Shown here: positions 1 through 64,000 of the stretch, one piece after another
How positions within the stretch are numbered: position 1 is the first letter of the stretch
How the letters are laid out: every line of letters starts with the position of its first letter
Assembly (NCBI GenBank): GCA_022601595.1
Contig: JAJACI010000002.1
Coordinates: forward strand, 12,523-76,522
DNA length: 64,000 bases
Reading direction: 5' to 3'
From: Chlamydiia bacterium
GTDB taxonomy: Bacteria; Chlamydiota; Chlamydiia; Chlamydiales; 2-12-FULL-49-11
The notes under the pieces: model-generated
Told to the model about the DNA's origin: nothing
The model's input: the letters and a program-made list of their open reading frames with translations, nothing else
Database searches by the model: none
Position numbers and translations under genes: made by a program

Positions 1-2
1 GT

Positions 3-1817
3 GTGGGATCTGCTCTTACCATTGGTGATTTAACGGCTGCACCTGGCACCGAAATAAAAATCGGTGCAAAAAGTTTAACGTTTGGAACAGCAAACAATGC
101 CACCATAGCTGGAATTATCAGCGGAGATAGTGGCGGCACTATTACTAAAACAGGCACCGGATCGGTTACTTTATCAGCAACCAACACTTTTGCAGGAACC
201 GTAAATGCCTCCCAAGGAACTCTTGTGGTAAACGGTGTGCTCCCTGGGGATGTCTCGGCTGCAAATAGTGCTACGATAAAAGGGACAGGATCTATCGGAG
301 GAAAGCTCTCTATTGCAAGCGGAGCCACACTCACTCCAGGAAATTCTATTGGAACCATTACGCTAGGGAGCCTCTCTTTAAGCGCAGGCTCTACCACAGA
401 AATAGAATTTGATCCTCTAAGCAGCTCGGTAATAAATGTTACCGGCGCGGCCGCCCTTGCCGGAGAGCTGACTCCTGTTTTTGATGCGGGAGATTATCCC
501 CTTACAGGGAGCTATGAAATCTTAACAGCAAGCTCCATAACAGGAACATTTGATAGCATTAGCAGCGGCCTTCCAGATTTTGTTTTCGCTCTTGATTATA
601 CAGGAACCACAGTTACTTTAACATACACCAACCCTATTCCTACCGATGGTCTCACAGGAAATTTACTAAAATTTGCAAATTATCTAAATACGTATTCTAC
701 CATCAATGATGATTTTATTGCACTTGCAGCCCTTTCAGGAGACGCTTTATACAATGCCCTTAACAGCGCCTCCCCTGCAAGAAATGCTTTTCCCACTTAT
801 GTATCTCAAATGACAGCATTTACTTTAAGCCATAATTTAAGCAACTATTTAGATGGGAAAAGGTTTTTAAACTCTTATGATATTTCTGGAGAGATTGCAG
901 ATATTTGTATGTCTAACCAAAATCACTGGCAATCTTCTAATACCTACTGGAACCAATCAGAAAATAATAATGCTCAGCCACAATATTGCTTTTGGATAGA
1001 TGGATTTGTCGATTTTGCAAATGGTGGCGCGGAAAACCAAAATGTACCTTTTGATTTTATCACCGGCGCCGTGCTTGTTGGAGTTGATTTTGAAAGCGCC
1101 TATAAAGAAAATATTCTTGGTATCGCTGCCGGTTACGCAAACTCCTGGGTGGAGGATAATAGAGGAATGGGGTCATCTGACATATCATCTCTTGCAGCCA
1201 CCATATATACCGATTATATGTACGATATATTGTATATGCAAGGAGCTTTTTGGGCAGTGCTTGAGTTAACTAATAATCAAAGAATCATTTCCTATCCAGG
1301 AGTGCATGCCAAGGCTACATCGAATTTTACTGGGTGGCAAATCAACCCTCACGTAGAACTTGGAGTTAGTGTAGGCAATAAAATGCTTGATGTTCAACCT
1401 TATATTGCCTTTGACTATGTGCAAAATCAGCAAGATGGCTTTACCGAAACAGGTGCTGGCACTTTTAATATGACTCAAAAAGCCCAGAAATCTTCTATGC
1501 TACAAACAGAGGTGGGGATGAGATTCTACCAAGGGGTGAATAGATGCTATTACCGCCTGGGAATCAAAGAAAAGATAAGTTTCATCAACCGAGTCCCTTT
1601 TGACACAGGAAAAGTTACTACCGCTATTTTTAATGTGGATCATTTTGTTACGCTAACCTCTTTTACTCAAACTCAAACCCTTGCTGCCGTAAGTCTCTCG
1701 CTATTTATTCAAGCTGGAAAAGAAAAAAACACCATCATCTCCATTGGTTATGACGGCCTTTTTGGAAACCAGTATGTATCTAATGGAGCAAACCTAACTA
1801 TCTCCACCTCATTTTAA
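3..1817 (+). CDS. Autotransporter / Pmp-like outer membrane protein, C-terminal part (5' end lies upstream of window)
   Basis: ORF open to window edge. Passenger repeats of the G-GTL-L-G-NTF-G type, then a C-terminal domain collinear with the two downstream paralogs and ending in an aromatic residue (ISTSF). Confidence 0.85.
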   Translation: MGSALTIGDLTAAPGTEIKIGAKSLTFGTANNATIAGIISGDSGGTITKTGTGSVTLSATNTFAGTVNASQGTLVVNGVLPGDVSAANSATIKGTGSIGGKLSIASGATLTPGNSIGTITLGSLSLSAGSTTEIEFDPLSSSVINVTGAAALAGELTPVFDAGDYPLTGSYEILTASSITGTFDSISSGLPDFVFALDYTGTTVTLTYTNPIPTDGLTGNLLKFANYLNTYSTINDDFIALAALSGDALYNALNSASPARNAFPTYVSQMTAFTLSHNLSNYLDGKRFLNSYDISGEIADICMSNQNHWQSSNTYWNQSENNNAQPQYCFWIDGFVDFANGGAENQNVPFDFITGAVLVGVDFESAYKENILGIAAGYANSWVEDNRGMGSSDISSLAATIYTDYMYDILYMQGAFWAVLELTNNQRIISYPGVHAKATSNFTGWQINPHVELGVSVGNKMLDVQPYIAFDYVQNQQDGFTETGAGTFNMTQKAQKSSMLQTEVGMRFYQGVNRCYYRLGIKEKISFINRVPFDTGKVTTAIFNVDHFVTLTSFTQTQTLAAVSLSLFIQAGKEKNTIISIGYDGLFGNQYVSNGANLTISTSF

Positions 1818-1877
1818 TATTTGAAAAGAATGGCTCGTAACTGTTATAAAACAATTCTCTAATTGGATATATAGAAT

Positions 1878-4800
1878 ATGAAAAAAGCCCTTTTCGTTTT
1901 ATTTTTTGTAGGTTTTACCTCTATACAAGCTGTACCTTTTACGGTGACAAATGACAGCGATTTTGCCCCTGGATCATTTCGTATTCAAGCAGGAAACGCT
2001 GGTGCTGATGCATTCAATATCCTTGACTTTGATGGGGATTATACCATTGCCATTGAAGATCCAGTAATCCCATTAAACAGCGCTTTTACCATTGATTTTT
2101 CTACCCATGACATTACCTTTTCTGGAGGAACAGCAAACCCAGGTCTAAGCATAACAAATGGTGTTACACCCACTTTAACCTCTTCCGATAACACCTCTAG
2201 CCTAACCATTAATGTAAACATTGGAGAAACTCTTGCCCCTGGCGGCTTTATTATTACCGATAAGGCCAATGTTGAATTTAGCGGGGTAAATACTTTTACT
2301 GGCGGGATAACCATACAAGTGGATGAATTGATATCACAAGGAAGTGTTATCTTGAGCAACAATCAAGGTCTTGGAACTGGAAATGTGTTATTTGCTCAAG
2401 GCACCTTACATCTAAACGATACTATCACCATGGCAAATGCTATTGACCTATCGGTAGGTATAGGCGCTCGACAAATAAATGTTGCAGGTGGAGGGTCCGC
2501 TACTGTGTCAGGAAATATGATTGGAGCAAGCTCGCAAACGCTGTATAAACTTGGCAATGGAACCCTCTTTTTAACTGGGGTAAACACCTCCTCTAGCCCA
2601 ATAACTATTTCCGAAGGGACATTGGCTTATAAAGATGGAGGACTCTCTTCCTCAACAGGTGATGTACTGATTAACAATACAACCTCGCTTGATATTTCAG
2701 CTATTTCAGCCTCTGGTACTACTGTTGCAGATCTTTCAGCCGTCTCTGGAACCACTATCGTTTTAGGAGGTAAAAGCCTCACTTTTGGAACATCATCAAG
2801 TACTGAAATTGCAGCAATTGTATCAGGTAGTGGCGGATCTTTAGTCAAGATAGGAGATGGCACCGTTACCCTTTCCGGTGTGAATACGTATACCGGAGGA
2901 ACATCCCTGGATAACGGATCCCTTTCCCTAAGCAATAATGCAGCTTTAGGAACAGGGGACCTTACCATGCAAAGTGACACTACATTGCTTTTCGATGGCG
3001 TTACCAGTTTAGCTAATAATATAATATTCAATGAAGCAGGAACAAGCTCTTTGAATATTGGAGCAGGTGAAACAGCTACATTAGACGGAATTATTAGTGG
3101 AGTAGGTACTTTTGAGAAACAAAATGAAGGAACCCTACAATTAGAAAGTGCAAATACCTATAGCGGCGGAACGGCGCTTACAGATGGTACTATTATTCTC
3201 AATAATAATACCGCAATGGGATCAGGAGCATTGACCTTTACTAATGGAACCTTACAAGTTGATGGAGGGATCACTGCAGGAAATACCATTACCCTTGGCT
3301 CTGGAACCTCTCGAACAATCAGCGTTCTTACAGGAGATATAGCAACACTCACAGGAGTGATTAGCGGGCCGGGCTCCCCCCCTTTGATTAAATCAGGCGA
3401 AGGGACGCTTAACCTCTCTGCTGTAAATACGTATACAGGAGCGACCACCATTTCTCAAGGTACACTTGCCTATACTGGCGCAGGATTACCCTCGGCTACT
3501 GGTGATATGCTTATCCAAGGGACATCTACCTTTAATATTTCAGCTATTACTTCTGATCAGGCAACTGTTGGAAATCTAACTTTATCTTCAGGTGCGAGTT
3601 TAGTCTTGGGCAGTAAAAGTCTTACCTTTGGAGGAGATAGCGACACCAATCTTGAAGGGGTAATTAGTGGGAGTGGCGGCTCCTTAATCAAGACAGGAGA
3701 TTCTGTATATACCCTTTCAGGAACAAACACGTATACCGGAGGAACTACTCTGAATGGTGGTACGCTTGTTTTAGATAATAATAGTGCATTAGGAGGTGGA
3801 GGAGCCCTAGATATGAGCGATGGCACAACCTTAACTCTAATGAATGAGATCGATGCCTCTAATAATATTTCAATCACTTCTCAAGGAACAAGATCTTTCA
3901 ACGTTGACTTAGTGTCAACTGCAGTAATAGACACAGGAACCCTTTCAGGGGTTATTAGCGGGGCGGGCTCTTTAGAAAAAACAGGAGAAGGCACCCTTGT
4001 TCTCTCAGGGGAAAACACCTATAGTGGCGGAACCACCATTTCACAAGGTATCTTAGAGGTATCGGGATCCCTTTTTAACACAGGATCTGTGACGGTAAAT
4101 GGCTCCTCCTCTTTTGACATGAGTGAAGTAACATCTGCCCTTACTATTGGAAGTTTAGAAGCGGCAAGTGGGTCTACCATAGAATTAGGAACAAAGAGCT
4201 TAACTTTTGGTGGAAGTAACAATACCACCATCGCAGGAGTTATTGAAGGAGACAGCGGCTCCTCTCTTACTAAAATAGGAACAGGGTCTGTTACTCTAAG
4301 CGGCGTAAATACTTTTGATGAAACAATGACCGTTTCTGGGGGAACGCTTATTGTAAATGGCACTCTTCCCGGCTCTGTTACCATGGGGACATCTACCACG
4401 TTAAAAGGAACAGGAACGATTGGAGAAGAGGTGAGCGTTGCAAGTGGGGCCTCTATTCGGCCGGGAAATTCTATTGGTACTATCACTGTTGGAACATTAA
4501 CTTTGGATACAGGATCCACTACAAGTATAGAATTTGATGATACAAGCACCTCTTTGATAAAAGTTACCGGCGCAGCAGACATTGCCGGAACATTACATTT
4601 GATTTTTGACCAAGGAAATTATCCTCTAACTGGGAGCTATCAAATATTGACCGGCGCTCCTGTGATAGGAACGTTTAGCGCTATTACAGGCGATGTTACT
4701 GGATTTGATTTCTCATTAAGCTACTCTACAACAGATGTTCTTTTACTCTTTACCAAGGTGATCCCCACTGCAGGGCTTACAGGAAATATCCTCAAGTTTG

Positions 4801-5939
4801 CAAACTATTTAAATGCATCTGCCCCTGCATCTAATGAATATAGCGCTTTAACCGATCTTCGTGGAAGCGCGGTAGCTGTTGGAGTAAACAGCGCCTCCCC
4901 TGCTAGAAATGCCTTTAGTACCTATGTAACGCAGATGGGAGTATTCTCCCTTAGTCATATAGTGGATAATTACCTCTCTGGAAAAAGGTTTTTTAATGCT
5001 CATGATGCCCCTGGTGAGATAACAGACATTTCCCTCTCCGGCAAAGATTTGCTCGCAGCAAATAAAAACTGGGGATATCCAGAAATAGAGATGAATAAAC
5101 CTGAGCATACTCTTTGGGCGAGCGGCTTTGTAGACTTTGCACGGCAAGATAGCGAGAGTCAAAATCTTCCTTTTGATTTTATATCCAGTGGCTTTATATT
5201 GGGATTAGACTCTCAAAGTGTTTTTAAAGATGATGTGGTAGGCGCCGCTTTTGGCTATGTCAACTCCCAGGTAGATGATAATGGCAATATGGGATCCTCA
5301 AGTATTTCCTCGTTTGCAGTATCCATATATGGTGATTATTTTTGGGAGTATTTTTATTTCCAGGGGGCGCTGTGGGGAGTCTCCCACCAAATCAACAGCA
5401 ATAGAAAGATCTCCTATCCGGGTGTACAAACCAAAGCATCGAGTAGATTTAGTGGCTGGCAGGTAGCTCCTCATTTAGAATTTGGTTTTACCTTTGGATC
5501 ATCCCTATTTGAAGTGCAACCATACGCCTCCTTTGACTATGTATACAACTGGGAAGATAGCTACGAAGAAACCGGCGCTCTCAATTTAAATATGAGGGTA
5601 AAAGCTCAAGAGTCTTCGATGTTACAAACGCAAATTGGGATGAAGTTTTTTCAATCAACTTTTATATCCTCTGGCCGCTTTGGTATGAAAGAAGGTATTA
5701 GTTATATTAACCGTACTCCGTTCGAGACAGGCACCATTACAACCTCTATTTTTGGAGCTACCGATTTTGTCTCTTTAAGATCTTTTACCGAGTCACAAAA
5801 TCTTGGCGCCTTAGATATAGAAATGTTTTTCCAAGTAGGAAAAGAAAAAAATACCACCATTTCCCTTGCATATGAAGGTCAATATGGAGATCAGTATATC
5901 TCCAATGAATTAATCCTTACCCTCTCTCATATTTTTTAA
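1878..5939 (+). CDS. Autotransporter / Pmp-like outer membrane protein (1353 aa)
   Basis: Signal-peptide-like N-terminus MKKALFVLFFVGFTSIQA. Many copies of the autotransporter-associated beta-strand repeat (GTL.L.G.NTYTGGT.I..GTL). Conserved PGNSIGTITVG...IEFD segment and a beta-barrel-like C-terminus ending LSHIF. Confidence 0.9.
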   Translation: MKKALFVLFFVGFTSIQAVPFTVTNDSDFAPGSFRIQAGNAGADAFNILDFDGDYTIAIEDPVIPLNSAFTIDFSTHDITFSGGTANPGLSITNGVTPTLTSSDNTSSLTINVNIGETLAPGGFIITDKANVEFSGVNTFTGGITIQVDELISQGSVILSNNQGLGTGNVLFAQGTLHLNDTITMANAIDLSVGIGARQINVAGGGSATVSGNMIGASSQTLYKLGNGTLFLTGVNTSSSPITISEGTLAYKDGGLSSSTGDVLINNTTSLDISAISASGTTVADLSAVSGTTIVLGGKSLTFGTSSSTEIAAIVSGSGGSLVKIGDGTVTLSGVNTYTGGTSLDNGSLSLSNNAALGTGDLTMQSDTTLLFDGVTSLANNIIFNEAGTSSLNIGAGETATLDGIISGVGTFEKQNEGTLQLESANTYSGGTALTDGTIILNNNTAMGSGALTFTNGTLQVDGGITAGNTITLGSGTSRTISVLTGDIATLTGVISGPGSPPLIKSGEGTLNLSAVNTYTGATTISQGTLAYTGAGLPSATGDMLIQGTSTFNISAITSDQATVGNLTLSSGASLVLGSKSLTFGGDSDTNLEGVISGSGGSLIKTGDSVYTLSGTNTYTGGTTLNGGTLVLDNNSALGGGGALDMSDGTTLTLMNEIDASNNISITSQGTRSFNVDLVSTAVIDTGTLSGVISGAGSLEKTGEGTLVLSGENTYSGGTTISQGILEVSGSLFNTGSVTVNGSSSFDMSEVTSALTIGSLEAASGSTIELGTKSLTFGGSNNTTIAGVIEGDSGSSLTKIGTGSVTLSGVNTFDETMTVSGGTLIVNGTLPGSVTMGTSTTLKGTGTIGEEVSVASGASIRPGNSIGTITVGTLTLDTGSTTSIEFDDTSTSLIKVTGAADIAGTLHLIFDQGNYPLTGSYQILTGAPVIGTFSAITGDVTGFDFSLSYSTTDVLLLFTKVIPTAGLTGNILKFANYLNASAPASNEYSALTDLRGSAVAVGVNSASPARNAFSTYVTQMGVFSLSHIVDNYLSGKRFFNAHDAPGEITDISLSGKDLLAANKNWGYPEIEMNKPEHTLWASGFVDFARQDSESQNLPFDFISSGFILGLDSQSVFKDDVVGAAFGYVNSQVDDNGNMGSSSISSFAVSIYGDYFWEYFYFQGALWGVSHQINSNRKISYPGVQTKASSRFSGWQVAPHLEFGFTFGSSLFEVQPYASFDYVYNWEDSYEETGALNLNMRVKAQESSMLQTQIGMKFFQSTFISSGRFGMKEGISYINRTPFETGTITTSIFGATDFVSLRSFTESQNLGALDIEMFFQVGKEKNTTISLAYEGQYGDQYISNELILTLSHIF

Positions 5940-5956
5940 CCTTTGGATAGTCTCCT

Positions 5957-8900
5957 ATGAAAAAATTTCTTGTAATACTATTTTTCACCATTTTTGGACT
6001 TGTCCAAATAGAGGGTTATGAAGTGACTAGCGGAGATGATGCTGGTGCTGGCACGCTTCGTGAAGGATTAAACACAGGAAGCAGCGGCGATACCTTTACT
6101 TTTAGCGGCGATTTTTCTATTCCTATTACTTCTGCGGCTTTACCTTTTGATTATATAAATACCATTGATGTGGGAACAAATACCATTAGACTTACAACAG
6201 ATACCCCTCCTTATGGCGTGGTCTTTGGCGGCGGAGGAACGGTCACTTCTACAATAGATGGTACAGGACTACTTACCGTAGATGTTGTAGTATCAGAAAC
6301 AGGCGGCACAACTGGGTCCTTTATCAAAACAGGATCGTCGATATTTTCTCTTGATACGGCAAATACCTTTACCGGCGGCGTAGCTCTACAGGAAGGAACC
6401 CTTCTACTTACAAACAGCACAGGACTTGGTACAGGCGATCTGACTATTAGTGAAGATGCTATCTTATTAGTAACAGGAGGAATCAATGTTGCAAATAGTA
6501 TCGATCTAACCGGATCGGGCGAACGAGAAATTACTGCCTTAGCTGCTACAGATATTGGGACCTTATCAGGGATTATTAGCGGAGATGCAAATGCCTTGCT
6601 GTTAAAAACAGGAGCTGGAGAGCTTACCCTTTCTGGCGCAAATACCTTTCCAGGTGGCGTAGCCCTACAAGAAGGAACCCTTATTGTAGGCAATAATATA
6701 GCACTAGGTTCTGGTACCCTTGATTTAACAAATGACGGCACCGCCGCAACCAACTTTGAAATAAGCGATGGGATAACTGTGACAAACCCTATTACCATAG
6801 GTGGCGCCGAAGTAAAAAATATAGAAGTTGGAACGGGAGATACAGCAAACTTATCAGGAGTGATTAGCGGCGCCTCAGGCACAGCCTTGTATAAAACAGG
6901 TGACGGAACCCTTACATTAAGTGCCGCAAATACCTATTCTACCGGAACCATAATTAGCGCCGGTACATTAGCTCTTACAGGATCGCTAGATAGTACAGCA
7001 GATGTAACCGTCAATGGTTCTGCCATTTTCGATATTAGCGCAGCAGCATCTGCGCCTACTATTGGGGCGTTAGAGGCAGAGTCTGGGACGTTGCTAAAAT
7101 TAGGAGCTAAAAGCTTAACCTTTGGAACAAACGACGCTACCAAAACCATTGCAGGAGTGGTTAGCGGATCTGGAGGATCTTTGATCAAACAAGGGACCGG
7201 ATCGGTAACTTTTTCTGCCACAAATACCTTTACCGGAGGAGTAACATTAAATGCTGGAACCATTGTCCTGGATAATAATGCCGCGCTGGGAACAGGCTCT
7301 CTTACCATGGCGCCGCTCACTACACTTACTACCAATCCAGGGATCACCGCTGCTAATAAAATTGCCTTAAGCACTGCTGGTTCTAGAGATTTTACTGTTG
7401 GGGCAGGAACAACTGGGACCCTCTCTGGCATTATTAGCGGATCAGGAGGGCTTGAAAAGAAAGATTCAGGAACACTTACCCTTTCTGGCGCAAATACCTA
7501 TAGCGGCGGAACCGTTATCACTGAAGGAACCTTAGCCCTCAAAGGATCCCTTCTAAAAACAGGTGATGTAACTATCAATAACTCCTCCTCGTTAGATATT
7601 AGCGAGGTCACAGCAGCCCTTACCATCGGATCCTTAAATGCTGCAAGTGGATCTACAGTGAAATTGGGAACAAAGTCTTTGACCTTTGGAACAGATAGCG
7701 ATGCGGTAATTGCAGCAATTGTTAGTGGAGATACAGGATCTTCTTTGAACAAAAAAGGAACAGGAACCGTTACCTTTTCAGCGGTAAATACCTTTGCAAA
7801 TACATTGACCGTATCGGCAGGAACAGCGGCTATAAACGGCACTCTACCAGGCGCTGTAACGGTGAAAAGCTCTGCAGCTGTAAAAGGAACGGGAACCATC
7901 GGCGGCAAACTTACCGTTGAAAGCGGAGCCGCATTTACCCCAGGCAACTCTATTGGCACCATCACAGTAGGAAGCCTCTCTTTAGACTCCGGCTCTACAA
8001 CAAATATAGAATTTGATCCAGCAACCAGCTCGCAAATAAAAGTTACCAATTCTGCCACCCTTGCAGGAACCTTAAACTTAACAAATAATCCAGGCGATTA
8101 TCCCCTTACCGGTAGTTATTTATTCTTAACAGCAGATTCTATCAGCGGCACTTTTGATTCCATTACCGGAGGACATCAAGAATTTATTTTTTCTGTAGAT
8201 TATACCTCAACCAGCGCTACCTTACTTTATAGTAGCCCTATTGCCACCGGAGGACTTACAGGAAATATATTGACCTTTGCAAATTACTTAAATGCTTACT
8301 CTCCTGTAACAGATGAATTTGTTGCCTTATCAGAACTTTCTGGGCAAACATTATACAATGGAATCAATAGCACCTCCCCGGCTAGAAATACCTTTAACAC
8401 TTATACCTCACAGATCGCTCTATTTTCACTAAGCCAAAAGGTAAGCAACTACCTAACTGATAAAAGATTTTTCAGCTCTCATGATACCTCATTGAATATC
8501 GCAGATATTTGCTCGTCTAATAATGACCATTTGATTGCAGTAAACTCCTATTGGGATGATGCTGAATATAAAAGGGCCGAGCCTACCTACGCCTTTTGGA
8601 TCAATGGTTTTGCCGATTTTGCAGGCCAGGGAGGCGCCAATCAAAACGTTCCTTTTGATTTTATTACCGGCGGCGTGCTGGCCGGCTTAGACTGGGAAAG
8701 CTCTTATAAAGAACATATCCTAGGCATCGCTATTGGCTATGCAAACTCCCAGATTACCGATCACGCAAGGATGGGATCTTCTGAAATCTCCATGCTGGCC
8801 ACTTCCCTCTATGCAGACTTTTCCTATCACTCCTTTTATGCCCAAGCAATGTTTTGGGGCGTTTTTAATCTTATTGATAATCGCCGAATCATTTCCTACC

Positions 8901-9421
8901 CTGGGGTGAATACAAAAGCGAAAGCTGAATACTGCGGATGGCAAATCAATCCCCACATAGAACTTGGCTATAGCCACAGATCACAAATATTTGAAGCACA
9001 ATCCTATATCGCCTTTGACTACGTACAAAATGAACAAGATAGCTATAGTGAAAAAGGCGCTGGAAATCTAAATATGAGGGTGAAAAAACAAAAATCCTCC
9101 ATGCTACAAACCCAGCTGGGAATAAGATTCTACCAAGGAATCGATCGGCCCCATTACCGCTTTGGTATCAAAGAAAACATTAGCTTTATCAACCGAATAC
9201 CTTTTGATACAGGCACCCTAACTACCGCCATTTTTGGCGCTGATAACTTTGTAACCCTTCACTCTTTTACACAAACACAAACTCTTGGCGCCATTAATAT
9301 AACCCTTTTCACCCAAGTAGGAAAAGAAAAAGACACCATCATTTCCCTTGGCTACCAAGGAGAATTTGGAAACCAATATATTTCAAACAGCGCAAGCCTC
9401 ACCATCTCTACAGAATTTTAA
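5957..9421 (+). CDS. Autotransporter / Pmp-like outer membrane protein (1154 aa)
   Basis: Signal-peptide-like N-terminus MKKFLVILFFTIFGLVQIEG. Same passenger repeats. C-terminal domain closely alignable to ORF 3..1817 and ending ISTEF. Confidence 0.9.
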   Translation: MKKFLVILFFTIFGLVQIEGYEVTSGDDAGAGTLREGLNTGSSGDTFTFSGDFSIPITSAALPFDYINTIDVGTNTIRLTTDTPPYGVVFGGGGTVTSTIDGTGLLTVDVVVSETGGTTGSFIKTGSSIFSLDTANTFTGGVALQEGTLLLTNSTGLGTGDLTISEDAILLVTGGINVANSIDLTGSGEREITALAATDIGTLSGIISGDANALLLKTGAGELTLSGANTFPGGVALQEGTLIVGNNIALGSGTLDLTNDGTAATNFEISDGITVTNPITIGGAEVKNIEVGTGDTANLSGVISGASGTALYKTGDGTLTLSAANTYSTGTIISAGTLALTGSLDSTADVTVNGSAIFDISAAASAPTIGALEAESGTLLKLGAKSLTFGTNDATKTIAGVVSGSGGSLIKQGTGSVTFSATNTFTGGVTLNAGTIVLDNNAALGTGSLTMAPLTTLTTNPGITAANKIALSTAGSRDFTVGAGTTGTLSGIISGSGGLEKKDSGTLTLSGANTYSGGTVITEGTLALKGSLLKTGDVTINNSSSLDISEVTAALTIGSLNAASGSTVKLGTKSLTFGTDSDAVIAAIVSGDTGSSLNKKGTGTVTFSAVNTFANTLTVSAGTAAINGTLPGAVTVKSSAAVKGTGTIGGKLTVESGAAFTPGNSIGTITVGSLSLDSGSTTNIEFDPATSSQIKVTNSATLAGTLNLTNNPGDYPLTGSYLFLTADSISGTFDSITGGHQEFIFSVDYTSTSATLLYSSPIATGGLTGNILTFANYLNAYSPVTDEFVALSELSGQTLYNGINSTSPARNTFNTYTSQIALFSLSQKVSNYLTDKRFFSSHDTSLNIADICSSNNDHLIAVNSYWDDAEYKRAEPTYAFWINGFADFAGQGGANQNVPFDFITGGVLAGLDWESSYKEHILGIAIGYANSQITDHARMGSSEISMLATSLYADFSYHSFYAQAMFWGVFNLIDNRRIISYPGVNTKAKAEYCGWQINPHIELGYSHRSQIFEAQSYIAFDYVQNEQDSYSEKGAGNLNMRVKKQKSSMLQTQLGIRFYQGIDRPHYRFGIKENISFINRIPFDTGTLTTAIFGADNFVTLHSFTQTQTLGAINITLFTQVGKEKDTIISLGYQGEFGNQYISNSASLTISTEF

Positions 9422-9489
9422 ATGCAGCGCGCCTTGGGATATAGTCCTTACATCCTAACCAACTCAAATACTTTTTTTATCGACTTTAT

Positions 9490-9519
9490 AGTCAAAACCC
9501 GTTTAAAGTGCTAATGACT
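9490..9519. repeat. Miniature/degenerate family-B-like inverted repeat
   Basis: agtcaaaacccgtttaaagtgctaatgact resembles the two family B termini (agtcat.accgttt ... aatgact) joined with almost no interior. Confidence 0.3.
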
Positions 9520-9724
9520 ATCACAAGGAATGCTATGAAAAATCCTCTGAAAATTTTACTATGCTGCCTTACTCTCTTTGCTAATGCTTTTTGCGAAGAT
9601 AAACATCTTGCTCAATAAACAAAAGCTGATAGCAATAAAATGCTTCAAAGCATATAAAAATACCTTACATTTAACCCTATTTCAAAGCACATTAACCCAG
9701 AGCTCACTTACGCCGACTGTTTAA

Positions 9725-9884
9725 GGAGACTCTGATAAACGAGCAGTTTTATAATCTCCCAGATTTCTGATACATCCTATTTTTCGTGGCGCCCCATCCC
9801 TACAGGGATGCCGCTTACTCCAAAATCGGATTTATTTCAAAAAATCTGAAGAAATTCTAAAAAGTGCAGTTTATCAGACTCTCC
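9725..9884 (-). mobile_element. Family A 160-bp foldback MITE-like element, copy A1
   Basis: Termini ggagactctgataaac ... gtttatcagactctcc, internal near-palindrome catccctacagggatg, flanked by ttaa/ttaa. Near-identical to seven other 160-bp copies in the window. Confidence 0.85.
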
Positions 9885-9888
9885 TTAA

Positions 9889-9904
9889 GGAGACTCTGAT
9901 AAAG
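9889..9904 (+). repeat. Solo family A terminal repeat
   Basis: ggagactctgataaag lies directly after A1, separated by ttaa. Only the terminal 16 nt are present. Confidence 0.5.
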
Positions 9905-9936
9905 AATTCTTGTAGGTAATACTATAATAATTTTAT

Positions 9937-10326
9937 TTATAGATCGTTTGCTGCGCCCTCTTCTGTGAACACTTTTTTTTCCATAGCCTTTACCTGCTCT
10001 TCCGTTAGCTCTGTTTCTATAAGCTCAACAGGTGCTCCACATTCCTCGATGAATACTACTCTCCATCCTTCCACCGGAGTAAAGGGGCCATAAAGAATCT
10101 TCTTCCCCACAAGCTCTTCATCCATATCTTCAACGATAAACGCTACATGAGCAACCGTCTTCACAAGCTCTGGAAAGACGCTCCCCTCATGGTAACGACA
10201 CCACTGAATATTAAACTCAGAGATATCGTGCGGCGTTAAAGACACCTTCCACTCATCTACATAATATTCACCCTCTTTTGGGGTAGCTGTTGGTATCCCT
10301 AAATGATGATATACTCTTTTTCCCAT
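9937..10326 (-). CDS. VOC/glyoxalase-fold family protein (129 aa)
   Basis: ATG-to-stop ORF. The pattern HVAFIVEDMDEEL...GWRVVFIEECGAPVELIE resembles the beta-alpha-beta-beta-beta module of glyoxalase/bleomycin-resistance/dioxygenase family proteins. Assignment is by motif resemblance only. Confidence 0.6.
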   Translation of the reverse strand: MGKRVYHHLGIPTATPKEGEYYVDEWKVSLTPHDISEFNIQWCRYHEGSVFPELVKTVAHVAFIVEDMDEELVGKKILYGPFTPVEGWRVVFIEECGAPVELIETELTEEQVKAMEKKVFTEEGAANDL

Positions 10327-10382
10327 AATAAATAACCCTTTCCCAAACTTGAGATTTTAGTGTCTGCCGAACGTATCTTATT

Positions 10383-10441
10383 TACAGTTTTTTTTGCAAC
10401 CCATTTTGTATATCGGATGAGGCGTGTGCGTGTAGGCATTC
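10383..10441 (+). repeat. Truncated family C element (left arm plus apical motif only)
   Basis: tatcggatgaggcgtgtgcgtgtaggcattc matches the stem end and apex of C3 (tcggatccgacgtgtgcgtgtaggcactc), but no complementary right arm follows. Confidence 0.35.
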
Positions 10442-10460
10442 AAAAATAAGACTCTGAATA

Positions 10461-10733
10461 GATTTTAGAGAATTTTTTCAGCGCTTTTTTTCTATAGGAG
10501 ACTCTGATAAACTACACTTTTTAGAATTTCTTCAGATTTTTTGAAATAAATCCGATTTTGGAGTAAGCGGCATCCCTGTAGGGATGGGGCGTAGCGAAAA
10601 ATGGAATTTATAAGAAATCTGGAAAATTATAAAACTGTCCGTTTTTCAGAGTCTCCTATATAGGATCTGACGTGTACATACAGGTACTCTAGGATCCTAT
10701 ATAGAAAAAAAGCGCCCAAAAAAACTCTAAAAT
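10461..10733 (+). repeat. Family C long hairpin C1, left arm interrupted by element A2
   Basis: Left arm gattttagagaattttttcagcgctttttttctata[A2]tataggatc pairs with right arm gatcctatatagaaaaaaagcgcccaaaaaaactctaaaa. Apex at 10668-10692 is tgacgtgtacatacaggtactctag. Confidence 0.6.
10497..10656 (+). mobile_element. Family A 160-bp foldback MITE-like element, copy A2
   Basis: ggagactctgataaactacac...ccgtttttcagagtctcc, flanked by tata/tata. Sits inside the left arm of hairpin C1. Confidence 0.9.
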
Positions 10734-10752
10734 GGAGGTCCACCTCCATTTT
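10729..10752. repeat. Small palindrome carrying an 11-nt copy of the tmRNA 3' flank/end
   Basis: aaaatggagg-tcca-cctccatttt. The left half, aaaatggaggt, equals 10991-11001 at the real tmRNA 3' end. Confidence 0.5.
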
Positions 10753-10757
10753 TTGAA

Positions 10758-10827
10758 GGTGTTTTTTCTTATTTCGATTTGATAGTGTACAGGTAGTACT
10801 CGGAAAATCGAAATAAGGAAAAAAAGC
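10758..10827 (+). repeat. Family C hairpin C2
   Basis: Arms ggtgttttttcttatttcgattt / aaaatcgaaataaggaaaaaaagc. Apex at 10781-10803 is gatagtgtacaggtagtactcgg. Confidence 0.6.
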
Positions 10828-10832
10828 AAAAA

Positions 10833-10852
10833 AAAATGGAGGTGGGGAGATT
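10833..10852 (-). repeat. 20-nt direct duplicate of the tmRNA 3' end (att-like relic)
   Basis: aaaatggaggtggggagatt is identical to 10991-11010, which spans the 3' terminus of ssrA. Confidence 0.8.
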
Positions 10853-10884
10853 AAAGTGTCTATTTCTCAATGGCACTTGTAGAA

Positions 10885-10994
10885 TTTTGATGAGTTATTT
10901 TTTAGAAGATCTTTTCTAATTCGGATCCGACGTGTGCGTGTAGGCACTCTAGGATCCGAATTAGTGAAAGATCTTCCAAAAATAACCATCAAAA
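10885..10994 (+). repeat. Family C long hairpin C3, abutting the tmRNA 3' end
   Basis: Arms ttttgatgagttattttttagaagatcttttctaattcggatcc / ggatccgaattagtgaaagatcttccaaaaataaccatcaaaa. Apex at 10929-10951 is gacgtgtgcgtgtaggcactcta. Ends 1 nt before ssrA. Confidence 0.7.
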
Positions 10995-11410
10995 TGGAGG
11001 TGGGGAGATTCGAACTCCCGTGCTAGATAACTCCACAACTATATCTACATACTTAGTCACCCGTTAATAACCTTATGAAATGACGACAGATGACAAGCAC
11101 ATGTAACATAAGGCTTTTTCTAAATCTTGAATAGTTGGGCCGAAAAAGAATTCCCATCTATTCATACCGTGATATATTACGATGAGAATAAGACCTCTCG
11201 GTCCGAATCTTAAACCATCGACGAAACTACCTTTCGGTAATTAAGCTGCAACTGAAGCGGCATTTTCAGCAGTAAACTGCTCAAAATTACCAACTATAAC
11301 ATTACTGTTTTTTGGTGCATTTATTTTTTTTCCGGTTTTTTTAGGAGGCCAACCAGAACCCTCCGTATGCAATAATTACTTATACCATCCAGGCGATACC
11401 ACTCACCCCC
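10995..11410 (-). ncRNA. ssrA: tmRNA (transfer-messenger RNA)
   Basis: 5' GGGGGUG pairs with 3' CACCUCC, giving a 7-bp acceptor stem with a G3:U wobble and discriminator A; CCA is not encoded. T-arm is GGGAG-UUCGAAU-CUCCC. Internal tag frame 11318->11241 reads GCA CCA AAA ... GUU GCA GCU UAA = APKNSNVIVGNFEQFTAENAASVAA. The segment before the resume codon (GGUUGGCCUCCUAAAAAAACCGG) resembles the E. coli ssrA PK1 region. Confidence 0.9.
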
Positions 11411-11674
11411 TTATTATAAGGATACTCCGAAAAATTTCCCTAAAAAAATGGTGTCCTAAATGACTTTTGACACCCTAAACCTCTCTCTTTCTATTTTAAG
11501 ACAAACCCGCTGCAAGCAGCAAATCTGGCGCTACGCAAATTAAAATAGTAAGATTGAAAGCTCAGGCTATCAAAAATCCTCTAGCACACCATAAGTATAA
11601 CTATTTTGATACATAATATCAAAATAAAAAATTACCCGGATAATCGTTAGATCACTCGGATAATAGAAAATACA

Positions 11675-11959
11675 TTATCTTCTGCCGCCGCGGTCACTTC
11701 TTTCCACTCTTGGTCTTGCTTCGTTAACAGTTAATGAACGACCATCAACTTCTTTACCATTCATTGCATCGATTGCAGCTTGTGCTTCATCAGTACTACT
11801 CATTTCTACAAATGCGAATCCTTTTGAACGTCCTGTATCTCTATCTTCGATAATTTGTGCAGATACTACTGTTCCAAATTCTTCAAATAGTTCTTTTAAG
11901 CTGTCGTTGTCTAAACTGTAAGGAATGTTTCCTACATATAATTTTTTTTCTTGTGCCAC
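11675..11959 (-). CDS. RRM-type (RNP-1/RNP-2) RNA-binding protein, 94 aa
   Basis: RNP-2 LYVGNI and RNP-1 KGFAFVEM, with a short Arg/Gly tail. Typical small bacterial RRM protein. Confidence 0.85.
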   Translation of the reverse strand: MAQEKKLYVGNIPYSLDNDSLKELFEEFGTVVSAQIIEDRDTGRSKGFAFVEMSSTDEAQAAIDAMNGKEVDGRSLTVNEARPRVERSDRGGRR

Positions 11960-12240
11960 GTCGGGTCTCCTAATAAAAAGCGTCCCTTAAATAACGGATT
12001 ATCTAAGCTCTGCTATAACTTTCAAATTTACTTTACACATCTAAAAAACAAAAGATGGTCTTCTATTTTTCAAACGATAGAGGAAGTATAGACTATGGAT
12101 GTATTTAATGATAGCAAGAAGATTTTCCCTTTTTTTCTTAAAAAATATTTTTTAATGTGTGATTTGCATAACTATAGTATCTTTTAATGTAGCTCTGTTG
12201 TATCCTATATGTGAAATATAAATTACACAAGGCAACTTTC

Positions 12241-14058
12241 ATGGGTTTTTCCAAATTTGAACTAGACGAAAAAATTATTAAGGCAATTACAGACGCAGGT
12301 TATACAAAACCTTCGAAAATCCAAGAACAAGCCATCCCTGTTGCTTTAGAAGGAAAAGATGTCAGAGCATCTGCTCAAACAGGTACTGGAAAAACAGCAG
12401 CATTTCTAATACCAGCGCTTCAAAAAATTATTGACTCTCCTAAACAAGGGGGAAAAGGGCCTAAACTTCTGGTTCTTACTCCAACAAGAGAGCTTGCTCA
12501 ACAAATTACTGTACAAGCGGAAAAATATAGTAAACATTTGAGAAACATTAGATCTGTTTGTGTAGTGGGCGGAGTTCCTTACCATAAGCAACAAGCTAAA
12601 CTAAACCGTCCTTATGACATATTGATTGCAACACCTGGTCGTCTTATAGATTACATGAACAGAGGTAAAGTTAATTTTTCAAACCTGGAGATGATTGTTC
12701 TTGATGAAGCAGACAGAATGCTTGATATGGGATTTTCAGAGCCTGTGGAAGAAATTATTTCAGCAACACCGCAAAACAGACAAACATTATTGTTTTCTGC
12801 GACTCTAAAAGGAGAGGTGCTAAAACTTTCCCAAAGATTTATGAAAGATCCAGTAGAGATTGTTATTCACTCAGATCATGAAAAACATGAAAACATTGAT
12901 CAAAAACTTCTTTACGTAGACAACCTAGGCCATAAAAATGATTTGCTTGATCATATCCTTAATGCAGAAGACTTGAAATCAGCTATTATTTTCACTGCAA
13001 CTAAAAGACATTGTGATGAGCTGGTTGATGAGCTGGAAGATAAAGATTTTGCAGCGGGGGCGCTACATGGAGATATGAACCAAAGACAAAGATCTCGTAC
13101 AATTAAAATGCTTAAAGAGGGAAGGTTTAATATTCTTGTTGCAACAGATGTAGCAGCTCGTGGTATTGATATCTCTGATATTTCTCATGTAATTAACTTT
13201 GACCTTCCAAGAGATACTGAAGATTACGTGCATAGAATTGGTAGAACAGGGCGTGCTGGTAAAACAGGTATTGCCATCTCTTTTGCTGGATCAAAAGACA
13301 TTCACATGGTTCCAAGAATTGAAAAATACACAGGACAAGCAATTAATGTGATAGAAATTGCAGGTCTCGAACCTCGCTGTAAACCAAAAGCTACCGGTGA
13401 GAAAAAATCAAAGTCTAGAAAAAGAGGCGGCGGATCTCGTTCAGGTAATAGATCAGGCGGCGGAGACAGAAGATCATCAGGCGGAAGAGGCGGATACGGT
13501 GGAGGCGAAAGAAGATCAGCTCCTAGGAGTGACTCTCGCGACAGGTCTGACAGAGGAAACTCTTCCGGGGGAGAAAGAAGATCATCTCCTAGAGGAGAAT
13601 CTCGTGGTGGTTTCGGTGGAGAAAGAAGGTCTGCACCAAGAAGTGACTCTCGCGACAGGTCTGACAGAGGAAACTCTTATGGCGGCGGTGAAAGACGGTC
13701 ATCTCCAAGAAGTGACTCTCGCGACAGGTCTGACAGAGGAAACTCTTTCGGCGGTGACAGAAGATCATCAGCACCTAGGGGCGGGTCTGAGAGAAGATCC
13801 TCAGGTGGATACGGCGGAAGAAGCGAATCTTTCGGCGGAGCTAGAAAGACCACTAAGAGTGGCAATTCTAAAGACAGGTCTGAAAAAAGAAGTTTCGGAG
13901 AAAAAAGCACTTTCGGCAACCGTTCTAAGTCAGATAGCCGTAAAGGTGGATTTTCCTCAGAGAAAAGATCATCAGGTGGCGACAGAAGATCATCAGGCGG
14001 CAGAAAGCCTTCCTCTTTTAAAGGTGGCGGCGGAAAGTCTCATAGAGGAGCTAGATAA
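12241..14058 (+). CDS. DEAD-box ATP-dependent RNA helicase with long Arg/Ser/Gly-rich C-terminal tail
   Basis: Q motif GYTKPSKIQ, AQTGTGKT, PTRELA, DEAD, SAT, HRIGRTGRAG. The ORF opens at GTG 12211, but ATG 12241 (MGFSKFELD) is the likely start. Confidence 0.9.
   Translation: MGFSKFELDEKIIKAITDAGYTKPSKIQEQAIPVALEGKDVRASAQTGTGKTAAFLIPALQKIIDSPKQGGKGPKLLVLTPTRELAQQITVQAEKYSKHLRNIRSVCVVGGVPYHKQQAKLNRPYDILIATPGRLIDYMNRGKVNFSNLEMIVLDEADRMLDMGFSEPVEEIISATPQNRQTLLFSATLKGEVLKLSQRFMKDPVEIVIHSDHEKHENIDQKLLYVDNLGHKNDLLDHILNAEDLKSAIIFTATKRHCDELVDELEDKDFAAGALHGDMNQRQRSRTIKMLKEGRFNILVATDVAARGIDISDISHVINFDLPRDTEDYVHRIGRTGRAGKTGIAISFAGSKDIHMVPRIEKYTGQAINVIEIAGLEPRCKPKATGEKKSKSRKRGGGSRSGNRSGGGDRRSSGGRGGYGGGERRSAPRSDSRDRSDRGNSSGGERRSSPRGESRGGFGGERRSAPRSDSRDRSDRGNSYGGGERRSSPRSDSRDRSDRGNSFGGDRRSSAPRGGSERRSSGGYGGRSESFGGARKTTKSGNSKDRSEKRSFGEKSTFGNRSKSDSRKGGFSSEKRSSGGDRRSSGGRKPSSFKGGGGKSHRGAR
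13528..13746 (+). repeat. Intragenic repeats in the helicase tail (36-nt identical core x3)
   Basis: agtgactctcgcgacaggtctgacagaggaaactct occurs at 13528-13563, 13642-13677 and 13711-13746, encoding SDSRDRSDRGNS each time. Confidence 0.8.
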
Positions 14059-14079
14059 CCTAATAAATGAGGGGTGCAT

Positions 14080-15438
14080 ATGCATATCTTAAATACTATA
14101 TCCGAACATTTAACGGTATCGATTCAGGCCGCTAAAGACGCCTGGGTTGAAATCCCTCCTTTTACGAATATAATAAATTCTTTTTTGTATGTCAGCACTT
14201 ATAGAAAACCTGTAGACCTTTCTGCAGTTACTATTGAAAAGCTCAATGCAATTACTGGCGAGGAAGTATGGAACAGCCAAGCTACAGCTAAAGTGTTAAA
14301 ACTTTTTGAAAACGAATCTACAAAAGAAGTCTTTTCAGGAAATCCAACTAGTAAATTGGATAACATAAATACCTCTTTAAAAAAGTTAGGATATAAGATT
14401 CTTGCTGAAAAAAATATTGATGGCACTCCAACTCCATATTACGGTGTAGTACAAACACCGGATAGTTCATTAATTCTAAAGTATGCCCCTAACCATCATT
14501 CTCCTCTCAGACAACCACCTGAAATATCTTTTCCCTCAGATAATTTCTTTGCATTCGCTTTTGGTGACCCCAATGAATCTCTGCTTAGGATTAAAATGGC
14601 ATCTCTAATTAAAGTTGCTGCAACCGAAAATAAACTAAATATAACTGTTCCAAAAAAAATAGCGATAAAAATCCCAAGAAACAGCCGATCTTCTCGAGCT
14701 CAATATGTAATAGCTGCAGAAGCTATTGACCTTCTTTCTATTGATGAAATGAAAATTGCTATCACTGAAGCACCCAAGAAAGAGCAGGAAGAACTTGCAC
14801 TTAGAGTGCATAGATTTATAGAGTTAACAGGGTTTGTAGATGTAAACATTGGAAATAATATCTTATTTAGAAGAGGAGATGAAAGACCTTTATCAACTAG
14901 AGAATTAGTTGTTATTGACACTGAACCAAGAGGCTCTTTAGAAACAAAAGACAAAAAATCTCTATTCCCCTCCTCTTGCTTAGAAAAATGTAGAGTGATT
15001 GGAGGTTTACAGGCATATGCTTTTAGCATACAGAATTTCGGGAAGGAAACCCACTTAACAAAGGCTCTCCTAACACTCGCTAGACGCCAAACCAGACAGA
15101 GAACTTGGATGAGCACTGTTGGAATTTCCAGTTGCATTTTTTTCCCTCTGATATTAACTGGAGCACTGAAAGCAAACAAATTTTCTGACAAACGGAAAAG
15201 AGTGCTCCTAACTGTCATTTCTTATTTATTTATATTGTATATTGCACCAATAGTCAAAGCTCTTCATATTGCTATAACTGCTTATAATATGACTCACGCA
15301 AAAAAAAGATTGATAACTTGCTTTGAAAATACAACACCTAATGATAGCAGAACCTTAATTCTACAAAAAAAATATATTAAAGCAAAAGCTGCTTATCACC
15401 ACGCCATCAATAATTCTTTTTTAAGGTTGGGCGCCTAA
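14080..15438 (+). CDS. Hypothetical protein with kinase-like catalytic-loop signature and C-terminal transmembrane hairpin
   Basis: SD-like gagggg lies 6 nt before ATG 14080 (ORF opens at GTG 14074). GFVDVNIGNNILF...VVIDTE fits D-x4-N plus an I-D-x-E/G kinase-fold pattern. Two hydrophobic helices lie near the C-terminus (VGISSCIFFPLILTGAL / VLLTVISYLFILYIAPIV). Confidence 0.6.
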   Translation: MHILNTISEHLTVSIQAAKDAWVEIPPFTNIINSFLYVSTYRKPVDLSAVTIEKLNAITGEEVWNSQATAKVLKLFENESTKEVFSGNPTSKLDNINTSLKKLGYKILAEKNIDGTPTPYYGVVQTPDSSLILKYAPNHHSPLRQPPEISFPSDNFFAFAFGDPNESLLRIKMASLIKVAATENKLNITVPKKIAIKIPRNSRSSRAQYVIAAEAIDLLSIDEMKIAITEAPKKEQEELALRVHRFIELTGFVDVNIGNNILFRRGDERPLSTRELVVIDTEPRGSLETKDKKSLFPSSCLEKCRVIGGLQAYAFSIQNFGKETHLTKALLTLARRQTRQRTWMSTVGISSCIFFPLILTGALKANKFSDKRKRVLLTVISYLFILYIAPIVKALHIAITAYNMTHAKKRLITCFENTTPNDSRTLILQKKYIKAKAAYHHAINNSFLRLGA

Positions 15439-15446
15439 AAAGATTC

Positions 15447-15474
15447 TAAAAACTGTCCGTTTATCAGAGTCTCC
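15447..15474 (+). repeat. Family A right-end fragment
   Basis: tctaaaaactgtccgtttatcagagtctcc matches the right terminus of family A and lies back-to-back with A3. Confidence 0.5.
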
Positions 15475-15478
15475 CTAA

Positions 15479-15638
15479 GGAGACTCTGATAAACGAGCAG
15501 TTTTATAATCTCCCAGATTTCTGATACATCCTATTTTTCGTGGCGCCCCATCCCTACAGGGATGCCGCTTACTCCAAAATCGGATTTATTTCAAAAAATC
15601 TGAAAAAATTCTAAAAGGTGTAGTTTATCAGAGTCTCC
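15479..15638 (-). mobile_element. Family A 160-bp foldback MITE-like element, copy A3
   Basis: Full-length copy flanked by ctaa/ttaa. Its right terminus supplies the last three codons and the TGA stop of ORF 15628..16251. Confidence 0.9.
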
Positions 15639-16251
15639 TTAAGATTAAAGCGCAGAGTTTGTCTTTAGCCATTTGATTATAATTTTTTCCGATGTGCATC
15701 ACGCCATCGGAAAATTTCATTTTAAGAGTCCCATCAGCCATGGAGTACTCATCAAATACATCAAAATATAATATCTTTGATTTTTTAAGTTTGGCATTTA
15801 GCCTTTTTGTATATTTCACTCGAGCCTCAGCAGGACCCACAGATGGATACCCATCCACCGTTAATTCTCGTACAGGTGGTGTTACTCCAAAAATAACAGG
15901 AATAACCTTATACTTTTTAGCAATTTTCTTTATTTGCAAGAGGTACCCTTCTACCAGTTTTGACAAAACCTCATCAAGTTCTCTTTTTTCCTTGGTCACC
16001 TGTTTATCGATATGGCAGCGCACATCAATTTCTCCAAAACAAAAAACCAAATAGTCTCCCTCTTTCATATCAGCAAAATATTTGTCATCACACCCTCGTA
16101 TTCCAAAAGAATACATCGTTTGAGAACCAACAAAATGAGTGGTCAGAGGAACATTTATAATCCCCTCATCGCTCAAATAAAATATAGAGTCCCCTTCACT
16201 GGTAAAGGTAAAATCGCAATGGCTATCACCAATGGTATGTACTTTTGTCAT
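15628..16251 (-). CDS. SGNH/GDSL-like hydrolase family protein (207 aa)
   Basis: N-terminal block I-like motif HTIGDSHC and a C-terminal FSDGVMHIG (Asp/His block-V-like). The C-terminal RRL-stop is encoded by repeat A3. Confidence 0.5.
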   Translation of the reverse strand: MTKVHTIGDSHCDFTFTSEGDSIFYLSDEGIINVPLTTHFVGSQTMYSFGIRGCDDKYFADMKEGDYLVFCFGEIDVRCHIDKQVTKEKRELDEVLSKLVEGYLLQIKKIAKKYKVIPVIFGVTPPVRELTVDGYPSVGPAEARVKYTKRLNAKLKKSKILYFDVFDEYSMADGTLKMKFSDGVMHIGKNYNQMAKDKLCALILRRL

Positions 16252-16317
16252 AACCCTATCCTAATCTACCTGTAATAAATAAGGAAATAAAAACCTATCT
16301 CCTGTATAATCCCTACC

Positions 16318-17031
16318 ATGAAACATTATGTAATTGGAAAAAATTCTGTACAAGAGCTTGTCAAGCATGCTCCAGAGCGCGTGATTGCGATCATCACCTC
16401 TCATACCGATGATGATCCTGTGATTAAAAAGCTCCTTGAGCTGAAAAAGCCACTACATATGAAAAATCTCAAAAAATTAGATGAGCTGACCAATTCCACT
16501 TCTCATCAAGGCTATGTTCTTGAGGTAAAAAAAAGAGAGTCTTTGCATGTTGAAGAGCTTCTTGAAAGATCCAAAGATAAAAAAAGATGTTTGGTGGTAA
16601 TGCTTGACTCTATTTTTGATCCACATAATGTAGGAGCGATCCTTAGAGCTTGTGAATGTTTTGGCGTAGACGGTGTTATCTATTCTAAAAATAAAGGGTG
16701 TAAAATAACGCCAACGGTGACAAAAATTTCTATGGGAGCCTCAGAGATTGTTCCTATTACAGAGGTTTCTAACCTTGCAACCACCATAGAAAAGTTTCAA
16801 AAAGAGGGCTTTTGGGCAGCCTCTGCTGAAATAAGCAGTAAGGCCACCTCTATATACGACTTTGACTACCCAGAAAAAACCCTACTTATCTTAGGATCAG
16901 AAGGCAAAGGGGTACAAAATATTCTTTCTAAAAAATCAGACTTTCATGTGTATATCCCCATGAGCGGCCAGATTGACTCTTTAAATGTCTCTCAAGCCGC
17001 AGCCGTATTCATCATGAATTTTAAAAAGTAG
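16318..17031 (+). CDS. rlmB: TrmH/SpoU-family RNA 2'-O-methyltransferase (RlmB-like)
   Basis: SpoU motifs LDSIFDPHNVGAILRACECFG, LILGSEGKGV and IPMSGQIDSLNVSQAAAV, with an N-terminal substrate-binding-like domain. Confidence 0.8.
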   Translation: MKHYVIGKNSVQELVKHAPERVIAIITSHTDDDPVIKKLLELKKPLHMKNLKKLDELTNSTSHQGYVLEVKKRESLHVEELLERSKDKKRCLVVMLDSIFDPHNVGAILRACECFGVDGVIYSKNKGCKITPTVTKISMGASEIVPITEVSNLATTIEKFQKEGFWAASAEISSKATSIYDFDYPEKTLLILGSEGKGVQNILSKKSDFHVYIPMSGQIDSLNVSQAAAVFIMNFKK

Positions 17032-17085
17032 TTATTAATTTTTATCAAATGTGCTACTTTACTCACAACTTTATATAGGATTAAC

Positions 17086-18489
17086 ATGTCACAGATACTA
17101 GCATTTTTATTATACCTCTCTATTTTAATACTAATAGGGGTCCTCTCTTTTAAAAAGGGGCAATCATCCGACGATTTTATGCTCGGATCGCGTAAGATGA
17201 ACTTTTACCTTACCGCCTTTGCAGCGCATGCAAGCGATATGAGCAGCTGGATCTTTTTAGCATATCCTGCAGCTATTTATCTTGGCGGGCTCCGCGGGAT
17301 TTCAATCGCAATTGGACTAACCAGTTTTATGTTTTTAAACTGGCAATTTATAGCGCCAAAAATACGCACGGAAACAGAAAAATATGGGAGCCTTACCCTC
17401 TCCTCTTTTTTCGAGAGTAGATTTTCCGATTCTTCAGGAATACTAAGAATCTTCTCCTCGCTCGCTTGCATTATTTTCTTTACCGTCTATATCTCAGGAG
17501 GGCTTGTCAGTCTTGGCGTTCTATTAAATACTATTTTCTCCATACCATATTTCTGGGGGGTTATTCTTGGGATATTTGTAATCATCCCATATCTCTTTAT
17601 TGGTGGATATGTAACTCTTGCATGGACAGATTGTTTCCAGGGGATCTTTCTTTTATGTGTAATCCTACTTGTTCCAATATCAGCTTTTTATATCATGGGC
17701 ATCTCGTTTGAGTCCCTTTCCTTTATTTCCACGCCAAGGTTTTTACCTATTGAGGAAAGAACATGGTACTACCCTATTTTAGAAATATTTGCTTGGGGTC
17801 TTCCTTATTTTGGTCTGCCTCATGTGCTTACTAAATTTATGGGTATATCCGATGTAAAAGAAATGAAAAAAGCAAAGTGGGTGGGAATCTCTTGGCAAGT
17901 AACAGCCCTTGCAGGAGCAACTATTATTGGTTTTATTGCAAAAACCATCTATACACAAGGGTCCATTAACCCTGAATATGTTTTTATACAAATGACCACC
18001 ACATTATTTCCAGCTTTTCTTGCAACCTTTATCCTTTGCGCCATTCTTGGAGCAACCATAACGTGTATGGATTCACAGATCCTTGTGGTAGCAACCTCGC
18101 TTGCAGAAGATATCTATAAAAAAGTGATCCGAAAAGATGCTACATCAGCTGAGCTATTATTAGTAACAAGGCTCTCTATCTTTGCTGTAGCAATACTCTC
18201 GTGCATTATCGCACTTGTTTCTGGAAACTCAATAATGTCCTTAGTATCCTACTCATGGTTTGGCCTTGGAGCGTCCTTCTCTCCCCTTGTTCTCTTTTCT
18301 CTTTTTGGAAAAAGAGTTTCAAGAAATGGCGCTGCAGCAGGGCTCTTTACGGGCTGCTTTATAGCTGCTATCTGGCCGCTCTTCCCATTTGCAAAAGCGT
18401 GCCCATCGATGATCCCAGCCTTCCTCTTAAGCTGCCTTGCCATCAAGCTCTTCTCCATCCAAAAACCTACTACCCCTATCCCCCATTAG
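17086..18489 (+). CDS. Sodium:solute symporter family transporter (PutP/PanF-like)
   Basis: 467-aa polytopic membrane protein with about 12-13 hydrophobic segments and SSF-like organisation. Substrate cannot be assigned. Confidence 0.65.
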   Translation: MSQILAFLLYLSILILIGVLSFKKGQSSDDFMLGSRKMNFYLTAFAAHASDMSSWIFLAYPAAIYLGGLRGISIAIGLTSFMFLNWQFIAPKIRTETEKYGSLTLSSFFESRFSDSSGILRIFSSLACIIFFTVYISGGLVSLGVLLNTIFSIPYFWGVILGIFVIIPYLFIGGYVTLAWTDCFQGIFLLCVILLVPISAFYIMGISFESLSFISTPRFLPIEERTWYYPILEIFAWGLPYFGLPHVLTKFMGISDVKEMKKAKWVGISWQVTALAGATIIGFIAKTIYTQGSINPEYVFIQMTTTLFPAFLATFILCAILGATITCMDSQILVVATSLAEDIYKKVIRKDATSAELLLVTRLSIFAVAILSCIIALVSGNSIMSLVSYSWFGLGASFSPLVLFSLFGKRVSRNGAAAGLFTGCFIAAIWPLFPFAKACPSMIPAFLLSCLAIKLFSIQKPTTPIPH

Positions 18490-18506
18490 TATTTGCGTTT
18501 TTTTAA

Positions 18507-18666
18507 GGAGACTCTGATAAACTGCACTTTTTAGAATTTCTTCAGATTTTTTGAAAGGTATTCTATTTTGGAGTAAGCGGCATCCCTGTAGGGATGGGGC
18601 GTAACGAAAAATAGGATTTATAAGAAATCTGGGAGATTATAAAACTGCTCGTTTTTCAGAGTCTCC
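18507..18666 (+). mobile_element. Family A 160-bp element, copy A4 (tandem with A5)
   Basis: Full-length copy with left flank ttaa, separated from A5 by only taa. Confidence 0.9.
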
Positions 18667-18669
18667 TAA

Positions 18670-18829
18670 GGAGACTCTGATAAACTGCACTTTTTAGAAT
18701 TTCTTCAGATTTTTTGAAATAAATCCGATTTTGGAGTAAGCGGCATCCCTGTAGGGATGGGGCGTAACGAAAAATAGGATTTATAAGAAATCTAAGAGAT
18801 TATAAAACTGTCCGTTTTTCAGAGTCTCC
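18670..18829 (+). mobile_element. Family A 160-bp element, copy A5
   Basis: Full-length copy in direct tandem with A4; right flank taaa. Confidence 0.9.
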
Positions 18830-18832
18830 TAA

Positions 18833-18953
18833 AGGGAAGATAAGGTGTTTTTTAATCAGAAGATTTTTTATTTCCCTGGTCGACAGTGTATAGTTAATAC
18901 TCAGAGACCAGGGAAGTGAAAAATATACGATTAAAAAACACCTTAGGTTCCCT
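18833..18953 (+). repeat. Family C long hairpin C4, immediately after the phoH2 stop codon
   Basis: Arms agggaagataaggtgttttttaatcagaagattttttatttccctggtc / gaccagggaagtgaaaaatatacgattaaaaaacaccttaggttccct. Apex at 18882-18905 is gacagtgtatagttaatactcaga. Confidence 0.7.
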
Positions 18954-20288
18954 TTATAAAACTTTGGCGGCTAGCGCGGCAAGCTTAGAACGTTCTGTGT
19001 GCTCGAAGTAGATGGAACCAAACAAAGACTCTTTTTTCATTCTCCCTACCGTATACACCAGGCCGTTAGAATCTCTATCTAAATAGGGATTATCAATCTG
19101 TGTTGGATCTCCAAGGATTACAATCTTTGTATTCTCTCCTACTCTTGAGATAAGGGTTTTTAGTTCATGGGGAGTAAGGTTTTGCGCTTCGTCAATAATA
19201 ATATAGGCATTAGAAAAAGATCTTCCGCGCATATAGGTAATTGCCTCCACTTGAAATTTATTACTTTCAAGGATCCATTTTTTTGTTTCGGCGCCATCTT
19301 CGCCACCAGATTCACAGATGTAATCAAGGTTATCAAAGAAAGGTGCAAGCCATGACTGAAGTTTTTCTTCTTTATTGCCAGGTAAAAAGCCAATATCTTT
19401 ACCAAGTGGCATGATAGATCGTGCTATGATAATTCTATTGTATACATTATCATCAAAAACTTTTTGCAAACCTGCGGCAAGTGCTAACAGTGTTTTACCA
19501 GTACCTGCATTCCCGATAAAAGAAACCAGTTTCACATCATCACGAAGTAAAAGGTCAAGGGCGCATTTTTGTTCTACATTACGAGGTTTTACTCCCCAAA
19601 CATTTTGCCTTCCTTTCAAAAGAGGCTCAAGTTTATTATCACGAGCATTGACTTTTGCAATAGCAGAGGAATTTGCTTCCCCTTTTAATACTAAGTAAGA
19701 ATTTGGATAGTAATTGCCTGCAGGTATTGCTATCTCTCCCTCTTTATAAAACTCATCAATCACATCTTTTGTGACATCCACCGTAAATATACCTTTATAT
19801 AAACCCTCATACGTTTCTTGATTGCTCTTAAAGGTTGCTGTATCTACACCAATTGTTTCAGCTATAATTTTTGTCACAGGATCTTTAGAAACAAGCATCA
19901 CATCATGTCCTAATTCTTTTAACTGATGAGCTGATGATAATAATCGATGGCGAGTTCTGTCAGGAGATAAACCAGTTAACACAGAATCCTTATCCTTTTT
20001 ACTCGGCTCTTTTTCTATAACAATTCTAAATGATCCCCCTTTGGCCAAAGGTATCCCCTTTTGAATATCTCCCTGTCTTGCCACTTCATCAATAAACTTC
20101 ATCGCTTTACGAGCATTTCTACCCATCTCACCGTGCATTGCCTTCTTCCTATCTAGCTCCTCCAGAACAACTCCTGGTAAAACTATGTCATGCATTACAT
20201 ATTGGTGAAAAGCGGAAGGATCATGTAATAATACGCTTGCATCAAGCATACATGATTTTCTATCCTTTAAAGTGGATTTTTTATCCAT
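18954..20288 (-). CDS. phoH2: PIN-domain/PhoH-like ATPase (PhoH2 / YlaK type)
   Basis: N-terminal PIN-like MLDASVLLHDPSAF...LPGVVLEELD. C-terminal PhoH ATPase with Walker A GNAGTGKT and IIIDEAQN. Confidence 0.85.
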   Translation of the reverse strand: MDKKSTLKDRKSCMLDASVLLHDPSAFHQYVMHDIVLPGVVLEELDRKKAMHGEMGRNARKAMKFIDEVARQGDIQKGIPLAKGGSFRIVIEKEPSKKDKDSVLTGLSPDRTRHRLLSSAHQLKELGHDVMLVSKDPVTKIIAETIGVDTATFKSNQETYEGLYKGIFTVDVTKDVIDEFYKEGEIAIPAGNYYPNSYLVLKGEANSSAIAKVNARDNKLEPLLKGRQNVWGVKPRNVEQKCALDLLLRDDVKLVSFIGNAGTGKTLLALAAGLQKVFDDNVYNRIIIARSIMPLGKDIGFLPGNKEEKLQSWLAPFFDNLDYICESGGEDGAETKKWILESNKFQVEAITYMRGRSFSNAYIIIDEAQNLTPHELKTLISRVGENTKIVILGDPTQIDNPYLDRDSNGLVYTVGRMKKESLFGSIYFEHTERSKLAALAAKVL

Positions 20289-20470
20289 TAGAACTCCATA
20301 AGGTTAAATTATTAATTGTGATTAGATTTAGAGAAAAAAGATGATAAAAAGGTGTTTTCAGAAAAATCTCGCTCGGCTGGGGTTATCTCTAAATTCCAGT
20401 TATGCCTTTTTTATCTTTGCGTGACAAGATTTTTTTTTAAGTATTTATCGCTAATATCTTAGGAAAAACA

Positions 20471-21745
20471 TTGACTATCATGGTTTCTCCGTGCAAAATA
20501 GTCTCTAACCAAGGAATTATAATGATTTACTTATCAGAGTTACTTACAAAATGGGGCATGTCTGAGTCTTATGCGCTTGCAACATCCTTTTTTACTTGTC
20601 TTGGTGTAATATTTTTTATCGCTTATTCCGCTCATATCATATTCAAAATCTACTTGAGCAGACAAATAGGCAAATACCTAGAAAAAAAGCCTAATATTTG
20701 GGGACGTATCCTTTTAGATAGTCGATTGACACTTAGAATGTCACATCTTATTCCCGCAATGATCATTTTTTCAACGGTACCCCTTCTTAGCAGCACCAAC
20801 CTTTATTTTCATGACCCTATTATTAAGCTCACACAGACTGTAATGCTGTTATACATTCTAATCGCCTGTCTATCTGTGTTTAATGCCCTTGTTTATATTG
20901 TGGAAAATATACATAGAAGGCAGAAGAATAAAAAGAAACATTCTATTAAAAGCTACATTCAAGTAGTTCGTATTCTAGTCTATTTTCTAGCCTTGATTGT
21001 TGGTGTCTCAATTATTATCAACAAATCACCCATTGCATTGTTTACTGGTCTTGGTGCTATGGCTGCTGTTTTACTCTTGGCTTTTAAAGACTCTATTTCA
21101 GGATTTGTAGCAAGTGTACAACTCTCTTCATATGATATGGTTCGAGTGGGAGATTGGATTGTACTTCCGAAATTTGGCGCCGATGGAGATGTGCTTGAAA
21201 TCTCTTTAAACACGGTAAAAGTGCAAAATTTTGATAAAACGATCACTACCCTACCAACCTCAGCCCTTCTTTCTGAGGGGATGGTAAACTGGCGAGGAAT
21301 GGAAGAGGCCGGAGGCAGACGTATTAAACGCTCTATTTATATAGATATTAAGAGTGTGAAATTTTGTGATCCCCCTCTGCTTGAAAAGCTTAAAAAGCTC
21401 CATTACTTAAAAGACTATATAGCCGCAAAGGAAAAGGAAATTACCACTCATAATGCAGGAGAAGAGATTGGCAAACAAGATAATATTGCCAATGGACGCC
21501 ACCTTACTAATCTAGGATTATACAGGGCTTATGTAGAAAAATATGTCTCCAATCACCCCAAAATTCACAAGGAGTTTACCCTTCTTGTAAGGCATCTACA
21601 ACCAACAGAGCTGGGTCTTCCTTTAGAAATATACATTTTCACCAATGACATCAATTGGAACAGCTATGAAAATATCCAAGCAGATATTTTTGAGCACTTA
21701 TTCCCATGCTTAGATGTTTTTGATTTGAAAATATACCAAAGATAA
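20471..21745 (+). CDS. Mechanosensitive ion channel family protein (MscS-like)
   Basis: N-terminal TM helices, then the conserved MscS core GLGAMAAVLLLAFKDSISGFVASVQLSSYDMVRVGDWI...GDVLEISLNTVKVQNFD. The ORF opens at TTG 20471; ATG 20480 or 20522 are alternative starts. Confidence 0.8.
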   Translation: MTIMVSPCKIVSNQGIIMIYLSELLTKWGMSESYALATSFFTCLGVIFFIAYSAHIIFKIYLSRQIGKYLEKKPNIWGRILLDSRLTLRMSHLIPAMIIFSTVPLLSSTNLYFHDPIIKLTQTVMLLYILIACLSVFNALVYIVENIHRRQKNKKKHSIKSYIQVVRILVYFLALIVGVSIIINKSPIALFTGLGAMAAVLLLAFKDSISGFVASVQLSSYDMVRVGDWIVLPKFGADGDVLEISLNTVKVQNFDKTITTLPTSALLSEGMVNWRGMEEAGGRRIKRSIYIDIKSVKFCDPPLLEKLKKLHYLKDYIAAKEKEITTHNAGEEIGKQDNIANGRHLTNLGLYRAYVEKYVSNHPKIHKEFTLLVRHLQPTELGLPLEIYIFTNDINWNSYENIQADIFEHLFPCLDVFDLKIYQR

Positions 21746-21872
21746 ACCTCTAAAAACAAAAAACTTACACTTCGACTCAGCAGACCGGACTGCTAACTGC
21801 TAATTTTTGATTGACCAAGCAAAGCTGATATTGTATACTTAAGTTATATTATATTAATAAGGAGAGACTCTA

Positions 21873-22553
21873 ATGAAAATCAATGAACACATATTATCTA
21901 TTCCCCCTCACATTTCTACTGCTTGGGAAAACGTATCTCATTTACAAATGAACACACAAGGATCGCTTGAAGTGATTCTCCATAATGGAACAAAAGTAAC
22001 TATACCAAATTTAGAGGCAGATGTACTTGAAAAAGTTTTTGCAGCCCATGCCCTTTCTATAGAGTCACAACCTGCTACGCAAAGCGGCAATCCTTTTGGA
22101 CTTGATTTAAACACTTCTGGAATGGTTTTATCAGGAATGGAAAATTTTACAGGGATGATGCAGCATGACCCCAATCAAAGTGATGCCCCTAACCTGCCCA
22201 TAGAAATACTTGAAAAGATTTCAGAGATGGGAAAAGCAATGGGCATCGACACTGATACATTTAATATTCCTGAAGGCGACCCAAACTGCAATTGCCCTTA
22301 CTGCCAAATTTCACGTGCTGTTCATGGCAAACAACATCTGCAAGAAAAAGAAGATAATTCCATTGAAAAAGAGGTCTCCCAAGAAGAGTTAACCTTTAGA
22401 GAGTGGAACATTGATCAAAAAAACGATAAACTTTACGAGGTAACCAATCCTTTTGAAGAGTCGGAAAAATATTCCGTATATCTTGGTGATCCAATTGGAT
22501 GCACATGCGGAAAAAATAACTGCGAGCACATTCTTGCCGTATTAAAAAGTTAG
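21873..22553 (+). CDS. Hypothetical protein with C-terminal SWIM-type zinc finger
   Basis: RBS aaggagag upstream. C-terminal GCTCGKNNCEHILAV fits C-x-C-xn-C-x-H (SWIM), plus an additional CNCPYC motif. Confidence 0.6.
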   Translation: MKINEHILSIPPHISTAWENVSHLQMNTQGSLEVILHNGTKVTIPNLEADVLEKVFAAHALSIESQPATQSGNPFGLDLNTSGMVLSGMENFTGMMQHDPNQSDAPNLPIEILEKISEMGKAMGIDTDTFNIPEGDPNCNCPYCQISRAVHGKQHLQEKEDNSIEKEVSQEELTFREWNIDQKNDKLYEVTNPFEESEKYSVYLGDPIGCTCGKNNCEHILAVLKS

Positions 22554-22673
22554 AACCCTTTTATTATAGATCTTTTTCTTGCATGGAAAAATTCTTTATC
22601 TTACAATGAGAATTTGCAGTCTATTCTGCATTTCACACTAGTTTAGATCCTTGAATAGGGAGGGAATACCTAA

Positions 22674-23885
22674 ATGTTACACAAAATATTATCAGTTGCA
22701 ATACTTGCAACTGCAAGCACAAACTTAATCGCTTATGATAGCAAAATTGCTATTGCAAAAGAGACCAAGCTTGTACAAAAGCAAAACGTAAAAGCTGCAA
22801 AGCCCAGTTCTGCTAAAAAGTCTGAGCAATTTAAAAATTATAAGCCTTTTACTGCAAAAGTACTTGGTGAAGGAGTTAGACTTCGCTTAAATGCCGATGT
22901 TGAGTCTCCCATCCTTAGTGAGCTTTCTAAGCATGAGCTCCTTATTGTTAAAGGAGAAAAAGAGAGTTTCTACGCTGTAGAGGCACCTTCTGATATGAAA
23001 GTATATATCTTTAGAAGTTTTGTTTTAGACGGTCTTGTAGAAGGTAATAGAGTGAACGTAAGGCTTCAACCAGATCTAACCTCTCCTGTTGTTGGATATC
23101 TAAGCACTGGAGACCGTGTTGATGGGGAGATAAGCAAGAAAAACCATAAATGGTTAGAGTTTACTGCACCAAATAACATCCATTTCTTTGTAGCTAAAGA
23201 GTATTTAGAAAAAGCTGGAGGGCCTGAGCTAAAAGCACTACATGATGAAAAGCTTGCCAACCTCAAAGGGCTTGTAAAATCAGCTAATTTACTAGCTCAA
23301 GCTGAAATGCTAAAATCTTTTAAAGAAATAGATTTCAATCAAGTTACATCAAGATTCACAGAAATTTTAAATGACTACTCTGAGTTTACTAAAGAAATAG
23401 CTCCTGTTAGAAACACCCTTGCCAAACTACAAGAAGATTTCCTTCAAAAGAAATTAGCTTTTCTTGAAAATAAAGCGATGGCTTTAGGAAAAAGCATTGC
23501 TCTAGGTGGTGATTCAGCATCTATCATAGGCGGACAAACAGCCCTTACTTCATCAGACAGAATGAAACTTTGGTCTGCTGTCGAAGAGTCTTTGTTTGTT
23601 ACTTGGTCAGCAGCACATTTTAATAAAACAATGAACGACTTTTACGAGCAAGAAAAACTTGCAAGCGTAAAAATTTCAGGTATCGTAGAAGCTTACCACG
23701 ACTCTGTTTGTAATAAGCCTGGCAACTACATTATTCGCGGTGATAAAGATTTACCACGTGCCTATGTATACAGCACAATGGTAGACTTGCATAACCTTGA
23801 AGGTCAATATGTGACTCTCATCGTAGCACCTCGTCCTAACAACAACTTCGCCTTCCCTGCATACTTTGCCATGGAAGTTGAGTAG
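22674..23885 (+). CDS. Secreted SH3b-domain-containing protein (403 aa)
   Basis: Signal-peptide-like MLHKILSVAILATASTNLIA. Two bacterial-SH3-like segments (GVRLRLNADVESPILSEL...FYAV; RVNVRLQPDLTSPVVGYLSTGDRV). Confidence 0.6.
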   Translation: MLHKILSVAILATASTNLIAYDSKIAIAKETKLVQKQNVKAAKPSSAKKSEQFKNYKPFTAKVLGEGVRLRLNADVESPILSELSKHELLIVKGEKESFYAVEAPSDMKVYIFRSFVLDGLVEGNRVNVRLQPDLTSPVVGYLSTGDRVDGEISKKNHKWLEFTAPNNIHFFVAKEYLEKAGGPELKALHDEKLANLKGLVKSANLLAQAEMLKSFKEIDFNQVTSRFTEILNDYSEFTKEIAPVRNTLAKLQEDFLQKKLAFLENKAMALGKSIALGGDSASIIGGQTALTSSDRMKLWSAVEESLFVTWSAAHFNKTMNDFYEQEKLASVKISGIVEAYHDSVCNKPGNYIIRGDKDLPRAYVYSTMVDLHNLEGQYVTLIVAPRPNNNFAFPAYFAMEVE

Positions 23886-23896
23886 TTACTCATACC

Positions 23897-23947
23897 GATC
23901 AATAAAAAAGGCGGAAGATTTCACATCTTCCGCCTTTTTTATTGATC
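23897..23947. terminator. Bidirectional Rho-independent terminator
   Basis: gatcaataaaaaaggcggaagat-ttcac-atcttccgccttttttattgatc: GC-containing stem with A-run and T-run flanks, between convergent genes. Confidence 0.8.
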
Positions 23948-23956
23948 AGAATAAAT

Positions 23957-24445
23957 TCATCTTTCTTTTTTAGGTAAAGCGTTCAACATTTTTTCCCATA
24001 TACTAGGTTTTCCATTAGCGATATCTCCCATCCACTCTATAGGTTTTTCCTTTGCTTTCAGCATAACCCTTCTTTTCTCATCTCTCCAATCAAGCTCAGA
24101 TAATCTTAGTAAATCATTACAATAAGCACTATAATTACAATTGCATGCGGTAGGCACATCTTGCCCTGCTACTATTCTTACTTTTGCCTCTATCTCCCCT
24201 TTCTTATCCATTCCCTTAGGATCATCATTTTTAATCGGGTAATTCACTTTTGCATATATCAGATGATCACTAATTATCTCTTCTTGTTTCCAAGAGTTTA
24301 GCATAGAACTAATAAATCCAAAAAAAGAAAAAGAACATAACGTCACTTTTCTATCAGATGAATTTTTCGAAAATCTTTTTATAGCTGGATTCATATTTTG
24401 ACGAGCAGCCATCGCCATAGACCTAGTTGCGCTTAAAACAATCAT
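23957..24445 (-). CDS. Hypothetical protein (162 aa)
   Basis: ATG-to-stop ORF between a terminator and rmuC. No recognisable motif. Confidence 0.45.
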   Translation of the reverse strand: MIVLSATRSMAMAARQNMNPAIKRFSKNSSDRKVTLCSFSFFGFISSMLNSWKQEEIISDHLIYAKVNYPIKNDDPKGMDKKGEIEAKVRIVAGQDVPTACNCNYSAYCNDLLRLSELDWRDEKRRVMLKAKEKPIEWMGDIANGKPSIWEKMLNALPKKER

Positions 24446-24621
24446 TTTATAGTCTCTAAAATTGTATAATTAATCACACTCATTATAGGATACACACTAT
24501 TTAATAGTCGAATGTTTTAACAAGACAATCATTATATTATTTTTTTTAAATAAAAAAAACAAAGAAAGGTTTCTTAAGGAGGTCAGTCCTTAAGCAGGGT
24601 TTGGGACAGAGTCCCATTATT

Positions 24622-25896
24622 CTACTCTACAGTAACTTCATCACCATCAAGGTGAACACTTTTTACATTGCGGGTTTGCGCCTCTATTTGCTCAAGCAGA
24701 GCTATCTCTGCACCCCCTGATGTTGCCCCAAGATCCTGAAATTTTCTTGCGGAGGAGAGTACGCGCCGCTCATAGGTCCCTACTGTTTTATTATACCCTT
24801 CGACCGCACTATTCAATGATCTTCCTATTGCTGATAAGTGCTTGCTCATATCAAGTAACCTTTTGTACAGCTCTTGACCGAGCGATTGAATAGCTTTTGC
24901 ATGCTGCGCAACCGTTTCGCTTTTCCATCCATATGCAACCGATCGTAAAAGCCCTATTAATGTGGTTGGCGTGGAGAGGATCACTCCTAAACTTGCTCCA
25001 TACTCCATAAGAGTTGGATCTACTTGCATCGCTGCTGAAAAGAACACCTCTGAAGGGAGGAATAATACCACAAATTCTGGGGTATTTGTAAAGCCCTCAT
25101 AATATTTCTTTTTACTCAGCATCTGTATATGGGTGCGCAGATGGCGAGCGTGCCTCTCCATTTGCTTTAGCTTTTCTGCCTCACTGTCTGTGGACAGGGC
25201 TTTTAAAAATCCCTCAAAAGGTGCTTTGGCATCAACTATTATACATCTATCTCCAGCAAGCTTGATAACCATGTCTGGCCTCATTCGCCCTTCGGTTTCT
25301 CCAATACTCTGCTCAAGAAAATCGCAATTATTTACCATACCAGACACTTCTATCACCCTTTTAAGCTGCATCTCTCCCCACATACCGCGTATCTCTGGTT
25401 TAGACAGAGCATCTTTAAGATTTTTTGTCTCTTTGAGAAGATCCTTCTCAGAGCTTACCACCTGCCTCATCTGCTCAGTAAGCGCCTCTTTATCCCCCTT
25501 ACGCTCCTTTTCCATTGTGCTCATTTTCTCATCAAGCTTGCCCAACGACTCTTTCATAGGCTTAACAAGCTCGGAGAGCACTTTCCCGCGCCTCTCCTCC
25601 TCTTTATAAGCCTTCTCCTCCATCTTCTCTAATGCTTCTGTCGATATCCCTTTAAATACCTCTTTGAGCTTCTCCTTTGACTCATCTATTAATGCTAGCC
25701 TCTCTTTGAAGCTCTTAGCCTGTTCATCGAGTGATATCTCTAGGCGAGCCTTATCTATCTGCATTTCAGTGAGATGCGACTTGCTTTCTGTTAACTCTGC
25801 CTGTAACTCGTTGACTTGCTTCGACTTCTGTTTTATTGCAGTTAGAAAAGCCAAAGATACGAGTATTAATGTTATAAATGAGATAATTGCTATCAT
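24622..25896 (-). CDS. rmuC: DNA recombination protein RmuC
   Basis: N-terminal TM helix, long coiled coil, then the RmuC core (RPDMVIKLAGDRCIIVDAKAP...FVVLFLPSE). Confidence 0.8.
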   Translation of the reverse strand: MIAIISFITLILVSLAFLTAIKQKSKQVNELQAELTESKSHLTEMQIDKARLEISLDEQAKSFKERLALIDESKEKLKEVFKGISTEALEKMEEKAYKEEERRGKVLSELVKPMKESLGKLDEKMSTMEKERKGDKEALTEQMRQVVSSEKDLLKETKNLKDALSKPEIRGMWGEMQLKRVIEVSGMVNNCDFLEQSIGETEGRMRPDMVIKLAGDRCIIVDAKAPFEGFLKALSTDSEAEKLKQMERHARHLRTHIQMLSKKKYYEGFTNTPEFVVLFLPSEVFFSAAMQVDPTLMEYGASLGVILSTPTTLIGLLRSVAYGWKSETVAQHAKAIQSLGQELYKRLLDMSKHLSAIGRSLNSAVEGYNKTVGTYERRVLSSARKFQDLGATSGGAEIALLEQIEAQTRNVKSVHLDGDEVTVE

Positions 25897-26033
25897 GATA
25901 AATTCTCCTAAAAAGGCCCATTTTAGGCGAAATTTGGATAAAACCCAAGCTAAGAAACACCCTCTCCCCCTAGTAAGATTAATTAAATATATATTTATTT
26001 CGGTTTAATTATGAAAATTGATATAATATTACT

Positions 26034-27080
26034 ATGATTGCATATATTTTATCTTTTTTCTTACTATTAAATATCTACTCCCTCCCTATGAATTTAGAGA
26101 AAGCGGGTGATTATAATAAAAAATTCAAGACAGTTGAGCAGAGCGCTGATCTAAAAAGGATCAATAATAGATTTTTTAATAGGGAGCCTGTCACTTTTAA
26201 AAAGCTCGAACCAGGTGAAGATCTGGCAGAGGCTGGAAAAGGAAGCACCATATATTTTGCCTATGCAAATGACGGAACGCCACTTGCTGTGATCAAAAGA
26301 TTACCATTAGATGACTCGATAGACAGAAAAGAGCTGAATGATGAGGTATCATCGTTACATGAGAAGTATTTTTATAACGCCAAGCACTTTAAGGTTCCCA
26401 AGCTCATAGGAACAGCAGAATTTGCATCTGAAGAGGAATCCTCTGCCTACGTGATAGAGTCGGTTGCTGCAGGAGAGTCCATCAATAATTTATTAAAGTC
26501 GGCAGCAAAAGCCTCAGGGCGTGATCGATTTTTCGCTTTAAGAACATTAAAAGAATCGGTAGAAAATACGGCTCGCTCTTTTGCAGAGATGCACAAAGTA
26601 AGAAAGTATTCTTCCTACTCCACCTATTATGATAACTATTTTGACTACTCAAAAGAGGGAAAATTCAACGGCCCTTACGGAATCATCCATGGTGATGCCC
26701 ATCTTGGAAATATCTTCTATAACAAGAAGACAGGAAAGACAACATTTATAGACCTATCATTTATGCCAAGATCCATAGGAAAAGGTGCTCCAGTGGGTCT
26801 AGACAGCGGCAAATTTATCTTCACCTTAGAAGCAATAGGATCCTTTTACGGTCTAAGCGTCTCTGAGATAGATCAACTAACAGAGGCCTACACATCCACC
26901 TACCTAGCAGGTAATCCAAAAATGACGAAAAAGCTCCTCAATCAGTACACAGAGGTAGCATACAAAGACTTTGCCTTCCCCTCCGATTCATTTGATGATG
27001 ATAGCACAGGGCAAGGGGATTTCTTATACCGTTATGCAGTCTCCAAAGTAGGCAAATCTGGAAAGACAGTCTTTGCATAG
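26034..27080 (+). CDS. Secreted/membrane-anchored kinase-fold (APH/choline-kinase-like phosphotransferase) protein
   Basis: Hydrophobic N-terminus MIAYILSFFLLLNIYS. Brenner-type motif GIIHGDAHLGNIFY followed by TTFIDLSF. Confidence 0.6.
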   Translation: MIAYILSFFLLLNIYSLPMNLEKAGDYNKKFKTVEQSADLKRINNRFFNREPVTFKKLEPGEDLAEAGKGSTIYFAYANDGTPLAVIKRLPLDDSIDRKELNDEVSSLHEKYFYNAKHFKVPKLIGTAEFASEEESSAYVIESVAAGESINNLLKSAAKASGRDRFFALRTLKESVENTARSFAEMHKVRKYSSYSTYYDNYFDYSKEGKFNGPYGIIHGDAHLGNIFYNKKTGKTTFIDLSFMPRSIGKGAPVGLDSGKFIFTLEAIGSFYGLSVSEIDQLTEAYTSTYLAGNPKMTKKLLNQYTEVAYKDFAFPSDSFDDDSTGQGDFLYRYAVSKVGKSGKTVFA

Positions 27081-27083
27081 AAA

Positions 27084-27117
27084 AGCCTACTACAATTGTA
27101 GTAGGCTAAACTATTTT
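27084..27117. terminator. Hairpin terminator between convergent genes
   Basis: agcctactaca-at-tgtagtaggct (11-bp arms), followed by aaactattttt. Confidence 0.6.
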
Positions 27118-27152
27118 TGGTAAATCTAGAGAGTGCTGCCTATAAGCTTGAT

Positions 27153-28556
27153 CTAAGAGGAAGAGGATTGCTCGCGTATTATTTTTAAGGCAGGAAATTC
27201 TTCTCCAGCACCTAGTACAGTTGTAACAACGCCGATTAATTCTGCCTCTTGCGGTTGATTAAAACATAAAAGTCGTACCAGCAGCACATTTTGCTTGTTC
27301 TCATCATCAGCCCCTCTAGATGTTATAAACCTCTGAAATATAGGGTTTTCTTTCGCTTTTTCTCTAAATAGATCCATCTCTATTTTCACCTCTTCTAAAA
27401 TAGGATTTGCTGATGGAAACGCCCTGCCTAAGCTTGAGTATGGGTAGATGCTATTATCTACAAATAACAAAACAGATAATAATTTTGTGCTAAAAATGGG
27501 TAAGTATTGCACCTTTCTAGGAATGGTTCCAATAACATTATTTTCATATAACTTCTTAATAATACTGGTAATATCGTTCTTTGAGCAATTCTTTTCTGCG
27601 CAAAACGATTTTAGACTCTCCACTCCCCCTTTATTAAACTCTGCCAAAGCACCATCCACCAGATCCTTCTCTCCTGGCTGTCTAAATGTTCCATTTGGAT
27701 CCTTTATCTCACCTGTCAAAAAAGGCTGGCTAAAAGCCCAATCTGTAAATTCCTCTAGTTGCCTTGCCTTTTCTAAACCTTCTGGTTGAGGTGTATCAGG
27801 ATCTAAGTTTATTTCTAAAAGAGTCTCAAAACTAACTATTGTCGCAGGAATATAACTCTGTTTATCAGGAAAATCAAGGCCGTTTAATCGCCCTGTTAAC
27901 TGCTTTACCCCTCTGCCTATCTTTTCTTTATCGACTTGAGATAAAGTCTGCTTCCCAATCAGGGCATCCCTCATAAGTTGATTGATCTGCCCTTTAATGT
28001 CTCCCACTAATTTGCTCAATTCACTGGCTACCGTTTCATGTACCTCTATTCTCTTTTTAGCAAGCGCATCTTCTATTTTGTTTACAACCAATTCAATATT
28101 AGTTTGTTCAGAATTAACAACCAATCCTTTCATTTTTTTTAACATCGATCCTAGTGCTGCAATAGTCGACTCAGCAGGTGTTTCTTCTTGTATTTTTACC
28201 AAATTTTTATATTTAGCTACTCTTTCTAACAATTTTGGAAGTTTCTCTTCTACCTCGCTTAATTGCTTGGTAAAATAAACGCCCTCTATTTCCTGTAAAA
28301 GGGCATTAGCTTGATTGAGAATTTGTCCACCACTTTCAAGTGTCACTTCATCTTCACCAGCAGATACTATTACATTTATCCATTCTGCGGCTAAATCATT
28401 CACCTCTCTGGTTCCACTAGGCCCGCCTCCCCCTCCACTTAAATGCTCTACACTATGCTCAGTAACAAAAGATTCTGATAACGGCTCCTTCGATCCCCCG
28501 CCACCACCTTCTGTTTCATAACTAGGCACATCTCTATTGGGATTTGCTGGCTCCAT
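27153..28556 (-). CDS. Hypothetical protein, effector-like (Gly-run N-terminus, coiled-coil middle)
   Basis: The ORF opens at TTG 28589; first ATG is at 28556 (MEPANPNRD). Low-complexity GGGGGS/GGGGGP runs. No enzymatic motif recognised. Confidence 0.55.
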   Translation of the reverse strand: MEPANPNRDVPSYETEGGGGGSKEPLSESFVTEHSVEHLSGGGGGPSGTREVNDLAAEWINVIVSAGEDEVTLESGGQILNQANALLQEIEGVYFTKQLSEVEEKLPKLLERVAKYKNLVKIQEETPAESTIAALGSMLKKMKGLVVNSEQTNIELVVNKIEDALAKKRIEVHETVASELSKLVGDIKGQINQLMRDALIGKQTLSQVDKEKIGRGVKQLTGRLNGLDFPDKQSYIPATIVSFETLLEINLDPDTPQPEGLEKARQLEEFTDWAFSQPFLTGEIKDPNGTFRQPGEKDLVDGALAEFNKGGVESLKSFCAEKNCSKNDITSIIKKLYENNVIGTIPRKVQYLPIFSTKLLSVLLFVDNSIYPYSSLGRAFPSANPILEEVKIEMDLFREKAKENPIFQRFITSRGADDENKQNVLLVRLLCFNQPQEAELIGVVTTVLGAGEEFPALKIIREQSSSS

Positions 28557-28616
28557 AACTTCTCTCCATACACCTTTAGATATACTCAACTATTAATATC
28601 TTTTGATAATTGTAAA

Positions 28617-28776
28617 GGAGACTCTGAAAAACGGACAATTTTATAATCTTCCAGATTTCTTATAAATCTTATTTTTCGTAGCGCCCCATCCCAAGAGGGA
28701 TGCCGCTTACTCCAAAATAGGATTTATTTCAAAAAACCTGAAAAGATTCTAAAAAGTGTAGTTTATCAGAGTCTCC
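28617..28776 (-). mobile_element. Family A 160-bp element, copy A6
   Basis: Full-length copy flanked by taaa/taaa, between the 5' end of the 27153 gene and the pssA stop. Confidence 0.9.
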
Positions 28777-28785
28777 TAAAGGAAG

Positions 28786-29556
28786 TTATCTGCTTTTTGA
28801 TTTTCTTTTGGTGAAAGGGAGCATGCATAATGATATTAAGATGTAACCCCAAGATAAGCAAAGCAGTAGGATAGAAAGGTTATAGATTAACCCGTAGAGA
28901 AAGGCTATAATCAAGAGCGATCCTAAAAAGACTGCAGAAAAAGATCTAAAGCGAAAGCGGAAGCTTTTTACACTTGCAAAGCGTATTTTTGATAGCATCA
29001 GGTAGGCAAGAAAAATACCCACTGCAGTTAATATCCAACCGCGTACATCTCCATCTAAGGAAACTCTTTTGACAAAGAAAGGGGCGTGAAATAAAAGGTT
29101 TGGGGAAATAAAAGCAATTGCTGCAGCAGGAATAGGAAGGCCAATAAAGGCTTTATTCTTCTCCTCCTTATCAATCCCCTGCTTAATGTTAAATCGAACA
29201 AGGCGAAGGACGCCGCAGATAGTATAAATCATTGCAGCAAAGAGGGCAAAAAATCCAGGCAGATCTAATTCTACCAGTTTAAGAGAGCTTAGAAATAGGA
29301 CAGAAGGAGCTACACCAAAAGAGATGGCATCAGAGAGACTGTCAAATGCAAGGCCAAATTCAGACTCGCCATGTACCGCTCGCGCCACTGCGCCATCTAA
29401 TACATCGGCAAAAGCTGCCAAAAGCACAACTAGTGTCATTGTCTGTAAAAGGGTAAACGATGTACCCGTTACCATGTTCACTCGAAAGATAACAAATAAA
29501 CCGCACGCTAAACCAAAGGAGGTTATAATATTAGGAATAATAGAGACTCTTTTCAT
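28786..29556 (-). CDS. pssA: CDP-diacylglycerol--serine O-phosphatidyltransferase
   Basis: CDP-alcohol phosphatidyltransferase motif DVLDGAVARAVHGESEFGLAFDSLSD (D-G-x2-A-R-x8-G-x3-D-x3-D) in a polytopic membrane protein. Confidence 0.85.
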   Translation of the reverse strand: MKRVSIIPNIITSFGLACGLFVIFRVNMVTGTSFTLLQTMTLVVLLAAFADVLDGAVARAVHGESEFGLAFDSLSDAISFGVAPSVLFLSSLKLVELDLPGFFALFAAMIYTICGVLRLVRFNIKQGIDKEEKNKAFIGLPIPAAAIAFISPNLLFHAPFFVKRVSLDGDVRGWILTAVGIFLAYLMLSKIRFASVKSFRFRFRSFSAVFLGSLLIIAFLYGLIYNLSILLLCLSWGYILISLCMLPFTKRKSKSR

Positions 29557-29618
29557 AGTTTAATCATAACCGATTTTCTTTTATCATTCTAGCTTATTGT
29601 CATTACCGTTTCTTATTA

Positions 29619-30350
29619 CTATAATAAGTGGGTAAGGCCTAAGTATTTTTCACAATCCTGTACTATCTCTGGTAATAAAAGATCATTGTCTACTCTTTGT
29701 TTAGGAAAAGCTTTAAGCAAGTCAAACGCCTCTTGAACAAGTATTTTTCTATTTGTTATTTCTCTCTCTGGAACTTCTCCCCCTGAAGACTTTAATGCAT
29801 CTATTTGTCTCTCTATCCTTTGCATACAAACTTGATAAATGGTATCTAATTCCTTTTCCAGCTTTTTCGTGTTAGATTCAATTTGTTGAGTACGTGTAGG
29901 TTTGACAAAAGATTTAGCATAAGTATCAGCTCTTTTGAAAAAGTTTCTAACCATACCATAAGATTTCTCTTTTTCCTGCTCGGCTTGTTGGTTATCCTCT
30001 AAAAACTTTTTCGCCCTTTGCACAACACCTGAAGATTGTTTGACAAAAGAAACATACCCCTCTGCATCAAATTCTTTTTTTGAGGAGCCTACCAAAGTAT
30101 TTGTCATATCCAGCAAGTTATCTTTGGTAACATTTAAGTCCTCTAAACCTTTAGAAGTAGTACGTACCTGCGCTAAAGAATCTACTGGTAGTTGATTGCT
30201 GGTAAATACCGCTGATGTTTTTTCATCTGAAGAGCTCTTTCCCTCTACAATGGTAACTTTTCTATTACCAAGAGTACCTTCTCTTGTTACAGAACCTTTT
30301 GACTCAACATCTTGTGGACTATTTCCCCTTGCCCCATCTACTGGATCCAT
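29619..30350 (-). CDS. Hypothetical protein (243 aa), effector-like
   Basis: ATG-to-stop ORF with a disordered-looking polar N-terminus and a helical remainder. No motif recognised. Confidence 0.5.
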   Translation of the reverse strand: MDPVDGARGNSPQDVESKGSVTREGTLGNRKVTIVEGKSSSDEKTSAVFTSNQLPVDSLAQVRTTSKGLEDLNVTKDNLLDMTNTLVGSSKKEFDAEGYVSFVKQSSGVVQRAKKFLEDNQQAEQEKEKSYGMVRNFFKRADTYAKSFVKPTRTQQIESNTKKLEKELDTIYQVCMQRIERQIDALKSSGGEVPEREITNRKILVQEAFDLLKAFPKQRVDNDLLLPEIVQDCEKYLGLTHLL

Positions 30351-30448
30351 ACCTAACCTCCTATTTCTATAATCATTACCATAAAGATCGCCGGCAATAA
30401 GTAAAGGAAAATCTTCCCCTAAAAAGGACTTTCTGCTACTGGATAAGT

Positions 30449-32104
30449 ATGCTTAGATCTCTTAAAAAAATCCGCCCTAAGGCAAATAAGCTTTTAAGCT
30501 TTTCGGCTAATTGGAAGAGGTCTAACAGAGATTTAAATACCTTGTTGGGCGAGCAGATCCATGCGCTTATAGAAAAAGAAACCTTTCCTCAAGCAGTAGA
30601 GCTTTTTTTTCATATTCCCATGTTTAAGACGGTGCTTAAAAACCTAAAAGCTGGAAGTTTATGGAAAAATGTATACGTTTTTACCGATGAGGACCATCAT
30701 CCCCCAAAAGAGATACAAGATGTGCAAGATATTGCAGCGGCCTTTCAAAAAGTTTGCTCTATTGCCCACTATCCAAACTACCCTGAAGACTCTCTTGCAA
30801 AAGCAAAGCTTTTAACGGCGCATATCCATGACTATTTATTTCTTATCTTTAAGCTTAAACGTTTTAAGGGAAAGGCTGCGGAAAAGGTGAAGGTCCATTT
30901 GCTCTCAAGGGTCAGGGATTTTGTTAGAGATCTGAAAAAAGAGCTCAAAAAAGACTCCATTCTTTTTCAATCCTTACATAAGATACCATCTCTTTCTGCC
31001 ATAGCAAAAATTTCATCAAAGACTATTTCTTTAGAAGATATTGAATTAACTCACGGGATCCTTGCTCGATTAAATACTTTATCTACCGATGAAAATACCG
31101 GGATCAGTACCTGTCATAAAATTCTCAATCAAATGCACAAACAGATTGAGCTGGTTTTTGATGCTATTTCCAAAAACGCCCCTTTTTATTTACCTTTTTC
31201 TATAAGAAAAGTCGTTTTTGCAAAGATGAAAGAGGTAAAAACTACCAAAGCACTTTATAACTCATTAGAGACACTTTTTAACGACTCCCGATATGAGATC
31301 ATCGAAACTAAGCAAGCAAGTCACTTGCAAAATGTAAAAGAAGCATGCACTCCCCTGCACATCTTATCCAAGAGTCTTGATGAAATAGGGGCGAGCCCGG
31401 ATCTACCAGAAGGGTTTAAAGCCTACTACAAAAATTATTATACCCCGCTAAAACTCGTCCTTGATAGTATCGAAGAGTATAATTCACAGATTGGATATTT
31501 TCTTGCAGGTTTTTATGAAACTCAGGTTAGTTATCTTCTAGAGCTTTTAAGCAACCCTCCTACTAGAATGGAGCCTGCAGATACCGCTATTATAGAACAA
31601 AAGCTCATTACCTTTTTAGAAACCTACGCCAGGGTAAAGCCTGAGCTTTTACAAATAGATATCAAGCAGGCTTTTACCAATGAATATATTAAAGAGCTCT
31701 TACTTGATGATGCAAAGGCGTATATTACCAACACCTTCTCCTATATCCTTCCTGAAAGAAATGAAGACATCTTCATTCTACTTGAAAAAAATAGCAAAGA
31801 AATACTCACCCTCCTTCTAAAGATCTATAAAACCATGGATCCCTCTTGTTTCACCGCACATCTTTTAAAAGAAAAGATCAAAGGTTTATATCTTATAGAT
31901 GTCCCCTCTTTTCAGCTTGGATGGTATTTATTTGGAGAGATCGTTTCCATTTTATATATCCTCTCCGCCGCGGGAAAAAAAGATGCATTAAAAATCATCG
32001 AAAGCTTTTTAATCGATATTTACCAGTATCCGATTTTCACCGTTTTATTAAATGCAAAAAGGGCTAGTCTACCAAAAATATTCATTAAGCTGCAAATGAT
32101 TTAG
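30449..32104 (+). CDS. Hypothetical protein (551 aa)
   Basis: Long uninterrupted ORF with a basic N-terminus and one hydrophobic segment near the C-terminus. No motif recognised. Confidence 0.55.
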   Translation: MLRSLKKIRPKANKLLSFSANWKRSNRDLNTLLGEQIHALIEKETFPQAVELFFHIPMFKTVLKNLKAGSLWKNVYVFTDEDHHPPKEIQDVQDIAAAFQKVCSIAHYPNYPEDSLAKAKLLTAHIHDYLFLIFKLKRFKGKAAEKVKVHLLSRVRDFVRDLKKELKKDSILFQSLHKIPSLSAIAKISSKTISLEDIELTHGILARLNTLSTDENTGISTCHKILNQMHKQIELVFDAISKNAPFYLPFSIRKVVFAKMKEVKTTKALYNSLETLFNDSRYEIIETKQASHLQNVKEACTPLHILSKSLDEIGASPDLPEGFKAYYKNYYTPLKLVLDSIEEYNSQIGYFLAGFYETQVSYLLELLSNPPTRMEPADTAIIEQKLITFLETYARVKPELLQIDIKQAFTNEYIKELLLDDAKAYITNTFSYILPERNEDIFILLEKNSKEILTLLLKIYKTMDPSCFTAHLLKEKIKGLYLIDVPSFQLGWYLFGEIVSILYILSAAGKKDALKIIESFLIDIYQYPIFTVLLNAKRASLPKIFIKLQMI

Positions 32105-32149
32105 TCTTATCCGAAAAAGATTTTTTTTCTCTGGACAAATAGATGCCAA

Positions 32150-32165
32150 ATACAATATATAGTAT
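32150..32165. promoter_or_regulatory. NrdR-box-like palindrome 1
   Basis: atacaatatatagtat agrees at 14 of 16 positions with the NrdR box consensus as I recall it (acaCwAtATaTwGtgt). Confidence 0.65.
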
Positions 32166-32181
32166 CTATGGTAGACGTAAA

Positions 32182-32197
32182 ACACTACATATAGTAT
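32182..32197. promoter_or_regulatory. NrdR-box-like palindrome 2
   Basis: acactacatatagtat also agrees at 14 of 16 positions. It lies 32 bp (about three helical turns) from box 1 and 35 nt before the nrdA ATG. Confidence 0.65.
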
Positions 32198-32231
32198 CTG
32201 AAGGTAGAAAGAACATTTAATAAGGAGCGTT

Positions 32232-35200
32232 ATGAAAGAGGATAAAGAGGTAATTACTAAAGCAAAAGAGAATATAAATGATAATGATCTTTTGTCTTCT
32301 ATGAAAAAGAAAAAAAGCCCTAAAAAGGTGAATGCTGACGCTCTTACTATTGTAAAAAGAAACGGCGCTATTCTCCCTTTTAGAAAAGATCGAATAGAAA
32401 ATGCACTAACGCTTGCTTTTTGTGATACAAAAAACCTTCCTAAAGACAAACCTCTTCCCCTTGCGACAAAAAATACTATTGCTCGTCTTGCCACTATTGT
32501 AGAAGATAAATCTAAGCACCTTGGAGAAAAAGGGGTTACACTTACCGTAGAGGGTATTCAGGATCTTGTTGAAATTACATTAATGAAGAATAATTTCCAT
32601 GATGTTGCCCGCGATTACATCCTTTATAGAGATCACAAAAGAGGACAGCGCGGCGAGGTAAAGATTATTACGATTTTAAGTGCCGATGGCATTACAAAAA
32701 GACGTTTTAACCCAATGAAAGTTGCATCTTCCATAGAAAGTCTATTTAGATCTCACCATGGCCTCGAAGGTCAAACAGAAGAAGGGGTGGTTGCATCTAT
32801 CAATGAGGTAACAGCTCTGGTTACAAAAGCAGTAGTAGATTTAGAAAAAAATACTATTACAAGAGAGGCTTTAGAAGAAATTACAGAGAATGCTCTTATG
32901 CAGCTTGGGTTTTACGAAGAGGCTAAAAGGTACATCCGCTCAAGAAATACGGTAGATACAAAAAAAGCAGAAAAGGAGCATGGAAAATCTTTCACTATCA
33001 CAGGAGAAAAAGGGTCCACTTATACCATCACTGAAAATGATTTAAGGCAACAGATTACACATGCTTGTAGAAATACAGAAAATATTGATATAAAAGAGCT
33101 GGTTCATTCCTCCCTTTTAAATTTCTATGAAGGTATTACAGAAGCTGAGGTGGATACCGCACTTATCATGGCAGCACGTGCTAAAATTGAGGTAGAACCT
33201 AACTATACTTATGTTACCGCAAAGCTACTGATGGAGAAAATCTATAGAGAGACTTTAGAGTGCTCTTCTCGAGAAAAGAGTTTTGAGCAAAGCTATAGAG
33301 AATATTTTGTAAGTTATATTCAAAAAGGCATTTCTGTAGAAAGATTATCAACAGAGCTTTACGATTTCGATTTAGATGCCCTTTCTAAAGCGATTGTTCC
33401 AGATAGAGATTACCTTATTCAATATCTAGGACTACAAACCCTTTATGATAGGTATTTTGTTCAGCATAAGGATAAAAGATTAGAAACTCCTCAGATTTTT
33501 TGGATGAGGGTTGCTATGGGACTATCTATTAGAGAAGATAATAAAACAAAAAGAGCGATAGAATTTTATAATATTCTTTCTCAGCTTTTATATTCTCCAG
33601 GCACTCCAACTTTATTTAACTCAGGAACCAATCACTCTCAACTAAGCTCTTGTTACCTTTCCACTATTAATGATGATCTAGAGCATATCTTTAAAGTGAT
33701 CTCTGATGATGCTCAACTTTCTAAATGGGCAGGAGGACTTGGTAATGACTGGACATCTGTTCGTGCTACAGGATCTCTTATTAAAGGGACAAATGGTCGC
33801 TCTCAAGGGATTATCCCATTTTTAAAAGTGGCCAATGATACCGCCGTTGCTGTAAATCAGGGTGGAAAAAGAAAAGGAGCTCTATGCTCTTACCTAGAAA
33901 CCTGGCATTTAGATATTGAAAACTTCCTAGAGCTTCGTAAAAATACCGGTGATGAAAGACGCCGTACTCATGATATGAATACTGCTAACTGGATTCCCGA
34001 TCTATTTATGAAAAGGGTAGAGGAAAATGGTAAGTGGACACTGTTTACCCCATCTGATGTACCTGATCTCCACGATTTATACGGCGCAGCATTTGAAAAG
34101 CGTTATGTGGAATATGAAAAAGCGGTGGAGGCAGGGAAAATTGCCCTTTACAAAATCCTTGATGCAAAAGATTTGTGGAGAAAAATGCTCTCTATGCTCT
34201 TTGAAACAGGACACCCTTGGATTACTTTTAAGGATCCATCTAATGTACGCTCCCCTCAAAGTCATATGGGTGTGGTTCACAGTTCTAATCTATGTACAGA
34301 AATTCTCCTTAACACTTCAAAAGAAGAGGTTGCAGTATGTAATTTAGGATCGGTGAATTTAATAGCGCATTTAGATGATAAAGATAATATTGATGAGAAG
34401 CTGTTAGAATATACCGTTACCACAGCAATAAGAATGCTTGATAACGTTATCGATATCAATTTCTATCCAATACCTGAGGCAAAACATGCCAATTCCAAGC
34501 ATAGACCTATTGGTCTTGGGCTGATGGGATTCCAAGATCTTCTTCATAGAAAAAAACTTAGCTATGCAAGCTTTGAGGCAGCAGACGTTGCCGATGATGT
34601 GATGGAGAAAATTTCTTTCCATGCAATCAAAGCCTCGGCAAATCTTGCAAAAGATCGTGGTTGCTATGAAAGTTATAAAGGATCCAAATGGGATCAAGGG
34701 ATGCTTCCTATTGATACTATCGACCTTTTAGAAAAAGAGCGCGGACAAAAAATAGAGATGGACAGATCTTCTAAAAAAGATTGGGAGTCTGTTAGGGCTC
34801 TTGTTAAAAAACATGGGATGAGAAATTCTAATACCATGGCCATCGCACCTACTGCAACGATTGCCAATATATTAGGAGTATCGGCATCTATTGACCCTAA
34901 CTATAAAAATCTATATGTAAAATCCAATCTATCTGGTGAGTTTACCATAACAAACATCTACCTTGTCGCAGAGCTTAAAAAGCTTGGCCTCTGGGATAAA
35001 GAGATGATTGATGATCTTAAATACTTTGATGGATCGGTTTCAGAAATTGAGCGTGTACCTCAAGAGCTCAAAGATAAATTCTTAACCGCTTTTGAAGTAG
35101 ACTCTTTATGGTTGATTGAATGTGGAAGTCGCCGTCAAAAATGGATAGACATGGGGCAATCTATGAATCTATTTTTAGCAGAGCCATCTGGTAAAAAAAT

Positions 35201-35423
35201 GCATGAAATGTATTTTGCTGCTTGGAAAAAAGGTATTAAGACCACTTACTACTTAAGAGCAATGGCAGCGACAACTATTGAAAAATCTACAACAGACATT
35301 AACAAAAGGGGAATTCAGCCAAGGTGGATGAAAAATGCTTCTGCATCTTCTCGAATTGATGTAAAAAGAGAGGTGAAGCCGCAGGCTTGTAGCATGGACG
35401 AAGGCTGCGAAAGCTGCCAATAA
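32232..35423 (+). CDS. nrdA: Ribonucleoside-diphosphate reductase alpha subunit with extended multi-ATP-cone N-terminus
   Basis: RBS taaggag upstream. ATP-cone-like segments (VKRNGAILPFRKDRIENAL..., KRRFNPMKVASSIESLF...) precede the class I catalytic core (LSSCYL, NLCTEI, C-terminal CESCQ). Confidence 0.9.
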   Translation: MKEDKEVITKAKENINDNDLLSSMKKKKSPKKVNADALTIVKRNGAILPFRKDRIENALTLAFCDTKNLPKDKPLPLATKNTIARLATIVEDKSKHLGEKGVTLTVEGIQDLVEITLMKNNFHDVARDYILYRDHKRGQRGEVKIITILSADGITKRRFNPMKVASSIESLFRSHHGLEGQTEEGVVASINEVTALVTKAVVDLEKNTITREALEEITENALMQLGFYEEAKRYIRSRNTVDTKKAEKEHGKSFTITGEKGSTYTITENDLRQQITHACRNTENIDIKELVHSSLLNFYEGITEAEVDTALIMAARAKIEVEPNYTYVTAKLLMEKIYRETLECSSREKSFEQSYREYFVSYIQKGISVERLSTELYDFDLDALSKAIVPDRDYLIQYLGLQTLYDRYFVQHKDKRLETPQIFWMRVAMGLSIREDNKTKRAIEFYNILSQLLYSPGTPTLFNSGTNHSQLSSCYLSTINDDLEHIFKVISDDAQLSKWAGGLGNDWTSVRATGSLIKGTNGRSQGIIPFLKVANDTAVAVNQGGKRKGALCSYLETWHLDIENFLELRKNTGDERRRTHDMNTANWIPDLFMKRVEENGKWTLFTPSDVPDLHDLYGAAFEKRYVEYEKAVEAGKIALYKILDAKDLWRKMLSMLFETGHPWITFKDPSNVRSPQSHMGVVHSSNLCTEILLNTSKEEVAVCNLGSVNLIAHLDDKDNIDEKLLEYTVTTAIRMLDNVIDINFYPIPEAKHANSKHRPIGLGLMGFQDLLHRKKLSYASFEAADVADDVMEKISFHAIKASANLAKDRGCYESYKGSKWDQGMLPIDTIDLLEKERGQKIEMDRSSKKDWESVRALVKKHGMRNSNTMAIAPTATIANILGVSASIDPNYKNLYVKSNLSGEFTITNIYLVAELKKLGLWDKEMIDDLKYFDGSVSEIERVPQELKDKFLTAFEVDSLWLIECGSRRQKWIDMGQSMNLFLAEPSGKKMHEMYFAAWKKGIKTTYYLRAMAATTIEKSTTDINKRGIQPRWMKNASASSRIDVKREVKPQACSMDEGCESCQ

Positions 35424-35535
35424 CTGTTAATATCTGAGTTTTTGGTATATTTTTCATTTTCCAGGTTTCTGAGTACACTCATACACTATCAACCAGGAAA
35501 ATGAAAAATCTCCTCAAAAAATCAAAGATTAACAG
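35424..35535 (-). repeat. Family C long hairpin C5 in the nrdA-nrdB spacer
   Basis: Starts at the nt after the nrdA stop. Arms ctgttaatatctgag...cattttccaggtt / aaccaggaaaatg...gattaacag. Apex at 35468-35490 is tctgagtacactcatacactatc, the reverse complement of the family motif. Confidence 0.7.
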
Positions 35536-35590
35536 TCATTGGTAAAATAGATTTATCAAGAAATACAGAATAAAAAGTAGGTGAGAAATT

Positions 35591-36622
35591 ATGAGTACAA
35601 AAGAGAAAAAAGCAAGGTTTGAGGCAAAAGATAAGCGTTTAATCAACTGTAATAAAGTGGATGTAAACCAAATTATGCCTATGAAGTATAAGTGGGCGTG
35701 GGAGCATTACATCAATGGCTGTGCCAATCACTGGATGCCAGATGAGGTTCCTATGGGCAAAGATATCGAGCTTTGGAAATCAGGTAATTTATCAGAGGCA
35801 GAGATCTTAATGATAAAAAGAAATCTAGGTTTCTTTTCGACAGCGGAAAGTTTAGTTGCCAATAATATTACCCTTGCAGTGTTTAAGCATGTTACTAATC
35901 CTGAGGCAAGACAATATCTACTTCGTCAAGGTTTTGAAGAGGCTATTCACACTCATACCTTCCACTACATCGTAGAATCTCTAGATTTAGATCCTTCAGA
36001 GATTTTTAATATGTATAATGAAATTGATGTGATTGGAGAAAAAGATAAGTTCGAAATGAAAATCACCGAAGAAATTCTACAAGATGGTTTTACTACTGAA
36101 ACAGAAGAAGGCGCAAGGGCATTTCTTAAAAACCTAATTGCTTACTACATCATTATGGAGGGTATCTTCTTTTATAGCGGTTTTGCGATGATTCTATCAT
36201 TGCACAGACAAAATAAGATGACAGGAATAGGTGAGCAGTTTCAGTTTATCCTTCGTGATGAGACCATCCATTTGAATTTTGGAATTGATCTTATCAATGG
36301 TATCAAAGAAGAAAATCCAAACCTTTGGACAGAGGAGTTTCAACAAGAGATCATCGATATGATCGATGAGGCAGTAACTTTAGAGATCGCTTATGCAAAA
36401 GCATGTCTTCCTAAAGGCGTTTTAGGGCTTACTGCTCCAATGTTTGAAGAGTATGTAGGATTTATAGCAGACAGACGTTTAGAAAGAATAGGCCTTTCAG
36501 CCCGTTACCATAAAACCAATCCATTCCCATGGATGTCTGAGGTTATTGACTTGCAGAAGGAAAAAAACTTTTTCGAGACAAGGGTCACCGAGTACCAATC
36601 CTCCTCGTCCCTTTCCTGGTAA
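35591..36622 (+). CDS. nrdB: Ribonucleoside-diphosphate reductase beta subunit, class Ic-type (Phe at radical site)
   Basis: Metal-ligand motif EEAIHTHTF places Phe124 (35960-35962) where class Ia has the radical Tyr. STAESL carries Glu at the first ligand position. Confidence 0.9.
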
Positions 36623-36637
36623 GAAATCTAAACCAAT

Positions 36638-36669
36638 AAAAAAAAGAGCCTTTTCAGGCTCTTTTTTTT
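36638..36669 (+). terminator. Rho-independent terminator after nrdB
   Basis: aaaaaaaagagcc-ttttca-ggctctttttttt. Confidence 0.75.
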
Positions 36670-36730
36670 GTCTAGAAGAAAAGACTTTCTTTTGATACTA
36701 TCAATCTCTTAATTGCACGGAGCAACAAAA

Positions 36731-39670
36731 ATGAAGAAAGGCGACAGATTTCACGGATTTTTAATAAAAGAGATAGAAGAGATAAAAGAAATCCATATCA
36801 CATTAATTCATGCCGTGCATGAAGAAAATGGAGCCAGCGTTTTTCATATTAAAGCCTCTGACAAAGAAAATGTCTTTGGTCTTTGCTTTAAAACCTACCC
36901 TACAGATGATACAGGAGTCCCCCACATCTTAGAACATACCGTCCTTTGCGGGTCTAAAAAATATCCTGTTCACGATCCCTTTTTCTCTATGCTTCGCAGA
37001 AGTTGTAATACTTTTATGAATGCCTTTACAGCAAAATTATGGACAGGATATGTCGCTTCCTCACAAATTGAGAAAGACTTTTATAACATCTACTCTGTAT
37101 ATCTTGATGCCGCCTTAAATCCCCTGCTTACCGAAAATAGTTTTATGCAAGAGGGTCACAGGTTAGAGTTTACAGATATAGAAAAGATCTCCTCCCCTTT
37201 TGAAACAAAAGGGATTGTATATAACGAAATGAAAGGGGTGTTTGCTAATCCATCATCTATTGTATGGAGAAGCCTGATAAATTACATGTACCCAAACACT
37301 TCCTATGGATATGACTCTGGAGGAATCCCCCAAAATATTACAGAGCTGACACATGAAGAGCTTAAAGCATTCCACAAAAAATATTACGACAAAAGAAGGT
37401 GCGACTATTTCTTCTATGGTGATATCCCTCTAGAAAAACATTTAGCATTTTTAGAAGCAAATGTGTTCACAGAAAAACTCTCTAAAATAGAAGATATTCC
37501 ACCCGTTAAAAAAATCACCCGTTTTGATAAACCTAAATCTTTTTCCGAAAAATATTATTCTACCAACGAAACAAAAGACCCCGCCTATTTTTCTTTAGGA
37601 TTTGTTACCTGTGAGATCAAAGAACAAGAAGAAACATTAACGCTCATGCTTCTTGATATCATCCTTATGGATACAGACGCCTCCTTATTAAAGAAGAAAA
37701 TCCTAACGTCTAAAAAGTGCCAAGATGTCTACTCTTTATATGACTCAGATGCTAGAGAAATCCCTTATATCATTTATTGCGTCGGCTTAGAGGGGGAAGA
37801 AAAAGATTTAGAAGATGTGATCCTTAAAAGCCTTAGTGATATTAAAGAAGAAGGTATCTCTGATCAATGGATAAATAGCGCCCTTCATCAATTAGAATTT
37901 TCTAAATTAGAAATCTCAAGCTCTCACGGTCCATACGGTTTAGATCTGATGGGACGAACCCTTATCCCCTACCAGCAAGGTGCAGGACTTACCGATGGAG
38001 TGAAAATCCATTCCCTAATAGAATCTTTAAAAGAAAAACTTAAAGATAAAAACTATTTGCTCCATTTTATCGATAAATACTTTTTAAACAATACACATAG
38101 AGTTGCCTTCTCCCTCTATCCTGATAAAAGCGTTCAAGAAAAGGAACTTTCCGCTGAGAAAAAAGAGCTCGAAAAAAAGGAAGCTGCTCTTTCAGAAGAA
38201 GAAAAGAAACAATTACAAACAAAACTAAAGGCCTTTCATACCTATCAAAAAAATGCCGATAAACAAGATATAGAATGCCTTCCTAGCTTAAAAATTAGCG
38301 ATATCCCAAAAAATGCTCCTTATTATCCAGTAACACGTAATATGGAAAAAAACAGCTCGGTATATCATCATGATGTATTTACCAATTCTATCTGTTATGT
38401 GGATCTTGTCTTTGATATACCGCAAATTCCAGAAGAGGATTTACCCTTTCTAAGGCTCTTTAGCTCTATGATCCCAGAGCTTGGAACCAAAAAATTTGCT
38501 TGGGATAAAAACATGATGCGTATCCAAGGGGCTTTTGGCTCCCTATACTCAGGACTTGCTCTTAATGTACAAAAAGAAAATATCAACACCTGCTACCCAA
38601 CCCTCTCTCTCTCCTCAAAATTCTTAAACAAGAATCAAGAGGAATGCTTTGAAATATTAAAAGACATTATCTTAAATATTGACCTCAACGACGATAAAAG
38701 GATAAAAGACCTTATTACACAAATTTCCTCTTCTCTTGAAAGCGATGTAAATAGACGCGCCCTTGGATATGCTTTAAAAGGATCATCAGCCCATATTTCT
38801 CCATGGACACACCTTGGAAATCTTTGGTACGGTATGCCTTACTATCGATTTATCAAAAATCTTATGAAAGATCTAGACGGCACCCTTTCACATATTATAG
38901 ACAAGTTCAAAGGGTTTACTAAAACATTGTTTCATTTAAACAATGCACATCTAGTTATCTCATGCGAGCAAAAGGATTTTGACAGCTTAGCCGCGGCGCA
39001 TTTTTATGATCTGATGAATTTATCAGATGCCTCCTCTCCATTTCACCCTTGGATAGAACTTCCTGTGCCAAACCCTGCCGCTAACAAAGGTATGATCATC
39101 TCCTCTGGTATCGCCCATAATGCACTTGCCCGGTCGACAGTTACCCTAACTTCAGAACTTGCCCCTGCACTGAAAATTGCTACCTACCTATTAGAAAATC
39201 TATATATCCATAAAATGGTTCGAGAAAAAGGCGGAGCATACGGATCTGGTGTGAAATATAATATCCTTACAGGCGTTCTTCATTTCTACAGCTCTAGAGA
39301 CCCGCACATAACCTCTACCATCGATGCTTTTTATGAAGCCTCAGCGTTGCTTGCAGAAAGAGATATCTCTGAAAGAGAGCTCACCGAAGCCATCTTAAGC
39401 TACATTCAGGATGTAGACTCCCCTGTTCCTGCTGGATCTAGGGCTTCTGTTACCTATTTCCAAGAAAAAGTTGGATTAACCAAAGAAGTACGCCAAAAAT
39501 TCCGAGATGCTGTCCTTGCTTTAACCGCAAAGGATATTAAAAAAGCGATAAAAGAGGCGATCTTACCAGGACTTATTGAGGAGAGTACACAAGTCTCATA
39601 CAGTAACGAGAAAAAGCTTAAAGAGGCTAACACCTCTTTAAAAAATCTACTAGAATTAGAAAGCATATAA
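36731..39670 (+). CDS. M16-family zinc metalloprotease, PreP/M16C-like (about 980 aa)
   Basis: Inverted zinc motif HILEH (GVPHILEHTVLCGS) and a four-domain length typical of presequence-protease-like enzymes. The ORF opens at TTG 36713; ATG 36731 is the likely start. Confidence 0.85.
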   Translation: MKKGDRFHGFLIKEIEEIKEIHITLIHAVHEENGASVFHIKASDKENVFGLCFKTYPTDDTGVPHILEHTVLCGSKKYPVHDPFFSMLRRSCNTFMNAFTAKLWTGYVASSQIEKDFYNIYSVYLDAALNPLLTENSFMQEGHRLEFTDIEKISSPFETKGIVYNEMKGVFANPSSIVWRSLINYMYPNTSYGYDSGGIPQNITELTHEELKAFHKKYYDKRRCDYFFYGDIPLEKHLAFLEANVFTEKLSKIEDIPPVKKITRFDKPKSFSEKYYSTNETKDPAYFSLGFVTCEIKEQEETLTLMLLDIILMDTDASLLKKKILTSKKCQDVYSLYDSDAREIPYIIYCVGLEGEEKDLEDVILKSLSDIKEEGISDQWINSALHQLEFSKLEISSSHGPYGLDLMGRTLIPYQQGAGLTDGVKIHSLIESLKEKLKDKNYLLHFIDKYFLNNTHRVAFSLYPDKSVQEKELSAEKKELEKKEAALSEEEKKQLQTKLKAFHTYQKNADKQDIECLPSLKISDIPKNAPYYPVTRNMEKNSSVYHHDVFTNSICYVDLVFDIPQIPEEDLPFLRLFSSMIPELGTKKFAWDKNMMRIQGAFGSLYSGLALNVQKENINTCYPTLSLSSKFLNKNQEECFEILKDIILNIDLNDDKRIKDLITQISSSLESDVNRRALGYALKGSSAHISPWTHLGNLWYGMPYYRFIKNLMKDLDGTLSHIIDKFKGFTKTLFHLNNAHLVISCEQKDFDSLAAAHFYDLMNLSDASSPFHPWIELPVPNPAANKGMIISSGIAHNALARSTVTLTSELAPALKIATYLLENLYIHKMVREKGGAYGSGVKYNILTGVLHFYSSRDPHITSTIDAFYEASALLAERDISERELTEAILSYIQDVDSPVPAGSRASVTYFQEKVGLTKEVRQKFRDAVLALTAKDIKKAIKEAILPGLIEESTQVSYSNEKKLKEANTSLKNLLELESI

Positions 39671-39674
39671 AATA

Positions 39675-39704
39675 GATACGTCATAAGGAACGGAAATGAC
39701 TATA
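39675..39704 (+). repeat. Family B right-end fragment
   Basis: gatacgtcataaggaacggaaatgactata resembles the B right terminus (atacg.catatgaaacggcaatgactat). Confidence 0.4.
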
Positions 39705-39768
39705 ACTATACAAAAATAAGTAAATTCTTTATACTTCTTGTTTTACACTAATTACAGGATTGCATCTT

Positions 39769-40344
39769 ATGAATAAAATTTTACTTTTTCTAGCATCTAG
39801 CTCGCTGCTATGCGCTAGCACACAAAATGCCCACATGAAAGAATACAACGTACCTCTAAAAACGGGTAAGTGTTACATCGATATAGCAGGAGGCCCATTA
39901 AATCTTAAAGATTCTACAGACAATCTATTTTTTAACCATAGCTTTTTTAGCCTGGGCATTAACTATCGACTTTACCCTAAAAGATTAGGGATTAAAAAAG
40001 CTATGGAATACGGAATGGATCTTTACCCAAATATCACCGGCTGGATGGATAATAATGAATCTATCATTCATGTAGAGTGGAAAGCGGGCCTAATTCATTA
40101 CTTTGCACCAGACATGAATAACGGCAACTATATAATAGGCGGAGTGGGCGCTAGCACCTATCGCTACTATTTTACCTATGCAGCATTTGGAAGAGAATTT
40201 GACAGATTAAGCGCCATTTCAAAAAAGATCGAGCTGAACATAAGCGCCACCCCAACCAGCACTTCTTTTTCCCTTTTTGGATCCCCTAAAACATCTGGCA
40301 CACATGGAAACCGAATCAAACTCATTCTTGGCATGGGATTTTAA
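39769..40344 (+). CDS. Small outer-membrane beta-barrel-like protein
   Basis: Signal peptide MNKILLFLASSSLLCAS, alternating aromatic/Gly-rich pattern, and a C-terminal Phe (LILGMGF). Confidence 0.55.
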   Translation: MNKILLFLASSSLLCASTQNAHMKEYNVPLKTGKCYIDIAGGPLNLKDSTDNLFFNHSFFSLGINYRLYPKRLGIKKAMEYGMDLYPNITGWMDNNESIIHVEWKAGLIHYFAPDMNNGNYIIGGVGASTYRYYFTYAAFGREFDRLSAISKKIELNISATPTSTSFSLFGSPKTSGTHGNRIKLILGMGF

Positions 40345-40360
40345 TCAGTAATAACTATAT

Positions 40361-40396
40361 AAAAAGCCCCAGAATATCTTCTGGGGCTTTTTTTTT
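40361..40396. terminator. Bidirectional Rho-independent terminator
   Basis: aaaaa-gccccagaa-tatc-ttctggggc-ttttttttt, between convergent genes. Confidence 0.85.
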
Positions 40397-40417
40397 CTAA
40401 AAATTCATTTCTTTATA

Positions 40418-40690
40418 TTAAGAAACAGATTCTTTTAATGCTTTTCCAGGACGGAAAGATGGCACTTTTTTCGCAGGAATTTGTAACTCTTTTCCTGTTT
40501 GTGGGTTTCTTCCTGTTCTTGCTTTTCTGTCTGTTACTTTAAATGTACCAAAACCAACAAGTTGAACTTCATTGCCTTTTCTTAGAGCTTTTTGAATTGA
40601 CTCAATATAAGCGTTTAAAAACTTTTGTGTATCAGATTTTGTAAATCCTGTTTTGTCAGACAATTCTTCAATAAGTTCGTTTTTGTTCAT
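40418..40690 (-). CDS. hup: DNA-binding protein HU/IHF family
   Basis: MNKNELIEELS...GFGTFKVTDRKARTGRNPQTGKELQIPAKKVPSFRPGKALK: canonical HU fold signature. Confidence 0.9.
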   Translation of the reverse strand: MNKNELIEELSDKTGFTKSDTQKFLNAYIESIQKALRKGNEVQLVGFGTFKVTDRKARTGRNPQTGKELQIPAKKVPSFRPGKALKESVS

Positions 40691-40799
40691 TTGTGACCTC
40701 CATGTTAGGTTTGTTAATTTCTACAGCTTATGACAACTGAGAATAGTACACAAGTATTCTATAAGAAAAAGTGCTCTGGAGGCCTCTAATACATTCAAA

Positions 40800-41942
40800 T
40801 CACGTGTTTTTCGTTAAGAATTTTTGAAATTCTGCCGAATCTCTAATTTCATCAAAAGCCTTGCTGCTAGCGACTTCAGGGAGATCTACCTCACCGAAAA
40901 CTTTTGCGGCCGTAAGCCATGCTATTGTTTCGGTAATTTTTTTCTCATTACTCATCGCTTTTGCCGCCATAATCGCTATCTCACTGCTTCTTTCGATCTC
41001 AAAGATCTGTCCGGCAAGTTTAATTACACGGGAATAATCTTTTGCATAGAAGCAAGTTTGGTAGAAAAGCACTTTCCCTTCACGCGATAAATTCTTCTCC
41101 TCGCTCTTCAATAAGTCATAAGCCTTATCCTTCTCATCTTGCTGAAAAGCAATCTTGGCAAGATTCTCTTTAGCAAGTGTATGTATCATCCCTTCATGAG
41201 TAGAATTCAAAAGAGTTTCTAAGCATTTTTTTGCACTTTCTATATCACCAGTATTTAACATATTACTTGCTTTTTTCATCTCATCTTTAATGCCATCTTT
41301 GGTATCATCTTTAGTGAAATTTTTAAACTGGCGAAGTGTTTCAAAGCTTTGAAAGGTAAATAGTAAAAAGATCGCTCCAATAAAGAACTGCCCTACTGCA
41401 AAAAAGAATAGGCAGGCTGCAGCTGACAGCACAAAGGAGGTGATAAAAGAGACTTTCCAGGATTTATGACCAATAAAGCCTGAAAGGATCACACGCAGCA
41501 AGTGACCTCCATCTAAGGGGAGAATAGGTATTAAGTTTATCACCGTCCAAAACAAATTAATAAATCTTGTGACAATTACGGTATAGGCTAGATAGCCACC
41601 CATCGGGCCCATCGCTTGAAGCGTCGCAACAGGGATAAACAGAGCGCCAAAATAGAGCAAGAATCCAAATGCTGGACCCATTGCTATCACAATAAATTCT
41701 TGCCATCCTTTTAATTTTTTCCCCTGAGGAAGGGTTAACCCGCCAAAAGCAAACAATTGAATCTGTGCGCTCTGACCAAAAAAGGTTGCGGCAAGTGCAT
41801 GACCATATTCATGAAATAATACAGAGATGAAAATGACAAACATCCAAATAAGTGTTCCCATCATGCTGCGCGTGTTTAAAAAGCCAAGAACCGCTGCCAT
41901 TACAAAAAAGGATGGAGCTATTTTTAATGGTATCTTTTTCAT
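40800..41942 (-). CDS. M50-family (site-2 protease-like) membrane metalloprotease with C-terminal TPR-like region
   Basis: HEYGHALAA (HExxH) in a TM helix and NLIPILPLDGGH as the second motif. Confidence 0.8.
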   Translation of the reverse strand: MKKIPLKIAPSFFVMAAVLGFLNTRSMMGTLIWMFVIFISVLFHEYGHALAATFFGQSAQIQLFAFGGLTLPQGKKLKGWQEFIVIAMGPAFGFLLYFGALFIPVATLQAMGPMGGYLAYTVIVTRFINLFWTVINLIPILPLDGGHLLRVILSGFIGHKSWKVSFITSFVLSAAACLFFFAVGQFFIGAIFLLFTFQSFETLRQFKNFTKDDTKDGIKDEMKKASNMLNTGDIESAKKCLETLLNSTHEGMIHTLAKENLAKIAFQQDEKDKAYDLLKSEEKNLSREGKVLFYQTCFYAKDYSRVIKLAGQIFEIERSSEIAIMAAKAMSNEKKITETIAWLTAAKVFGEVDLPEVASSKAFDEIRDSAEFQKFLTKNT

Positions 41943-42815
41943 CTATCCAAATGCCCTCTTCATAGCAGCTCCCATTTGATCAGGGGTCATTGCTACGATA
42001 ACATTTGCCTCCTGAAGAGCCTTTATCTTATCTCCTGCAGTCCCTTTTCCGCCAGATATAATTGCACCGGCATGTCCCATCCTTTTTCCAGGAGGAGCGC
42101 TTTTACCGGCAATAAAGGCGGCAACTTTCTTACTACAATGATTTGCTATCCAGAGAGCCGCCTGCTCTTCGGCATCACCGCCAATTTCCCCTATCATCAA
42201 AATACCCTCTGTCTCCGGATCTTTTTCAAAAAGCTCTAGCACATCGATAAAATTGGTACCGTTGGTTGGATCTCCTCCAATACCTACACACGTTGTCTGG
42301 CCAAGCCCTAACGAGGTTGTTTGCCATACCGCCTCGTAAGTAAGCGTTCCCGATCTAGACACAATCCCAATTTTCCCTGGTTTGTGAATATATCCAGGCA
42401 TAATCCCAATTTTACACTGATCAGGGGTAATAATTCCTGGGCAGTTTGGTCCAATCAGCCGGCTCTTACTTTTAAGCATTCTCTCTTTTACTTTTAACAT
42501 ATCTAAAATAGGAATCCCCTCTGTTATACAGATGATCAATTCTATTCCTGCCTCTTCTGCCTCAAGTATTGCTGCCGCTGCAAATTTTGGCGGTACAAAA
42601 ATCATCGTTACATCAGGTGAAAGCGCCTTTTTTGCCTCTTTTACCGTATTGTATATAGGAAGACCATGCTCTGTTGTCTTTCCCCCCTTACCAGGAGTTA
42701 CTCCCCCCACCATCTGCGTTCCATAAGCAAGACACTGCGCTACATGAAAACTTCCTGCCTGCCCTGTTATCCCTTGGCAAATGACTCGGGTATCTTTGTT
42801 TACTAATATACTCAT
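41943..42815 (-). CDS. sucD: Succinyl-CoA synthetase alpha subunit
   Basis: [17 protein letters not shown] and GHAGAII motifs. Adjacent to sucC with no spacer. Confidence 0.95.
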
Positions 42816-43982
42816 CTATTTCCCCTCCACTTGAGCTACCATTTTCTCTGCAGCATCACCTAAATCATTTGCAGCTATTAGTTTTAATCCTGACTCTTTT
42901 AAAATCTTCTTCCCTTGCTCAACATTTGTCCCCTCAAGCCTCACCACCAAAGGAACCTTTAACTTAACCTCCTTAACGGCCGCGACCACCCCTTCTGCTA
43001 TGATGTCGCACTTCATAATCCCACCAAAGATATTAACCAATATCCCCTTGACCTTAGGATCGCTCAAGATAATTTTAAAACTCTCGACCACCTTCTCTTT
43101 GGTAGCAGAGCCCCCCACATCTAAAAAGTTTGCCGGGGAGCCGCCCTTCTCTCCTATAATATCCATGGTCGCCATCGCAAGCCCTGCTCCATTTACCATG
43201 CAGCCAATATTCCCTTCCATCGCAACATAGGCTAAATCAAGCTCATGCGCCCTAACCTCTGCCGGCAGCTCTTGCGTAGGATCATACATCTTTGCAATAA
43301 TAGGCTGTCTATACAAAGCATTGTCATCAACACTGATCTTTGCATCTAATAAAAATAAATTCCCATCTGGATCTTTTATCAAAGGGTTGATCTCCAATAT
43401 CGATCCATCTATCTCCATAAAGGCTTTTACCATCTCCTTGACCATCACAGCTCCCTGATCGGCAGTCTTGCCCTCCCAACCCATAAACGCTGTTATCTCT
43501 TTGACCTGCTTATCGCTAATCTTTCCATCAGGAGTTAAAGGGGTCTTCAAAATCTTCTCCGGAGCACTTTCTGCTACCTCTTCAATATCCATCCCCCCTT
43601 CTTGAGAAGACATAATCAATGGACACGCCCCATCCCTGTCTATGATGATACCAAAATAATATTCTTTTTCAATGTCTGCTAAATCGGCAATCATCACCTG
43701 ATGACAAGTTATCCCTGCAGCCCCTGTTTGCTTGGTGACAAGCTTCATCCCAAGAAGATCTGCAGTATGCTTTTCTATCTCATCCCTAGACATCGCAACT
43801 TTTACCCCTCCCGCCTTTCCGCGACCGCCTGCATGCACCTGTACCTTTACTACCGCTTTTGTAACGCCAAGCTCTGTAACCTTCTGAGCAATATCCTTTT
43901 TATCATCCACTACCACAAACTTATGTATAGGAAGCCCGTAACGTTTTAATATCTCTTTTGCCTGATACTCATGTATATTCAT
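42816..43982 (-). CDS. sucC: Succinyl-CoA synthetase beta subunit
   Basis: MNIHEYQAKEILKRYG... ATP-grasp N-terminus and a conserved ligase-CoA domain. Confidence 0.95.
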   Translation of the reverse strand: MNIHEYQAKEILKRYGLPIHKFVVVDDKKDIAQKVTELGVTKAVVKVQVHAGGRGKAGGVKVAMSRDEIEKHTADLLGMKLVTKQTGAAGITCHQVMIADLADIEKEYYFGIIIDRDGACPLIMSSQEGGMDIEEVAESAPEKILKTPLTPDGKISDKQVKEITAFMGWEGKTADQGAVMVKEMVKAFMEIDGSILEINPLIKDPDGNLFLLDAKISVDDNALYRQPIIAKMYDPTQELPAEVRAHELDLAYVAMEGNIGCMVNGAGLAMATMDIIGEKGGSPANFLDVGGSATKEKVVESFKIILSDPKVKGILVNIFGGIMKCDIIAEGVVAAVKEVKLKVPLVVRLEGTNVEQGKKILKESGLKLIAANDLGDAAEKMVAQVEGK

Positions 43983-44155
43983 AATTCACCTACCCCTTCC
44001 TCTGGAGTAAGCTATAAAAGCCAATAACTATCAAGAAGAATCCATAAATTCTTATTTTCTATGATAAGAGACTTAGGGTGTGTCTGATAGCAGTTATAAA
44101 CTCTCCGAATTTCTGTAAATCGCTAATAATCTATCCGTTTCTGCAATATTCTTAT

Positions 44156-44315
44156 GGAGACTCTGATAAACTACACTTTTTAGAATTTCTTCAGATTTTT
44201 TGAAATAAATCCGATTTTGGAGTAAGCGGCATCCCTGTAGGGATGGGGCGCCACGAAAAATAGGATTTATAAGAAACCTGGAAAATTATAAAACTGTCTG
44301 TTTATCAGAGTCTCC
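44156..44315 (+). mobile_element. Family A 160-bp element, copy A7
   Basis: Full-length copy. Its right end abuts the TAA stop (44316-44318) of the Sel1-like ORF. Confidence 0.9.
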
Positions 44316-45281
44316 TTAATTGTTTTGTGCAATCAACCTTTCCAATAAAGGAGAAGTGGATCGATTTTCACCTTGGTTTGATCCAACTAAATTAAGAAGC
44401 TGTACTAGCAATGGAGAAGTGCTTCGTTTCTCAGTAGAAGTCTTATAGCCCCCTGCCGAAAGATACTCTTGACGCTTTATATATTGGACCTCTTGTGTCT
44501 CTCCTGCAGCAAGCATCGCTTTATAATATAGCTTTGCTTTTTTTTTATCCACTCGAACTGTGATAAATCCTAAAGATCCATTTTCATATAATTTAGCAAG
44601 TTTATCATTAGCTTCTGCATGCCCTTGCTGCGCAGAGATCTTTAAAAATTCAAGGACGTATTCTCCAGCATTTTCAATACAAGTCTTTCTAAAGACATCA
44701 TCTAGAAAATACATAGCAATCATATAATTAGGGTTTTCCTCTTGAGGACCTACAAGCGAAGATAACCATTTTATCTTGTGTAAAACAGACAAGGCCATTT
44801 CATAATCAGGTTTTCCATCTCGTGTCCCCTGTCCTAATACGCACATCATACCCACTTCAAATTTAGCTTTATCATAACCAAGCAGTGCTGCCTTTAGCAT
44901 ATATTTGAGAGCAAGTTTTTTATGGCAAATATTCTTCTCTATCTACAGCGCTCTGATGTATAACCCCTCCCCATTTCCGGTGCCCCCTAACACTTTATCT
45001 TCCCGCTGTGCAATAATCTTGCGAACTTGAAAAAGAACACTTTCTGCTTGAGAATAACCTAACTCTTTGGCCATAAGACAACATTTTTTCGCTGTAAATT
45101 CCCAACCAGGCTCTTTTTTGCGATTAACATTCGCAATAGACTTTATAGCAATTTCTACAAGAGCCTTTCCATCCCCAGTGCCGCCCACTTTCTCATCAAG
45201 AGTGGCATATTGAGCTAAAGCTGCATCTATTTTAGGTACTTTACCAACACTATCCACGAAAAATCTCCTTACTATTTTCAA
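44316..45281 (-). pseudogene. Sel1-like repeat protein gene interrupted by one in-frame TAG
   Basis: ORFs 44943..45281 and 44316..44900 are in the same frame, separated by TAG at 44943-44945. The 14 codons between them plus the downstream Met (HKKLALKYMLKAALLGYDKAKFEVGMM) form a continuous Sel1 repeat. The upstream ORF starts only at TTG. Confidence 0.55.
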
Positions 45282-45355
45282 ATCTCATAATTTACAAGGC
45301 AAAAATTATAATACTAATCACATAAAAATAGAAGTATAAATGAATATTTATTTAT

Positions 45356-45515
45356 GGAGACTCTGATAAACTACACTTTTTAGAATTTCTTTAGATTTTT
45401 TGAAATAAATCCGATTTTGGAGTAAGCGGCATCCCCGTAGGGATGGGGCGAAACGAAAAATAGGATTTATAAGAAATCTGGAAAATTATAAAACTGCTTG
45501 TTTTTCAGAGTCTCC
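45356..45515 (+). mobile_element. Family A 160-bp element, copy A8
   Basis: Full-length copy in direct orientation relative to A7, on the other side of the Sel1-like gene. Confidence 0.9.
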
Positions 45516-45603
45516 TATAAGGCGCGCCTACAAAAAAAGGAAACCAGTGTAGACATTGCTTTGAAACACCTTTTCCTATATAATCACTTGAAAATGAGGA
45601 TCT

Positions 45604-46536
45604 ATGTTTCAATTTTTAAAGACAAGTATTACCAAGGTGAAGGGCGCCCTTTCTAAGACGGCATCTTTTTTTTCTAAAAGGCTCGAGGGCATTTTTTCTA
45701 AGCCGCTTGATGAGGATAACATTGAAATGCTTGAAGAAATTCTATATGAGGCTGATCTTGGATCTTCTGTTGTAGATCATTTTATTCAAAAAGTACAATC
45801 TTTTGCTGGGAAAAACCCTAACGCTTCTAAAGAGGAATATATAGATATTTTAGAGCAAACTGCTGCCTCTATCCTTAGTAAAGAGGTAAAAAGTCTTTCT
45901 AAACAACCTGAAAATGAAAAGGCGCCCAAAATGATTTTAATGGTAGGTGTCAACGGATCTGGCAAAACTACCTCCATTGCAAAGCTTGGCAAGATGTATA
46001 AAGATGCAGGAAAAAAAGTTCTTTTTGCGTGCGGAGATACTTTTCGCGCCGCAGCCACAGAACAGCTTGCTTTGCATGCAAAAAACTTAGGTGTGGATGT
46101 TGTTCTTGCAAAACATGGAGCTGATCCTAGCGGGGTGATTTTTGATGCGATGGAAAAAGGAAAACATGGAAATTACGATGTGGTAATCTGCGATACTGCA
46201 GGGCGTTTAGAGTCGAAAACAGAGCTCCTAGAGCAGCTGAAAAAAATAGATACGGTTGCTAAAAAGGGGGATAAAAATGCTCCTCATGAGGTATACCTAA
46301 CCATTGATGCGGGCCTTGGTGGAACCTGTTTGGATCAAGTAGAAAAGTTTAACCAATTTATCCCCCTCACCGGCCTTATCCTTACCAAAATTGACTCTAC
46401 CGCAAAAGGGGGAGTGGCGCTATCAATCTATAAAAAGCATGAATTGCCAATTGTCTATGTGGGCTTTGGAGAAACACTTTGCGATTTTTCTTTGTTTGAT
46501 GCAAAATCATATGCAAAGGCTCTCTTTAAGGAATAA
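45604..46536 (+). CDS. ftsY: Signal recognition particle receptor FtsY (short form)
   Basis: NG domain with GVNGSGKTT, DTAGR and TKIDSTAKGG. Confidence 0.9.
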   Translation: MFQFLKTSITKVKGALSKTASFFSKRLEGIFSKPLDEDNIEMLEEILYEADLGSSVVDHFIQKVQSFAGKNPNASKEEYIDILEQTAASILSKEVKSLSKQPENEKAPKMILMVGVNGSGKTTSIAKLGKMYKDAGKKVLFACGDTFRAAATEQLALHAKNLGVDVVLAKHGADPSGVIFDAMEKGKHGNYDVVICDTAGRLESKTELLEQLKKIDTVAKKGDKNAPHEVYLTIDAGLGGTCLDQVEKFNQFIPLTGLILTKIDSTAKGGVALSIYKKHELPIVYVGFGETLCDFSLFDAKSYAKALFKE

Positions 46537-46541
46537 GCTAT

Positions 46542-47117
46542 ATGTCACTGTTTGAATCTATCGAATTTTTCTTTGCAAAAGATAATAAAACTATTATCCC
46601 TTTTGACTTGAATACGAAAGAGGCGCCTAGAAAACCCGTTATGCAGCAACATAACGCTCCGCGGCAAAGAGAGCAGCAGCCTTCCTTTCTCCCTAAAAAG
46701 AAAAAGGCAAAAGTCCCTGTAACCACCATCAAAAAAGAGGCCACAGCCCAACCTAAAAAAGATCACTTTTACACCGAATGGGAAAAGAAATACCGAGAAC
46801 TGCATGCAGAAAACCTTCTGGCCAAAAAGCCTTTTAAAAAACATGCTCTTTTCATCATCGATGAAAAAGCACCCAGAGCCTTTGCCGAAAAAATTGCCGC
46901 CGCCATCAATACGCGCCTTATGAAAACCACCTTTATCATTTCAAGCAGCTCCATAGAAGCGCTGATCCAAGAGCATAACCCCTCCCATATCATCTCCACA
47001 AAAGAGATAACCTCCACTTTACCCACCATCATTACAGGCGATCTAAATGCGGTAGAAAAAGATCCCGAAAAAAAGAAGATTTTATGGAATACGCTTCAAA
47101 AAAAACTATTGGTATAG
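46542..47117 (+). CDS. Hypothetical basic protein (191 aa)
   Basis: ORF starts 5 nt after the ftsY stop. Lys/Pro-rich N-terminal half. No motif recognised. Confidence 0.5.
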   Translation: MSLFESIEFFFAKDNKTIIPFDLNTKEAPRKPVMQQHNAPRQREQQPSFLPKKKKAKVPVTTIKKEATAQPKKDHFYTEWEKKYRELHAENLLAKKPFKKHALFIIDEKAPRAFAEKIAAAINTRLMKTTFIISSSSIEALIQEHNPSHIISTKEITSTLPTIITGDLNAVEKDPEKKKILWNTLQKKLLV

Positions 47118-47459
47118 AAATATTCTATCTTTAAAGCTACCATTTCTTTCTGCTTTTTCTAATCGTACTTTTTCAAGTGTCTCAAAGGATATTTCCCTTT
47201 CCTTTAATAAGGATAAAAACACCTCATGTACATCTGCCATTTCCTCAAGCCATTGCTTATCTGTTCTTGAACTACAAACCTCCTCTACCTCTTCCCTCAA
47301 CTTATAATGTAAAGAAGCTCTATATAAATCAGGATTTAACCGTGATACGGTAACTTTTTTTCCAGTACTCCCAAAAATAATCGAAGGAATCTTATCTCTT
47401 ACTAATTTTCCTTGATCAAACATATTCTTTCTAAATGCAATTAATGCAACTTTGAGCAC
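47106..47459 (-). CDS. MazG-like / PRA-PH-like nucleoside triphosphate pyrophosphohydrolase (117 aa)
   Basis: GKLVRDKIPSII... N-terminus and an acidic helix pair (EEVEEV, LEEMADVHEV) typical of small all-alpha NTP-PPases. Confidence 0.55.
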   Translation of the reverse strand: MLKVALIAFRKNMFDQGKLVRDKIPSIIFGSTGKKVTVSRLNPDLYRASLHYKLREEVEEVCSSRTDKQWLEEMADVHEVFLSLLKEREISFETLEKVRLEKAERNGSFKDRIFLYQ

Positions 47460-48541
47460 AACTCCTCCCTCTTTTTTCGAGTTAATAATCTAATCTGTAC
47501 TAAAAACTCCTCTATCTGTTCTTTTGTTGTAAAACAAGACAAACTGACCCTTACAACTCCTAAGGGAAAGGTAGAGAGACGTTTATGAATAAGAGGAGCG
47601 CAACAAAGACCTGCTCTACAAATAATCCTTTTTGTGGAAAGATAATGCTCTATTTGAGACGGAAAAAAATTTTCTATATTAAAAGACAAAATAGGAATTT
47701 GATAGGCTCTTTCTAGATCTCCATAAACGGTCACTTTATCCATTTTTTTTAGCGTATTAAAAAGAAGATAAAACATATCCATCACCTTAGAGTGGTGTTT
47801 TTTTACCCATCTAATGCTAGATAGTAGACCTGTAAGCCCTTCCATATTTAAAGTCCCCGCCTCAAATCTTTCAGGAGACATTTCAGGATGATCAAGATGA
47901 GATGATAAGTGCCCGCCGCCCCCTTGAATCAAGGGAGTCACTAAATAAGGATTTTTAACATATATAAACCCTGTTCCTGTAGGTCCGTATAACCCTTTAT
48001 GTCCAGATCCAACAGCCATATCCACCCCTTCTAATTTAAGGGGATAGTTGCCTATCGACTGCGTACAATCTAAAGCAAGAGCAATATCTTTTTTTTGAGA
48101 TAACTCGGTGATATCTTTTAAAGGTAAAGCCATCCCAAGTACATTGGAATGTAGCGAAAAGAAAAATAATCGAGTGTTTTTTTTTATTAATTTTTCAAGG
48201 GTTTTTATGTCAAATAAACCGCTTGAATCACACTCCCAAATATCATAAGTAACACCTCTTACTTTACTAAGATAATGTAGCGGCCGCAAAAGAGAATTGT
48301 GCACAAAGCTAGAAATAACTACATGATCCCCTCTTTTCAAAAAACCCTTTAACAAAAGATTGATTCCATAAGTAGCATTATAGGTAAAGCTAATATGATC
48401 ATATTTTTTTATACCTAGTAAGAGAGCGATCTCCCTTCGTAATTCAAATGCTATATTTTCCGCTTTTTTTGCAAAAATATGGTTTCCTCGATTTGCTGAA
48501 CCTCCTCCATGATCTATATATTTATATATTTCTTCCCCCAC
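47441..48541 (-). CDS. Class V aminotransferase-fold PLP enzyme (cysteine desulfurase-like)
   Basis: GTG start. LDCTQSIGNYPL...AVGSGHKGLYGPTGTGFIY carries the PLP-lysine motif SGHK. Confidence 0.75.
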   Translation of the reverse strand: MGEEIYKYIDHGGGSANRGNHIFAKKAENIAFELRREIALLLGIKKYDHISFTYNATYGINLLLKGFLKRGDHVVISSFVHNSLLRPLHYLSKVRGVTYDIWECDSSGLFDIKTLEKLIKKNTRLFFFSLHSNVLGMALPLKDITELSQKKDIALALDCTQSIGNYPLKLEGVDMAVGSGHKGLYGPTGTGFIYVKNPYLVTPLIQGGGGHLSSHLDHPEMSPERFEAGTLNMEGLTGLLSSIRWVKKHHSKVMDMFYLLFNTLKKMDKVTVYGDLERAYQIPILSFNIENFFPSQIEHYLSTKRIICRAGLCCAPLIHKRLSTFPLGVVRVSLSCFTTKEQIEEFLVQIRLLTRKKREELCSKLH

Positions 48542-48591
48542 AACAGAAGGCTTTGGAAAAGAAGTTGTCGCATTATCTAAATATATATAAG

Positions 48592-49146
48592 TCAGAAAAA
48601 CCCCGCATAATTTTCTATGGAGGCAAGATGCGGCATATTCATTTTTCTAGCTATTAATGTTCTTAGTAAATGAGGAGGAATTGATTTGTTTAAGACAGGA
48701 AAGAAGCCGGCCTTTAAACTATTTTTAAAAAAGAGATATTCGCCTTTACTATGAAAGTATCTTTGAATATCTGACAAACAGGTAACTGGTAAATGGGAAT
48801 ATTGATCCTTTAATTCTACATTTATATCTAAGCTTAAAGGGAGGTAATGCATATGCATATGAAAACAAGGTATCTCCTGAGATGCTATACATACACCTGC
48901 TCTACCATGCTCATAGGAAATAAACCCTCCATGGTCAAGCATAAATGATGATTCAATCTTTTTTGTAATATATTCCATTTCTATCAGCTGCTTTTTTGTT
49001 AACTCTCCGGTACAACCGACATGCTCCTTAGACACAATCATTATATGACTCTCACATAGTGGATAGGGATCAAGTATTACTCTAAAAGCATCACCTTCCT
49101 CTATAATTAAAGATTTATCAAGATTACAAAATATACAATCTACCAC
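48592..49146 (-). CDS. HIT (histidine triad) family protein with C-terminal extension
   Basis: CIFCNL...FRVILDPYPLCESHIMIVSKEH and the histidine triad FHMHMHYLP. Confidence 0.7.
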   Translation of the reverse strand: MVDCIFCNLDKSLIIEEGDAFRVILDPYPLCESHIMIVSKEHVGCTGELTKKQLIEMEYITKKIESSFMLDHGGFISYEHGRAGVCIASQEIPCFHMHMHYLPLSLDINVELKDQYSHLPVTCLSDIQRYFHSKGEYLFFKNSLKAGFFPVLNKSIPPHLLRTLIARKMNMPHLASIENYAGFF

Positions 49147-49152
49147 AAGACC

Positions 49153-49839
49153 TCACTGTAGTGTTTGCAAAACTTCATTACAAACCTCCTTTATTTCCTT
49201 TTGCCCATCAATATGATTGACTCTTTGCTGGCCATAGTACAAGAGGATAGGCTCTGTGACCTCTTTATACACTTCAAGGCGCCTTTTAATTGAGCTTTGG
49301 CAGTCATCATGCCTTCTATACAACTCTCCTCTACAATGATCACACGTTAATGCTACGACTGGTGGATTATTCTTTTCATGATATGGGTACTTACAATCCT
49401 TACACATCCACCTCCCTGCTATACGGTTTAGTACCTCTTGATCCGTAACTTCTAGATGAATAACAGTAATATCACAATCACATGCGCGCTGATCTAAAAG
49501 CTTTGCTTGATTTACAGTCCTTGGAAATCCATCCAATATACAACCATTTAAATATCCTTCTTTTTCAAAATAACTAAAAAAAACCGAGCAAATCATGTCA
49601 TCTGGAATTATTTCTCCACCTTCAAGCTTCTCCTTTACCTCTCTACCAAGTGGTGTACCCCTATCTATTTCGGCAAGTAAAAACTCCCCTGAGGAAATTC
49701 TTTTTAGATGTAGCTTATCTGAAAGGTACGCCCCTACCGTCCCCTTTCCTGCCCCTGGTTTTCCATATAAAACAATGATCGGTGATGAAAATAGAGTGAG
49801 AGAAAAAAAAGTAAAAAAAAGTAGCCGTAGAAATTTCAT
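49153..49839 (-). CDS. adk: Adenylate kinase (zinc-lid type) with N-terminal signal-peptide-like extension
   Basis: P-loop GKPGAGKGT, LDGFPRT, lid CKDCKYPYH...CDHCRGEL and RHDD. Preceded by MKFLRLLFFTFFSLTLFSSP, with no alternative in-frame start before the P-loop. Confidence 0.85.
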   Translation of the reverse strand: MKFLRLLFFTFFSLTLFSSPIIVLYGKPGAGKGTVGAYLSDKLHLKRISSGEFLLAEIDRGTPLGREVKEKLEGGEIIPDDMICSVFFSYFEKEGYLNGCILDGFPRTVNQAKLLDQRACDCDITVIHLEVTDQEVLNRIAGRWMCKDCKYPYHEKNNPPVVALTCDHCRGELYRRHDDCQSSIKRRLEVYKEVTEPILLYYGQQRVNHIDGQKEIKEVCNEVLQTLQ

Positions 49840-49958
49840 GGAATCCTCAAGGTTTAATTGGAAGCATACCTTAGGTATTTTTTACAAAATAAAATACAGT
49901 ATTGACTGTATAAAATCAAGTGTTTATAGTTTATTTTTTTAATAAACGGTAGTAAGGT

Positions 49959-50717
49959 ATGAAAAGAATTATCCCCATTTATGAATTTTCTGAAAGTACT
50001 AAGCATATAAAAGGATTAGACACAGATACGCTGGTTATCTTTGATGTAGACTCTGTTTTAACCATCCCAAAAACGCCTTTATTTCATCCGAAAAATTTTA
50101 GCCATTATAAACAAGCTATCTCTGATTTTTATAAACAAATCTCTCGCGAAGAAAAACATCTTGTTAATCACCATATTATTGCACATGATGTTATGGCAGT
50201 AGAGCATGAAGCTGCAGCTTTTGTAAAAAAAATGCAACAAGAAAAAGCTACTATTATCGCAATGACCAATGCTAAAAAAGGTCTATACACAGATGATAAT
50301 ACTTTATTTTCTTCGGTAAGAAAGCAGCAGCTTAACTCCGTCGGAATAGAGTTTTCTGGAACTTTTGACCTTGTCCATGAGTTTACTCAGTTAAAGCCTA
50401 CCTTCTCCGATTACCCTGCTATTGATCATGGTATCATCTTTTCTTGTGGGCTTGATAACACAAAAGGGGCAGTCTTACACGAATTTATAAAATTTGATCG
50501 CTCTTATAAAAAAATCATTCTTTTTGATGATAAGGAAAAAAATATTGTTTCTATTGAAAAGATGCTTCAAGTAGAATTCCCAGAATGCGAGTTTTTCGGC
50601 TTTCACTATAAAGGGGTCGATTTACTTTCTTCTCCAGAAAAAGTTTCAGAGATGGAAATATTAAATTATTTAGACTCTTTGCTTTCAAAGGTTCGTAATA
50701 TTTCCTGGATAGAATAA
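49959..50717 (+). CDS. HAD-like hydrolase family protein (252 aa)
   Basis: LVIFDVDSVLT (DxD nucleophile motif) near the N-terminus and ILFDD near the C-terminus. Confidence 0.45.
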   Translation: MKRIIPIYEFSESTKHIKGLDTDTLVIFDVDSVLTIPKTPLFHPKNFSHYKQAISDFYKQISREEKHLVNHHIIAHDVMAVEHEAAAFVKKMQQEKATIIAMTNAKKGLYTDDNTLFSSVRKQQLNSVGIEFSGTFDLVHEFTQLKPTFSDYPAIDHGIIFSCGLDNTKGAVLHEFIKFDRSYKKIILFDDKEKNIVSIEKMLQVEFPECEFFGFHYKGVDLLSSPEKVSEMEILNYLDSLLSKVRNISWIE

Positions 50718-52381
50718 TTAGGGTGTATCCCTTTTTTACTACAAGCGGTGACAAACTCTTCATATATTTCTTGTTTGCCTATAAATCTTTCCAATAGCTC
50801 TTTTGAAATCCCTTTTTCTCTATATTCCTTATCCAACAAAGAATAAGGATAACGACCATCCATTAAGTCTGGTAAATATCCCTCTTTTAAAATACTAATA
50901 AAATGCTTTGTAATTATTTTCCGAAAAAAATCACTATCTACATTTTTTAAGAAAAGAGCCTCAAAATCCTCCACCAAATCTACTTCTTCCATTTTTTTAG
51001 GAGAGATAAGTTCTTGTAATGAGTCTTCAAGAGATATATTTCTTATTCTTTTTAAGTTGCCTAAAGCATTAAACAGCCAGCGCCCCTTTAATGCAGCAAT
51101 TCCAATACGATCATTCTTTAGGTCATCTATTTTATAGGGGCGCTCATTAGAATACATCTTTCTTACTCTTTTTAACATACCACAATATTTACTATTTAAC
51201 ATCTGAGTATAATGATATAAATCCCCCTCTAAACTAATAAATAAATCTCGGTAAGATATAATATCATCTCTTTTGAGCAATTTTTGTATCTCTAAAAACT
51301 TTTCATGTATTAGACTAATGCTACCTTCTCTTAATTTTAATGGAAGATAACATCTGTTAAACTGCTCGTGCAATCCTGGGTTCTCTTTTAGAATCTCTTT
51401 TAAACAAATGTTGATTTTTTCTAATCTTTTCAACCAGCAAGATAAAATCTCTGCCCCTGAGATATCAAGTAAGTGATTTCTCAGAGAAGGGTCAATGGTC
51501 TTATCTAAAAGATCTTCTAGAAAAAATAATAGATTTTTAGAACTGCCAAATGGTGTTGGAATAGAAAGATCAGTAATCTTTTGATTGTTAACACATAAAA
51601 ACCCGTCATTATCAATAAAAACTAACTTTTTTGGAGCTCTTTCTCCTACAACAATAAAATTTTCTCCTTTGTGGTCACCAACATGAAGTAAAAAAGATGA
51701 GATCAAATGCTCCCCAAAACTCTTTGCACTAATTTCTAAAAAAGATCCCTCTTTCTTCTCTACCTTTCTAACAAAATCTGTTCCTAATTCTCCTAATACT
51801 TCTGGTGTTATCTGAAGCAAATAATTTTTCTTTTTTAGAGATGTGAAGCTAGATCTTCCCTTAACAAACTCCTCTTCCTTGCCATCTATTATAGAAACTA
51901 CCATTTGCTCAGAAAAAGCGTGGCCATTAAATTCTTCTATTTCCACATTCTTAACAAAGAAAAATCTACTAGGAACGACTCCCTCTTGGAAAAGATATCT
52001 TTGGAAAAAATAAGCAGCCGTTTCCATCATAGGATCAAGCGGCGGAAGTACCGTGTCACTTTTAAAAAATAATCCACCTATACATACTGTTGGGTGATGC
52101 CCTCTATGCTTCTCATCCACTCTTTTTAGCCTACCAAAAGAATCAATAGATAAAAGCTTGCGTGCAAACTCTTGAGAGATAAATATTTTTTCATGATTAT
52201 CTGAAATCAAAAGAACACTCTTCTTGTTATGAGATATGTCGTTCCTTTTAATTACATCTTCTATTTTTTCAAAAAGCTCCCCCCTCTCCCCGAAAAGAGA
52301 AAGAGAGAAAAAAAGGGCAAATAAAATTTTATATCTGATATTTTGCAACATGCTTTGGAATCCTTTTATTACAGTTCTCAA
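50666..52381 (-). CDS. Secreted protein with PI3K/PI4K-type kinase catalytic-loop signature
   Basis: SFLLHVGDHKGENFIVV...KLVFIDNDGF parallels GDRHxxN ... IDFG of lipid kinases. Signal-like YKILFALFFSLSLFG. Alternative start at ATG 52351. Overlaps the upstream radical SAM gene. Confidence 0.6.
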   Translation of the reverse strand: MRTVIKGFQSMLQNIRYKILFALFFSLSLFGERGELFEKIEDVIKRNDISHNKKSVLLISDNHEKIFISQEFARKLLSIDSFGRLKRVDEKHRGHHPTVCIGGLFFKSDTVLPPLDPMMETAAYFFQRYLFQEGVVPSRFFFVKNVEIEEFNGHAFSEQMVVSIIDGKEEEFVKGRSSFTSLKKKNYLLQITPEVLGELGTDFVRKVEKKEGSFLEISAKSFGEHLISSFLLHVGDHKGENFIVVGERAPKKLVFIDNDGFLCVNNQKITDLSIPTPFGSSKNLLFFLEDLLDKTIDPSLRNHLLDISGAEILSCWLKRLEKINICLKEILKENPGLHEQFNRCYLPLKLREGSISLIHEKFLEIQKLLKRDDIISYRDLFISLEGDLYHYTQMLNSKYCGMLKRVRKMYSNERPYKIDDLKNDRIGIAALKGRWLFNALGNLKRIRNISLEDSLQELISPKKMEEVDLVEDFEALFLKNVDSDFFRKIITKHFISILKEGYLPDLMDGRYPYSLLDKEYREKGISKELLERFIGKQEIYEEFVTACSKKGIHPNYSIQEILRTFESKESK

Positions 52382-53987
52382 AAGTTACCTGAGGATCGAA
52401 CTCCTTGATTAAACTTTCAAATTTTTCACAGTACCGACCATAACAATCTTGAACAAACTCATCCTTTCCAACATCTGTATTTGCAGCCTCCCATGTATAC
52501 CGTCCCACCGACAAAAATAAGGAATCAACTAACTTTTCTAAGTAATCAAATTTTTCTATAAAACCATTTTTATGCAGCCCCCTTAAACTTTCGTACATAT
52601 ACCCCGCTGCTTCCCCAAAACATAATGGATACTCTTTTTGCAACTGCTTGAATAGTGTTCTATATTTCTCTATGCGTGGCGAGGGTACTGTATAAGAATA
52701 ATAGCTTAAACTACCCTGCCAAACAAGTGTATTAGTCGCCTCTGCTCTTTTATATGAGGTGGTACCAGGAATCAATGTCATCTCATGATTCAAGCACCTA
52801 AATTCCATCCTCCCTACTTTCTCTAAAAAATCAAAATTCTCCTCTACATGCCTATCTTCCGTCCACGGGGTAATCATCATAAATCCGTATGAATAGTCAA
52901 GCCCCATCTCCCTTAAGATCCTTGTTGCCTCAATGTTTTTCTCCGGAGTAGAGGCTTTTCTCATCTTTTTTAGAATATCTCTGCTACCTGACTCAAGTCC
53001 CATATATAATCTTTGGAGCCCTGCCTTTTGTAATTTTTGCACAATAGACTGATACTTAATTACAGAAGGTGCTCGTAAATCACACATAATGGTAGTATTC
53101 ACATTCCTTTCCACTAATAAATCGGCAAATTCTTCTGCTCGTTTTTGTGTTCCAGGTAAAATAAAATCAGAATCTACAAATCGGAAGCCTTGTAATTTTG
53201 GATACCGCTCCATTAGCGCTGCCATCTCTGTTACAAGACTATCAGCCGAGCGAATACGAACAGGACCGGCAGTTGGAAGTTTATCAGCGCTATTAACTGC
53301 ACAGAAAGTACAAGCAAACAGACACCCCCGCGTTCCTTCTATCATAGCCTCTGAATCTCCACCATCACCATGTCCCATATATCGATCAGGGTAAGGCAGT
53401 GCATCTGTAGGGCGCACAGCTGCGCGCGCAATGTTTTTAATAACATTTCCATCTTCTCCACGATAATTAATACCAGGAACAAGCTTCCACTCCCTTTCTC
53501 TATCTAAAGTATGAACAAGATCACTAAAAGTAACCTCCCCTTCTCCAACCACTATCGAATCTACCTCCGGCATCATATCTAAAGCCTGCTGAGGTAAAAT
53601 AGAGGGAAAGTAGCTTCCTACTGTAATATGTGTCCTTGGATCCTTTTTACGGAGTCTCTCAAAGAGTCCATTAGTCCAATCTACTGATTCATCCACAAGC
53701 AGAGAAACCCCTACTAAATTTGGTTTCAAAGCAGATACCCTTTCAAAAGCTTCCTCTGACGTGAGCATTTCCGCCCTCCCATCAATCACCGTCACATCCA
53801 CTTTATGATAATGCTGTAAAAATCCACTCAACATAGATAGGCCATAGTTGGAAGTGGTTATTTTTGCCTTGCGGTAATTTCCTGGAGTATTTGGATTTAC
53901 AAGAGCTATGGTAAATTTATTTCTTATTTGAGCTAGAGAAAATGCTCCCAATCTTAGAAAAGGTCTTCCTATATTACATGATAGCAT
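52329..53987 (-). CDS. B12-binding-domain radical SAM protein
   Basis: N-terminal cobalamin-binding-like domain followed by GCLFACTFCAV (CxxxCxxC). Confidence 0.8.
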   Translation of the reverse strand: MLSCNIGRPFLRLGAFSLAQIRNKFTIALVNPNTPGNYRKAKITTSNYGLSMLSGFLQHYHKVDVTVIDGRAEMLTSEEAFERVSALKPNLVGVSLLVDESVDWTNGLFERLRKKDPRTHITVGSYFPSILPQQALDMMPEVDSIVVGEGEVTFSDLVHTLDREREWKLVPGINYRGEDGNVIKNIARAAVRPTDALPYPDRYMGHGDGGDSEAMIEGTRGCLFACTFCAVNSADKLPTAGPVRIRSADSLVTEMAALMERYPKLQGFRFVDSDFILPGTQKRAEEFADLLVERNVNTTIMCDLRAPSVIKYQSIVQKLQKAGLQRLYMGLESGSRDILKKMRKASTPEKNIEATRILREMGLDYSYGFMMITPWTEDRHVEENFDFLEKVGRMEFRCLNHEMTLIPGTTSYKRAEATNTLVWQGSLSYYSYTVPSPRIEKYRTLFKQLQKEYPLCFGEAAGYMYESLRGLHKNGFIEKFDYLEKLVDSLFLSVGRYTWEAANTDVGKDEFVQDCYGRYCEKFESLIKEFDPQVTFENCNKRIPKHVAKYQI

Positions 53988-54117
53988 TCTATTAGAATCT
54001 CCCTTTATTAATTTCTCATGGAGTATATGTAAACATTTGAAAATAAGCTAGAATTTTTTAATCCCTTGTGAGAATTTTTCTTTCCTTTGACTAATGAGGC
54101 AGAAAGAGGTATTTTAT

Positions 54118-54192
54118 AGTCATCACCGTTTAAAATGGCGTACTATTCAATGAATTTTTGAGGGAGATACGTCATATGAAACGGCAATGACT
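54118..54192. mobile_element. Family B derivative B1 (rearranged, two right-end-like halves in inverted orientation)
   Basis: agtcatcaccgtttaaaatggcgtactattcaatgaatttttgaggg + agatacgtcatatgaaacggcaatgact, 29 nt upstream of the priA ATG. Confidence 0.6.
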
Positions 54193-54221
54193 ATCGTAGA
54201 AGTCAATAATAAGGAATACAC

Positions 54222-56438
54222 ATGACTCTCTTTGTAACGGTGCTGCTTGACAAAGGTATCAAAAAAGCGCTCACCTATTCGGTACCTGATCATCTTCGAT
54301 CATTGATTGCCGAGGGAAAGCGCGTTTCTGTTCCTATTCAAAAAAGATCTGTAAAAGGAACCATTTTGTCATTGCTTAATAAGGCGCCTAGGTATCCGGT
54401 AAAAGATGTGATGGAGGTGATCTCTGAGGAGATTATCAATGATGATTTAAAAAAGCTTGGGTCTTGGATGTCTGATTATTATGCCACTGCTCTCCCTTTT
54501 GTGTTAAAAACTATGCTTCCAGGAAGTCTTCGTAAGGATATGAAGGTGAAAAAGCAGTATACCGTAAATACGGTGCTGCGCGGGGAAAAGTTAATCGAGT
54601 ATACAGCATCCATTAGGGAAAAGCATCCCAAACGGGCAGCGGTGTTAGATATTCTTTTAAAAAATAAAAAGGGGATCTTCCTTTCAAAGCTTGTTGAAAA
54701 AGATGTTTCTGTGTCTGCGATACATACCCTTGAAAAAAAAGGTATTATCAAAAAGTCTTTGGTGGAGGTAGATCGTAGCATATTAGAAGATGTTCCTTTT
54801 TTCAAAACTAGTGCTAAGGTATTAAACGCTCCCCAGGCAAAAGCATTTAAGGAGATTGAGGCGAGTTTAGAAGCAAATACTTTTAAGACTTTTCTCTTAC
54901 ATGGTATTACAGGAAGCGGAAAAACCGAAGTCTACCTCCAAGCGATAGAAAAAGCGCTCTCGCAAAATAAGGGAGTGATCTTATTAATACCAGAGATTGC
55001 TCTCACCGAGCAAACGGTGGAGCGTTTCAAGCACCGCTTTGAAGATAGGATCGCGGTATTGAATTATCGATTGAGCGATGGGGAAAAGACAGATGCATGG
55101 AAAAATATTGCCAAGGGAAAAATCCCCATTGTCATAGGCGCCCGTTCGGCTATATTTTCTCCTATGCCTAATGTTGGGCTGATCATTGTTGATGAGGAGC
55201 ATGAGCTTTCTTATAAGCAAATTGATGAGATGCCTTGTTATAATGCTCGTGATATTGCAGTAGTCCGTGGATCGTTTACTGGTAGTACCGTGATACTAGG
55301 AAGCGCGACACCCAGCTTAGAAAGTGTCTACAATGTGATGGAAAAGAAATATCATTACCTCCAGATGAACCAAAGAGCGGCTGCTAAAAACCCTCCTACC
55401 ATTAAGCTGATCAATATGGAAGAGGAAAGAGAAAATGGCAAAGGGTTTACCATGCTCTCTCAAACACTTCTTACAGAAATTAAAAAACGTATAGATGTTG
55501 GCGAGCAGGTAATCCTCTTTTTAAATAGGCGAGGCTACTTTTCCTGCCAAGTCTGCTCCTCTTGTAACGAAACTATCTCTTGTCCGTCGTGTGATTCTTC
55601 ACTCACCTACCACCGTGGAGAAAAAATCCTTGCCTGCCATCTATGTGGCTATGAAAAAAAAGCTCCTATCACAAAATGTCCCAAATGTGGAGAGAGGGAA
55701 ACGCTAAAATACAAAGGGCCAGGAACCGAGCAGGTAGAGCGCTCTTTACACGCCATATTTCCAGAAATACGCACCCTCCGAATGGATCGCGATACCACCA
55801 AACACAAAGGCTCTCATGAAACGATCTTAAAAGAGTTTCGTAGCGGCAAAGCAGATCTATTAATAGGCACACAGATGATTGCCAAAGGGCTTGATTTTCC
55901 TCTGGTCACCCTATCTGCTGTTATTGGTGCCGATAGTTCATTGCATATCCCAGACTACCGCTCCACAGAGTCCCTCTTCCAAGTGATGACGCAAGTGGTA
56001 GGCAGATCTGGGCGTGCAGAGCTGCCCGGGCTTGCGCTCATCCAAACCTACTATACCAATCACCCCGTGATGCAGGCGGTGCTTAATGACGACTTCAAAG
56101 GGTTTATAAAAGCCGAGCTCGAAGATCGAAAATTATGTAACTACCCGCCCTATACAAAAATATGCAAACTGGTATTTACAAGTACCGACAAGATCGCTGC
56201 TGAAAAGACCGCAGAGAACTTTTATAACTACCTAAAGGTCTCACTTCCAAAAACAGTAACTCTATACAAACCTATGCCTTGCGGATATGCTAAGATCAAA
56301 GATAAATTCCGCTTTCAAATTCTTCTAAAATCTCCGCACACAGGGCAGCTATGCTCCATCTTGAAAAACCATCCCATCAAGATCCCTACAAAGGTGCGCT
56401 TCTTAATAGACATCGGCGCCACATCCACCTTCTCATGA
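54222..56438 (+). CDS. priA: Primosomal protein N' (replication restart helicase PriA)
   Basis: GITGSGKTEVY, DEEH, a Cys-rich zinc-binding insertion (CQVCSSC...CPSC...CHLCG...CPKCG) and helicase C-terminal motifs. Confidence 0.9.
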   Translation: MTLFVTVLLDKGIKKALTYSVPDHLRSLIAEGKRVSVPIQKRSVKGTILSLLNKAPRYPVKDVMEVISEEIINDDLKKLGSWMSDYYATALPFVLKTMLPGSLRKDMKVKKQYTVNTVLRGEKLIEYTASIREKHPKRAAVLDILLKNKKGIFLSKLVEKDVSVSAIHTLEKKGIIKKSLVEVDRSILEDVPFFKTSAKVLNAPQAKAFKEIEASLEANTFKTFLLHGITGSGKTEVYLQAIEKALSQNKGVILLIPEIALTEQTVERFKHRFEDRIAVLNYRLSDGEKTDAWKNIAKGKIPIVIGARSAIFSPMPNVGLIIVDEEHELSYKQIDEMPCYNARDIAVVRGSFTGSTVILGSATPSLESVYNVMEKKYHYLQMNQRAAAKNPPTIKLINMEEERENGKGFTMLSQTLLTEIKKRIDVGEQVILFLNRRGYFSCQVCSSCNETISCPSCDSSLTYHRGEKILACHLCGYEKKAPITKCPKCGERETLKYKGPGTEQVERSLHAIFPEIRTLRMDRDTTKHKGSHETILKEFRSGKADLLIGTQMIAKGLDFPLVTLSAVIGADSSLHIPDYRSTESLFQVMTQVVGRSGRAELPGLALIQTYYTNHPVMQAVLNDDFKGFIKAELEDRKLCNYPPYTKICKLVFTSTDKIAAEKTAENFYNYLKVSLPKTVTLYKPMPCGYAKIKDKFRFQILLKSPHTGQLCSILKNHPIKIPTKVRFLIDIGATSTFS

Positions 56439-56465
56439 TGATAGGGATTTTTATCATTTTCTATA

Positions 56466-56502
56466 GGAGAGTCTGATAAACGAGCAGTTTATCAGACTCT
56501 CC
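56466..56502. mobile_element. Miniature family A derivative (termini only, 37 bp)
   Basis: ggagagtctgataaacgagcagtttatcagactctcc, flanked by tata/tata. Confidence 0.7.
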
Positions 56503-56510
56503 TATAATAT

Positions 56511-56663
56511 AGTCATTACCGTTTCATATGGCATATCTTCTGCTAATTTTTGTAGCTTTTTGATAAATGCATCTCACAAATATTTAAAATATTAGCTTGC
56601 TAAACTCTCCAAAATTCCCTCAAATATTCATTGAACAGTACGACATATGAAACGGTAACGACT
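56511..56663 (+). mobile_element. Family B 153-bp MITE-like element, copy B2
   Basis: agtcattaccgtttcatatg ... catatgaaacggtaacgact inverted termini. Same length and nearly the same interior as B3. Confidence 0.85.
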
Positions 56664-56773
56664 ATAGTATAAATAAAATTTTAACAAGCCCCCCCCTATC
56701 TAGCGCAATAGATTTTTCTTTTCATAAAAGAGCTTTTAGGTTAAGATTTTATTAAAAAAGAAAAGAAGGATCT

Positions 56774-57373
56774 TTGGAGAATACAAATACAGCACTGACC
56801 AATGCTTACAGCACCCCTTTCACCATCAATGAAACAGGAGACCAAGCTGTTAAAAATAATACATCAAAGAATCATGGTCGCTTCCCTTCAGACTGGGGCG
56901 GGAAAATCCGTTTAAAACGAGCTGTTAGGAAAATGCTTGAGCCATGGTTTAACAGTCCTCTAAACGTCTTTGAAAGGCAGGTTATGATCCTTGGAGATAC
57001 AACCAAATGCTATAAAACTTTAACCGCAATTGTCACCATTACCGATCTTTCCCTTAGAATTCTTACCACAGTAGGAATCTTTTTTTTAATGTCCACAATA
57101 CAAATATGTGCTCTAAAAACTAGATATAAAATTAATTCTGCATTAAGATCTAAACTACAAGGAACTTGGGCAATACACCTAATTGAGAAGCCATCACTGG
57201 CAAGCAAAAAAAACGAAGTTGGATCTCAGTTATTAAGCAGTTCCGTAGTAAGCATTGCTTTCAGCTTTTTTCTCTATGAAAATTTATCGACTAAAGAACA
57301 AGTTTTCTGTGCAACCGTGCAAACCTCGATAATTGGTCTCTCCGTTTACAAGCAAGTCAAAGCATTTACTTAA
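56774..57373 (+). CDS. Hypothetical membrane protein (199 aa)
   Basis: The ORF opens at TTG and the first ATGs are well downstream. Hydrophobic segments LTAIVTITDLSLRILTTVGIFFLMSTIQICAL and VVSIAFSFFLY. Start uncertain. Confidence 0.4.
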   Translation: MENTNTALTNAYSTPFTINETGDQAVKNNTSKNHGRFPSDWGGKIRLKRAVRKMLEPWFNSPLNVFERQVMILGDTTKCYKTLTAIVTITDLSLRILTTVGIFFLMSTIQICALKTRYKINSALRSKLQGTWAIHLIEKPSLASKKNEVGSQLLSSSVVSIAFSFFLYENLSTKEQVFCATVQTSIIGLSVYKQVKAFT

Positions 57374-57450
57374 TACCTGCTCTGATTATAAACCACAGCC
57401 TAACCGTATAAAAAGCCTACCAAATCCTCCTCTTGCATTTTTTTACTAAA

Positions 57451-57495
57451 AAGAAATCTGGAAAATTATAAAACTGCTCGTTTTTCAGAGTCTCC
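57451..57495 (+). repeat. Family A right-end fragment
   Basis: aagaaatctggaaaattataaaactgctcgtttttcagagtctcc equals the right 45 nt of family A. Confidence 0.75.
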
Positions 57496-57548
57496 TTAAT
57501 AAAATGCTGATAATCAAATGGTTATTTTTTATGGTTTTTCTATAAAGT

Positions 57549-59009
57549 CTACCTAGGTTTTTGCAAAATTTCTTTTACAATCCCCTTAACCTTGGAAGCT
57601 ATATTTTTTTCAAGATCACAAGTTTTAATAACTCTATCAGACTCTCTGAGATGCTCTTTTTTATTCACTCTCTTATCATAAAATATATCGCCAGGATGCC
57701 TACCTGGTTCAAAGGCAGTATCTGTACCTTCAAGATGAGAATGTAACTGAGGAAATCTTGATTTTAACCCTAAACTTAGATGATATTTATGATGACGTTG
57801 TTGGTACATAATAGATTTGCGTGCAGATATCGCCTCAGATAAAGAACCATCTCCTGTTACTAAAACCTCGTCCTCCGATGCCTTCATGAGGCCTATGCTA
57901 TCTTTATGAGAAATACTTCCCATGATCACTCTCATTGTTTTTAAATTAGAGGAATCTCGTACCCTAGCATGAGGGTTCATTTCTCTAATAGGTAAAAATT
58001 TCACTGCTACAATTTGATCTGAAGACTTATCATATCTGGCAACTTCAAGCATAAATATCCCACTAGAAACCAGTTCTCTTTGCACCTCTACTTGTAATAA
58101 AGATGAATGAGTACATTCTGCCCCTCCAATGGCAGTATTACCAAGATATTTACTTTGATCCCCTGCTTCTGCTAAAATATCATGATCCCCCATTAGAAAA
58201 ATGGTCATATTTTTTTTTTGCAACTCAGCATTTGTTGAAGCTCTGGGCATACTACCTTGCATTTTTGCAAGTGCTAGCAAATATGTTATGGCAGACGGCG
58301 CGCCATCCCCTCCCCTTTCTTTGATTCCTTCTTCATTGGAATAGCCAAAAAATAGTCTATTTTCGCTTGAAAAATCGTTGCATCTTCTCTCTGTTGCCTT
58401 TCCTCCTAATATCGCCTGTTGAATTCCAGCGCTTACCTCAGGTAAAGCCGAAAGCCTCTGCTTTGGATCTTTCATCTTACTGCTCCACTTAACCAACTCC
58501 TTATCTAGAAATATTCCTTTTTCAGGGGGTCTGTCAGAGCACCCGGGAACGATACTTCCATCTGCAATCAAACCGGTATTTATCGCGCCTTCACCATGAG
58601 TAACACCATATTCCCCCCAATCCAATATAGGAACAACCCTTTTACCCAAATGCTCAGGCAACACCCTTTCTTTTAAAAAATCTCCTTCAAAAGCAACGAT
58701 CATATCAGGTTCAAATTTTCCAATATTTTTTAATGGATGAAATTCTACCCCAGGAAAATAACTATCTAAATCCCTTCCTTTGTCATTATCCATAAATACT
58801 TGCATGTTCTCACGAGGTATCTTCTTGCTAAAAGTCTTATGAAAAAATTGCTGAATCCTGTCAACAGATGCATAATCTCCCATACCCCCTAAATCCTGAC
58901 CAATAATTGCTATTTTAGGCTTTCCTTGTATAGGAGAAGTAGAAGGAGGCCTTGCTTTAGATCCACCTCCACCATGGGCTGAAGATGTCTTAGGGCCAAT
59001 ATTTTCCAT
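57549..59009 (-). CDS. Hypothetical protein (486 aa), effector-like
   Basis: Long ATG-to-stop ORF with a low-complexity N-terminus (SSAHGGGGSKARPPSTSP). No firm motif recognised. Confidence 0.6.
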   Translation of the reverse strand: MENIGPKTSSAHGGGGSKARPPSTSPIQGKPKIAIIGQDLGGMGDYASVDRIQQFFHKTFSKKIPRENMQVFMDNDKGRDLDSYFPGVEFHPLKNIGKFEPDMIVAFEGDFLKERVLPEHLGKRVVPILDWGEYGVTHGEGAINTGLIADGSIVPGCSDRPPEKGIFLDKELVKWSSKMKDPKQRLSALPEVSAGIQQAILGGKATERRCNDFSSENRLFFGYSNEEGIKERGGDGAPSAITYLLALAKMQGSMPRASTNAELQKKNMTIFLMGDHDILAEAGDQSKYLGNTAIGGAECTHSSLLQVEVQRELVSSGIFMLEVARYDKSSDQIVAVKFLPIREMNPHARVRDSSNLKTMRVIMGSISHKDSIGLMKASEDEVLVTGDGSLSEAISARKSIMYQQRHHKYHLSLGLKSRFPQLHSHLEGTDTAFEPGRHPGDIFYDKRVNKKEHLRESDRVIKTCDLEKNIASKVKGIVKEILQKPR

Positions 59010-59410
59010 AACTAACCAAGTTTTTTATTCTAACAATAAATATAAATTAATAACTATCAACAAATAAATATTATAAATGAATTGTTGATGTCCATAAATA
59101 AGAATAATGCTAAAATATATGTAAATGAATAAAAGGATTTACAACATGGAAAGTATAAACAATTCTTTAAACAAATACAACCCTGACATACCATATGCAG
59201 AGCTTCAGAGAGATCCCTCTGAACAAGTAAATATAAAACAGGTAAGTTATATAAGCTCAAGCACTAAAGAAAATACTTTATACCGAATATTTCAAAGTCG
59301 ACAAGCTAGACGCGCCACCTCAAATACTTAAATTTTTTTTTATACCGTAATTTGGTAATAGACCCACAAGAAGCCTGATCAACTCTTACCAGAATAGACT
59401 CTTGCATAGT

Positions 59411-59684
59411 GAGATGATAGTAAATGGTGTTTTTTGGGATGAGATCTTTCCTATTTTGGGGCGATAGTATACAGTCATTTCCGTTTCATATGACATATCT
59501 TCTGCTAATTTTTGTAGCTTTTTGATAAATGCATCTTGCTAATATTTATAATATTAGCTCGCTGAATTGATCAATAACCCCTCAAAAATTCATTGAATAA
59601 TACGCCATATGAAACGGCAATGACTATACAAAAGCATGGTACTCAGAGCCCCAAAATAGTCAAAGAGATCGCACAAAAAACACC
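59411..59684 (+). repeat. Family C long hairpin C7, apex interrupted by B3
   Basis: Left arm gagatgatagtaaatggtg...ctattttggggc, apex gatagtatac[B3]atacaaaagcatggtactcaga, right arm gccccaaaatagtcaaagagatcgcacaaaaaacacc. Confidence 0.75.
59473..59625 (+). mobile_element. Family B 153-bp MITE-like element, copy B3
   Basis: agtcatttccgtttcatatg ... catatgaaacggcaatgact, flanked by atac/atac. The paralogous site in C8 (59901-59904, gtac) is empty. Confidence 0.9.
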
Positions 59685-59730
59685 CTCTCCGATGAAGATA
59701 AATACGTTAAAAGACTTTTTGTGCAGGAAA

Positions 59731-59790
59731 GTTTTTATTTTTTCTGTCGATAGCGTACGTGTGGTACTCGGAGACAGAAAAAAGGAAAAA
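59731..59790 (+). repeat. Family C hairpin C6 (short arms)
   Basis: ttttttctgtc-gatagcgtacgtgtggtactcgga-gacagaaaaaa, with a partially paired extension. Confidence 0.5.
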
Positions 59791-59958
59791 TAGACCCACA
59801 AGAAGCCCGATCAACTCTTACCAGAATAGACTCTTGCATAGTGAGATGATAGCAAATGGTGTTTTTTGGGATGAGATCTTTCCTATTTTGGGGCGATAGT
59901 GTACAAAAGCATGGTACTCAGAGCCCCAAAATAGTGGAAGAGATCGCACAAAAAACAC
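59790..59958 (+). repeat. Segmental duplication, copy 2 (uninterrupted)
   Basis: Near-identical to 59358-59472 plus 59626-59684. Confidence 0.85.
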
Positions 59959-59974
59959 TATTTGCTATCATCTC
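59843..59974 (+). repeat. Family C long hairpin C8, overlapping the lysS stop codon
   Basis: 52-nt arms gagatgatagcaaatggtgttttttgggatgagatctttcctattttggggc / gccccaaaatagtggaagagatcgcacaaaaaacactatttgctatcatctc. Apex at 59895-59922 is gatagtgtacaaaagcatggtactcaga. Confidence 0.8.
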
Positions 59975-61548
59975 ATCATGGGGAAGAACAATACATCGCG
60001 TATTGAGGTCTCTCCTGTAAAGAGCATCACTAGGCGATCAATCCCTATTCCATTTCCTGAGCATGGGGGCATTCCTTGGCAGATGGATTCTATAAAATCT
60101 TCATCTAGTGGTGATGCTTCATCGTCGCCTGCCTCTAGTTGCTTTTGTTGATCTTCTAGGAGTTTTCTTTGGAGGATTGGGTCGTTTAGCTCTGAGTAGG
60201 CGTTACATGCCTCCATTCCGAGCATAAACGCTTCAAAGCGTTCTACCATCCCTTCTCTGGCATCGCTTTCATTTCTATGAAGTTTACATAGCGGAGTGGT
60301 TTCTATTGGATGATCGATAATAAAGTGCGGCTGAATAAGAGATTCTTCTGAGAACTCTTCAAACATGTAGGCAATTAGATTACCGCGCGCTGCTTTTTTA
60401 AGTTTATCAGGGTGAATCATACTCTTTTCTTTCAGCTCTTTTTTCATATCATCATCTGACATGGTATCCACATCGTATTTGCCGTAGGTTTTGATGGCAT
60501 CTTTCATGGTCATTCGTATCCATGGTGCTTTAACATCAATTTGATGGGCATTTCCTTTACGATCTTTTCTCTCTCCAATTGCGGTTGTTCCAAAAATTTC
60601 TTGAGCTAAATAAGCGTATAAATTTTCGGTAAAGCGCATCATATCCTTATAATCCCAGTAAGAGGCATAAAATTCTACGCTTGTAAATTCTGGGTTATGT
60701 GTTGCATCGATCCCTTCATTACGGAAGATCTTTCCAATTTGATAGACTTTAGGAATGCCTCCCACTACTAATTTTTTAAGGGGCAGTTCTGTTGCAATAC
60801 GTAAAAAGAGGTCTTTCTTCAAAGCGTTTAGATGGGTGGTAAAGGGCTTTGCCTGAGCGCCGCCATAAAGACTTTCCAGGATAGGTGTTTCCACACCCAT
60901 AAACCCCGCATCTTCTAGGTATCTTCTAAGTAGAGAGGTTATCTTGCTACGCATTTTAAAAGTATCAATCACTTCTTTGTTAGCAATCATATCAAGCCAC
61001 CGTTTACGATAGCGAGATTCTTTATCCACAAGGCCTGCGTGTTTATCAGGAAGAGGTAATAAAGACTTGGTAAGAAGCGTTACCTCTGAGGCAAAAATGG
61101 TGAGCTCCCCTTTTTTTGTTCTAAAAAGGTGCCCTTCTACCCCTATAATATCCCCTAAATCTACCATCTTTTCTAAAAACTTATGAGCTGAAACGTCTAG
61201 ATCATCTTTTAAACCATGCACTTTTGTAGCATCTCTATTAAACAGTACCTGTATACGCGCGCCATCTTCTTGGATAGAGGCGAAGATATTTTTTCCCATT
61301 GATCTATGCAAAACAATGCGCCCTGATGCTTTTACATGATCGCTCCGCTTTTCTTTTCCATCTTCAAAAGACCCCACCTCATCATCTTCAGTATAATTAC
61401 CCAAAACATCTTCAATTGTATGGGTATTTTCATAATTATGGGGGTAGGGATCTACTCCTAGATCTCTTATTTCTTCAAGCTTGCGTAGCCTATTCTTATA
61501 TTCCTCATACTCGTGATATTCCACTTTCTTTTCATTTGTCGCTTGCAT
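59968..61548 (-). CDS. lysS: Lysyl-tRNA synthetase, class II
   Basis: OB-fold N-domain plus class II catalytic core (FRNEGID, GGIGIDRLVM). Confidence 0.95.
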   Translation of the reverse strand: MQATNEKKVEYHEYEEYKNRLRKLEEIRDLGVDPYPHNYENTHTIEDVLGNYTEDDEVGSFEDGKEKRSDHVKASGRIVLHRSMGKNIFASIQEDGARIQVLFNRDATKVHGLKDDLDVSAHKFLEKMVDLGDIIGVEGHLFRTKKGELTIFASEVTLLTKSLLPLPDKHAGLVDKESRYRKRWLDMIANKEVIDTFKMRSKITSLLRRYLEDAGFMGVETPILESLYGGAQAKPFTTHLNALKKDLFLRIATELPLKKLVVGGIPKVYQIGKIFRNEGIDATHNPEFTSVEFYASYWDYKDMMRFTENLYAYLAQEIFGTTAIGERKDRKGNAHQIDVKAPWIRMTMKDAIKTYGKYDVDTMSDDDMKKELKEKSMIHPDKLKKAARGNLIAYMFEEFSEESLIQPHFIIDHPIETTPLCKLHRNESDAREGMVERFEAFMLGMEACNAYSELNDPILQRKLLEDQQKQLEAGDDEASPLDEDFIESICQGMPPCSGNGIGIDRLVMLFTGETSIRDVLFFPMMR

Positions 61549-62932
61549 AATTCTCCTTTTTCCTCACAAGGCATTTTTCTTTTGTATCTTCGACGGTATA
61601 ACCGGCCGCTTCTATTAATTTTCTCATCGTATCAGCAAGCGTATAATCTTTTTCTTTTCTTGCTAAAAATCTCTTTTCTGCTGCCTCTAAAATTGATGTC
61701 TCTATTTCTTCTTTTTCTTTGGTAAAAATAAAACCAAAAACATTTTCCCACTTTTCTAGAAGGATAACGATATTTTTTGTATCAATATCTTGCTCATCCA
61801 TACGCCCGTTTATATAACGGATAAAATCAAATAACACGGCAAAAGCGACAGGAGTATTTAAATCGTCTTGTACAGCTTCTAAAAACTGCTTCTCAAAGCT
61901 TTCTGTCTCTAAAACCACCTCTCCTTTAGACTCTGAGATACGTTCGATAAATATATCTAATCTAGAAAGACTTTTTCTTATTGCTAGCAGTCCGTCAAAA
62001 GTAAAGTTTAACTGCGTCCGATAGTGACTTGATAAGAATAGGGCTCGCACCTCTCTTCCTGAATACCCTTTATTTATCAGATCACGAAGGGTATAAAAAT
62101 TGCCAAGGCTCTTAGACATCTTCTTCCCTTCGACCAGCAAATGCTCGCTGTGCATCCAGTGACGGACAAAAGTTTTGCCGCTACACGCCTCTGATTGTGC
62201 TATCTCATTTTCATGATGAGGAAAGATATTATCCACACCGCCTGTGTGTAAATCAAAGGTCTCTCCAAGATAATGCATACTCATGCAAGAGCATTCAATA
62301 TGCCATCCAGGCCTCCCCTTGCCAAAAGGGCTTTCCCAATATATATCTCCATCTCGCTCTTTTTTATACCCTTTCCATAATACAAAATCGGTAGCAGCTT
62401 CCTTTTCATACTCATCACTATCAATGCGTGTAGACTTGCCTACCTCTAGATCATCCATTTTAAGGTGTGATAATGCTCCATAATCATCAAAGCTGTGTAT
62501 TCTAAAAAAAACATCTCCATCATCTGTCCTATAAGCATTTCCTTTGTCTATAAGCTCTGATATCATTTTTATCATCTCAGGGATAAACTCTGTTGCCTTT
62601 GGATACTTCTCTGCTTTCTCTACAGATAGCGTTTTTAGATCTTCTAAAAAAGCCTGTTCATAAGGTTCTGTATACTCTTTTAATGAGACCCCTTTTTCAA
62701 GGGCCCCTTTTATCGTCTTATCATCGATATCTGTTAGATTCATCACATGAAAGATATCCATGCCCAAAAATTTAATCGTGCGCCTTAATAGATCTTCAAA
62801 AACAAAAGTTCTCAAGTTTCCAATATGGGCATAATTATAAATGGTTGGGCCACATGTATACATACGAACGGTGTTATTTTTTTCTGGAGAAAAAGTAACT
62901 TTTTTCCTCTGCTTTGTATCAAAGATTTCCAT
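61532..62932 (-). CDS. cysS: Cysteinyl-tRNA synthetase
   Basis: HIGN and KMSKS signatures and a PGWHIECS zinc site. Overlaps the lysS start by 17 nt. Confidence 0.95.
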   Translation of the reverse strand: MEIFDTKQRKKVTFSPEKNNTVRMYTCGPTIYNYAHIGNLRTFVFEDLLRRTIKFLGMDIFHVMNLTDIDDKTIKGALEKGVSLKEYTEPYEQAFLEDLKTLSVEKAEKYPKATEFIPEMIKMISELIDKGNAYRTDDGDVFFRIHSFDDYGALSHLKMDDLEVGKSTRIDSDEYEKEAATDFVLWKGYKKERDGDIYWESPFGKGRPGWHIECSCMSMHYLGETFDLHTGGVDNIFPHHENEIAQSEACSGKTFVRHWMHSEHLLVEGKKMSKSLGNFYTLRDLINKGYSGREVRALFLSSHYRTQLNFTFDGLLAIRKSLSRLDIFIERISESKGEVVLETESFEKQFLEAVQDDLNTPVAFAVLFDFIRYINGRMDEQDIDTKNIVILLEKWENVFGFIFTKEKEEIETSILEAAEKRFLARKEKDYTLADTMRKLIEAAGYTVEDTKEKCLVRKKENYASDK

Positions 62933-62934
62933 CT

Positions 62935-64000
62935 CTACCTTTTCTCTTTTGTATCATTTACCTTTTCAAATAACTCGCGGTAACAAATCTTACCAGACTT
63001 TAATAAAGGCATTTCTCCCAATTTAACAATCTCATTGATTTTATACAAACGAGCAAAACCTTTTTCTTTTAAAGCAGTGTTCACCTGCTCTAAATTGGCA
63101 TCAAGCGTGGTAAATAAAACAATGCGCGTACTTGATCCCTGCTTTTCCTTAGGAACAACAGCAAAAACAGGAGAGGCAGACTGCTCTTTTGCCCATTTTT
63201 TCTCTGTTGCGCATTTTGAAAGGACTGTCTCAATTGCCTGAGCACTTATCATCTCTCCACCCCGTTTAAAACTGAGCTTCAAGCGTCCTTCTAAGAAAAG
63301 ATTTCCTTTATCATCAAAATAACCAAGATCACCAGTACGATAATACCTCTTCCCTTCGATATTAATAAATACGTCTCTATTATCATGCTTGTAATAACCA
63401 CTGAAAACAGAATCTCCTCGCGCTAAAACCTCGCCTACTTGATGAGGTCCTATCATCTTTTCTTCTGATTCAGTATTAATAATAATCACCTCTGCAGAAT
63501 CAACGACTTTTCCCACACCTTCCATCGTATTTTCAAAAACACTTCCGCAAGATAAAATAGGGGATGTTTCTGTAAGGCCGTACCCTTCTACAAATTTCAC
63601 ATGTCCAAGCTTTGCTATAAATTCAAGCAAACTTGCCTGCGCTTTTTCCGCACCTGATATCACCAGACGAAGTGTTTTTAATTGACCAATACTTGCAACC
63701 TTAAATAGATGGGCTAAAAATGTAGGTGCCATCATTAAGATGGTACATTTCCATTTTATTATTTGCTTAGAAAGGGTTCCCCCATCTAATGGATCTGGAG
63801 AAAAACAGACTCTTACACCCATAATTAAAGGTAGCAAACTCAAACTCCATCCAAATACATGAAAAGGAGGGAGACATTTCAACATCACATCTTCACTGCT
63901 TAGATTGATATTTTTAAGCGCTGACTTTTGATTTGAAATTACATTTCTATGTGTTAACGGTACCGCTTTTGGAAGCGCTGTAGAACCGCTTGTAAATAAT
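62935..64000 (-). CDS. AMP-dependent acyl-CoA/acyl-ACP synthetase-like ligase (aas-like), 5' end outside window
   Basis: The frame stays open from 63888 to the window edge, and the extra residues LFTSGSTALPKAVPLTH form the AMP-binding signature. Downstream motifs are GYGLTE and YRTGDLG. Confidence 0.85.
   Translation of the reverse strand, partial: LFTSGSTALPKAVPLTHRNVISNQKSALKNINLSSEDVMLKCLPPFHVFGWSLSLLPLIMGVRVCFSPDPLDGGTLSKQIIKWKCTILMMAPTFLAHLFKVASIGQLKTLRLVISGAEKAQASLLEFIAKLGHVKFVEGYGLTETSPILSCGSVFENTMEGVGKVVDSAEVIIINTESEEKMIGPHQVGEVLARGDSVFSGYYKHDNRDVFINIEGKRYYRTGDLGYFDDKGNLFLEGRLKLSFKRGGEMISAQAIETVLSKCATEKKWAKEQSASPVFAVVPKEKQGSSTRIVLFTTLDANLEQVNTALKEKGFARLYKINEIVKLGEMPLLKSGKICYRELFEKVNDTKEKR

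Follow-up and report, generated by a model that had tools for sequence, protein, structure and literature searches.

A second copy of the tmRNA 3' end as the probable scar of a lost mobile element in a chlamydial sponge symbiont

The 3' end of the tmRNA gene (ssrA) occurs twice in this chlamydial genome, and the displaced copy, O2, is probably an attR-type scar of a mobile element that inserted at ssrA and was then almost wholly deleted, leaving a decayed integration hotspot. We infer both the integrase origin of this duplication and the deletion of a larger element; most likely, insertion and deletion at tmRNA were an ordinary event, here unusually shrunken. All coordinates refer to the window, that is, the whole 64,000-nucleotide stretch of DNA that was analysed.

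The duplicated tmRNA end and its trailer hairpins

The gene, its repeated end, and the unique part of the interval between the repeats are as follows.

10995 to 11410, minus strand: tmRNA (ssrA) gene (ARAGORN; Rfam RF00023, 139.9 bits)
10995 to 11010, minus strand: O1, the final 16 nt of ssrA, from the last 3 T-loop nucleotides to the discriminator, then TTTT (10991 to 10994); by sequence, the identity is 16 nt plus 4 nt
10833 to 10852, minus strand: O2, the ssrA 3' end in a second, displaced occurrence (16 nt at 10837 to 10852) plus TTTT; exact repeat
10853 to 10884, minus strand: unique 32-nt spacer, which with hairpin C3 makes up the 138-bp insert between the 20-mers; no homologue in 22 family genomes

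CCA is not encoded in ssrA, and the 3' end of the gene is position 10995. Positions 10995 to 11010 comprise T-loop AAT, T-stem CTCCC, acceptor CACCTCC, and discriminator A, with 10991 to 10994 as flank. The first-pass annotation had observed that these 16 nt and 4 flanking nucleotides recur identically at 10833 to 10852, and the 20-mer AAAATGGAGGTGGGGAGATT is indeed an exact repeat (20/20). Identity begins at the last 3 nucleotides of the T-loop and runs to the gene end, and the 16-nt fragment within O2 lies 158 nt downstream of O1 in direct orientation, on the same strand and replicon as the intact gene. By chance, 0.02 matches to the ssrA-derived 16-mer would be expected in the window; a search for other genomic copies, suggested earlier, returned exactly two sites across the whole 1,277,784-bp genome. 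The possibility that the duplication lies inside a conserved functional RNA was also considered, and the 16-mer was found in no other known RNA: no Rfam family reached half its threshold in the region, and a permissive threshold gave only sub-threshold microRNA-precursor matches, which are typical of any long hairpin. The matches listed from a metagenome scan with the 16-mer were only unrelated tmRNA genes and chance matches, with none from the genus.

Behind the tmRNA end and its copies stand the following hairpins and shorter repeats.

10885 to 10994, minus strand: C3, 110-nt trailer hairpin directly behind ssrA (fold -54.7 kcal/mol, z -12)
10753 to 10832, minus strand: C2, trailer hairpin behind O2 (inverted repeat; fold -40.5 kcal/mol, z -9.8)
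10740 to 10752, plus strand: inverted ssrA-end copy (CCACCTCCATTTT on the plus strand), the outer far arm of C2, which pairs with O2 (inverted repeat and fold)
10729 to 10739, minus strand: O3, 11-nt copy (ACCTCCA plus TTTT on the tmRNA strand) of ambiguous origin (repeat and fold analysis)
10462 to 10733, minus strand: C1, trailer hairpin split by MITE A2 (joining the flanks restores a -55.3 kcal/mol hairpin)
10390 to 10441, minus strand: C0, half hairpin (apex and one arm) whose apex variant GTGCC..GCACAC is common with C3 (direct repeat, 75% over 52 nt)

A hairpin had been said to precede each tmRNA-end copy, and on the plus strand this proved correct: C1, C2, and C3 are long hairpins with strong folds, in which a conserved apex, GAGTRY..RYRCAC, lies between long self-complementary arms. 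The C hairpins are not specific to tmRNA: members of the family stand as trailers behind the 3' ends of genes throughout the genome. They begin right behind the gene end, in the direction of transcription; of 19 genome copies, 14 have the apex 40 to 51 nt past the end of a same-strand ORF, and one stands behind a tRNA. No two loci have the same arms, and the common sequence is limited to the apex of about 25 nt. Tandem arrangements also occur: in G006a a 215-nt unit of two hairpins is duplicated, in G007 half a hairpin is, contig C11 has three to four stacked hairpins, and a duplicated hairpin stands behind lysS, all of them without direct copies of the gene end.

Within the genus, three different hairpin lineages are found behind tmRNA. 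O1 with C3 matches the tmRNA end and hairpin of G001 (82% over 136 nt), and C3 matches the hairpin of L176, the closest relative found (Logan run SRR29340332), at 70 to 75%; C3 belongs to the same lineage as both. O2 with C2 matches the tmRNA end and hairpin of G006a (82% over 114 nt), with homology starting exactly at the left edge of the 16-mer. C2 is the orthologue of the hairpin immediately behind tmRNA in G006a, an empty site in which tmRNA is joined straight to a C2-type hairpin, and the outer right end of C1 matches the second hairpin of that genome. In G002 and G005, a plain terminator stands directly behind tmRNA.

The 11-nt version of the repeat, previously described as lying inside a small palindrome, needs a more limited reading. 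The palindrome is real, with 10729 to 10739 and 10740 to 10752 forming a 10-bp stem, but its inverted half is the far arm of hairpin C2, and the 11-mer cannot be counted as an independent att site. The 16-mer pairs with its inverted counterpart to close C2, and the inverted 13-mer at 10740 to 10752 is there because the far arm of a trailer hairpin carries an inverted copy of its gene's own end. Such an inverted ssrA-end copy is also present in G001 (16 nt, 2 mismatches) and in G006a, and a similar feature occurs behind ORFs. The 11-mer AAAATGGAGGT has 6 genome copies versus 0.9 expected, 4 of them within 280 bp at the ssrA locus (3 direct and 1 inverted). O3 abuts C1 as the ssrA end abuts C3, and 10729 to 10752, read on the tmRNA strand, is scored as terminator-like, with a hairpin and a run of T.

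Beyond the hairpins, the stretch holds two MITEs and two ORFs.

10497 to 10656, no strand assigned: A2, family A MITE inside one C1 arm, flanked by a TATA duplication (more than 45 genome copies; restoration test)
9724 to 9885, no strand assigned: A1, family A MITE in the opposite orientation to A2; an additional terminal repeat lies at 9887 to 9903 (inverted repeats; genome copies)
9937 to 10326, minus strand: 129-aa ORF, native and conserved in its place downstream of tmRNA (homologues in G006a, G001, and L176)
9535 to 9618, plus strand: putative 27-codon ORF stub (MKNPLKILLCCLTLFANAFCEDKHLAQ), from sequence

Family A copies are 90 to 98% identical, have common termini (GGAGACTCTGA), and make a 4-bp target duplication; removal of A2 together with one TATA is what restores the C1 hairpin. 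The 129-aa ORF is 80% identical to its homologue in G006a and 69% to that in G001, both downstream of tmRNA, and 84% to that in L176; other homologues, P0004 and P0006, lie at non-syntenic loci and were set aside. Its earlier designation as a small VOC-fold gene was not upheld, as the ORF had no Pfam match and its best PDB sequence match, to a glyoxalase-like protein, had E = 1.2. In L176, HAD and GH1 genes and a 252-aa ORF lie between the 129-aa ORF and the autotransporter, indicating that the window's genome has lost DNA there.

The ssrA site in relatives and the content of the insert

Related genomes had been proposed as the place to look for an integrase-bearing island at ssrA bounded by the same repeat, and one was found in G005, a member of the same genus. 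There, tmRNA is followed by genes for a tyrosine integrase (PF00589, 6e-30), a DUF927 protein, and a CHC2 zinc-finger protein and then by a 23-nt exact repeat that contains the same 16-mer as the window. Beyond this repeat stands the native hairpin, which is directly behind tmRNA in G003, G007, and G008, whose sites are empty for the G005 element. The element spans 8.4 kb to the first repeat and 17.8 kb to the second and has terminase-like genes too. Its integrase family is present in 12 of the 22 family genomes and adjoins tRNA-Met in G003 and G016.

The ssrA element family of G005 and G014 has a conserved end motif, (C)ATTGAAAAGTTCTGAATGCGT, immediately before the displaced tmRNA end, and a matching motif is present in G016 and L176. 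Displaced tmRNA ends with this motif occur in L176, G014, and G016, some of them around integrase-less remnants of 0.75 to 3 kb (752 and about 980 nt in G014; islets of 2955 and about 1140 nt in G016). In L176, the order is the motif AAAAGTTCTGAATGCGT, CTCTCCACCTCCA, TTTT, and then a hairpin of the C3 lineage; the displaced end is at positions 73 to 103 of L176, and the block stands upstream of the 129-aa ORF at a distance of about 800 nt. Over 151 genomes of the order, the pattern TTGARAA..TCYCCACCTCCA matched only G000, G005, and G014, but it was designed from those sequences and the result has no evidential weight. Two candidates were rejected: the 92%-identical integrase island of G004 is not adjacent to tmRNA on its contig and does not count as another filled site, and the second tmRNA of G006 is an unrelated gene on a phage-like contig.

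The 138-bp interval of the window contains C3 and the 32-nt spacer only, with no ORF and no recognisable element sequence. When the 158-bp unit was searched in the 22 family genomes, only the hairpin part and the 20-mer matched, and the spacer was found nowhere. Local alignment of the spacer with the element-end motif scored 8, with only CCATTGA in common, which is not significant (p ~0.07; 7% of shuffles and 7% of genomic 34-mers score equally well); comparison with L176 was likewise not significant (p ~0.06), and no homology to either is claimed. The TTACGCA arm repeats, which are present in G005, G014, G015, and G016, are absent from 10853 to 10994. The earlier statement that no integrase is present held for the stretch itself and extends to the window's genome, which has no phage-type integrase and only one Xer-like PF00589 protein plus a weak fragment. 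A tblastn search of that genome for a homologue of the relatives' integrase gave only a 27% Xer-like match, and there was no match at E <= 1e-20.

Similar duplications accompany tRNA genes of this genome. Copies of the 3' ends of tRNA-Ser, tRNA-Lys, and tRNA-Tyr start in the T-loop, 16 to 21 nt from the gene end, and two of these copies lie downstream, at distances of 286 and 121 nt. No C-type hairpin accompanies the tRNA-Lys duplication.

Taken as the att footprint of a decayed hotspot, as first suggested, the direct repeat thus finds support in the filled site of G005, the remnants in relatives, and the uniqueness of the 16-mer, whereas for the window's own 138-bp insert, with its lack of recognisable element sequence, this origin is what we infer.

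Origin of the duplication

We propose a recombination event within the T-loop of ssrA, in which the incoming DNA already had a copy of the tmRNA end and a tyrosine integrase of the relatives' kind joined its attP to the tmRNA attB. On such an attP, a stretch of 16 nt or more matching the tmRNA end exactly would have preceded a trailer hairpin of the attP's own. The present working 3' end and trailer (O1 and C3) would derive from this DNA, and the former end and former trailer (O2 and C2) would have been displaced downstream. The body of the insert would have been deleted since, or may never have been large, leaving C3 and the 32-nt spacer, and the integrase would since have disappeared from the genome. 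C1, preceded by ACCTCCA-TTTT, may represent a still older displaced end. The hairpins are ordinary trailers of this genome and not the cause of the duplication. In support of this scheme, a start in the T-loop is one of three crossover subsites described for tDNA islands (PMC4383910), and a perfect 20-mer repeat stands beside flanks, C3 and C2, that are only 56% alike. On the other side, an interval of 138 bp is far below any island size, and deletion of a larger body must be assumed; hairpin units duplicate in tandem without an att site (G006a, G007, contig C11, and lysS); and the order of events may have been different, with a native-looking C3-lineage trailer in L176 and G001 but a C2-lineage trailer in G006a.

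Alternatively, though we think it unlikely, the duplication arose locally and without an integrase, by unequal recombination or slippage among trailer hairpins that copied the tmRNA end with a hairpin, the hairpins diverging afterward. Tandem hairpin copies are common, as the 215-nt unit of G006a, G007, contig C11, and lysS illustrate, but these other arrays lack direct gene-end copies. Moreover, local duplication sits poorly with hairpins that are 56% alike beside a non-functional 20-mer that is 20/20 identical, with each unit having its own orthologue in a different species, and with a left boundary in the T-loop, as in the three tRNA duplications here. Quite improbable, in our view, is an RNA-level function that would preserve the tmRNA end in both sense and antisense as a functional 3' trailer, through pairing or as alternative terminators, so that O2 and O3 are not scars. 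G001 and G006a have the inverted copy alone, with no direct second copy, G002 and G005 have the plain terminator directly behind tmRNA, and the Rfam searches gave no family at even half its threshold; these observations weigh against such a function, which would otherwise fit the inverted tmRNA end carried by the far arm of the trailer in G001, G006a, and C2 and the terminator-like segment with its T run at 10729 to 10752.

The first-pass annotation had also suggested that the hairpin elements themselves target this site. If C-type hairpins were mobile, landing at the tmRNA end and duplicating it, this would account for the presence of such a hairpin behind every tmRNA-end copy and for three different lineages behind tmRNA in the genus. 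The evidence makes this very improbable: the hairpins are general trailers, 14 of 19 following ORFs and one a tRNA with no direct gene-end duplication; the hairpins of G006a are orthologous to C2 and C1 by position; the arms share no mobile sequence beyond the apex; and the tRNA-Lys duplication does without a C-type hairpin altogether. An assembly artefact, in which the tmRNA flanks of two strains were placed one after the other, carries almost negligible probability. The genome is a 62-contig metagenome bin, and the tmRNA contigs of many relatives break just downstream of the gene, but an artefact is unlikely because six independent assemblies from different samples are 100% identical over 2.2 to 2.7 kb and have both 16-mers 158 nt apart; in addition, the final k-mers of an assembly are usually longer than the 20 nt of this repeat. 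Finally, the tmRNA-end copy and its trailer hairpin may together constitute a recombining module, acting as a folded boundary site in the manner of integron attC sites or the hairpin attP of the CTX phage, although we consider this improbable too. At the base of the module's stem, the tmRNA end would pair with its inverted copy; cassettes lacking an integrase would come and go behind tmRNA through this module, and the window would represent an array stripped to the bare boundary elements O1-C3, O2-C2, O3-C1, and C0. If true, this would explain the near-identical trailers behind displaced ends in G005, G016, and at tRNA-Lys.

Insertion of an element at ssrA followed by its near-complete deletion, the reading that we favour, would mean that even an obligate intracellular sponge symbiont with a 1.3-Mb genome has had its tmRNA and tRNA genes used by integrative elements, which deletion then erodes until only att scars remain. 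In the paper describing sponge-associated chlamydiae, neither tmRNA nor integrase nor genomic island is mentioned (PMC9666466). As an annotation rule for these genomes, an old insertion would be marked by any tRNA- or tmRNA-end copy beginning in the T-loop, even where nothing else survives. The same reading suggests that insertions exchange the trailer hairpin behind tmRNA, which would account for three unrelated trailer types in one genus.

Comparison with known systems

Template-switch correction or extension of quasi-palindromes, reportedly described by Ripley in 1982 and by Dutra and Lovett in 2006, would explain the complementary arms and the inverted gene-end copy at 10740 to 10752 but does not explain the direct 16-mer. 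Integrase use within tRNA and tmRNA genes is said to fall into sublocation classes, set out by Williams in 2002. Downstream of ssrA, stacked direct repeats of its 3' end are also a feature of the ssrA-specific genomic islands of Dehalococcoides, reportedly described by McMurdie et al. in 2011, which differ in having a serine recombinase and large cargo. CIMEs are integrase-less, att-bounded elements derived from ICEs by deletion, as in the Streptococcus thermophilus ICESt1/ICESt3 family. In common with the window, their att sites outlive the recombination module, but CIMEs are kilobases long and mobilisable in cis, whereas here almost nothing is left.

Crossover in tDNA-integrated islands takes place at the anticodon loop, the T-loop, or the T/acceptor stem junction; the tmRNA gene is their most enriched target, and tandem arrays are known (PMC4383910). 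The window differs from the Islander set of such islands in having, within 138 bp, no integrase gene, cargo, or other acquired genes, and it would fail the integrase and length filters (PMC4383910). It shares with them an intact gene with a displaced direct 3' fragment, an identity block from T-loop to gene end that starts at a recognised crossover subsite, and the occurrence of empty and filled sites among relatives. The ssrA element of G005 differs in its genes and its TTACGCA arm repeats, none of which is present in the window's genome, and in its end motif, to which that genome has no significant match. In both cases the target gene is ssrA, the repeat runs from the T-loop to the gene end and includes the 16-mer, and the native trailer hairpin now stands behind the distal repeat.

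The tmRNA 3' end and its tandem trailer units

The 3' flank of the tmRNA gene consists of duplicated gene ends, hairpins and MITEs, listed here in tmRNA-strand order.

10995-11410, minus strand: tmRNA gene (ARAGORN; Rfam RF00023, 139.9 bits), the only one in the window, ending in O1, its last 16 nt; TTTT follows
10885-10994: hairpin C3 (110 nt), then a 32-nt spacer
10833-10852: O2, the displaced 16-nt copy, with TTTT
10753-10832: hairpin C2, then an inverted copy of the tmRNA end (AAAATGGAGGTGG)
10729-10739: O3, an 11-nt copy (ACCTCCA plus TTTT)
10462-10733: hairpin C1, split by the family A MITE A2 (10497-10656)
10390-10441: half hairpin C0, followed by a 129-aa ORF, MITE A1 (9724-9885), a 27-codon stub and the autotransporter genes

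The 5' end of the tmRNA, GGGGGTG, base-pairs with CACCTCC; since the discriminator A that follows runs directly into TTTT, the gene lacks an encoded CCA. The last 16 nt on the gene strand, AATCTCCCCACCTCCA, open with the final three bases of the T-loop and, with TTTT, form the 20-mer whose exact recurrence at 10833-10852 the first-pass annotation had reported, as sequence comparison confirmed. The 16-mer is expected by chance 0.02 times in the window, and a search of the whole genome (1,277,784 bp, 62 contigs) returned these two copies and no others. They lie 158 nt apart in six assemblies from different samples, with 100% identity over 2.2-2.7 kb, which shows the arrangement to be genuine and fixed in the population sampled.

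As had been proposed, a hairpin adjoins every copy of the tmRNA end, all three copies leading through TTTT into a trailer hairpin. The folding energy of C3 is -54.7 kcal/mol (z -12); O2, C2 and the inverted copy, folded jointly, reach -40.5 kcal/mol (z -9.8), and pairing of the tmRNA-end copy to its inverse makes the stem base. Deletion of A2 and one TATA copy restores C1 as a -55.3 kcal/mol hairpin beginning directly after ACCTCCA. C0 and C3 have in common a derived apex variant, GTGCCTACACGCACAC (elsewhere GTAC..GTACAC), also present in the hairpin of L176, a contig from the closest relative found; these three are therefore closer kin than the locus's other hairpins.

Among eight other species of the genus, a C-type hairpin stands directly behind tmRNA in G001, G003, G006, G007 and G008, and a plain terminator in G002 and G005. 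O1 plus C3 matches the tmRNA end and hairpin of G001 (82% over 136 nt), and O2, C2 and the inverted copy match the tmRNA end and first hairpin of G006a (82% over 114 nt) in an alignment whose start coincides exactly with the 16-mer's left edge; the outer right end of C1 matches the second G006a hairpin. Because each unit matches another species and C3 and C2 are only 56% alike, these alignments indicate a tandem pair of different units, each a tmRNA end with its trailer, joined at a perfect 20-nt repeat. The 129-aa ORF is a native neighbor, since it also lies downstream of tmRNA in G006a, G001 and L176.

The surroundings vary. An RRM-domain gene (11675-11959) is upstream of tmRNA here and in G002, G003, G005 and G007 and downstream in G001 (L033) and G006a (L037); the neighborhood has therefore been rearranged within the genus. 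At least 10 related genomes have a contig break within 0.1-4 kb of the tmRNA 3' end on its downstream side, which is consistent with this site holding repeated or variable DNA throughout the order. G006 has a second, unrelated tmRNA gene (tag AEAKVIVLAPRAEVVLAA; L036, G006:C7:1059-1442) at a contig start alongside phage-like small ORFs, which may be phage borne or a binning contaminant. Between the 129-aa ORF and the autotransporter, L176 (1394-4464) carries HAD-hydrolase and glycoside-hydrolase-1 genes and a 252-aa ORF, and the equivalent interval of the window (9422-9936) holds only A1 and the 27-codon stub; this comparison points to a loss of about 3 kb. L175, a Logan contig (SRR15145666), matches the window (9866-10521) up to A1 and then enters a different 846-aa gene, reflecting either rearrangement at this MITE or a chimeric assembler join.

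A genome-wide family of trailer hairpins

It had been suggested that the hairpins themselves target the tmRNA site, an idea that their distribution does not support. A pattern search of the genome found 19 copies with complementary arms, in which the apex GAGTRY..RYRCAC..TC is conserved and the arms differ at each locus; the apex lies 40-51 nt past the end of a same-strand ORF in 14, and one copy sits directly behind a tRNA. C-type hairpins are fixed-orientation trailers at gene 3' ends and are not tmRNA specific. Arms are up to 55 nt long and overlap the stop codon and final codons of the upstream ORF at the following loci.

G000 (the window's genome) C7:12080-12250
G000 C12:71850-72560 (window about 59330-60040)
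G000 C17:7131-7255
G000 C30:7370-7497

Because of this reach, the far arm often repeats the final bases of its gene in inverted form, as in ATTGTAG/CTACAAT behind an ORF on contig C7 and in a second example behind lysS. The tmRNA-trailing hairpins of G001 (a 16-mer inverted copy with two mismatches) and G006a (AAAATGAAGGTGG) do likewise. Since far arms commonly carry inverted gene ends, the inverted piece at 10740-10752 is part of C2 and not a separate att site. Of the small palindrome earlier described around the 11-nt copy, ACCTCCA plus TTTT before C1 stands, but the inverted half is the C2 far arm. O3 could be an older displaced tmRNA end; it could equally be no more than the other strand of a terminator-like hairpin formed on that arm.

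Integrase elements and other tRNA-end copies

An integrase-bearing island bounded by a repeat that contains the 16-mer, sought behind ssrA in relatives, was found in G005, of the same genus.

L035 (G005:C11:1000-20999), about 1730-19540: ssrA element, 8.4 kb to the first repeat and 17.8 kb to the second
L176 60-103, L035, L040 (G014) and L042 (G016): end motif of about 30 nt (sequence comparison)

Behind the G005 tmRNA come a plain terminator and TTACGCA repeats, then genes encoding a tyrosine integrase (361 aa; PF00589, 6e-30), a DUF927 protein and a protein with a CHC2 zinc finger. An exact 23-nt repeat (GAGTTCGAATCTCCCCACCTCCA) at +8452 is followed by TTTT and the hairpin found directly behind tmRNA in G003, G007 and G008. 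Beyond it, terminase-like and helicase/methylase genes occupy a second segment (about 9 kb), which ends with CTCTCCACCTCCA and the repeated hairpin inside a 433-bp direct repeat (97% identity) comprising the tmRNA end, that hairpin and a further 310 nt. The element also encodes a 1205-aa DUF4379/helicase/methyltransferase protein and a gp3-like small terminase, and may be phage satellite-like.

The bases preceding the last G005 repeat, CCCATTGAAAAGTTCTGAATGCGT, also precede displaced tmRNA ends in G014 (two copies), G016 and L176. The end motif, ATTTTCTCC(C/A)AT(TG/C)AAAAGTTCTGAATGCGT, immediately precedes the displaced end, is kept in three or more genera of this chlamydial family and presumably serves as the arm to which the integrase of a single widespread element family binds. 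In L176, whose 129-aa ORF is 84% identical, the displaced end, TTTT and a C3-lineage hairpin lie about 800 nt upstream of that ORF; the element itself is not seen because the contig terminates in a MITE. The remnants in G014 measure just 752 and about 980 nt, and G016 has two islets that lack an integrase, one of 2955 nt with EamA, isochorismatase and DUF6088 and one of about 1140 nt with PhyH. The integrase family occurs in 12 of 22 family genomes, adjoining tRNA-Met in G003 and G016. It was not found in the window's genome, where a single Xer-like recombinase is present; the first-pass annotation had noted no integrase at the site.

Scanning all 30 tRNA and tmRNA genes of that genome for a further occurrence of the final 14 nt gave three cases besides tmRNA.

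G000:C8:22340-22740: tRNA-Ser, 16 nt of gene plus 21 nt of flank, 286 nt downstream; MITE within the interval
G000:C40:1840-2041: tRNA-Lys, about 20 nt of gene plus terminator, 121 nt downstream; 59-nt unique insert, no C-type hairpin
G000:C34:4952-5035 with G000:C22 about 2860: tRNA-Tyr, 16 nt and 2 flanking nt; the copy is on a different contig, within what looks like an ORF

In all four cases, the identity block starts 16-21 nt from the gene end, i.e., in the T-loop, one of three known integrase crossover subsites (PMC4383910); duplications with random boundaries would not show this. The three tRNA copies have the look of additional decayed att sites, and the genome has no phage-type integrase.

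Proposed integration and decay at the tmRNA site

Because site-specific insertion regenerates the gene end and displaces the earlier one (PMC4383910), two tandem units meeting at a 20-nt repeat are the pattern that it leaves. Here, incoming DNA would have regenerated the tmRNA gene end, the insertion would have pushed the original end away from the gene, and near-total deletion of the inserted DNA, plus loss of the integrase, would have followed. We regard it as rather probable that the duplicated end is a scar of integration at the T-loop whose inserted DNA and integrase were then almost wholly lost. The decayed hotspot proposed earlier remains the best reading, given the G005 element and the T-loop boundary, but it is weakened by the 138-bp insert (C3 plus spacer), no part of which could be assigned to a known element by family-genome search and alignment tests. 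Weakening it further, local duplication of hairpin units occurs in these genomes, and the events that involved C3, C2 and C1 cannot be put in order.

Islands inserted in tmRNA genes, tandem arrays and integrase-less remnants are well known (PMC4383910), and the paper describing sponge-associated chlamydiae (PMC9666466) does not mention such elements. What is new is the setting in a reduced sponge-associated chlamydia, the extreme extent of decay at the tmRNA site, and the interplay between the proposed integration scar and the trailer hairpins.

Follow-up and report, generated by a model that had tools for sequence, protein, structure and literature searches.

How can a hairpin of more than 100 nt keep its two arms complementary while the sequence of those arms changes from copy to copy? 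This question is raised by a stretch of DNA of 64,000 nucleotides from a Chlamydiia bacterium (hereafter the window), in which long hairpins with a common apex stand beside the tmRNA gene and at the ends of several protein genes. A preliminary description, made from the letters of the window, counted at least eight copies of this hairpin family (family C), saw in the arms a compensatory change preserving structure, and proposed a terminator, another RNA element of the 3' end or a structure-maintaining foldback transposon. Here we ask which of these readings is favoured by the family's distribution, folding and insertion sites.

Family C is represented in the window by seven intact copies, one split copy (C7) and one apex remnant, which bears out the earlier count (Table 1). 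The coordinates of the intact copies (core matches) come from a regular expression together with a covariance model, R1. C5 is the sole intact copy on the plus strand, and the apex remnant is too degenerate to be matched by R1. The apex strings and stems given in the preliminary description are correct. Two copies are disrupted by other elements: the distal arm of C1 is truncated after ~12 nt by a copy of a 160-bp GGAGACTCTGATAAAC element (10497–10656), and the apex of C7 is interrupted (59473–59625) by a 153-bp element with 20-nt inverted ends, AGTCATTNCCGTTTCATATG. The tandem duplication C7/C8 is collapsed in the GenBank MAG. More generally, family C repeats break or collapse MAG assemblies, and contigs terminate in them. 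The copies themselves are not an assembly artefact, since the same ones occur in independent assemblies (NCBI MAGs, ENA, Logan, JGI).

Table 1. Family C copies and the tmRNA gene in the window (R1, covariance model)
Feature	Position	Strand	R1 core	Evidence and remarks
C3-like apex remnant (gcgtgtgcgtgtaggcattc) with trace of inner stem	10420–10443	-		Decayed; sequence inspection
C1, variant apex TAGAGTAC..GTACACGTC	10640–10725	-	10640–10725	R1 53.4 bits, E 1.5e-07; z -4.6
C2, full hairpin	10738–10848	-	10747–10837	R1 87.5 bits; z -11.3 sense, -9.9 antisense
C3, 111-nt hairpin (folded as 10884–10995)	10884–10994	-	10894–10985	R1 73.2 bits; z -13.1
tmRNA gene (ssrA)	10995–11410	-		Rfam RF00023, 139.9 bits; ARAGORN
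C4, full hairpin	18826–18958	-	18848–18938	R1 78.1 bits; z -10.1 sense, -12.0 antisense
C5, between nrdA and nrdB	35415–35545	+	35435–35524	R1 81.2 bits; empty orthologous sites in L090, L091, L093, L098
C7, duplicate of C8, split	59410–59686	-		Regex; parts 59410–59472 and 59626–59686
C6, GGGTCTATTTTTCC-type arms, weaker outer stem	59715–59805	-	59715–59805	R1 82.6 bits; z -4.6
C8, 52-nt arms	59842–59975	-	59861–59955	R1 86.2 bits

The C1–C3 cluster is anchored at the 3' end of the tmRNA gene, with the foot of the C3 hairpin (its last base at 10994) adjoining the first base after the tmRNA CCA end. The outer stem of C2, CCACCTCCA(T)n pairing with (A)nTGGAGGTGG, repeats the tmRNA 3' end together with a mirror image of it. 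The phoH2 stop codon (18954–18956) lies within the outer stem of C4; in C5, CCAATAACTGTTAAT (the nrdA end, its stop codon and the spacer) pairs with ATTAACAGTCATTGG on the far side; and the C8 stem spans the lysS stop codon (59968–59970) plus ~7 nt of coding sequence (CDS). The gene contacts first noted at these four loci therefore hold, with the stem covering the stop codon at each of the three protein genes. In 4/4 cases the sense strand carries GAGUAC...GUACAC, so that the four upstream transcripts do share one strand of the apex.

The copied unit is a core of ~92–96 nt within full hairpins of 110–140 nt. Its two ~35-nt arms, in which internal mismatches are conserved, enclose an invariant, asymmetric apex that reads TCY-GAGTAC-(4–10 nt)-GTACAC-TATC in the sense of the adjacent gene. 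Invariant alignment columns are confined to this apex, which carries an asymmetric invariant internal loop; conservation is weak at the core termini (TTTTGG/CCAAAA) and lacking in the outer columns. A K-turn reading of the internal loop was rejected by inspection, as its GA/AG arrangement misfits the consensus.

Family C is apparently an undescribed repeat family, restricted to a small environmental group within the chlamydiae. When 185,579 species genomes were scanned for the exact motif, one Chlamydiia MAG had 26 matches, spread over 21 stretches, and another had 2, the rest being singletons; enrichment was confined to Chlamydiia MAGs. Model R1 matched neither the 38 singleton stretches outside Chlamydiia nor any of the 18 stretches from a metagenome scan, and both sets are chance hits, so that no copies came from the metagenomes. 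Beyond the window, the covariance-model search of the sampled loci yielded 40 model-strand matches at E < 1e-4, 32 of them in loci of the sister MAG JAJACQ01. It also recovered the family in three other relatives, with no matches in loci from unrelated taxa. When family C was compared with Rfam, nothing except tmRNA passed the gathering threshold; at a permissive E-value, only generic long-hairpin miRNA precursor models appeared, far below threshold. Full-text literature searches gave no description of family C either, in agreement with the earlier remark that no element with this architecture had been described.

The copies fold much better than shuffled controls. For C2, C3, C4, C5 and C8 the minimum free energy (MFE) lies between -42 and -75 kcal/mol (z between -7.9 and -13.1), a stability matched by 0/200 dinucleotide shuffles; C6 and the truncated C1 reach z -3.5 to -4.6. 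Across 35 copies, 90.1% of cells are paired compared with 75.0% in shuffles, and two-sided changes occupy 130 cells (29.7 expected), a value reached by 0/500 shuffles. Slid controls in the same test are at most 51% paired, and RNAalifold reports double changes in 14 of 16 inner pairs. At the level of single loci, C8 and its orthologue in locus L066 show at least six doubly compensated differences. Orthologous arms differ by 13–50% between genomes with 95% identical LysS, and some of the differences are compensated transversions. The picture of a conserved apex between arms that diverge yet stay self-complementary is thus upheld against shuffled controls.

The two strands of the hairpin fold unequally. 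The strand complementary to the adjacent gene's mRNA is the more stable one in 32 of 35 copies, by a mean of 8.5 kcal/mol. The excess of G.U pairs (60 vs 17) is located in the conserved core and is absent from the locus-specific outer stems, so we read it as a family trait and not as evidence of ongoing selection at each locus. An in-situ strand bias was rejected on the same ground.

The flanks offer a clue to how the arms come to match. The far flank beyond the core is an inverted copy of the gene-side flank; it includes the spacer, frequently the stop codon too, and as many as 13 bases of CDS (13 nt in L005), so that each copy has a private outer stem. This stem extends over at least two stop-codon bases in 12 of 24 copies and over at least three CDS bases in 9 of 24. 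The nrdA end ...TGCCAATAA is common to all relatives, and therefore ancestral, and its complement TCATTGG lies beyond C5. In the same way, GAGATGA at the end of lysS has its mirror, TCATCTC, on the far side of both C8 and the L066 orthologue. The mirrored length varies from 3 to 22 nt, and the mirror is complete already in L004 and L019, which have near-identical cores. In L094 and L095 a new mirror, fitted to the TAG stop codon of these relatives, occurs together with the remnant of an older one that the window shares, which indicates repeated rounds of copying. Since the far flank mirrors the gene-side flank, coding bases included, self-templated copying is suggested as the process that creates and renews the pairing, and it probably also keeps the arms paired. 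The compensatory change of the preliminary description is therefore real, while selection on an RNA structure is not required to explain it.

Family C is, or was, mobile, judging from near-identical cores at unrelated loci and from orthologous sites that are filled in some genomes and empty in others. The cores of L004 and L019 differ at one base and have unrelated flanks. The nrdA–nrdB site is filled in the window and in a relative with 95% identical LysS (L095–L097); L090, L091, L093 and L098 have a 20–28-nt spacer and no hairpin there. L098 belongs to a JAJACQ-like genome with many copies elsewhere, yet its nrdA–nrdB site is empty. At lysS, a copy is present in the window, L066, L071 and L055; L070 has a degenerate one, and in L068 the site is empty, its intergenic DNA not being alignable to filled sites and giving no exact insertion point. 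In the old orthologous copies at this site the apex is intact, down to 81–82% LysS identity.

Position and orientation are equally regular. Nearly all copies have one orientation; they stand 0–30 nt past a stop codon or, at the tmRNA, immediately behind the CCA. The distance from stop codon to apex is 30–65 nt in 20 ORF-adjacent copies. Together with two tmRNA ends and the lysS copy of L055, these make about 23 gene 3' ends in this orientation, and one or two cases oppose it, one of them clear (L048_3202). By our own arithmetic, a bias of 23 vs 1 has a binomial P of ~3e-6. The fixed orientation relative to the upstream gene, first described at four loci, thus extends to about 23. Copies often sit between convergent genes, and their neighbours are core genes in conserved synteny (lysS–cysS, nrdAB, ssrA); lysS, tmRNA, nrdA and phoH2 carry copies in several species. 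Gene 3' ends in the window are also crowded by two further repeat families, and selection or compaction may therefore account for some of the positional signal. The 160-bp GGAGACTCTGATAAAC family, used as an orientation control, offers ~4 sense copies and 1 antisense copy, too few to judge.

Taken together, and with slightly better than even confidence, we regard family C as a REP/MITE-type palindromic repeat, non-coding, interspersed and confined to one lineage, unusual in its architecture and with probably self-templated arms. The mirror flank would arise by fold-back or template-switch DNA synthesis, primed at the hairpin foot, at or soon after insertion. Repeated copying rounds, or conversion within the hairpin, would then keep fast-diverging arms complementary and produce an apparent compensatory evolution. 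On the mRNA, the hairpin would begin at or over the stop codon, and the invariant apex is a probable recognition site, either for a mobilising enzyme or for an RNA- or DNA-binding protein. A host function, if any, would by analogy most likely be that of stop-proximal REPs, i.e. an exonuclease barrier at the 3' end and/or a brake on the terminating ribosome. According to PMC12306157, such REPs halt the terminating ribosome and shield 3' ends; stalling is caused by REPs within 15 nt of the stop codon, the nrdAB transcript of E. coli included (with reference to Liang et al. 2015).

Several observations sit uneasily with this repeat reading. There is no transposase, integrase or reverse transcriptase among window ORFs of at least 100 aa, and no insertion sequence (IS) with family C ends in any locus examined. 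Direct target-site duplication is likewise absent, the core boundaries of L004 and L019 showing inverted-complement flanks, so that no known transposition chemistry is implied. The foldback transposon proposed earlier comes closer to the evidence, given the mobility of the family; neither a transposase (among the window ORFs) nor a direct target duplication was found. The conserved internal mismatches persist in the arms, and homogenisation of the arms cannot therefore be unrestricted. Moreover, because the better-folding strand is complementary to the adjacent mRNA, it fits a simple sense-mRNA role poorly, while the intact apex of old lysS orthologues suggests a constraint at host level, which would not be expected of a purely selfish element.

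Comparison with known systems shows both where family C belongs and where it departs. Like the REP/BIME elements of enterobacteria and pseudomonads, it consists of extragenic, multi-copy, imperfect palindromes, often just past stop codons, which occur singly and in clusters; E. coli even has a REP in the nrdA–nrdB spacer. However, REPs are 20–40 nt long (family C, 92–140 nt), and their conserved GTAG/CGTC head is at the stem foot and not at the apex. They also have a cognate RAYT transposase; none is known for family C, and the window ORFs gave no match to Y1_Tnp (RAYT) or another transposase. A strict gene-relative orientation and mirror copies of the flank further set family C apart from REPs.

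MITEs and long palindromic repeats (Correia/NEMIS, ERIC, RUP, Rickettsia RPE) resemble family C in being non-coding, 100–150 bp long and built of inverted arms, probably in being transcribed into mRNA 3' ends as hairpins, and in showing insertion polymorphism between relatives, which family C shows at nrdA–nrdB and lysS. Compensatory changes have been noted in ERIC. MITEs differ in that their terminal inverted repeats are conserved and shared with an autonomous IS, and in that a direct target-site duplication flanks them; in family C the ends are the most variable part and the flank is duplicated in inverted form, with no direct duplication. We know of no parent IS or autonomous partner for it. 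Template-switch (quasi-palindrome) mutagenesis also makes reverse-complement copies of adjacent sequence and perfects or expands inverted repeats. It can create, homogenise and expand hairpin arms, with apparent compensatory substitutions in one step (PMC8794818, PMC13100816). Yet it is a general mutational process, which leaves the conserved apex, the copy-and-paste spread, the link to stop codons and the orientation rule unexplained.

A selected cis-acting RNA element of the 3' UTR, i.e. a stabiliser or processing site with a putative protein-binding apex, is possible though on balance doubtful; it would evolve by ordinary compensatory mutations, with mobility incidental. It agrees with an apex that is invariant across species and in old orthologous copies, with the strong covariation, with the fixed position and orientation at gene 3' ends (tmRNA included) and with the recurrent occupation of lysS, tmRNA, nrdA and phoH2. 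On the other hand, 13–50% arm divergence at 95% LysS identity, with compensated transversions, is too fast for stepwise compensation, and mirror flanks that include coding bases and get renewed point to a copying mechanism. The empty sites of close relatives hold no replacement structure. The fold is also less stable on the sense transcript (32/35 copies), which weakens a purely sense-RNA reading of the 3'-end element suggested in the preliminary description.

A second alternative, which we hold to be rather unlikely, starts from the other strand: a strand-specific single-stranded DNA element with attC-like or REP/RAYT-like logic, active as the folded strand complementary to the adjacent mRNA. 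Its apex would be read by a putative recombinase or HUH enzyme, one end would be joined to the target and the 3' end of the hairpin would prime the inverted flank copy. Consistent with this are the folding asymmetry encoded in the core, the asymmetric invariant loop at the apex, the inverted and not direct flanks (3–22 nt, complete in L004 and L019) and an orientation tied to the gene. Integron attC sites are indeed 60–140-nt hairpins directly after or overlapping a stop codon, with fixed gene-relative orientation, a structure kept while arm sequence varies and one strand that is the better, active folder. However, the conserved part of an attC site is the stem foot (R''/R' boxes) and its centre varies, the reverse of family C, whose aligned copies share no motif of the attC core-site type (RYYYAAC ... 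GTTRRRY) at their outer ends. Integron attC sites occur in arrays of promoterless cassettes beside intI, whereas family C follows core genes (lysS, nrdA, phoH2, tmRNA) and the window has no integrase. In addition, no candidate enzyme gene is found in the window or linked to any copy in the loci examined, the stem foot has no conserved cleavage motif and no intermediate forms were observed. Mirror polarity, with the gene-side flank as template, implies synthesis of the sense strand and not of the better-folding one.

A bolder reading, quite unlikely as a whole, is an undescribed mode of DNA mobility in which the hairpin would join a gene's 3' boundary and its own 3' end would prime copying of the flank. 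The boundary would be sensed via the end of translation or transcription, or via a mature RNA 3' end (the tmRNA CCA). Each insertion would make a private mirror-image outer stem, the arms would be periodically re-templated and the apex would be the putative handle of a dedicated enzyme.

Canonical intrinsic termination, one of the original proposals, is an unlikely role for family C, and we give a low probability to intrinsic bidirectional terminators partly spread by duplication. The location at gene 3' ends, often between convergent genes, would suit them, as would the many JAJACQ01 outer stems of the form AAAAGG...CCTTTT directly past the stop codon and the T-run found 8–15 nt outside the core, in sense or antisense, in about a third of copies. 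In our census, for which the outermost MFE pair is uninformative as a stem boundary because A- and T-tracts pair mutually, a T-run at the expected offset occurs in ~12/38 copies in sense and 10/38 in antisense, and in none of C3, C4, C5 and C8. The U-tract is thus missing from most copies, and from nearly all in the window. C5, moreover, lies inside the nrdA–nrdB operon, where the 20–28-nt spacer of relatives holds a ribosome-binding site, and these two observations argue against the canonical reading. The stems are AT-rich, ~50 bp long and contain internal loops, while ordinary bidirectional terminators are present in the same genome and classical GC-rich, U-tract terminators coexist with family C in the window and next to the element in L094.

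Finally, insertion into the loops of pre-existing hairpins or terminators, with private outer stems as target sequence and not copies, is improbable: some outer stems are 10–13-bp, GC-rich, perfect and terminator-like (L019, L048_3198), and insertion sequences targeting REP loops exist, but we reject it for nrdA–nrdB and lysS, where outer stems hold conserved coding bases and the stop codon and four relatives have empty nrdA–nrdB sites without a hairpin, and in L094/L095 the mirror tracks the lineage's own stop codon.

If the self-templated repeat described here holds, family C would be an unusually clean natural case of hairpin arms that are created, extended and kept complementary by self-templated copying, with copying events made datable by a mirror that follows the stop codon of each lineage. 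This is directly relevant to how much of the 'compensatory covariation' in genomes is due to mechanism and how much to selection, and calls for caution in covariation-based RNA discovery. The strict one-way insertion rule at gene 3' ends is unexplained by any known bacterial transposition chemistry and, on the same proviso, would offer a way into a novel targeting mechanism or a novel protein that binds the apex. Family C would also be a convergent counterpart, in a distant host-associated phylum, of stop-proximal REPs, even at nrdA–nrdB. By analogy, this parallel suggests that placing hairpins on stop codons may be a means, used repeatedly, of adjusting 3'-end stability or the termination of translation.

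Seven intact copies of the hairpin repeat that we call family C lie in the window, as located by an apex regular expression and by R1, a covariance model for which 35 copies served as input. Three of these (C1-C3) are long hairpins within 10461-10994, immediately 3′ of the minus-strand tmRNA gene, and the eighth copy (C7) is interrupted at its apex. When folded as RNA, full copies reach -42 to -75 kcal/mol (z = -7.9 to -13.1), and none of 200 dinucleotide shuffles folds as well. The apices, stems and neighbours listed in the preliminary description were accurate.

Family C copies and other features of the window
Feature	Position	Strand	Remarks
C1, intact copy	10640-10725	-	apex regex + R1
C2, intact copy	10747-10837	-	apex regex + R1
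C3, intact copy	10894-10985	-	apex regex + R1
C4, intact copy	18848-18938	-	apex regex + R1
C5, intact copy	35435-35524	+	apex regex + R1
C6, intact copy	59715-59805	-	apex regex + R1
C8, intact copy	59861-59955	-	apex regex + R1
C7, eighth copy			apex split by 153-bp element (20-nt inverted ends) at 59473-59625
Apex remnant of family C	10420-10443
tmRNA gene	10995-11410	-	Rfam 139.9 bits; ARAGORN
tmRNA-end repeat	10730-10760, 10836-10855
~160-bp family, copies	9725-9884, 10497-10656, 15479-15638, 18507-18666, 18670-18829, 28617-28776, 44156-44315, 45356-45515
~160-bp family, partial copies	9889-9904, 15459-15474, 56466-56502, 57480-57495
~153-bp element	56511-56663, 59473-59625, 54118-54192		remnants near 29598 and 39682
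Tandem duplication with C7 and C8	59358-59470 vs 59788-59900		~430 bp
Intrinsic terminator	23886-23956		CAATAAAAAAGGCGGAAGAT...ATCTTCCGCCTTTTTTATTG, between genes 22674-23885 and 23957-24445
Intrinsic terminator	27081-27152		AAAAGCCTACTACAATTGTAGTAGGCTTTT, common to 26034-27080 and 27153-28589
Intrinsic terminators	~36640-36680, ~40375-40410
RmuC-family gene and PriA	24622-25896 and 54222-56438
Autotransporter genes	3-9421		second and third, 1878-5939 and 5957-9421

Read in the sense of the adjacent gene, the invariant part of the aligned copies is the apex TCY-GAGTAC-(4-10 variable nt)-GTACAC-TATC, whose fold combines an asymmetric internal loop with a 4-bp GTAC/GTAC helix, a mismatch and a G-C pair. 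On each side lies an arm of about 35 nt; the arms carry conserved internal mismatches and a bulge, and group into a few subfamilies common to several species (e.g. ...TTTTGGGTCTATTTTTCCTATTTTG... and ...GCGATCTCTTCCACTATTTTG...). Because the cores at two loci beyond the window, L004 and L019, differ at one base within unrelated flanks, the copied unit can be delimited: it is 92-96 nt long, from about GTCTTTTGG to CCAAAATAC. The outer stem that lies outside this unit, 8-25 bp long, is private to each copy.

The arms of family C evolve in concert. With 35 copies scored at 27 pairs, pairing is seen in 90.1% of cells, compared with 75.0% when partners are shuffled and at most 51% when the partner is slid by 1-3 columns. 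Cells changed on both sides number 130 against 29.7 expected, a count reached in none of 500 shuffles, and 14 of the 16 inner pairs show double changes by RNAalifold. Orthologous copies tell the same story at close range: C8 and the lysS copy of L066 (LysS 95% identical) have 52-nt arms that differ at 7 and 10 positions, with at least six compensated pair differences, T-A to A-T transversions among them. The claim that arms diverge between copies and stay paired is thus borne out.

Family C sits at gene 3′ ends in a single orientation. In 20 copies from the window and from loci of the sister MAG JAJACQ01, counted where the ORF lies on the strand opposite to the GTGTAC...GTACTC reading, the stop codon is 30-65 nt (mostly 40-56 nt) from the apex. 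Adding the JAJACQ01 lysS (L055) and the tmRNA ends of the window and L037 gives about 23 gene ends with the same relative orientation, against one clear exception (L048_3202) and one ambiguous case (binomial P ~3e-6, our own arithmetic), which upholds the fixed orientation first proposed. At a convergent gene pair (L032), two copies lie in opposite orientations, each at its own gene's end. The conserved core begins 5-31 nt past the stop codon (median ~12), or, at the tmRNA, directly past the encoded CCA. Within the window orientation tracks the gene (the nrdA copy is '+', the others '-') while GC skew is monotonic over the stretch, so replication strand is not the cause. Stop codons of the window are likewise crowded by two other repeat families, so selection or compaction may contribute; yet at L094, with free room between the stop and a native terminator, the family C copy lies 10 nt from the stop.

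Beyond the far side of the hairpin, the gene-side flank of family C recurs in inverted form, here called the mirror. In the window, as in every relative examined, nrdA ends in ...TGC CAA TAA, and the far side of C5 reads ...ATTAACAGTCATTGG, the complement of CCAATAACTGTTAAT. Likewise, the lysS end GAGATGA (last codons and stop) is mirrored as TCATCTC past C8 and its L066 orthologue, and at L005 13 coding bases are mirrored. Among 24 stop-abutting copies, the stem covers at least two stop-codon bases in 12 and at least three coding bases in nine. In four relatives (L090, L091, L093 and L098, the last a JAJACQ-like genome with many copies elsewhere) the nrdA-nrdB site is empty: a hairpin-free spacer of 20-28 nt that contains the ribosome-binding site. 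It follows that C5 is a derived insertion whose mirror was made from the gene end. Outer stems are neither cargo of the element nor pre-existing target hairpins, the latter being rejected for nrdA-nrdB and lysS by the empty sites and mirrored coding bases. Moreover, in the relative with a 95% identical LysS, the phoH2 and nrdA sites hold cores of a different subfamily, each with a new mirror that fits the TAG stop of its own lineage and, after it, what is left of an older mirror shared with the window. Copying therefore recurs at the same sites.

The tmRNA locus bears this same signature: a copy of the tmRNA 3′ end precedes each of C1, C2 and C3, and an inverted copy follows C2. The gene's final 16-20 nt (AATCTCCCCACCTCCA and a T-run) recur as a direct repeat 158 bp downstream, the repeat is also a near-perfect small palindrome (AAAATGGAGGT-CC-ACCTCCATTTT), and a degenerate version stands ahead of the second hairpin copy at L037. 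Alternatively, these repeats could be what remains of the att site of an island that integrated at ssrA. The tag encoded by this tmRNA is unusually long, at 25 residues (APKNSNVIVGNFEQFTAENAASVAA).

The two strands of the hairpin are not equivalent. The antisense strand (complementary to mRNA of the adjacent gene) is the more stable as RNA in 32 of 35 copies, by a mean of 8.5 kcal/mol (Wilcoxon P = 1e-6). Core G.U pairs number 60 antisense and 17 sense (P = 1.4e-5), and the private outer stems have no such bias (32 vs 27); the asymmetry therefore belongs to the core sequence of the family. It counts against a purely sense-mRNA function and would fit a relevant form that is strand-specific DNA or antisense RNA. 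The suggested compensatory selection on sense RNA is doubtful.

Family C is an interspersed palindromic repeat, restricted to one lineage and mobile now or in the past. When 185,579 species, each represented by a single genome, were scanned for the exact motif, JAJACQ01 had 26 matches spread over 21 stretches and a further Chlamydiia MAG (CAMDFS01) had two, all other matches being singletons. Since JAJACQ01 shares 76% nucleotide identity with the window across a conserved 3.6-kb segment, it is a different species. R1 recognises about 32 copies in JAJACQ01 loci and none in the loci of unrelated taxa, and likewise rejects 18 of 18 matches from a metagenome motif scan. LysS, NrdB and PhoH2 homologues led to relatives whose metagenome contigs contain further copies. 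The window LysS is itself encoded on JAJACR010000017.1 (MAG GCA_022601415.1, 'Chlamydiia bacterium') and in several independent assemblies of the same population. Rfam holds no matching family (only the tmRNA exceeds threshold; a permissive E-value adds only far-sub-threshold matches to generic plant miRNA hairpin models), and a full-text literature search found no description, in keeping with the view that the element is undescribed.

We class family C as a REP/MITE-like intergenic palindrome. It differs from a standard MITE in having neither conserved termini nor a parent IS, and no window ORF of at least 100 aa contains a transposase, integrase or RT domain; its distinctive traits are the conserved apex, the private mirror-image outer stems and the absence of direct target duplication. 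Family C is not a canonical terminator, and that proposed reading is doubtful: whichever direction is read, only about one copy in three has a T-run at the stem foot, and hardly any in the window do; C5 lies inside the nrdAB operon; and the window, like the surroundings of the element at L094, also has ordinary GC-rich bidirectional terminators. Those of the window are classical (A-tract, GC-rich stem, T-tract) and lie between or after genes. An attC site is rejected, as family C has no conserved foot motifs, cassette array or integrase. The suggested structure-maintaining foldback element holds. The concerted arms and the mirror flanks probably arise from self-templated synthesis at the hairpin, through fold-back priming or replication template switching; the latter is a known source of inverted repeats and also homogenises and expands them (PMC8794818, PMC13100816). 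A minority reading, which we consider improbable, is that insertion of family C at gene 3′ ends follows a new, self-priming mode.

Other repeats occur as well. A second family of ~160 bp has terminal inverted repeats GGAGACTCTGATAAAC (21 end matches vs 0.05 expected). Several of its copies likewise reach gene 3′ ends, with the stop of ORF 15628-16251 falling within a terminal repeat and one element adjoining the stop of 44316-44900. Another copy truncates the C1 hairpin. A third element of ~153 bp has 20-nt inverted ends AGTCATTNCCGTTTCATATG (8 end matches vs 0.01 expected), and one copy sits exactly in the GTAC helix of the C7 apex with an apparent short duplication, GTAT. On JAJACR010000017.1 the C7/C8 tandem duplication is collapsed to one hybrid copy and the intergenic region is ~275 bp shorter (L061 4581-5265); several other assemblies terminate inside these repeats, L063 and L064 ending 98 nt past lysS. 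In JAJACQ01 (L034 112-367, L045 1-259, L055 2476-2567) the gene-side arm of some hairpins is replaced by a common ...TATGATTTTCCATAAT... in tandem arrays with periods of 165-199 bp, which may be the end of yet another element targeting the hairpin arm. RmuC-family proteins are connected with keeping rearrangements at short inverted repeats in check, and the RmuC-family gene and PriA are possibly relevant to a genome rich in long palindromes. Three consecutive autotransporter genes, all with the beta-domain and the second and third with PATR passenger repeats, occupy the first 9.4 kb.

In mRNA, the hairpin would start on or just past the stop codon, which would make a stop-proximal REP element its closest functional analogy. 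Such REPs protect 3′ ends and stall terminating ribosomes, and the E. coli nrdAB transcript has one (PMC12306157). The invariant apex of family C suggests a putative protein partner.

Follow-up and report, generated by a model that had tools for sequence, protein, structure and literature searches.

Correia/NEMIS of Neisseria and RUP of Streptococcus pneumoniae are MITEs of 100-160 bp with terminal inverted repeats (TIRs), which occur in hundreds of intergenic copies and yield hairpin transcripts. Many bacterial MITEs, Correia and RUP among them, are of the TA-duplicating IS630/Tc1 type. REP/BIME sequences are 20-40-bp palindromes associated with a RAYT (Y1) transposase and without target duplication, and TTAA is the signature target of piggyBac, whose ends begin CCC...GGG. 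Mobile DNA is usually said to be scarce in chlamydiae. The QMITE1 and QMITE2 elements of Coxiella burnetii occupy ~1% of the genome (Wachter et al. 2018, PMC5896051), and the insertion sequence IS5 is known to make 4-bp duplications at a YTAR target (PMC5009759). No description of MITEs in the phylum Chlamydiota was found in the literature searched, and the sponge metagenome paper of Dharamshi et al. 2022 makes no mention of transposases, repeats or MITEs.

The repeat studied here, family A, meets the description of a MITE in all structural respects; its ends and its duplication are those of the IS5 family, and it belongs neither to IS630/Tc1 nor to REP. Correia/NEMIS and RUP duplicate TA, are linked to other IS families and are not full-length foldbacks, unlike family A. 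The QMITEs and family A (2.25% of the DNA) are both high-copy MITEs in reduced obligate intracellular bacteria; in both, copies and gene 3' ends overlap, small versions are found beside full-length ones, and a clear active partner is lacking. The direct repeats of the QMITEs vary and measure 7-9 bp (PMC5896051), whereas those of family A are 4 bp (TTAA), and the sequences and ends of the two are unrelated. QMITE2 is a hotspot for IS1111 (PMC5896051), whereas family A copies target each other's ends. What sets family A apart from Correia, RUP and QMITE is the TTAA duplication, the full-length foldback, the density in a very small genome and the orphan state.

Family A is an ordinary kind of element, though this family was previously undescribed, and the understanding of how such elements work is left unchanged by it. 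New here are the exact match to IS5 ends, the empty sites, the rule governing arrays, the co-variation of the arms and the decay series. The 1.28-Mb genome of this sponge-associated chlamydia carries one family A copy or fragment per ~6 kb, and related 160-bp families are present in several other chlamydial families. In practical terms, family A causes breaks in assemblies (33 of the 124 contig ends fall within a copy), supplies stop codons, reshapes intergenic regions and can serve as a strain marker. Its orphan state, decay series and head-to-tail rule together form a natural data set on the spread and death of a MITE in a reduced intracellular genome.

The analysis started from a 64-kb stretch of DNA, referred to as the window (G000:C12:12523-76522), of a metagenome-bin assembly (G000) of 1.28 Mb in 62 contigs, with 38% G+C and 88.6% completeness. 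The organism is considered a sponge-associated chlamydia because identical proteins and DNA occur in assemblies that appear to come from the Dharamshi et al. 2022 sponge metagenomes (e.g. DHAR22-1_SAMN20209036, GCA_022599435.1 and GCA_022601415.1). A preliminary description had listed eight copies of family A in the window, each of exactly 160 bp, and re-checking on the sequence confirmed all their coordinates (Table 1). The window copies have the ends GGAGACTCTGAWAAAC / GTTTWTCAGAGTCTCC and the apex CATCCCTGTAGGGATG, and these ends form 16-bp TIRs that are found in every full copy. Both orientations occur, with three of the eight copies on the minus strand (9725, 15479 and 28617) and five on the plus strand. 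The truncated ends placed at 9889, 15447 and 57451 and the 37-bp miniature are likewise all present; the miniature is read as an internal-deletion derivative of family A. The T/A direct repeats said to flank the copies (TTAA/TTAA, TATA/TATA, TAAA/TAAA) were recovered at three of the eight, the flanks of the other five being imperfect. With stops in all six frames and a longest open stretch of 43 codons, the element has no coding capacity.

Table 1. Positions in the window of family A copies and fragments and of the features of the SSF-phoH2 gap.
Feature	Position	Strand	Remarks
Family A full copy and solo TIR	9725..9884	-	flanks TTAA/TTAA; solo TIR of ~15 nt at ~9889-9904 after the copy
Family A full copy	10497..10656	+	flanks TATA/TATA
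Family A fragment, model positions 1-40	15434..15474	-	head-to-tail with the 15479 copy via CTAA
Family A full copy	15479..15638	-	98% identical to the 9725 copy
Sodium:solute symporter (SSF) gene, left gap border	17086..18489	+	Pfam PF00474, E = 3.7e-62; stop TAG 18487-18489
TTAA, left target-site copy of A4	18503..18506		matches the genome-wide flank consensus TTAA
A4, full 160-bp copy, subfamily A1	18507..18666	+	nhmmer model positions 1-160, 180.8 bits (G000:C12:31029-31188)
TAA junction A4/A5	18667..18669		3 bp
A5, full 160-bp copy, head-to-tail with A4	18670..18829	+	nhmmer model positions 1-160, 183.2 bits
Hairpin C4, 124-nt near-perfect palindrome separate from family A	18830..18953		ends at the phoH2 stop codon
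phoH2 (PIN + PhoH ATPase), right gap border	18954..20288	-	Pfam PF02562 (8.6e-50), PF13638 (3.8e-18)
Family A full copy	28617..28776	-	flanks TAAA/TAAA, a non-palindromic direct duplication
Family A full copy	44156..44315	+	imperfect flanks TTAT/TTAA
Family A full copy	45356..45515	+	imperfect flanks TTAT/TATA
37-bp miniature: TIR + 5 nt + TIR	56466..56502		flanks TATA/TATA
Family A 3' fragment, model positions 115-160	57450..57495	+	nhmmer match

A genome-wide count of copies with a table of their flanks had been proposed, and for this an nhmmer profile built from the eight window copies was run on the assembly. It returned 223 non-overlapping matches on 50 or more contigs, 132 of them full length, together making up 2.25% of the DNA, and the flanks gave a consistent 4-bp duplication. 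With E-values down to 1e-55 and this number of genomic matches, chance is excluded as the source of the repeats. The 112 full copies that score 100 bits or more constitute subfamily A1, and nearly all of the remaining 20 belong to a diverged subfamily, A2. Mean pairwise identity among A1 copies is 88%, and the closest of the pairs at unlinked loci reach 97.5-99.4%.

Gene context was assessed with a crude ORF map (1133 ORFs, 88% coding), according to which no full copy lies within an ORF. Between tandem genes, 37 copies are co-directional with the genes and 40 are opposite, so that orientation is random; the possibility that it follows transcription was rejected on these counts, which give no sign of a strand-specific RNA role. 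Nineteen copies begin directly after a stop codon, the TAA of the TTAA being that stop, and in 6-8 further cases a reading frame stops at a TGA inside the terminal repeat. The position of copies at stop codons is attributed to TTAA targeting combined with selection against gene disruption.

Both flanks were available for 112 full copies, and 75 of these have an identical 4-mer on the two sides: TTAA in 48, TAAA in 8, TATA in 7, TTTA and CTAA in 5 each, and ATAA and GTAA in 1 each. The flanks had earlier been read as a duplication of TA or TWWA, as in IS630/Tc1-like transposition. Where both flanks are TTAA, a 4-bp duplication looks the same as a duplication of TA with the inverted repeat one base longer, and a TA-duplicating MITE of the IS630/Tc1-mariner type would agree with the affiliation of many bacterial MITEs. 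At other copies, however, the outermost base is duplicated too (CTAA/CTAA in five copies, ATAA/ATAA and GTAA/GTAA), and in seven of the eight cases with a base other than T directly 3' of the element, that base is also found 4 nt before it. These flank statistics exclude a 2-bp duplication with one additional inverted-repeat base. Were the flanks part of a longer inverted repeat, TAAA on one side would face TTTA on the other, but this inverted combination is nearly absent (TTTA/TAAA once, TAAA/TTTA never). Moreover, the DDE_3 domain (PF13358) is absent from the assembly, while control genomes gave matches, and the ends of family A are identical to those of an IS5-family IS. An IS630/Tc1-mariner origin is accordingly regarded as exceedingly improbable.

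The duplication is 4 bp, with TTAA the commonest sequence, followed by TWWA and YTAA. Three paralogous pairs of filled and empty sites, found in a screen with tandem copies masked, agree with this length. In the first pair, the filled site C11:10878-11036 reads ...CTCTT TTAA, an A2 element, TTAA GATAATTG..., and the empty site C11:10055-10157 reads ...CTCTT TTAA CATAATTG.... In the second, the element at C1:145949-146108 interrupts a repeat of which the copies on C17 and C31 hold a single TTAA. In the third, an element occupies C1:124295-124454, and the empty state is seen in eight uninterrupted copies of a 60-bp repeat, which have TCAA at the site. The same 4-bp duplication accompanies four nested insertions (C16:4415, C34:47543, C62:24551 and C56:29889), the targets of which are TAAA or TTAA at positions 12-15 of the resident terminal repeat. 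The 4-bp flanks, the empty sites, the nested sites and the IS5-like ends thus contradict the TA part of the earlier reading, while its TWWA part was close to right.

The absence of a transposase, noted earlier for the window, extends to the whole 1.28-Mb assembly. No match to DDE_3, piggyBac, DDE_Tnp_1 (PF01609), Y1_Tnp or NF033581 was obtained in this 88.6%-complete assembly, nor did tblastn with a chlamydial IS5 protein return one. Eight congeners likewise yielded no IS5 or other DDE transposase, and across the taxonomic family the IS5 protein search yielded just weak fragments, in another genus. A search for an IS with matching inverted repeats, suggested in the preliminary description, gave no partner in the assembly. 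Family A is therefore an orphan in this genome, in the sense that no transposase was found in an 88.6%-complete bin; such bins often lose IS copies.

Matches to the ends were found in other chlamydiae. With one mismatch allowed, the 16-mer end occurs 387 times in the assembly, twice in one congener (G006) and multiple times in genomes of other chlamydial families. A slightly looser pattern occurs 173 times in G158, 90 times in G233, 40 times in G039 and 28 times in G077, and in these four genomes the ends bracket foldbacks of 156-165 bp with 4-bp flanks of the TTAA/CTAA/TTAG type; G158 also has a 35-bp miniature. Foldback MITEs of ~160 bp with similar ends are present in at least five chlamydial families. 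Family A proper is lineage specific: among 40 relatives searched, one congener alone has it, in a single copy.

An IS5-family element is present in G077 (G077:C68; NF033581, 321 bits). Its left end, CTAA followed by GGAGAAACTGAACAACTC, agrees at 17 of 18 positions with the ends of the 160-bp MITEs of that same genome and at 13 of 16 with the family A end. A relative of this element, with an 88% identical transposase, lies on a 1175-bp contig and has TTAA on both sides, and in G158 a terminal repeat adjoins a remnant of a DDE_Tnp_1 C terminus. The MITE end joined to the TCCC that follows the end in IS5 relatives, GGAGACTCTGAWWAACTCCC, was then used to scan 185,579 species genomes (596 Gb). This 20-nt sequence returned 12 stretches, where ~4 are expected by chance, and nine of them are in Hahella sp. 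CCB-MM4, mostly at scaffold ends. Scaffold54 of this genome is a complete IS of 1150 bp; it has a CTAG flank and encodes a transposase of 315 aa (NF033581, 351 bits), and its left end is GGAGACTCTGAATAAC and its right end, as reverse complement, GGAGAGTCTGAATAAC. The left end is identical to the A2 end at all 16 positions and differs from A1 ends by 1-2 bases.

IS5-family elements such as those of Hahella and G077 share the 16-bp TIRs with family A, and the two have in common a 4-bp duplication at TTAA/CTAA-type targets and a preference for non-coding DNA (PMC5009759). They differ in that family A has no transposase gene, measures 160 bp against ~1.15 kb, has an unrelated foldback interior and is without a partner IS in the assembly. 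Its target is also broadened: TTAA is dominant and CTAA is present, but TAAA, TATA and TTTA widen the YTAR motif, and the whole spectrum (TTAA, TAAA, TATA, TTTA, CTAA) is TWWA-like and not strictly YTAR. Beyond the 16-18 bp ends, no interior similarity of family A to the three IS5 elements examined was found, which leaves descent from an IS by internal deletion unsupported; the true parent may be unsampled. The link to IS5 is drawn from the identity of the ends and the type of duplication and not from a partner in the genome.

A TTAA target would also suit a piggyBac-like or other TTAA-specific enzyme, with the likeness to IS5 ends a coincidence, and the lack of an IS5 transposase in the assembly fits such an enzyme as well. 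Against this, the ends of family A begin GGAG, unlike those of piggyBac, and PF13843 had no match in the assembly in a search run without a positive control. A 16/16 match to the end of a complete IS5 element, together with TTAA, CTAA and CTAG flanks on IS5 relatives, is unlikely to arise by chance, and mobilisation by another TTAA enzyme is considered highly improbable. Judged by its sequence, family A is in all likelihood a non-coding IS5-type MITE that inserts at TTAA with a 4-bp duplication. From the same features we infer that it was mobilised in trans by an IS5 transposase.

Two of the window copies, A4 and A5, lie between the convergent SSF and phoH2 genes, whose stops are at 18489 and 18954. 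The 464-nt gap consists, in order, of 13 nt, TTAA, A4, TAA, A5 and the 124-nt C4. It had been described as filled entirely by the two copies and hairpin C4, which is correct apart from the 13 nt at 18490-18502. The direct tandem arrangement of A4 and A5 was also borne out, with the 3 bp TAA between them; 10 of the 12 other tandem pairs of full copies have a 4-bp junction, one base longer. A4 and A5 share 94.4% identity, which corresponds to the 96th percentile of A1 pairs. C4 has a DNA fold of -38.3 kcal/mol (z = -11.8), and its first four bases, TAAA, double as the right flank of A5. Promoter-like and terminator-like sites were sought in the gap and none was found.

The SSF-phoH2 gene pair is syntenic in six of eight congeners. 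The two stops are separated by only 3 nt in G002 and G004, G006 has a spacer of ~60-100 nt with a small hairpin, and G001, G005 and G007 carry an unrelated insert of ~0.9 kb (sequences inspected for G001 and G007). A family A element is absent from this site in all eight congeners. They are too diverged or carry other inserts, and none offers a base-exact orthologous empty site for A4-A5.

Tandem arrangement is frequent genome-wide and follows a strict orientation. Of 35 abutting pairs, 34 have the same orientation, the lone exception containing a low-scoring match, and among pairs at 40 bits or more the ratio is 24 same to 0 opposite. Neighbours 0.1-10 kb apart, in comparison, are 41 same and 47 opposite. 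Abutting partners are 64% to 97.5% identical and often belong to different subfamilies. Simple local duplication as the general rule for tandem pairs was rejected on these grounds; instead, the arrays are best explained as mostly independent insertions in the flank or within the terminal repeat of a resident copy, with some local duplication or conversion. Simple insertion into a palindromic target would not lead one to expect the 24:0 head-to-tail rule. Inverted pairs, which would form long near-perfect palindromes, may have been lost, long inverted repeats being unstable and prone to loss by slipped misalignment (PMC11754738). Alternatively, insertion adjoining a resident end may be directional.

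The earlier claim of a full-length foldback was upheld, each copy folding into one hairpin (RNA -61.7 kcal/mol, z = -8.4). The other strand gives -52.1 kcal/mol, and as RNA the model strand folds more stably in 122 of 127 copies. The consensus sequences of A1 and A2 differ at 47 of 160 positions, and both are full-length hairpins. With DNA parameters the A1 and A2 consensus fold at -36.4 and -38.2 kcal/mol, compared with -24.1 and -25.8 kcal/mol for arm-swapped chimeras, a cost of ~12 kcal/mol for exchanging the arms. A double change in the apical stem, from CATCCC/GGGATG to CAGCCC/GGGCTG, was also seen, and RNAalifold on all copies recovered the apical stem only. Because the hairpins are kept in A1 and A2 and weakened in the chimeras, the arms co-evolve in the lineages that gave rise to the copies. 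Either a mobility requirement or templated correction inside the hairpin may lie behind this co-variation.

Such a strong foldback, more stable as RNA on the model strand and with arms that co-vary (chimeras at ~-25 kcal/mol), is also what might be expected of a structured repeat that serves the host, be it REP/BIME-like, a small-RNA or a terminator module, and that spread through its RNA or DNA function; many copies are indeed at gene 3' ends. The strand asymmetry in fold stability is, however, shared by descent and therefore not independent evidence, and transposition is evident from the target duplications and the empty sites. Copies show no preferred orientation with respect to transcription (37:40), and no terminator-like site lies in the SSF-phoH2 gap. 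An Rfam scan of 21 kb around copies matched nothing on the element and returned only tmRNA and chance microRNA matches. As for REP/BIME in particular, the genome has no RAYT/Y1 transposase (PF01797), and the element is 160 bp long with a 4-bp duplication. A host-serving repeat is thus considered very unlikely.

A role of the foldback in the mobility of the IS5-type MITE itself was also weighed. The co-variation of the arms, the occurrence of ~160-bp foldbacks in at least five families and the 24/24 head-to-tail pairs would be compatible with a reading in which the hairpin or cruciform is mobilised or captured, or in which insertion next to a resident end is directional. The directional route could involve a transposase-bound end or a dimer-type intermediate. 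If true, this would be a structure-dependent variant of IS5 transposition that is so far undescribed; we hold it to be unlikely.

Shortened derivatives of family A are found across the genome. There are 12-17 miniatures of 37 bp, each with its own 4-bp flanks, and their sequence is the product expected of a deletion between AAACTGC direct repeats near both ends. Shorter remnants are GGAGACTCTGAATCTCC (17 bp), GGAGACTCTCC and variants (11 bp, five sites) and GGAGACTCC (9 bp). Most short remnants are bracketed by identical TTAA or TTTA, and those on C1 and C35 have unequal flanks; deletion between triplets, TCT or CTC, at the base of the hairpin would explain these short remnants. In the "nearly precise excision" of Tn10, a long inverted repeat is removed by deletion between short direct repeats at its base, and a small palindromic remnant stays behind inside the intact target duplication. 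The family A remnants of 37, 17, 11 and 9 bp fit the same pattern, and by this analogy we infer decay through slippage from the end products. The miniatures may themselves transpose.

Taken together, these observations would be compatible with the following course of events. An IS5-type DDE transposase, supplied in trans, would recognise the 16-bp TIRs GGAGACTCTGAWWAAC and insert the 160-bp element into TTAA, less often TWWA/YTAA, by a 4-bp staggered cut, as a result of which the target would be duplicated on both sides. Surviving copies would be those between genes, many of them exactly on a stop codon with the gene unharmed because TTAA contains TAA. New copies would often land in the TTAA flanking a resident copy, or in TAAA/TTAA inside its TIR, which would account for head-to-tail pairs such as A4-A5. 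Slipped-strand deletion, promoted by the long foldback, would then remove the sequence between short direct repeats at the base of the hairpin and reduce copies to remnants of 37, 17, 11 and 9 bp, with the duplication still on either side. In its current state the family would be an orphan, with no assembled transposase and with the checked sites fixed in the sampled population.

Strain polymorphism was sought over window positions 5.6-26 kb. None was found, at least five same-strain assemblies being 99.9-100% identical and collinear, and all five family A copies within this interval are fixed in the sampled assemblies, suggesting that family A is presently inactive. The preliminary description had held that a family with neither an autonomous partner nor an insertion polymorphism would speak against a MITE. 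Neither was found; the flank test, however, was clearly positive, and there are congeners without the element.

One site differs from this uniform picture. The single copy in the congener G006 is on a 3-kb contig, the first 133 bp of which are 100% identical to G000 C56:14819-14951. At the C56 site, the assembly and two other assemblies, in which the remnant site is also identical, have only TTAA-GGAGACTCC-TTAA, and their right flanks differ from that of G006. The G006 copy is thus either part of a chimeric contig or a trace of a polymorphism between a full copy and a remnant.

The 133-bp left flank of a locus on a contig of the congener G006 (L002; G006:C12:1-292) is 100% identical to that of a site on contig C56 of the assembly under study, G000, where a 9-bp remnant of an A-type element lies between target duplications. 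After these shared 133 bp, L002 carries a full 159-bp copy followed by a right flank unlike that of G000. The L002 contig was binned to a different species of the same genus; either this contig is chimeric or the site is polymorphic between full copy and remnant.

Foldback MITEs also exist in other chlamydial families, each with sets of its own: in the genomes G158, G233, G039 and G077 (loci L037-L053) the elements measure 156-165 bp and their ends are GGAGMCWCTGAWWAAC. G158 contains approximately 170 terminal-repeat matches in 1.6 Mb and also a 35-bp miniature. Part of the left arm of one G158 subfamily (TCAGATTTTTTGA…GGAG..AGCG) is similar to the main A subfamily, A1. The ORF interrupted by a chlamydial IS5 copy in G077 encodes a product with the C-terminal end …KKPKKRGRPKKGEEPTREPKRLDRQ and may be another mobile-element gene.

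A insertions also occur in other small repeats of G000. One repeat of approximately 60 bp or more (…CCAAAATTCCCTCAAAAATTCATTGAACAGTACGCCATATGAAACGCTAACGACTATA…) has at least nine copies; a second family (…GGGGCGCTGCCCCA…CGCTTAAGGATCAAGATCCTTAAGAATCC…) includes a palindrome around TTAA, and one of its copies carries an A insertion.

The palindrome C4, whose DNA fold has -38.3 kcal/mol (z = -11.8), is a member not of family A but of another repeat family that sits tight against gene ends. The TAAA at the start of its stem is also the right flank of A5, the second of two head-to-tail A copies. A stack of A-family and hairpin repeats is located just downstream of the tmRNA gene, and the autotransporter genes contain many internal periodic repeats of 270-300 bp.

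Features and their coordinates (window, the 64,000-nt stretch; C, contig)
Feature	Location	Details
9-bp remnant	G000:C56:14948-14964	TTAA-GGAGACTCC-TTAA; immediately after 713-aa gene
Palindrome C4, 124 nt	window 18830-18953	near-perfect; between A5 and phoH2 stop codon
tmRNA gene	window 10992-11410	minus strand; Rfam RF00023, 139.9 bits
Three large paralogous autotransporter genes	window 1-9421	PATR repeats; Pmp-like
Chlamydial IS5 copy	L010 835-1050 (G077:C68)	inserted at CTAA, within an ORF
CCAAAATTCCCTCAAAAATTCATTGAACAGTACGCCATATGAAACGCTAACGACTATA-type repeat, one copy	G000:C1:124295-124454	interrupted by A element
CCAAAATTCCCTCAAAAATTCATTGAACAGTACGCCATATGAAACGCTAACGACTATA-type repeat	window 56606-56668 (C12:69128-69190)	example among eight other loci
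GGGGCGCTGCCCCA/CGCTTAAGGATCAAGATCCTTAAGAATCC family	G000:C1:145949-146108, C17:4601-4683, C31:2997-3078, C7:3021-3085, C50:3361-3424

Follow-up and report, generated by a model that had tools for sequence, protein, structure and literature searches.

A non-autonomous inverted-repeat transposon at the apex of one of two tandem hairpins next to lysS in a chlamydial genome

The repeat array between lysS and a hypothetical gene

The window (the whole 64,000-nucleotide stretch of chlamydial DNA analysed here) contains an intergenic repeat array, bounded on one side by the 3' end of lysS and on the other by the start of a gene for a hypothetical protein. A block composed of a leader and a family C hairpin is present twice in this array, and the hairpin of copy 1 is occupied by an element of another family, B. 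The features are as follows, in window coordinates.

57549-59009, minus strand: gene for a hypothetical protein of 486 aa, no Pfam match; its start lies 350-960 bp from the upstream repeat array
59357-59471, plus strand: left part of copy 1 (leader, 59357-59404, and 5' arm of the C hairpin), ending with the left TA (59470-59471)
59472-59626, plus strand: family B element B3, 155 bp if the duplication is taken as TA, with inverted repeats CAGTCATTTCCGTTTCATATG / CATATGAAACGGCAATGACTA
59627-59683, plus strand: right part of copy 1 (right TA, 59627-59628, and inner 3' arm of the C hairpin)
59684-59788, plus strand: spacer between the copies, with a small hairpin (about 59728-59792) that has the same conserved apex motif
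59789-59980, plus strand: copy 2 (leader, 59789-59836, and complete 144-nt C hairpin, 59837-59980)
59968-61548, minus strand: lysS (lysyl-tRNA synthetase, Pfam tRNA-synt_2), with the repeat array directly 3' of it

The filled block (59357-59683) and the block at 59789-59958 are 96-97% identical, save for 157 extra bases at the hairpin apex of the former. The left half of the repeat covers 117 nt (59357-59473 versus 59789-59905, 97% identity) and the right half 57 nt (59627-59683 versus 59902-59958, 96% identity). In copy 2 the two halves are contiguous and the apex, GATAGTGTACAAAAGC (fuller read gatagtGTACaaaagcatggtactcagag), is intact, with GTAC at 59901-59904 and an unoccupied TA at 59902-59903. 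Copy 1 reads, in order, gatagtATAC (ATAC at 59469-59472), 153 nt (59473-59625), ATAC (59626-59629) and aaaagcatgg. The within-genome pair of a filled and an empty site that the first-pass annotation had described, with a repeated block and an intact apex in copy 2, is thus present.

The copy 1 hairpin has no outer 3' arm, as its likeness to copy 2 ends at 59683. The C hairpin of copy 2 has 32-nt outer arms that are 91% complementary (DNA fold -44.3 kcal/mol, z -12.9), and its outer 3' arm reaches 59980, covering the last lysS codons and the stop codon. B3 is likewise a long palindrome, though an imperfect one, along its entire length (DNA fold -28.7 kcal/mol, z -6.9); when both are folded, the inserted element is therefore a hairpin nested within the C hairpin. 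Promoter and terminator scans of 58900-60100 gave signals that were not above those of shuffled sequences. The sole match at gathering score in an Rfam scan of the window was tmRNA (10992-11410), with none for family B; between 59000 and 60000 only far sub-threshold matches to miRNA-precursor models were observed, which reflect the long hairpins.

Genes identical to those of the window occur in assemblies and MAGs of PRJNA742377 (for example JAHZIM, JAHZIS, JAJACR and JAJACL), and the MAGs of this project are sponge-associated Chlamydiae of the family Parasimkaniaceae (Simkaniales), of about 1.28 Mb and 38% GC (PMC9666466). The filled/empty pair could in principle be an artefact of short-read metagenome assembly across repeats, and some contigs lend themselves to this explanation: most of the others break within the hairpins, and in JAJACR010000017.1 (L003/L011) window 59357-59660 is fused exactly to 59936-60010. 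In the latter, lysS borders immediately on one full-length hairpin, which is occupied by B, and 275 bp are absent, a form that is the outcome expected either of recombination or of assembly collapse between the 57-nt repeats. Two contigs, L005 and L007, match the window at 100% identity along 488 and 516 nt and span lysS, copy 2, the spacer and the 3' arm of copy 1 into B, although these two may be the same reads put through two pipelines. L012 begins exactly at the right end of B, and its 12 kb leftwards are 100% identical to the window. An artefact is nevertheless extremely improbable. There is not a single base difference among L005, L007, L012 and the 79-kb source contig, all contigs that extend to the B junctions, L003 included, have the same junction sequences, and a tandem pair of hairpins with this spacer was recovered independently in two JGI assemblies of a sister lineage.

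Family B: copies, ends and target duplication

Three full B copies, one internally deleted copy (77 bp) and two solo ends were found in about 102 kb of DNA from this species, or about 8% of a genome of about 1.28 Mb. Apart from B3, they are the following.

39673-39702, plus strand: solo B right end (..AATGACTA), beginning 3 nt past the stop codon of a PreP-like peptidase gene and followed by TA (39703-39704)
54117-54193, no strand assigned: B54, internally deleted, 77 bp, 28 nt upstream of the priA start codon; TA (54115-54116) on the left, TCG and then TA (54197-54198) on the right
56510-56664, plus strand: B56, second full copy, 155 bp, 86% identical to B3, between TA (56508-56509) and TA (56665-56666) and abutting a family A terminal hairpin
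L019, positions 5688-5840: third full copy, in DNA of the same species from beyond the window start
L003, positions 468-501: second solo B right end

These loci are mutually unrelated, and all B copies seen are intergenic. The 24-kb sequence of a paralogous autotransporter locus in this species contained no B copy.

The termini of the B3 core, AGTCATTTCCGTTTCATATG and CATATGAAACGGCAATGACT, form an inverted repeat in which 1 of 20 positions is mismatched, and when the arms are read from one base further out 22 of 26 positions match, in agreement with the inverted termini reported for the insert by the first-pass annotation. The terminus, allowing up to three mismatches, occurs six times in the window, for zero expected in shuffled sequences. 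The full copies B3 and B56 have terminal matches of 22-23/26 and the 77-bp copy of 21/26. Across the family, the consensus of the ends is TAGTCATTnCCGTTTCATATG ... CATATGAAACGGnAATGACTA with TA on both outer sides, the inverted ends being about 21-26 bp long. Full copies are 84-89% identical in pairwise comparisons, that is, about 14% apart. They have 31-32% GC and stop codons in all six frames, with no open frame longer than 27 aa; B3 itself has 31% GC and a longest stop-free stretch of 22 aa.

Bacterial MITEs are generally non-coding elements of less than about 200-300 bp that have inverted ends, duplicate their target and occur as several dispersed copies (PMC2229807). Family B shares all these properties, namely the size, the lack of coding capacity, the inverted ends, the duplication and the dispersed copies. 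Neither the window ORFs nor the annotated genes of the other loci of the species (about 102 kb, about 8% of the genome) yielded a transposase domain. As B is non-coding and no such domain is present in the loci examined, it is non-autonomous, and a partner, if there is one, lies elsewhere. In conclusion, family B is a non-autonomous terminal-inverted-repeat transposon (MITE), AT-rich and non-coding.

The direct repeat that flanks B3 is literally 5 nt long (ATACA, 59469-59473 and 59626-59630), so that B3 alone cannot fix the boundaries of the element. A 4-bp duplication, ATAC, had been proposed in the first-pass annotation. This repeat is probably accidental to B3. The flanks of the other copies are TA/TA (B56), TA/TA (L019 copy) and TA/TC (B54), those of B3 also being TA/TA. 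In the empty sites described below the junction contains one TA each, and GTAC instead of ATAC stands at all five empty apices. Nine of the ten B termini abut TA, a dinucleotide with a frequency of 0.079 in the window (P about 1e-9). When B54 is compared with its empty orthologues, TA alone can have been duplicated, and the right junction contains three extra bases (TCG). It is therefore likely that the target duplication of family B is TA (2 bp). For B3 this presupposes that 59469 changed from G to A and that a C replaces the T that the family has as first element base; for B54 it leaves a 3-nt irregularity, the right flank being TC, G and then TA.

Alternatively, a 153-bp core (AGTCATT...AATGACT) would have generated a 4-bp duplication, the target in copy 1 having changed from GTAC to ATAC before the insertion. 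The ATAC/ATAC repeat around B3 is perfect, and under this scheme the G-to-A change is the sole substitution required at B3, with no unusual base at the terminus; hence B3 taken alone slightly favours 4 bp. However, the corresponding 4-mers are ATAT/ATAG at B56, ATAT/ATAC at the L019 copy and TTAT/ATCG at B54, so that tabulating the B target sites in about 102 kb revealed no consistent 4-bp duplication at the other copies. Furthermore, the empty orthologues of B54, TTTTAGAAG (L017) and TTTTATAAG (L018), cannot give a matching 4-bp duplication. All right flanks start with AT and all left flanks end with TA followed by T or C, a pattern that a conserved terminal base plus TA explains better than variable 4-bp targets do. 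The family as a whole thus favours TA, and we regard a 4-bp duplication as distinctly unlikely. A 3-bp TAC duplication was rejected, as it would demand asymmetric ends and does not fit the other B copies, and so was the absence of any duplication (ends A(C/T)AGTC...GACTAT), which leaves B54 unexplained.

Empty sites and history of the paired hairpins

A sister lineage was reached via a LysS cluster mate and is represented by loci L014 and L015 (JGI samples 3300060682 and 3300060835). Its PriA protein is 95% identical to that of the window, and its priA gene 85.6% identical at the DNA level. Both loci are collinear with the window: the alignment leads from lysS across copy 2 and the spacer into the 3' arm of copy 1, as far as 59627, and resumes at 59473, its two parts sharing 4 nt. 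The spacer is conserved, within a collinear alignment of 479 nt with L014. Both hairpins of the sister lineage are empty, with the apex GATAGTGTACA (GTGTACA) and no footprint. The B3 site is consequently represented by five empty sites (copy 2 of the window and four orthologous ones) and one filled site. The sites orthologous to B54 are also empty in two related lineages, where they read GTATTTTAGAAGG (L017) and GTATTTTATAAGCC (L018). At B56, the DNA downstream of priA could not be aligned in L017 and L018, and for the L019 copy the contigs of the sister lineage start inside the first autotransporter gene. No B sequence was found in about 45 kb of DNA from related lineages.

Long palindromes located between short direct repeats are readily deleted. 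One may therefore ask whether B was ancestral in the hairpin and disappeared from the empty sites through precise excision or through slippage at the short ATACA repeats; B3 does lie between 5-nt direct repeats. Loss would require that identical events, none leaving a footprint, took place in copy 2 as well as in the two sister-lineage hairpins. It also has to accommodate B elements that carry their own inverted ends at unrelated loci, and a second B site that is likewise empty in two related lineages. This explanation is already close to refuted, and we consider it almost certainly wrong. The empty orthologous sites at B3 and B54 indicate that B was inserted at these positions and not lost from the empty ones. 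Judged from the aligned loci, the empty apex is the ancestral state, and B spread in the window lineage after its split from the sister lineage. The initial proposal of a B insertion into one apex of a paralogous hairpin pair is in this way supported by five empty sites.

Comparison of the hairpins within and between lineages gave a more complex history than a single duplication. Copy 1 and copy 2 of the window are 96.5% identical. Each is 75-83% identical to its orthologues (both are 82.5% identical to copy 2 of L014 and 75-77% identical to copy 1 of L014), and the two copies of L014 are 74% identical to each other. Beyond 59683, copy 1 of the window resembles the L014 orthologue of copy 1 and not copy 2 of the window. 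Where differences between copy 1 and copy 2 can be polarised, copy 1 has the derived state. The presence of the tandem pair in both lineages, together with the closer similarity of the window copies to each other than to their orthologues, argues that the pair is old and that copy 1 was overwritten. On these alignments the tandem hairpin pair predates the lineage split, and about 171 bp of copy 1 were replaced recently from copy 2, via gene conversion or re-duplication. Had B3 been present already, conversion across the apex would have removed it; most simply, the insertion of B3 thus came after the homogenisation of copy 1. The first-pass annotation had placed the arrival of B after a segmental duplication. 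The relative timing was supported, and the simple recent duplication was not, as the pair is old and copy 1 was overwritten.

The following order of events would account for these observations. A tandem hairpin pair was already present in the common ancestor with the sister lineage. In the window lineage, copy 1 (the leader and most of the hairpin, about 171 bp) would then have been overwritten from copy 2. B3 would have entered copy 1 at the TA within the palindromic apex TGTACA, with duplication of this TA. Finally, copy 1 would have gained a few substitutions, including the G-to-A change beside TA that mimics a 4-bp repeat. Overall, insertion of a MITE after homogenisation of the paralogues and after the lineage split is very likely.

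Transposition, significance and known elements

Transposition of B would presumably depend on a DDE transposase acting in trans, which would bind the ends and cut out or copy the element; the 3' ends of the element would then be joined at staggered positions around TA, and gap repair would produce the duplication. In one B3 end TA is followed by CAGT, the Tc1-like ending. IS630/Tc1-mariner elements insert at TA and duplicate it (PMC2170065), and bacterial MITE termini typically carry TA (PMC2229807). Family B behaves accordingly in inserting at TA and duplicating it, although the flanks of B3 also read ATAC/ATAC. We lean towards a TA-duplicating DDE enzyme of the IS630/Tc1-mariner type, an assignment based on the TA rule; no IS630-family element or transposase with matching ends was found in about 102 kb of this species, and no element with these ends in the collections scanned.

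Several collections were scanned for the terminus or for B3. Among GTDB representatives (596 Gb), only two single matches at 19 of 20 positions were obtained, in a Bacillus and in a Ruminococcus, for about four expected by chance; the copies of the window itself were not among the matches, and the window species is thus absent from that collection. JGI metagenome contigs gave no match with the terminus and none with both inner termini separated by a gap. The IMG/VR scan gave no matches, and blastn of B3 against the PLSDB plasmids gave none. The supplements of PMC9666466 do not mention transposases.

An enzyme of another family that makes short duplications and favours palindromic targets was also considered. 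Duplications are 2-3 bp for IS30-type elements and 2-4 bp for IS5/IS427-type elements, and from B3 alone the duplication is 2-4 bp. The 6-bp target of B3, TGTACA, is moreover palindromic and occupies the tip of a 144-nt hairpin. However, the remaining reconstructed targets (ATAA-TA-GTAT, GTTA-TA-CAAA and TTT-TA-GAAG) share TA only and are not palindromes, which makes such an enzyme, for example of the IS30 or IS5/IS427 type, very unlikely. Only one of four B copies is located in a hairpin apex, so that a structural preference for such targets is not supported.

It had further been suggested that B may still be mobile. We found no support for this in either direction: the full copies are about 14% apart, and no transposase was detected in about 102 kb. 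Copy 1 devoid of B was present in none of the assemblies examined. In a bolder scenario, B would be an orphan that is still active, that expanded only in this species after the split, and that prefers TA at the tips of cruciform-forming palindromes and near other repeats; this combination we consider unlikely. If it were true, B would be one of at least three palindromic families that reshape intergenic regions, including promoter-proximal ones upstream of priA and of an autotransporter gene, and it would be the chlamydial counterpart of the Correia system of Neisseria.

The B elements form a new family of MITEs, from a chlamydial lineage that is uncultured. A limited full-text literature search found no description of MITE families in Chlamydiota. 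B works like classic bacterial MITEs, and it provides an ordinary, clean and well-supported example of transposition, with no new mechanism. The window contains at least three palindromic repeat families, in a symbiont genome of about 1.3 Mb. Two B sites are empty in the sister lineage, which dates these insertions; there is evidence of repeat-to-repeat gene conversion, and recombinational deletion is possible. Such repeats offer a handle on intergenic evolution in uncultured intracellular symbionts. In practical terms they call for caution, as they break and mis-join short-read MAG assemblies.

Two other types of palindromic repeats were ruled out. REP and REPIN elements are 20- to 40-bp palindromes with a GTAG or CGTC tag, without inverted ends or duplication, and are associated with a RAYT gene; B, with its 155 bp, inverted ends of about 21-26 bp and duplication, is not one of them. 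Palindromes derived from IS200/IS605 have neither inverted termini nor duplication and are inserted 3' of a fixed tetra- or pentanucleotide, which does not agree with the long inverted termini of B and the TA on both of its sides. Among the window ORFs, none had a Y1/HUH transposase domain.

IS1397 inserts into the loops of the palindromic units of REP/BIME sequences. A mobile element can in this way occupy the apex of a pre-existing repeated palindrome, as B3 does; unlike REP/BIME targeting, a hairpin apex is the site of only one of four B copies. MITEs of Coxiella, another obligate intracellular bacterium, are palindromic repeats of 100-200 bp that have likewise spread in a reduced genome. 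RPE of Rickettsia are similar to B in being palindromic repeats of 100-200 bp spread in a reduced intracellular genome (PMC2229807). They differ from it by in-frame insertion into genes, often without clear TA ends or duplications, whereas B copies are intergenic and have TA ends.

RUP of Streptococcus pneumoniae, for which mobilisation by IS630-Spn1 through the same mechanism has been proposed (PMC2229807), and ISY100 resemble B in their TA target and TA duplication (PMC2170065; PMC2229807). For ISY100, a member of the IS630 family, the mechanism is established, and the inverted repeats of about 24 bp are the sole cis requirement and suffice (PMC2170065); the inverted ends of B are of comparable length, about 21-26 bp.

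Correia elements (CREE/NEMIS) have TATAG ends, usually insert at TA, have no known transposase, and have been compared as filled and empty sites between strains (PMC2649163; PMC2229807). As in B, there are two size classes (153-157 and 104-108 bp, versus 153-155 and 77 bp for B), long inverted repeats that begin with TATAG, and a long-hairpin fold; insertion is mostly at TA, with duplication, and a cognate transposase is known for neither. The two differ in host, Neisseria versus Chlamydiota, and TATAG is the only sequence that they share. The published Correia patterns (TATAG[CT]GGATTAA..., PMC2649163) had no match in the window with up to three mismatches, which rules out B as a member of the Correia family. 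An IHF site, promoter activity and RNase III processing are features described for Correia elements but not for B. By analogy of size, ends and target, the Correia element of Neisseria is the closest analogue of family B.

Hairpins with a common apex at lysS and elsewhere

Several hairpins with quite different stems, in the window and at the sister-lineage locus L014, have in common the apex GAYRGYGTRC-N5-9-GGYACTCNRR, which is carried by the plus strand in every case listed:

10416-10441, plus strand, common-apex hairpin, partial
10655-10705, plus strand, common-apex hairpin
10898-10985, plus strand, common-apex hairpin
59728-59792, plus strand, common-apex hairpin
59837-59980, plus strand, common-apex hairpin (C2, the empty second C hairpin)
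L014, plus strand, both hairpins

Covariation was observed in the small apical helix (GTAC/GTAC versus GTGC/GCAC), the 5' strand of which is broken by the insertion of B3, the B copy in the first C hairpin. The common-apex hairpins lie directly 3' of the tmRNA gene and of lysS, both minus-strand, so they could have a role in termination or processing; alternatively, they could constitute a further repeat family. In a third lineage (L016 2740-3060, ENA ERZ23496875), whose LysS belongs to the same 90% cluster, the C-hairpin array is absent after lysS: the gene ends with ...ATGATGAGATAA, and the DNA beyond it is unrelated. In the window, these last lysS codons form part of the outer arm of C2.

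A shorter arrangement was found on the MAG contig JAJACR010000017.1 (L003 9786-10170, the same as L011), where 275 bp are missing and a single C hairpin, full-length and carrying B at the apex, is present. The sequence corresponds exactly to a fusion of window 59357-59660 with 59936-60010; this form arose either by genuine recombination between the 57-nt repeats of the two hairpin copies or by collapse in the assembly.

Family A and coding repeats

The window also contains a second MITE-like family, family A, about 160-180 bp long, with ends GGAGACTCTGATAAAC...GTTTATCAGAGTCTCC and flanks TAA, TTA or TATA. The following list of copies is partial, further copies being present in the window:

9725-9884, family A copy
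10497-10656, family A copy
15479-15638, family A copy
18507-18666, family A copy
18670-18829, family A copy
44156-44315, family A copy
45356-45515, family A copy
56466-56502, family A, ends only (37 nt)

The family includes one head-to-tail pair, and a 37-nt hairpin consisting only of its ends directly adjoins the B copy B56.

Other repeats are coding. Four autotransporter genes that carry PATR repeats and are arranged in tandem (window 3-9421 and L019 5870-9940) contain an internal repeat of about 290 nt that explains families D3, D6 and D7; a fifth paralogue is on a separate contig (L023). In the DEAD-box helicase gene (12211-14058), tandem degenerate repeats of the C-terminal tail (13429-14004; families D8 and D15) encode an Arg/Ser/Gly/Asp-rich low-complexity region.

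B copies near gene starts

The same B insertion in two assemblies of one project, JAHZIM (L019 5688-5840) and JAHZIS (L022 3-157), differs at 9 of 156 positions despite identical flanking DNA in the stretches shown, suggesting that B copies were joined into chimeras during assembly or exchanged sequence by gene conversion.

The first autotransporter gene has its ATG 29 nt downstream of the end of the L019 copy (region 5688-5872). The insertion point of B54 (region 54087-54225 of the window) directly follows a promoter-like TTGACT-17-TATTTT, conserved at the related-lineage loci L017 and L018, and the priA ATG is 28 nt downstream of B54. In view of these positions, the 5' UTRs or promoters of priA and of the first autotransporter gene may contain B or be altered by it.
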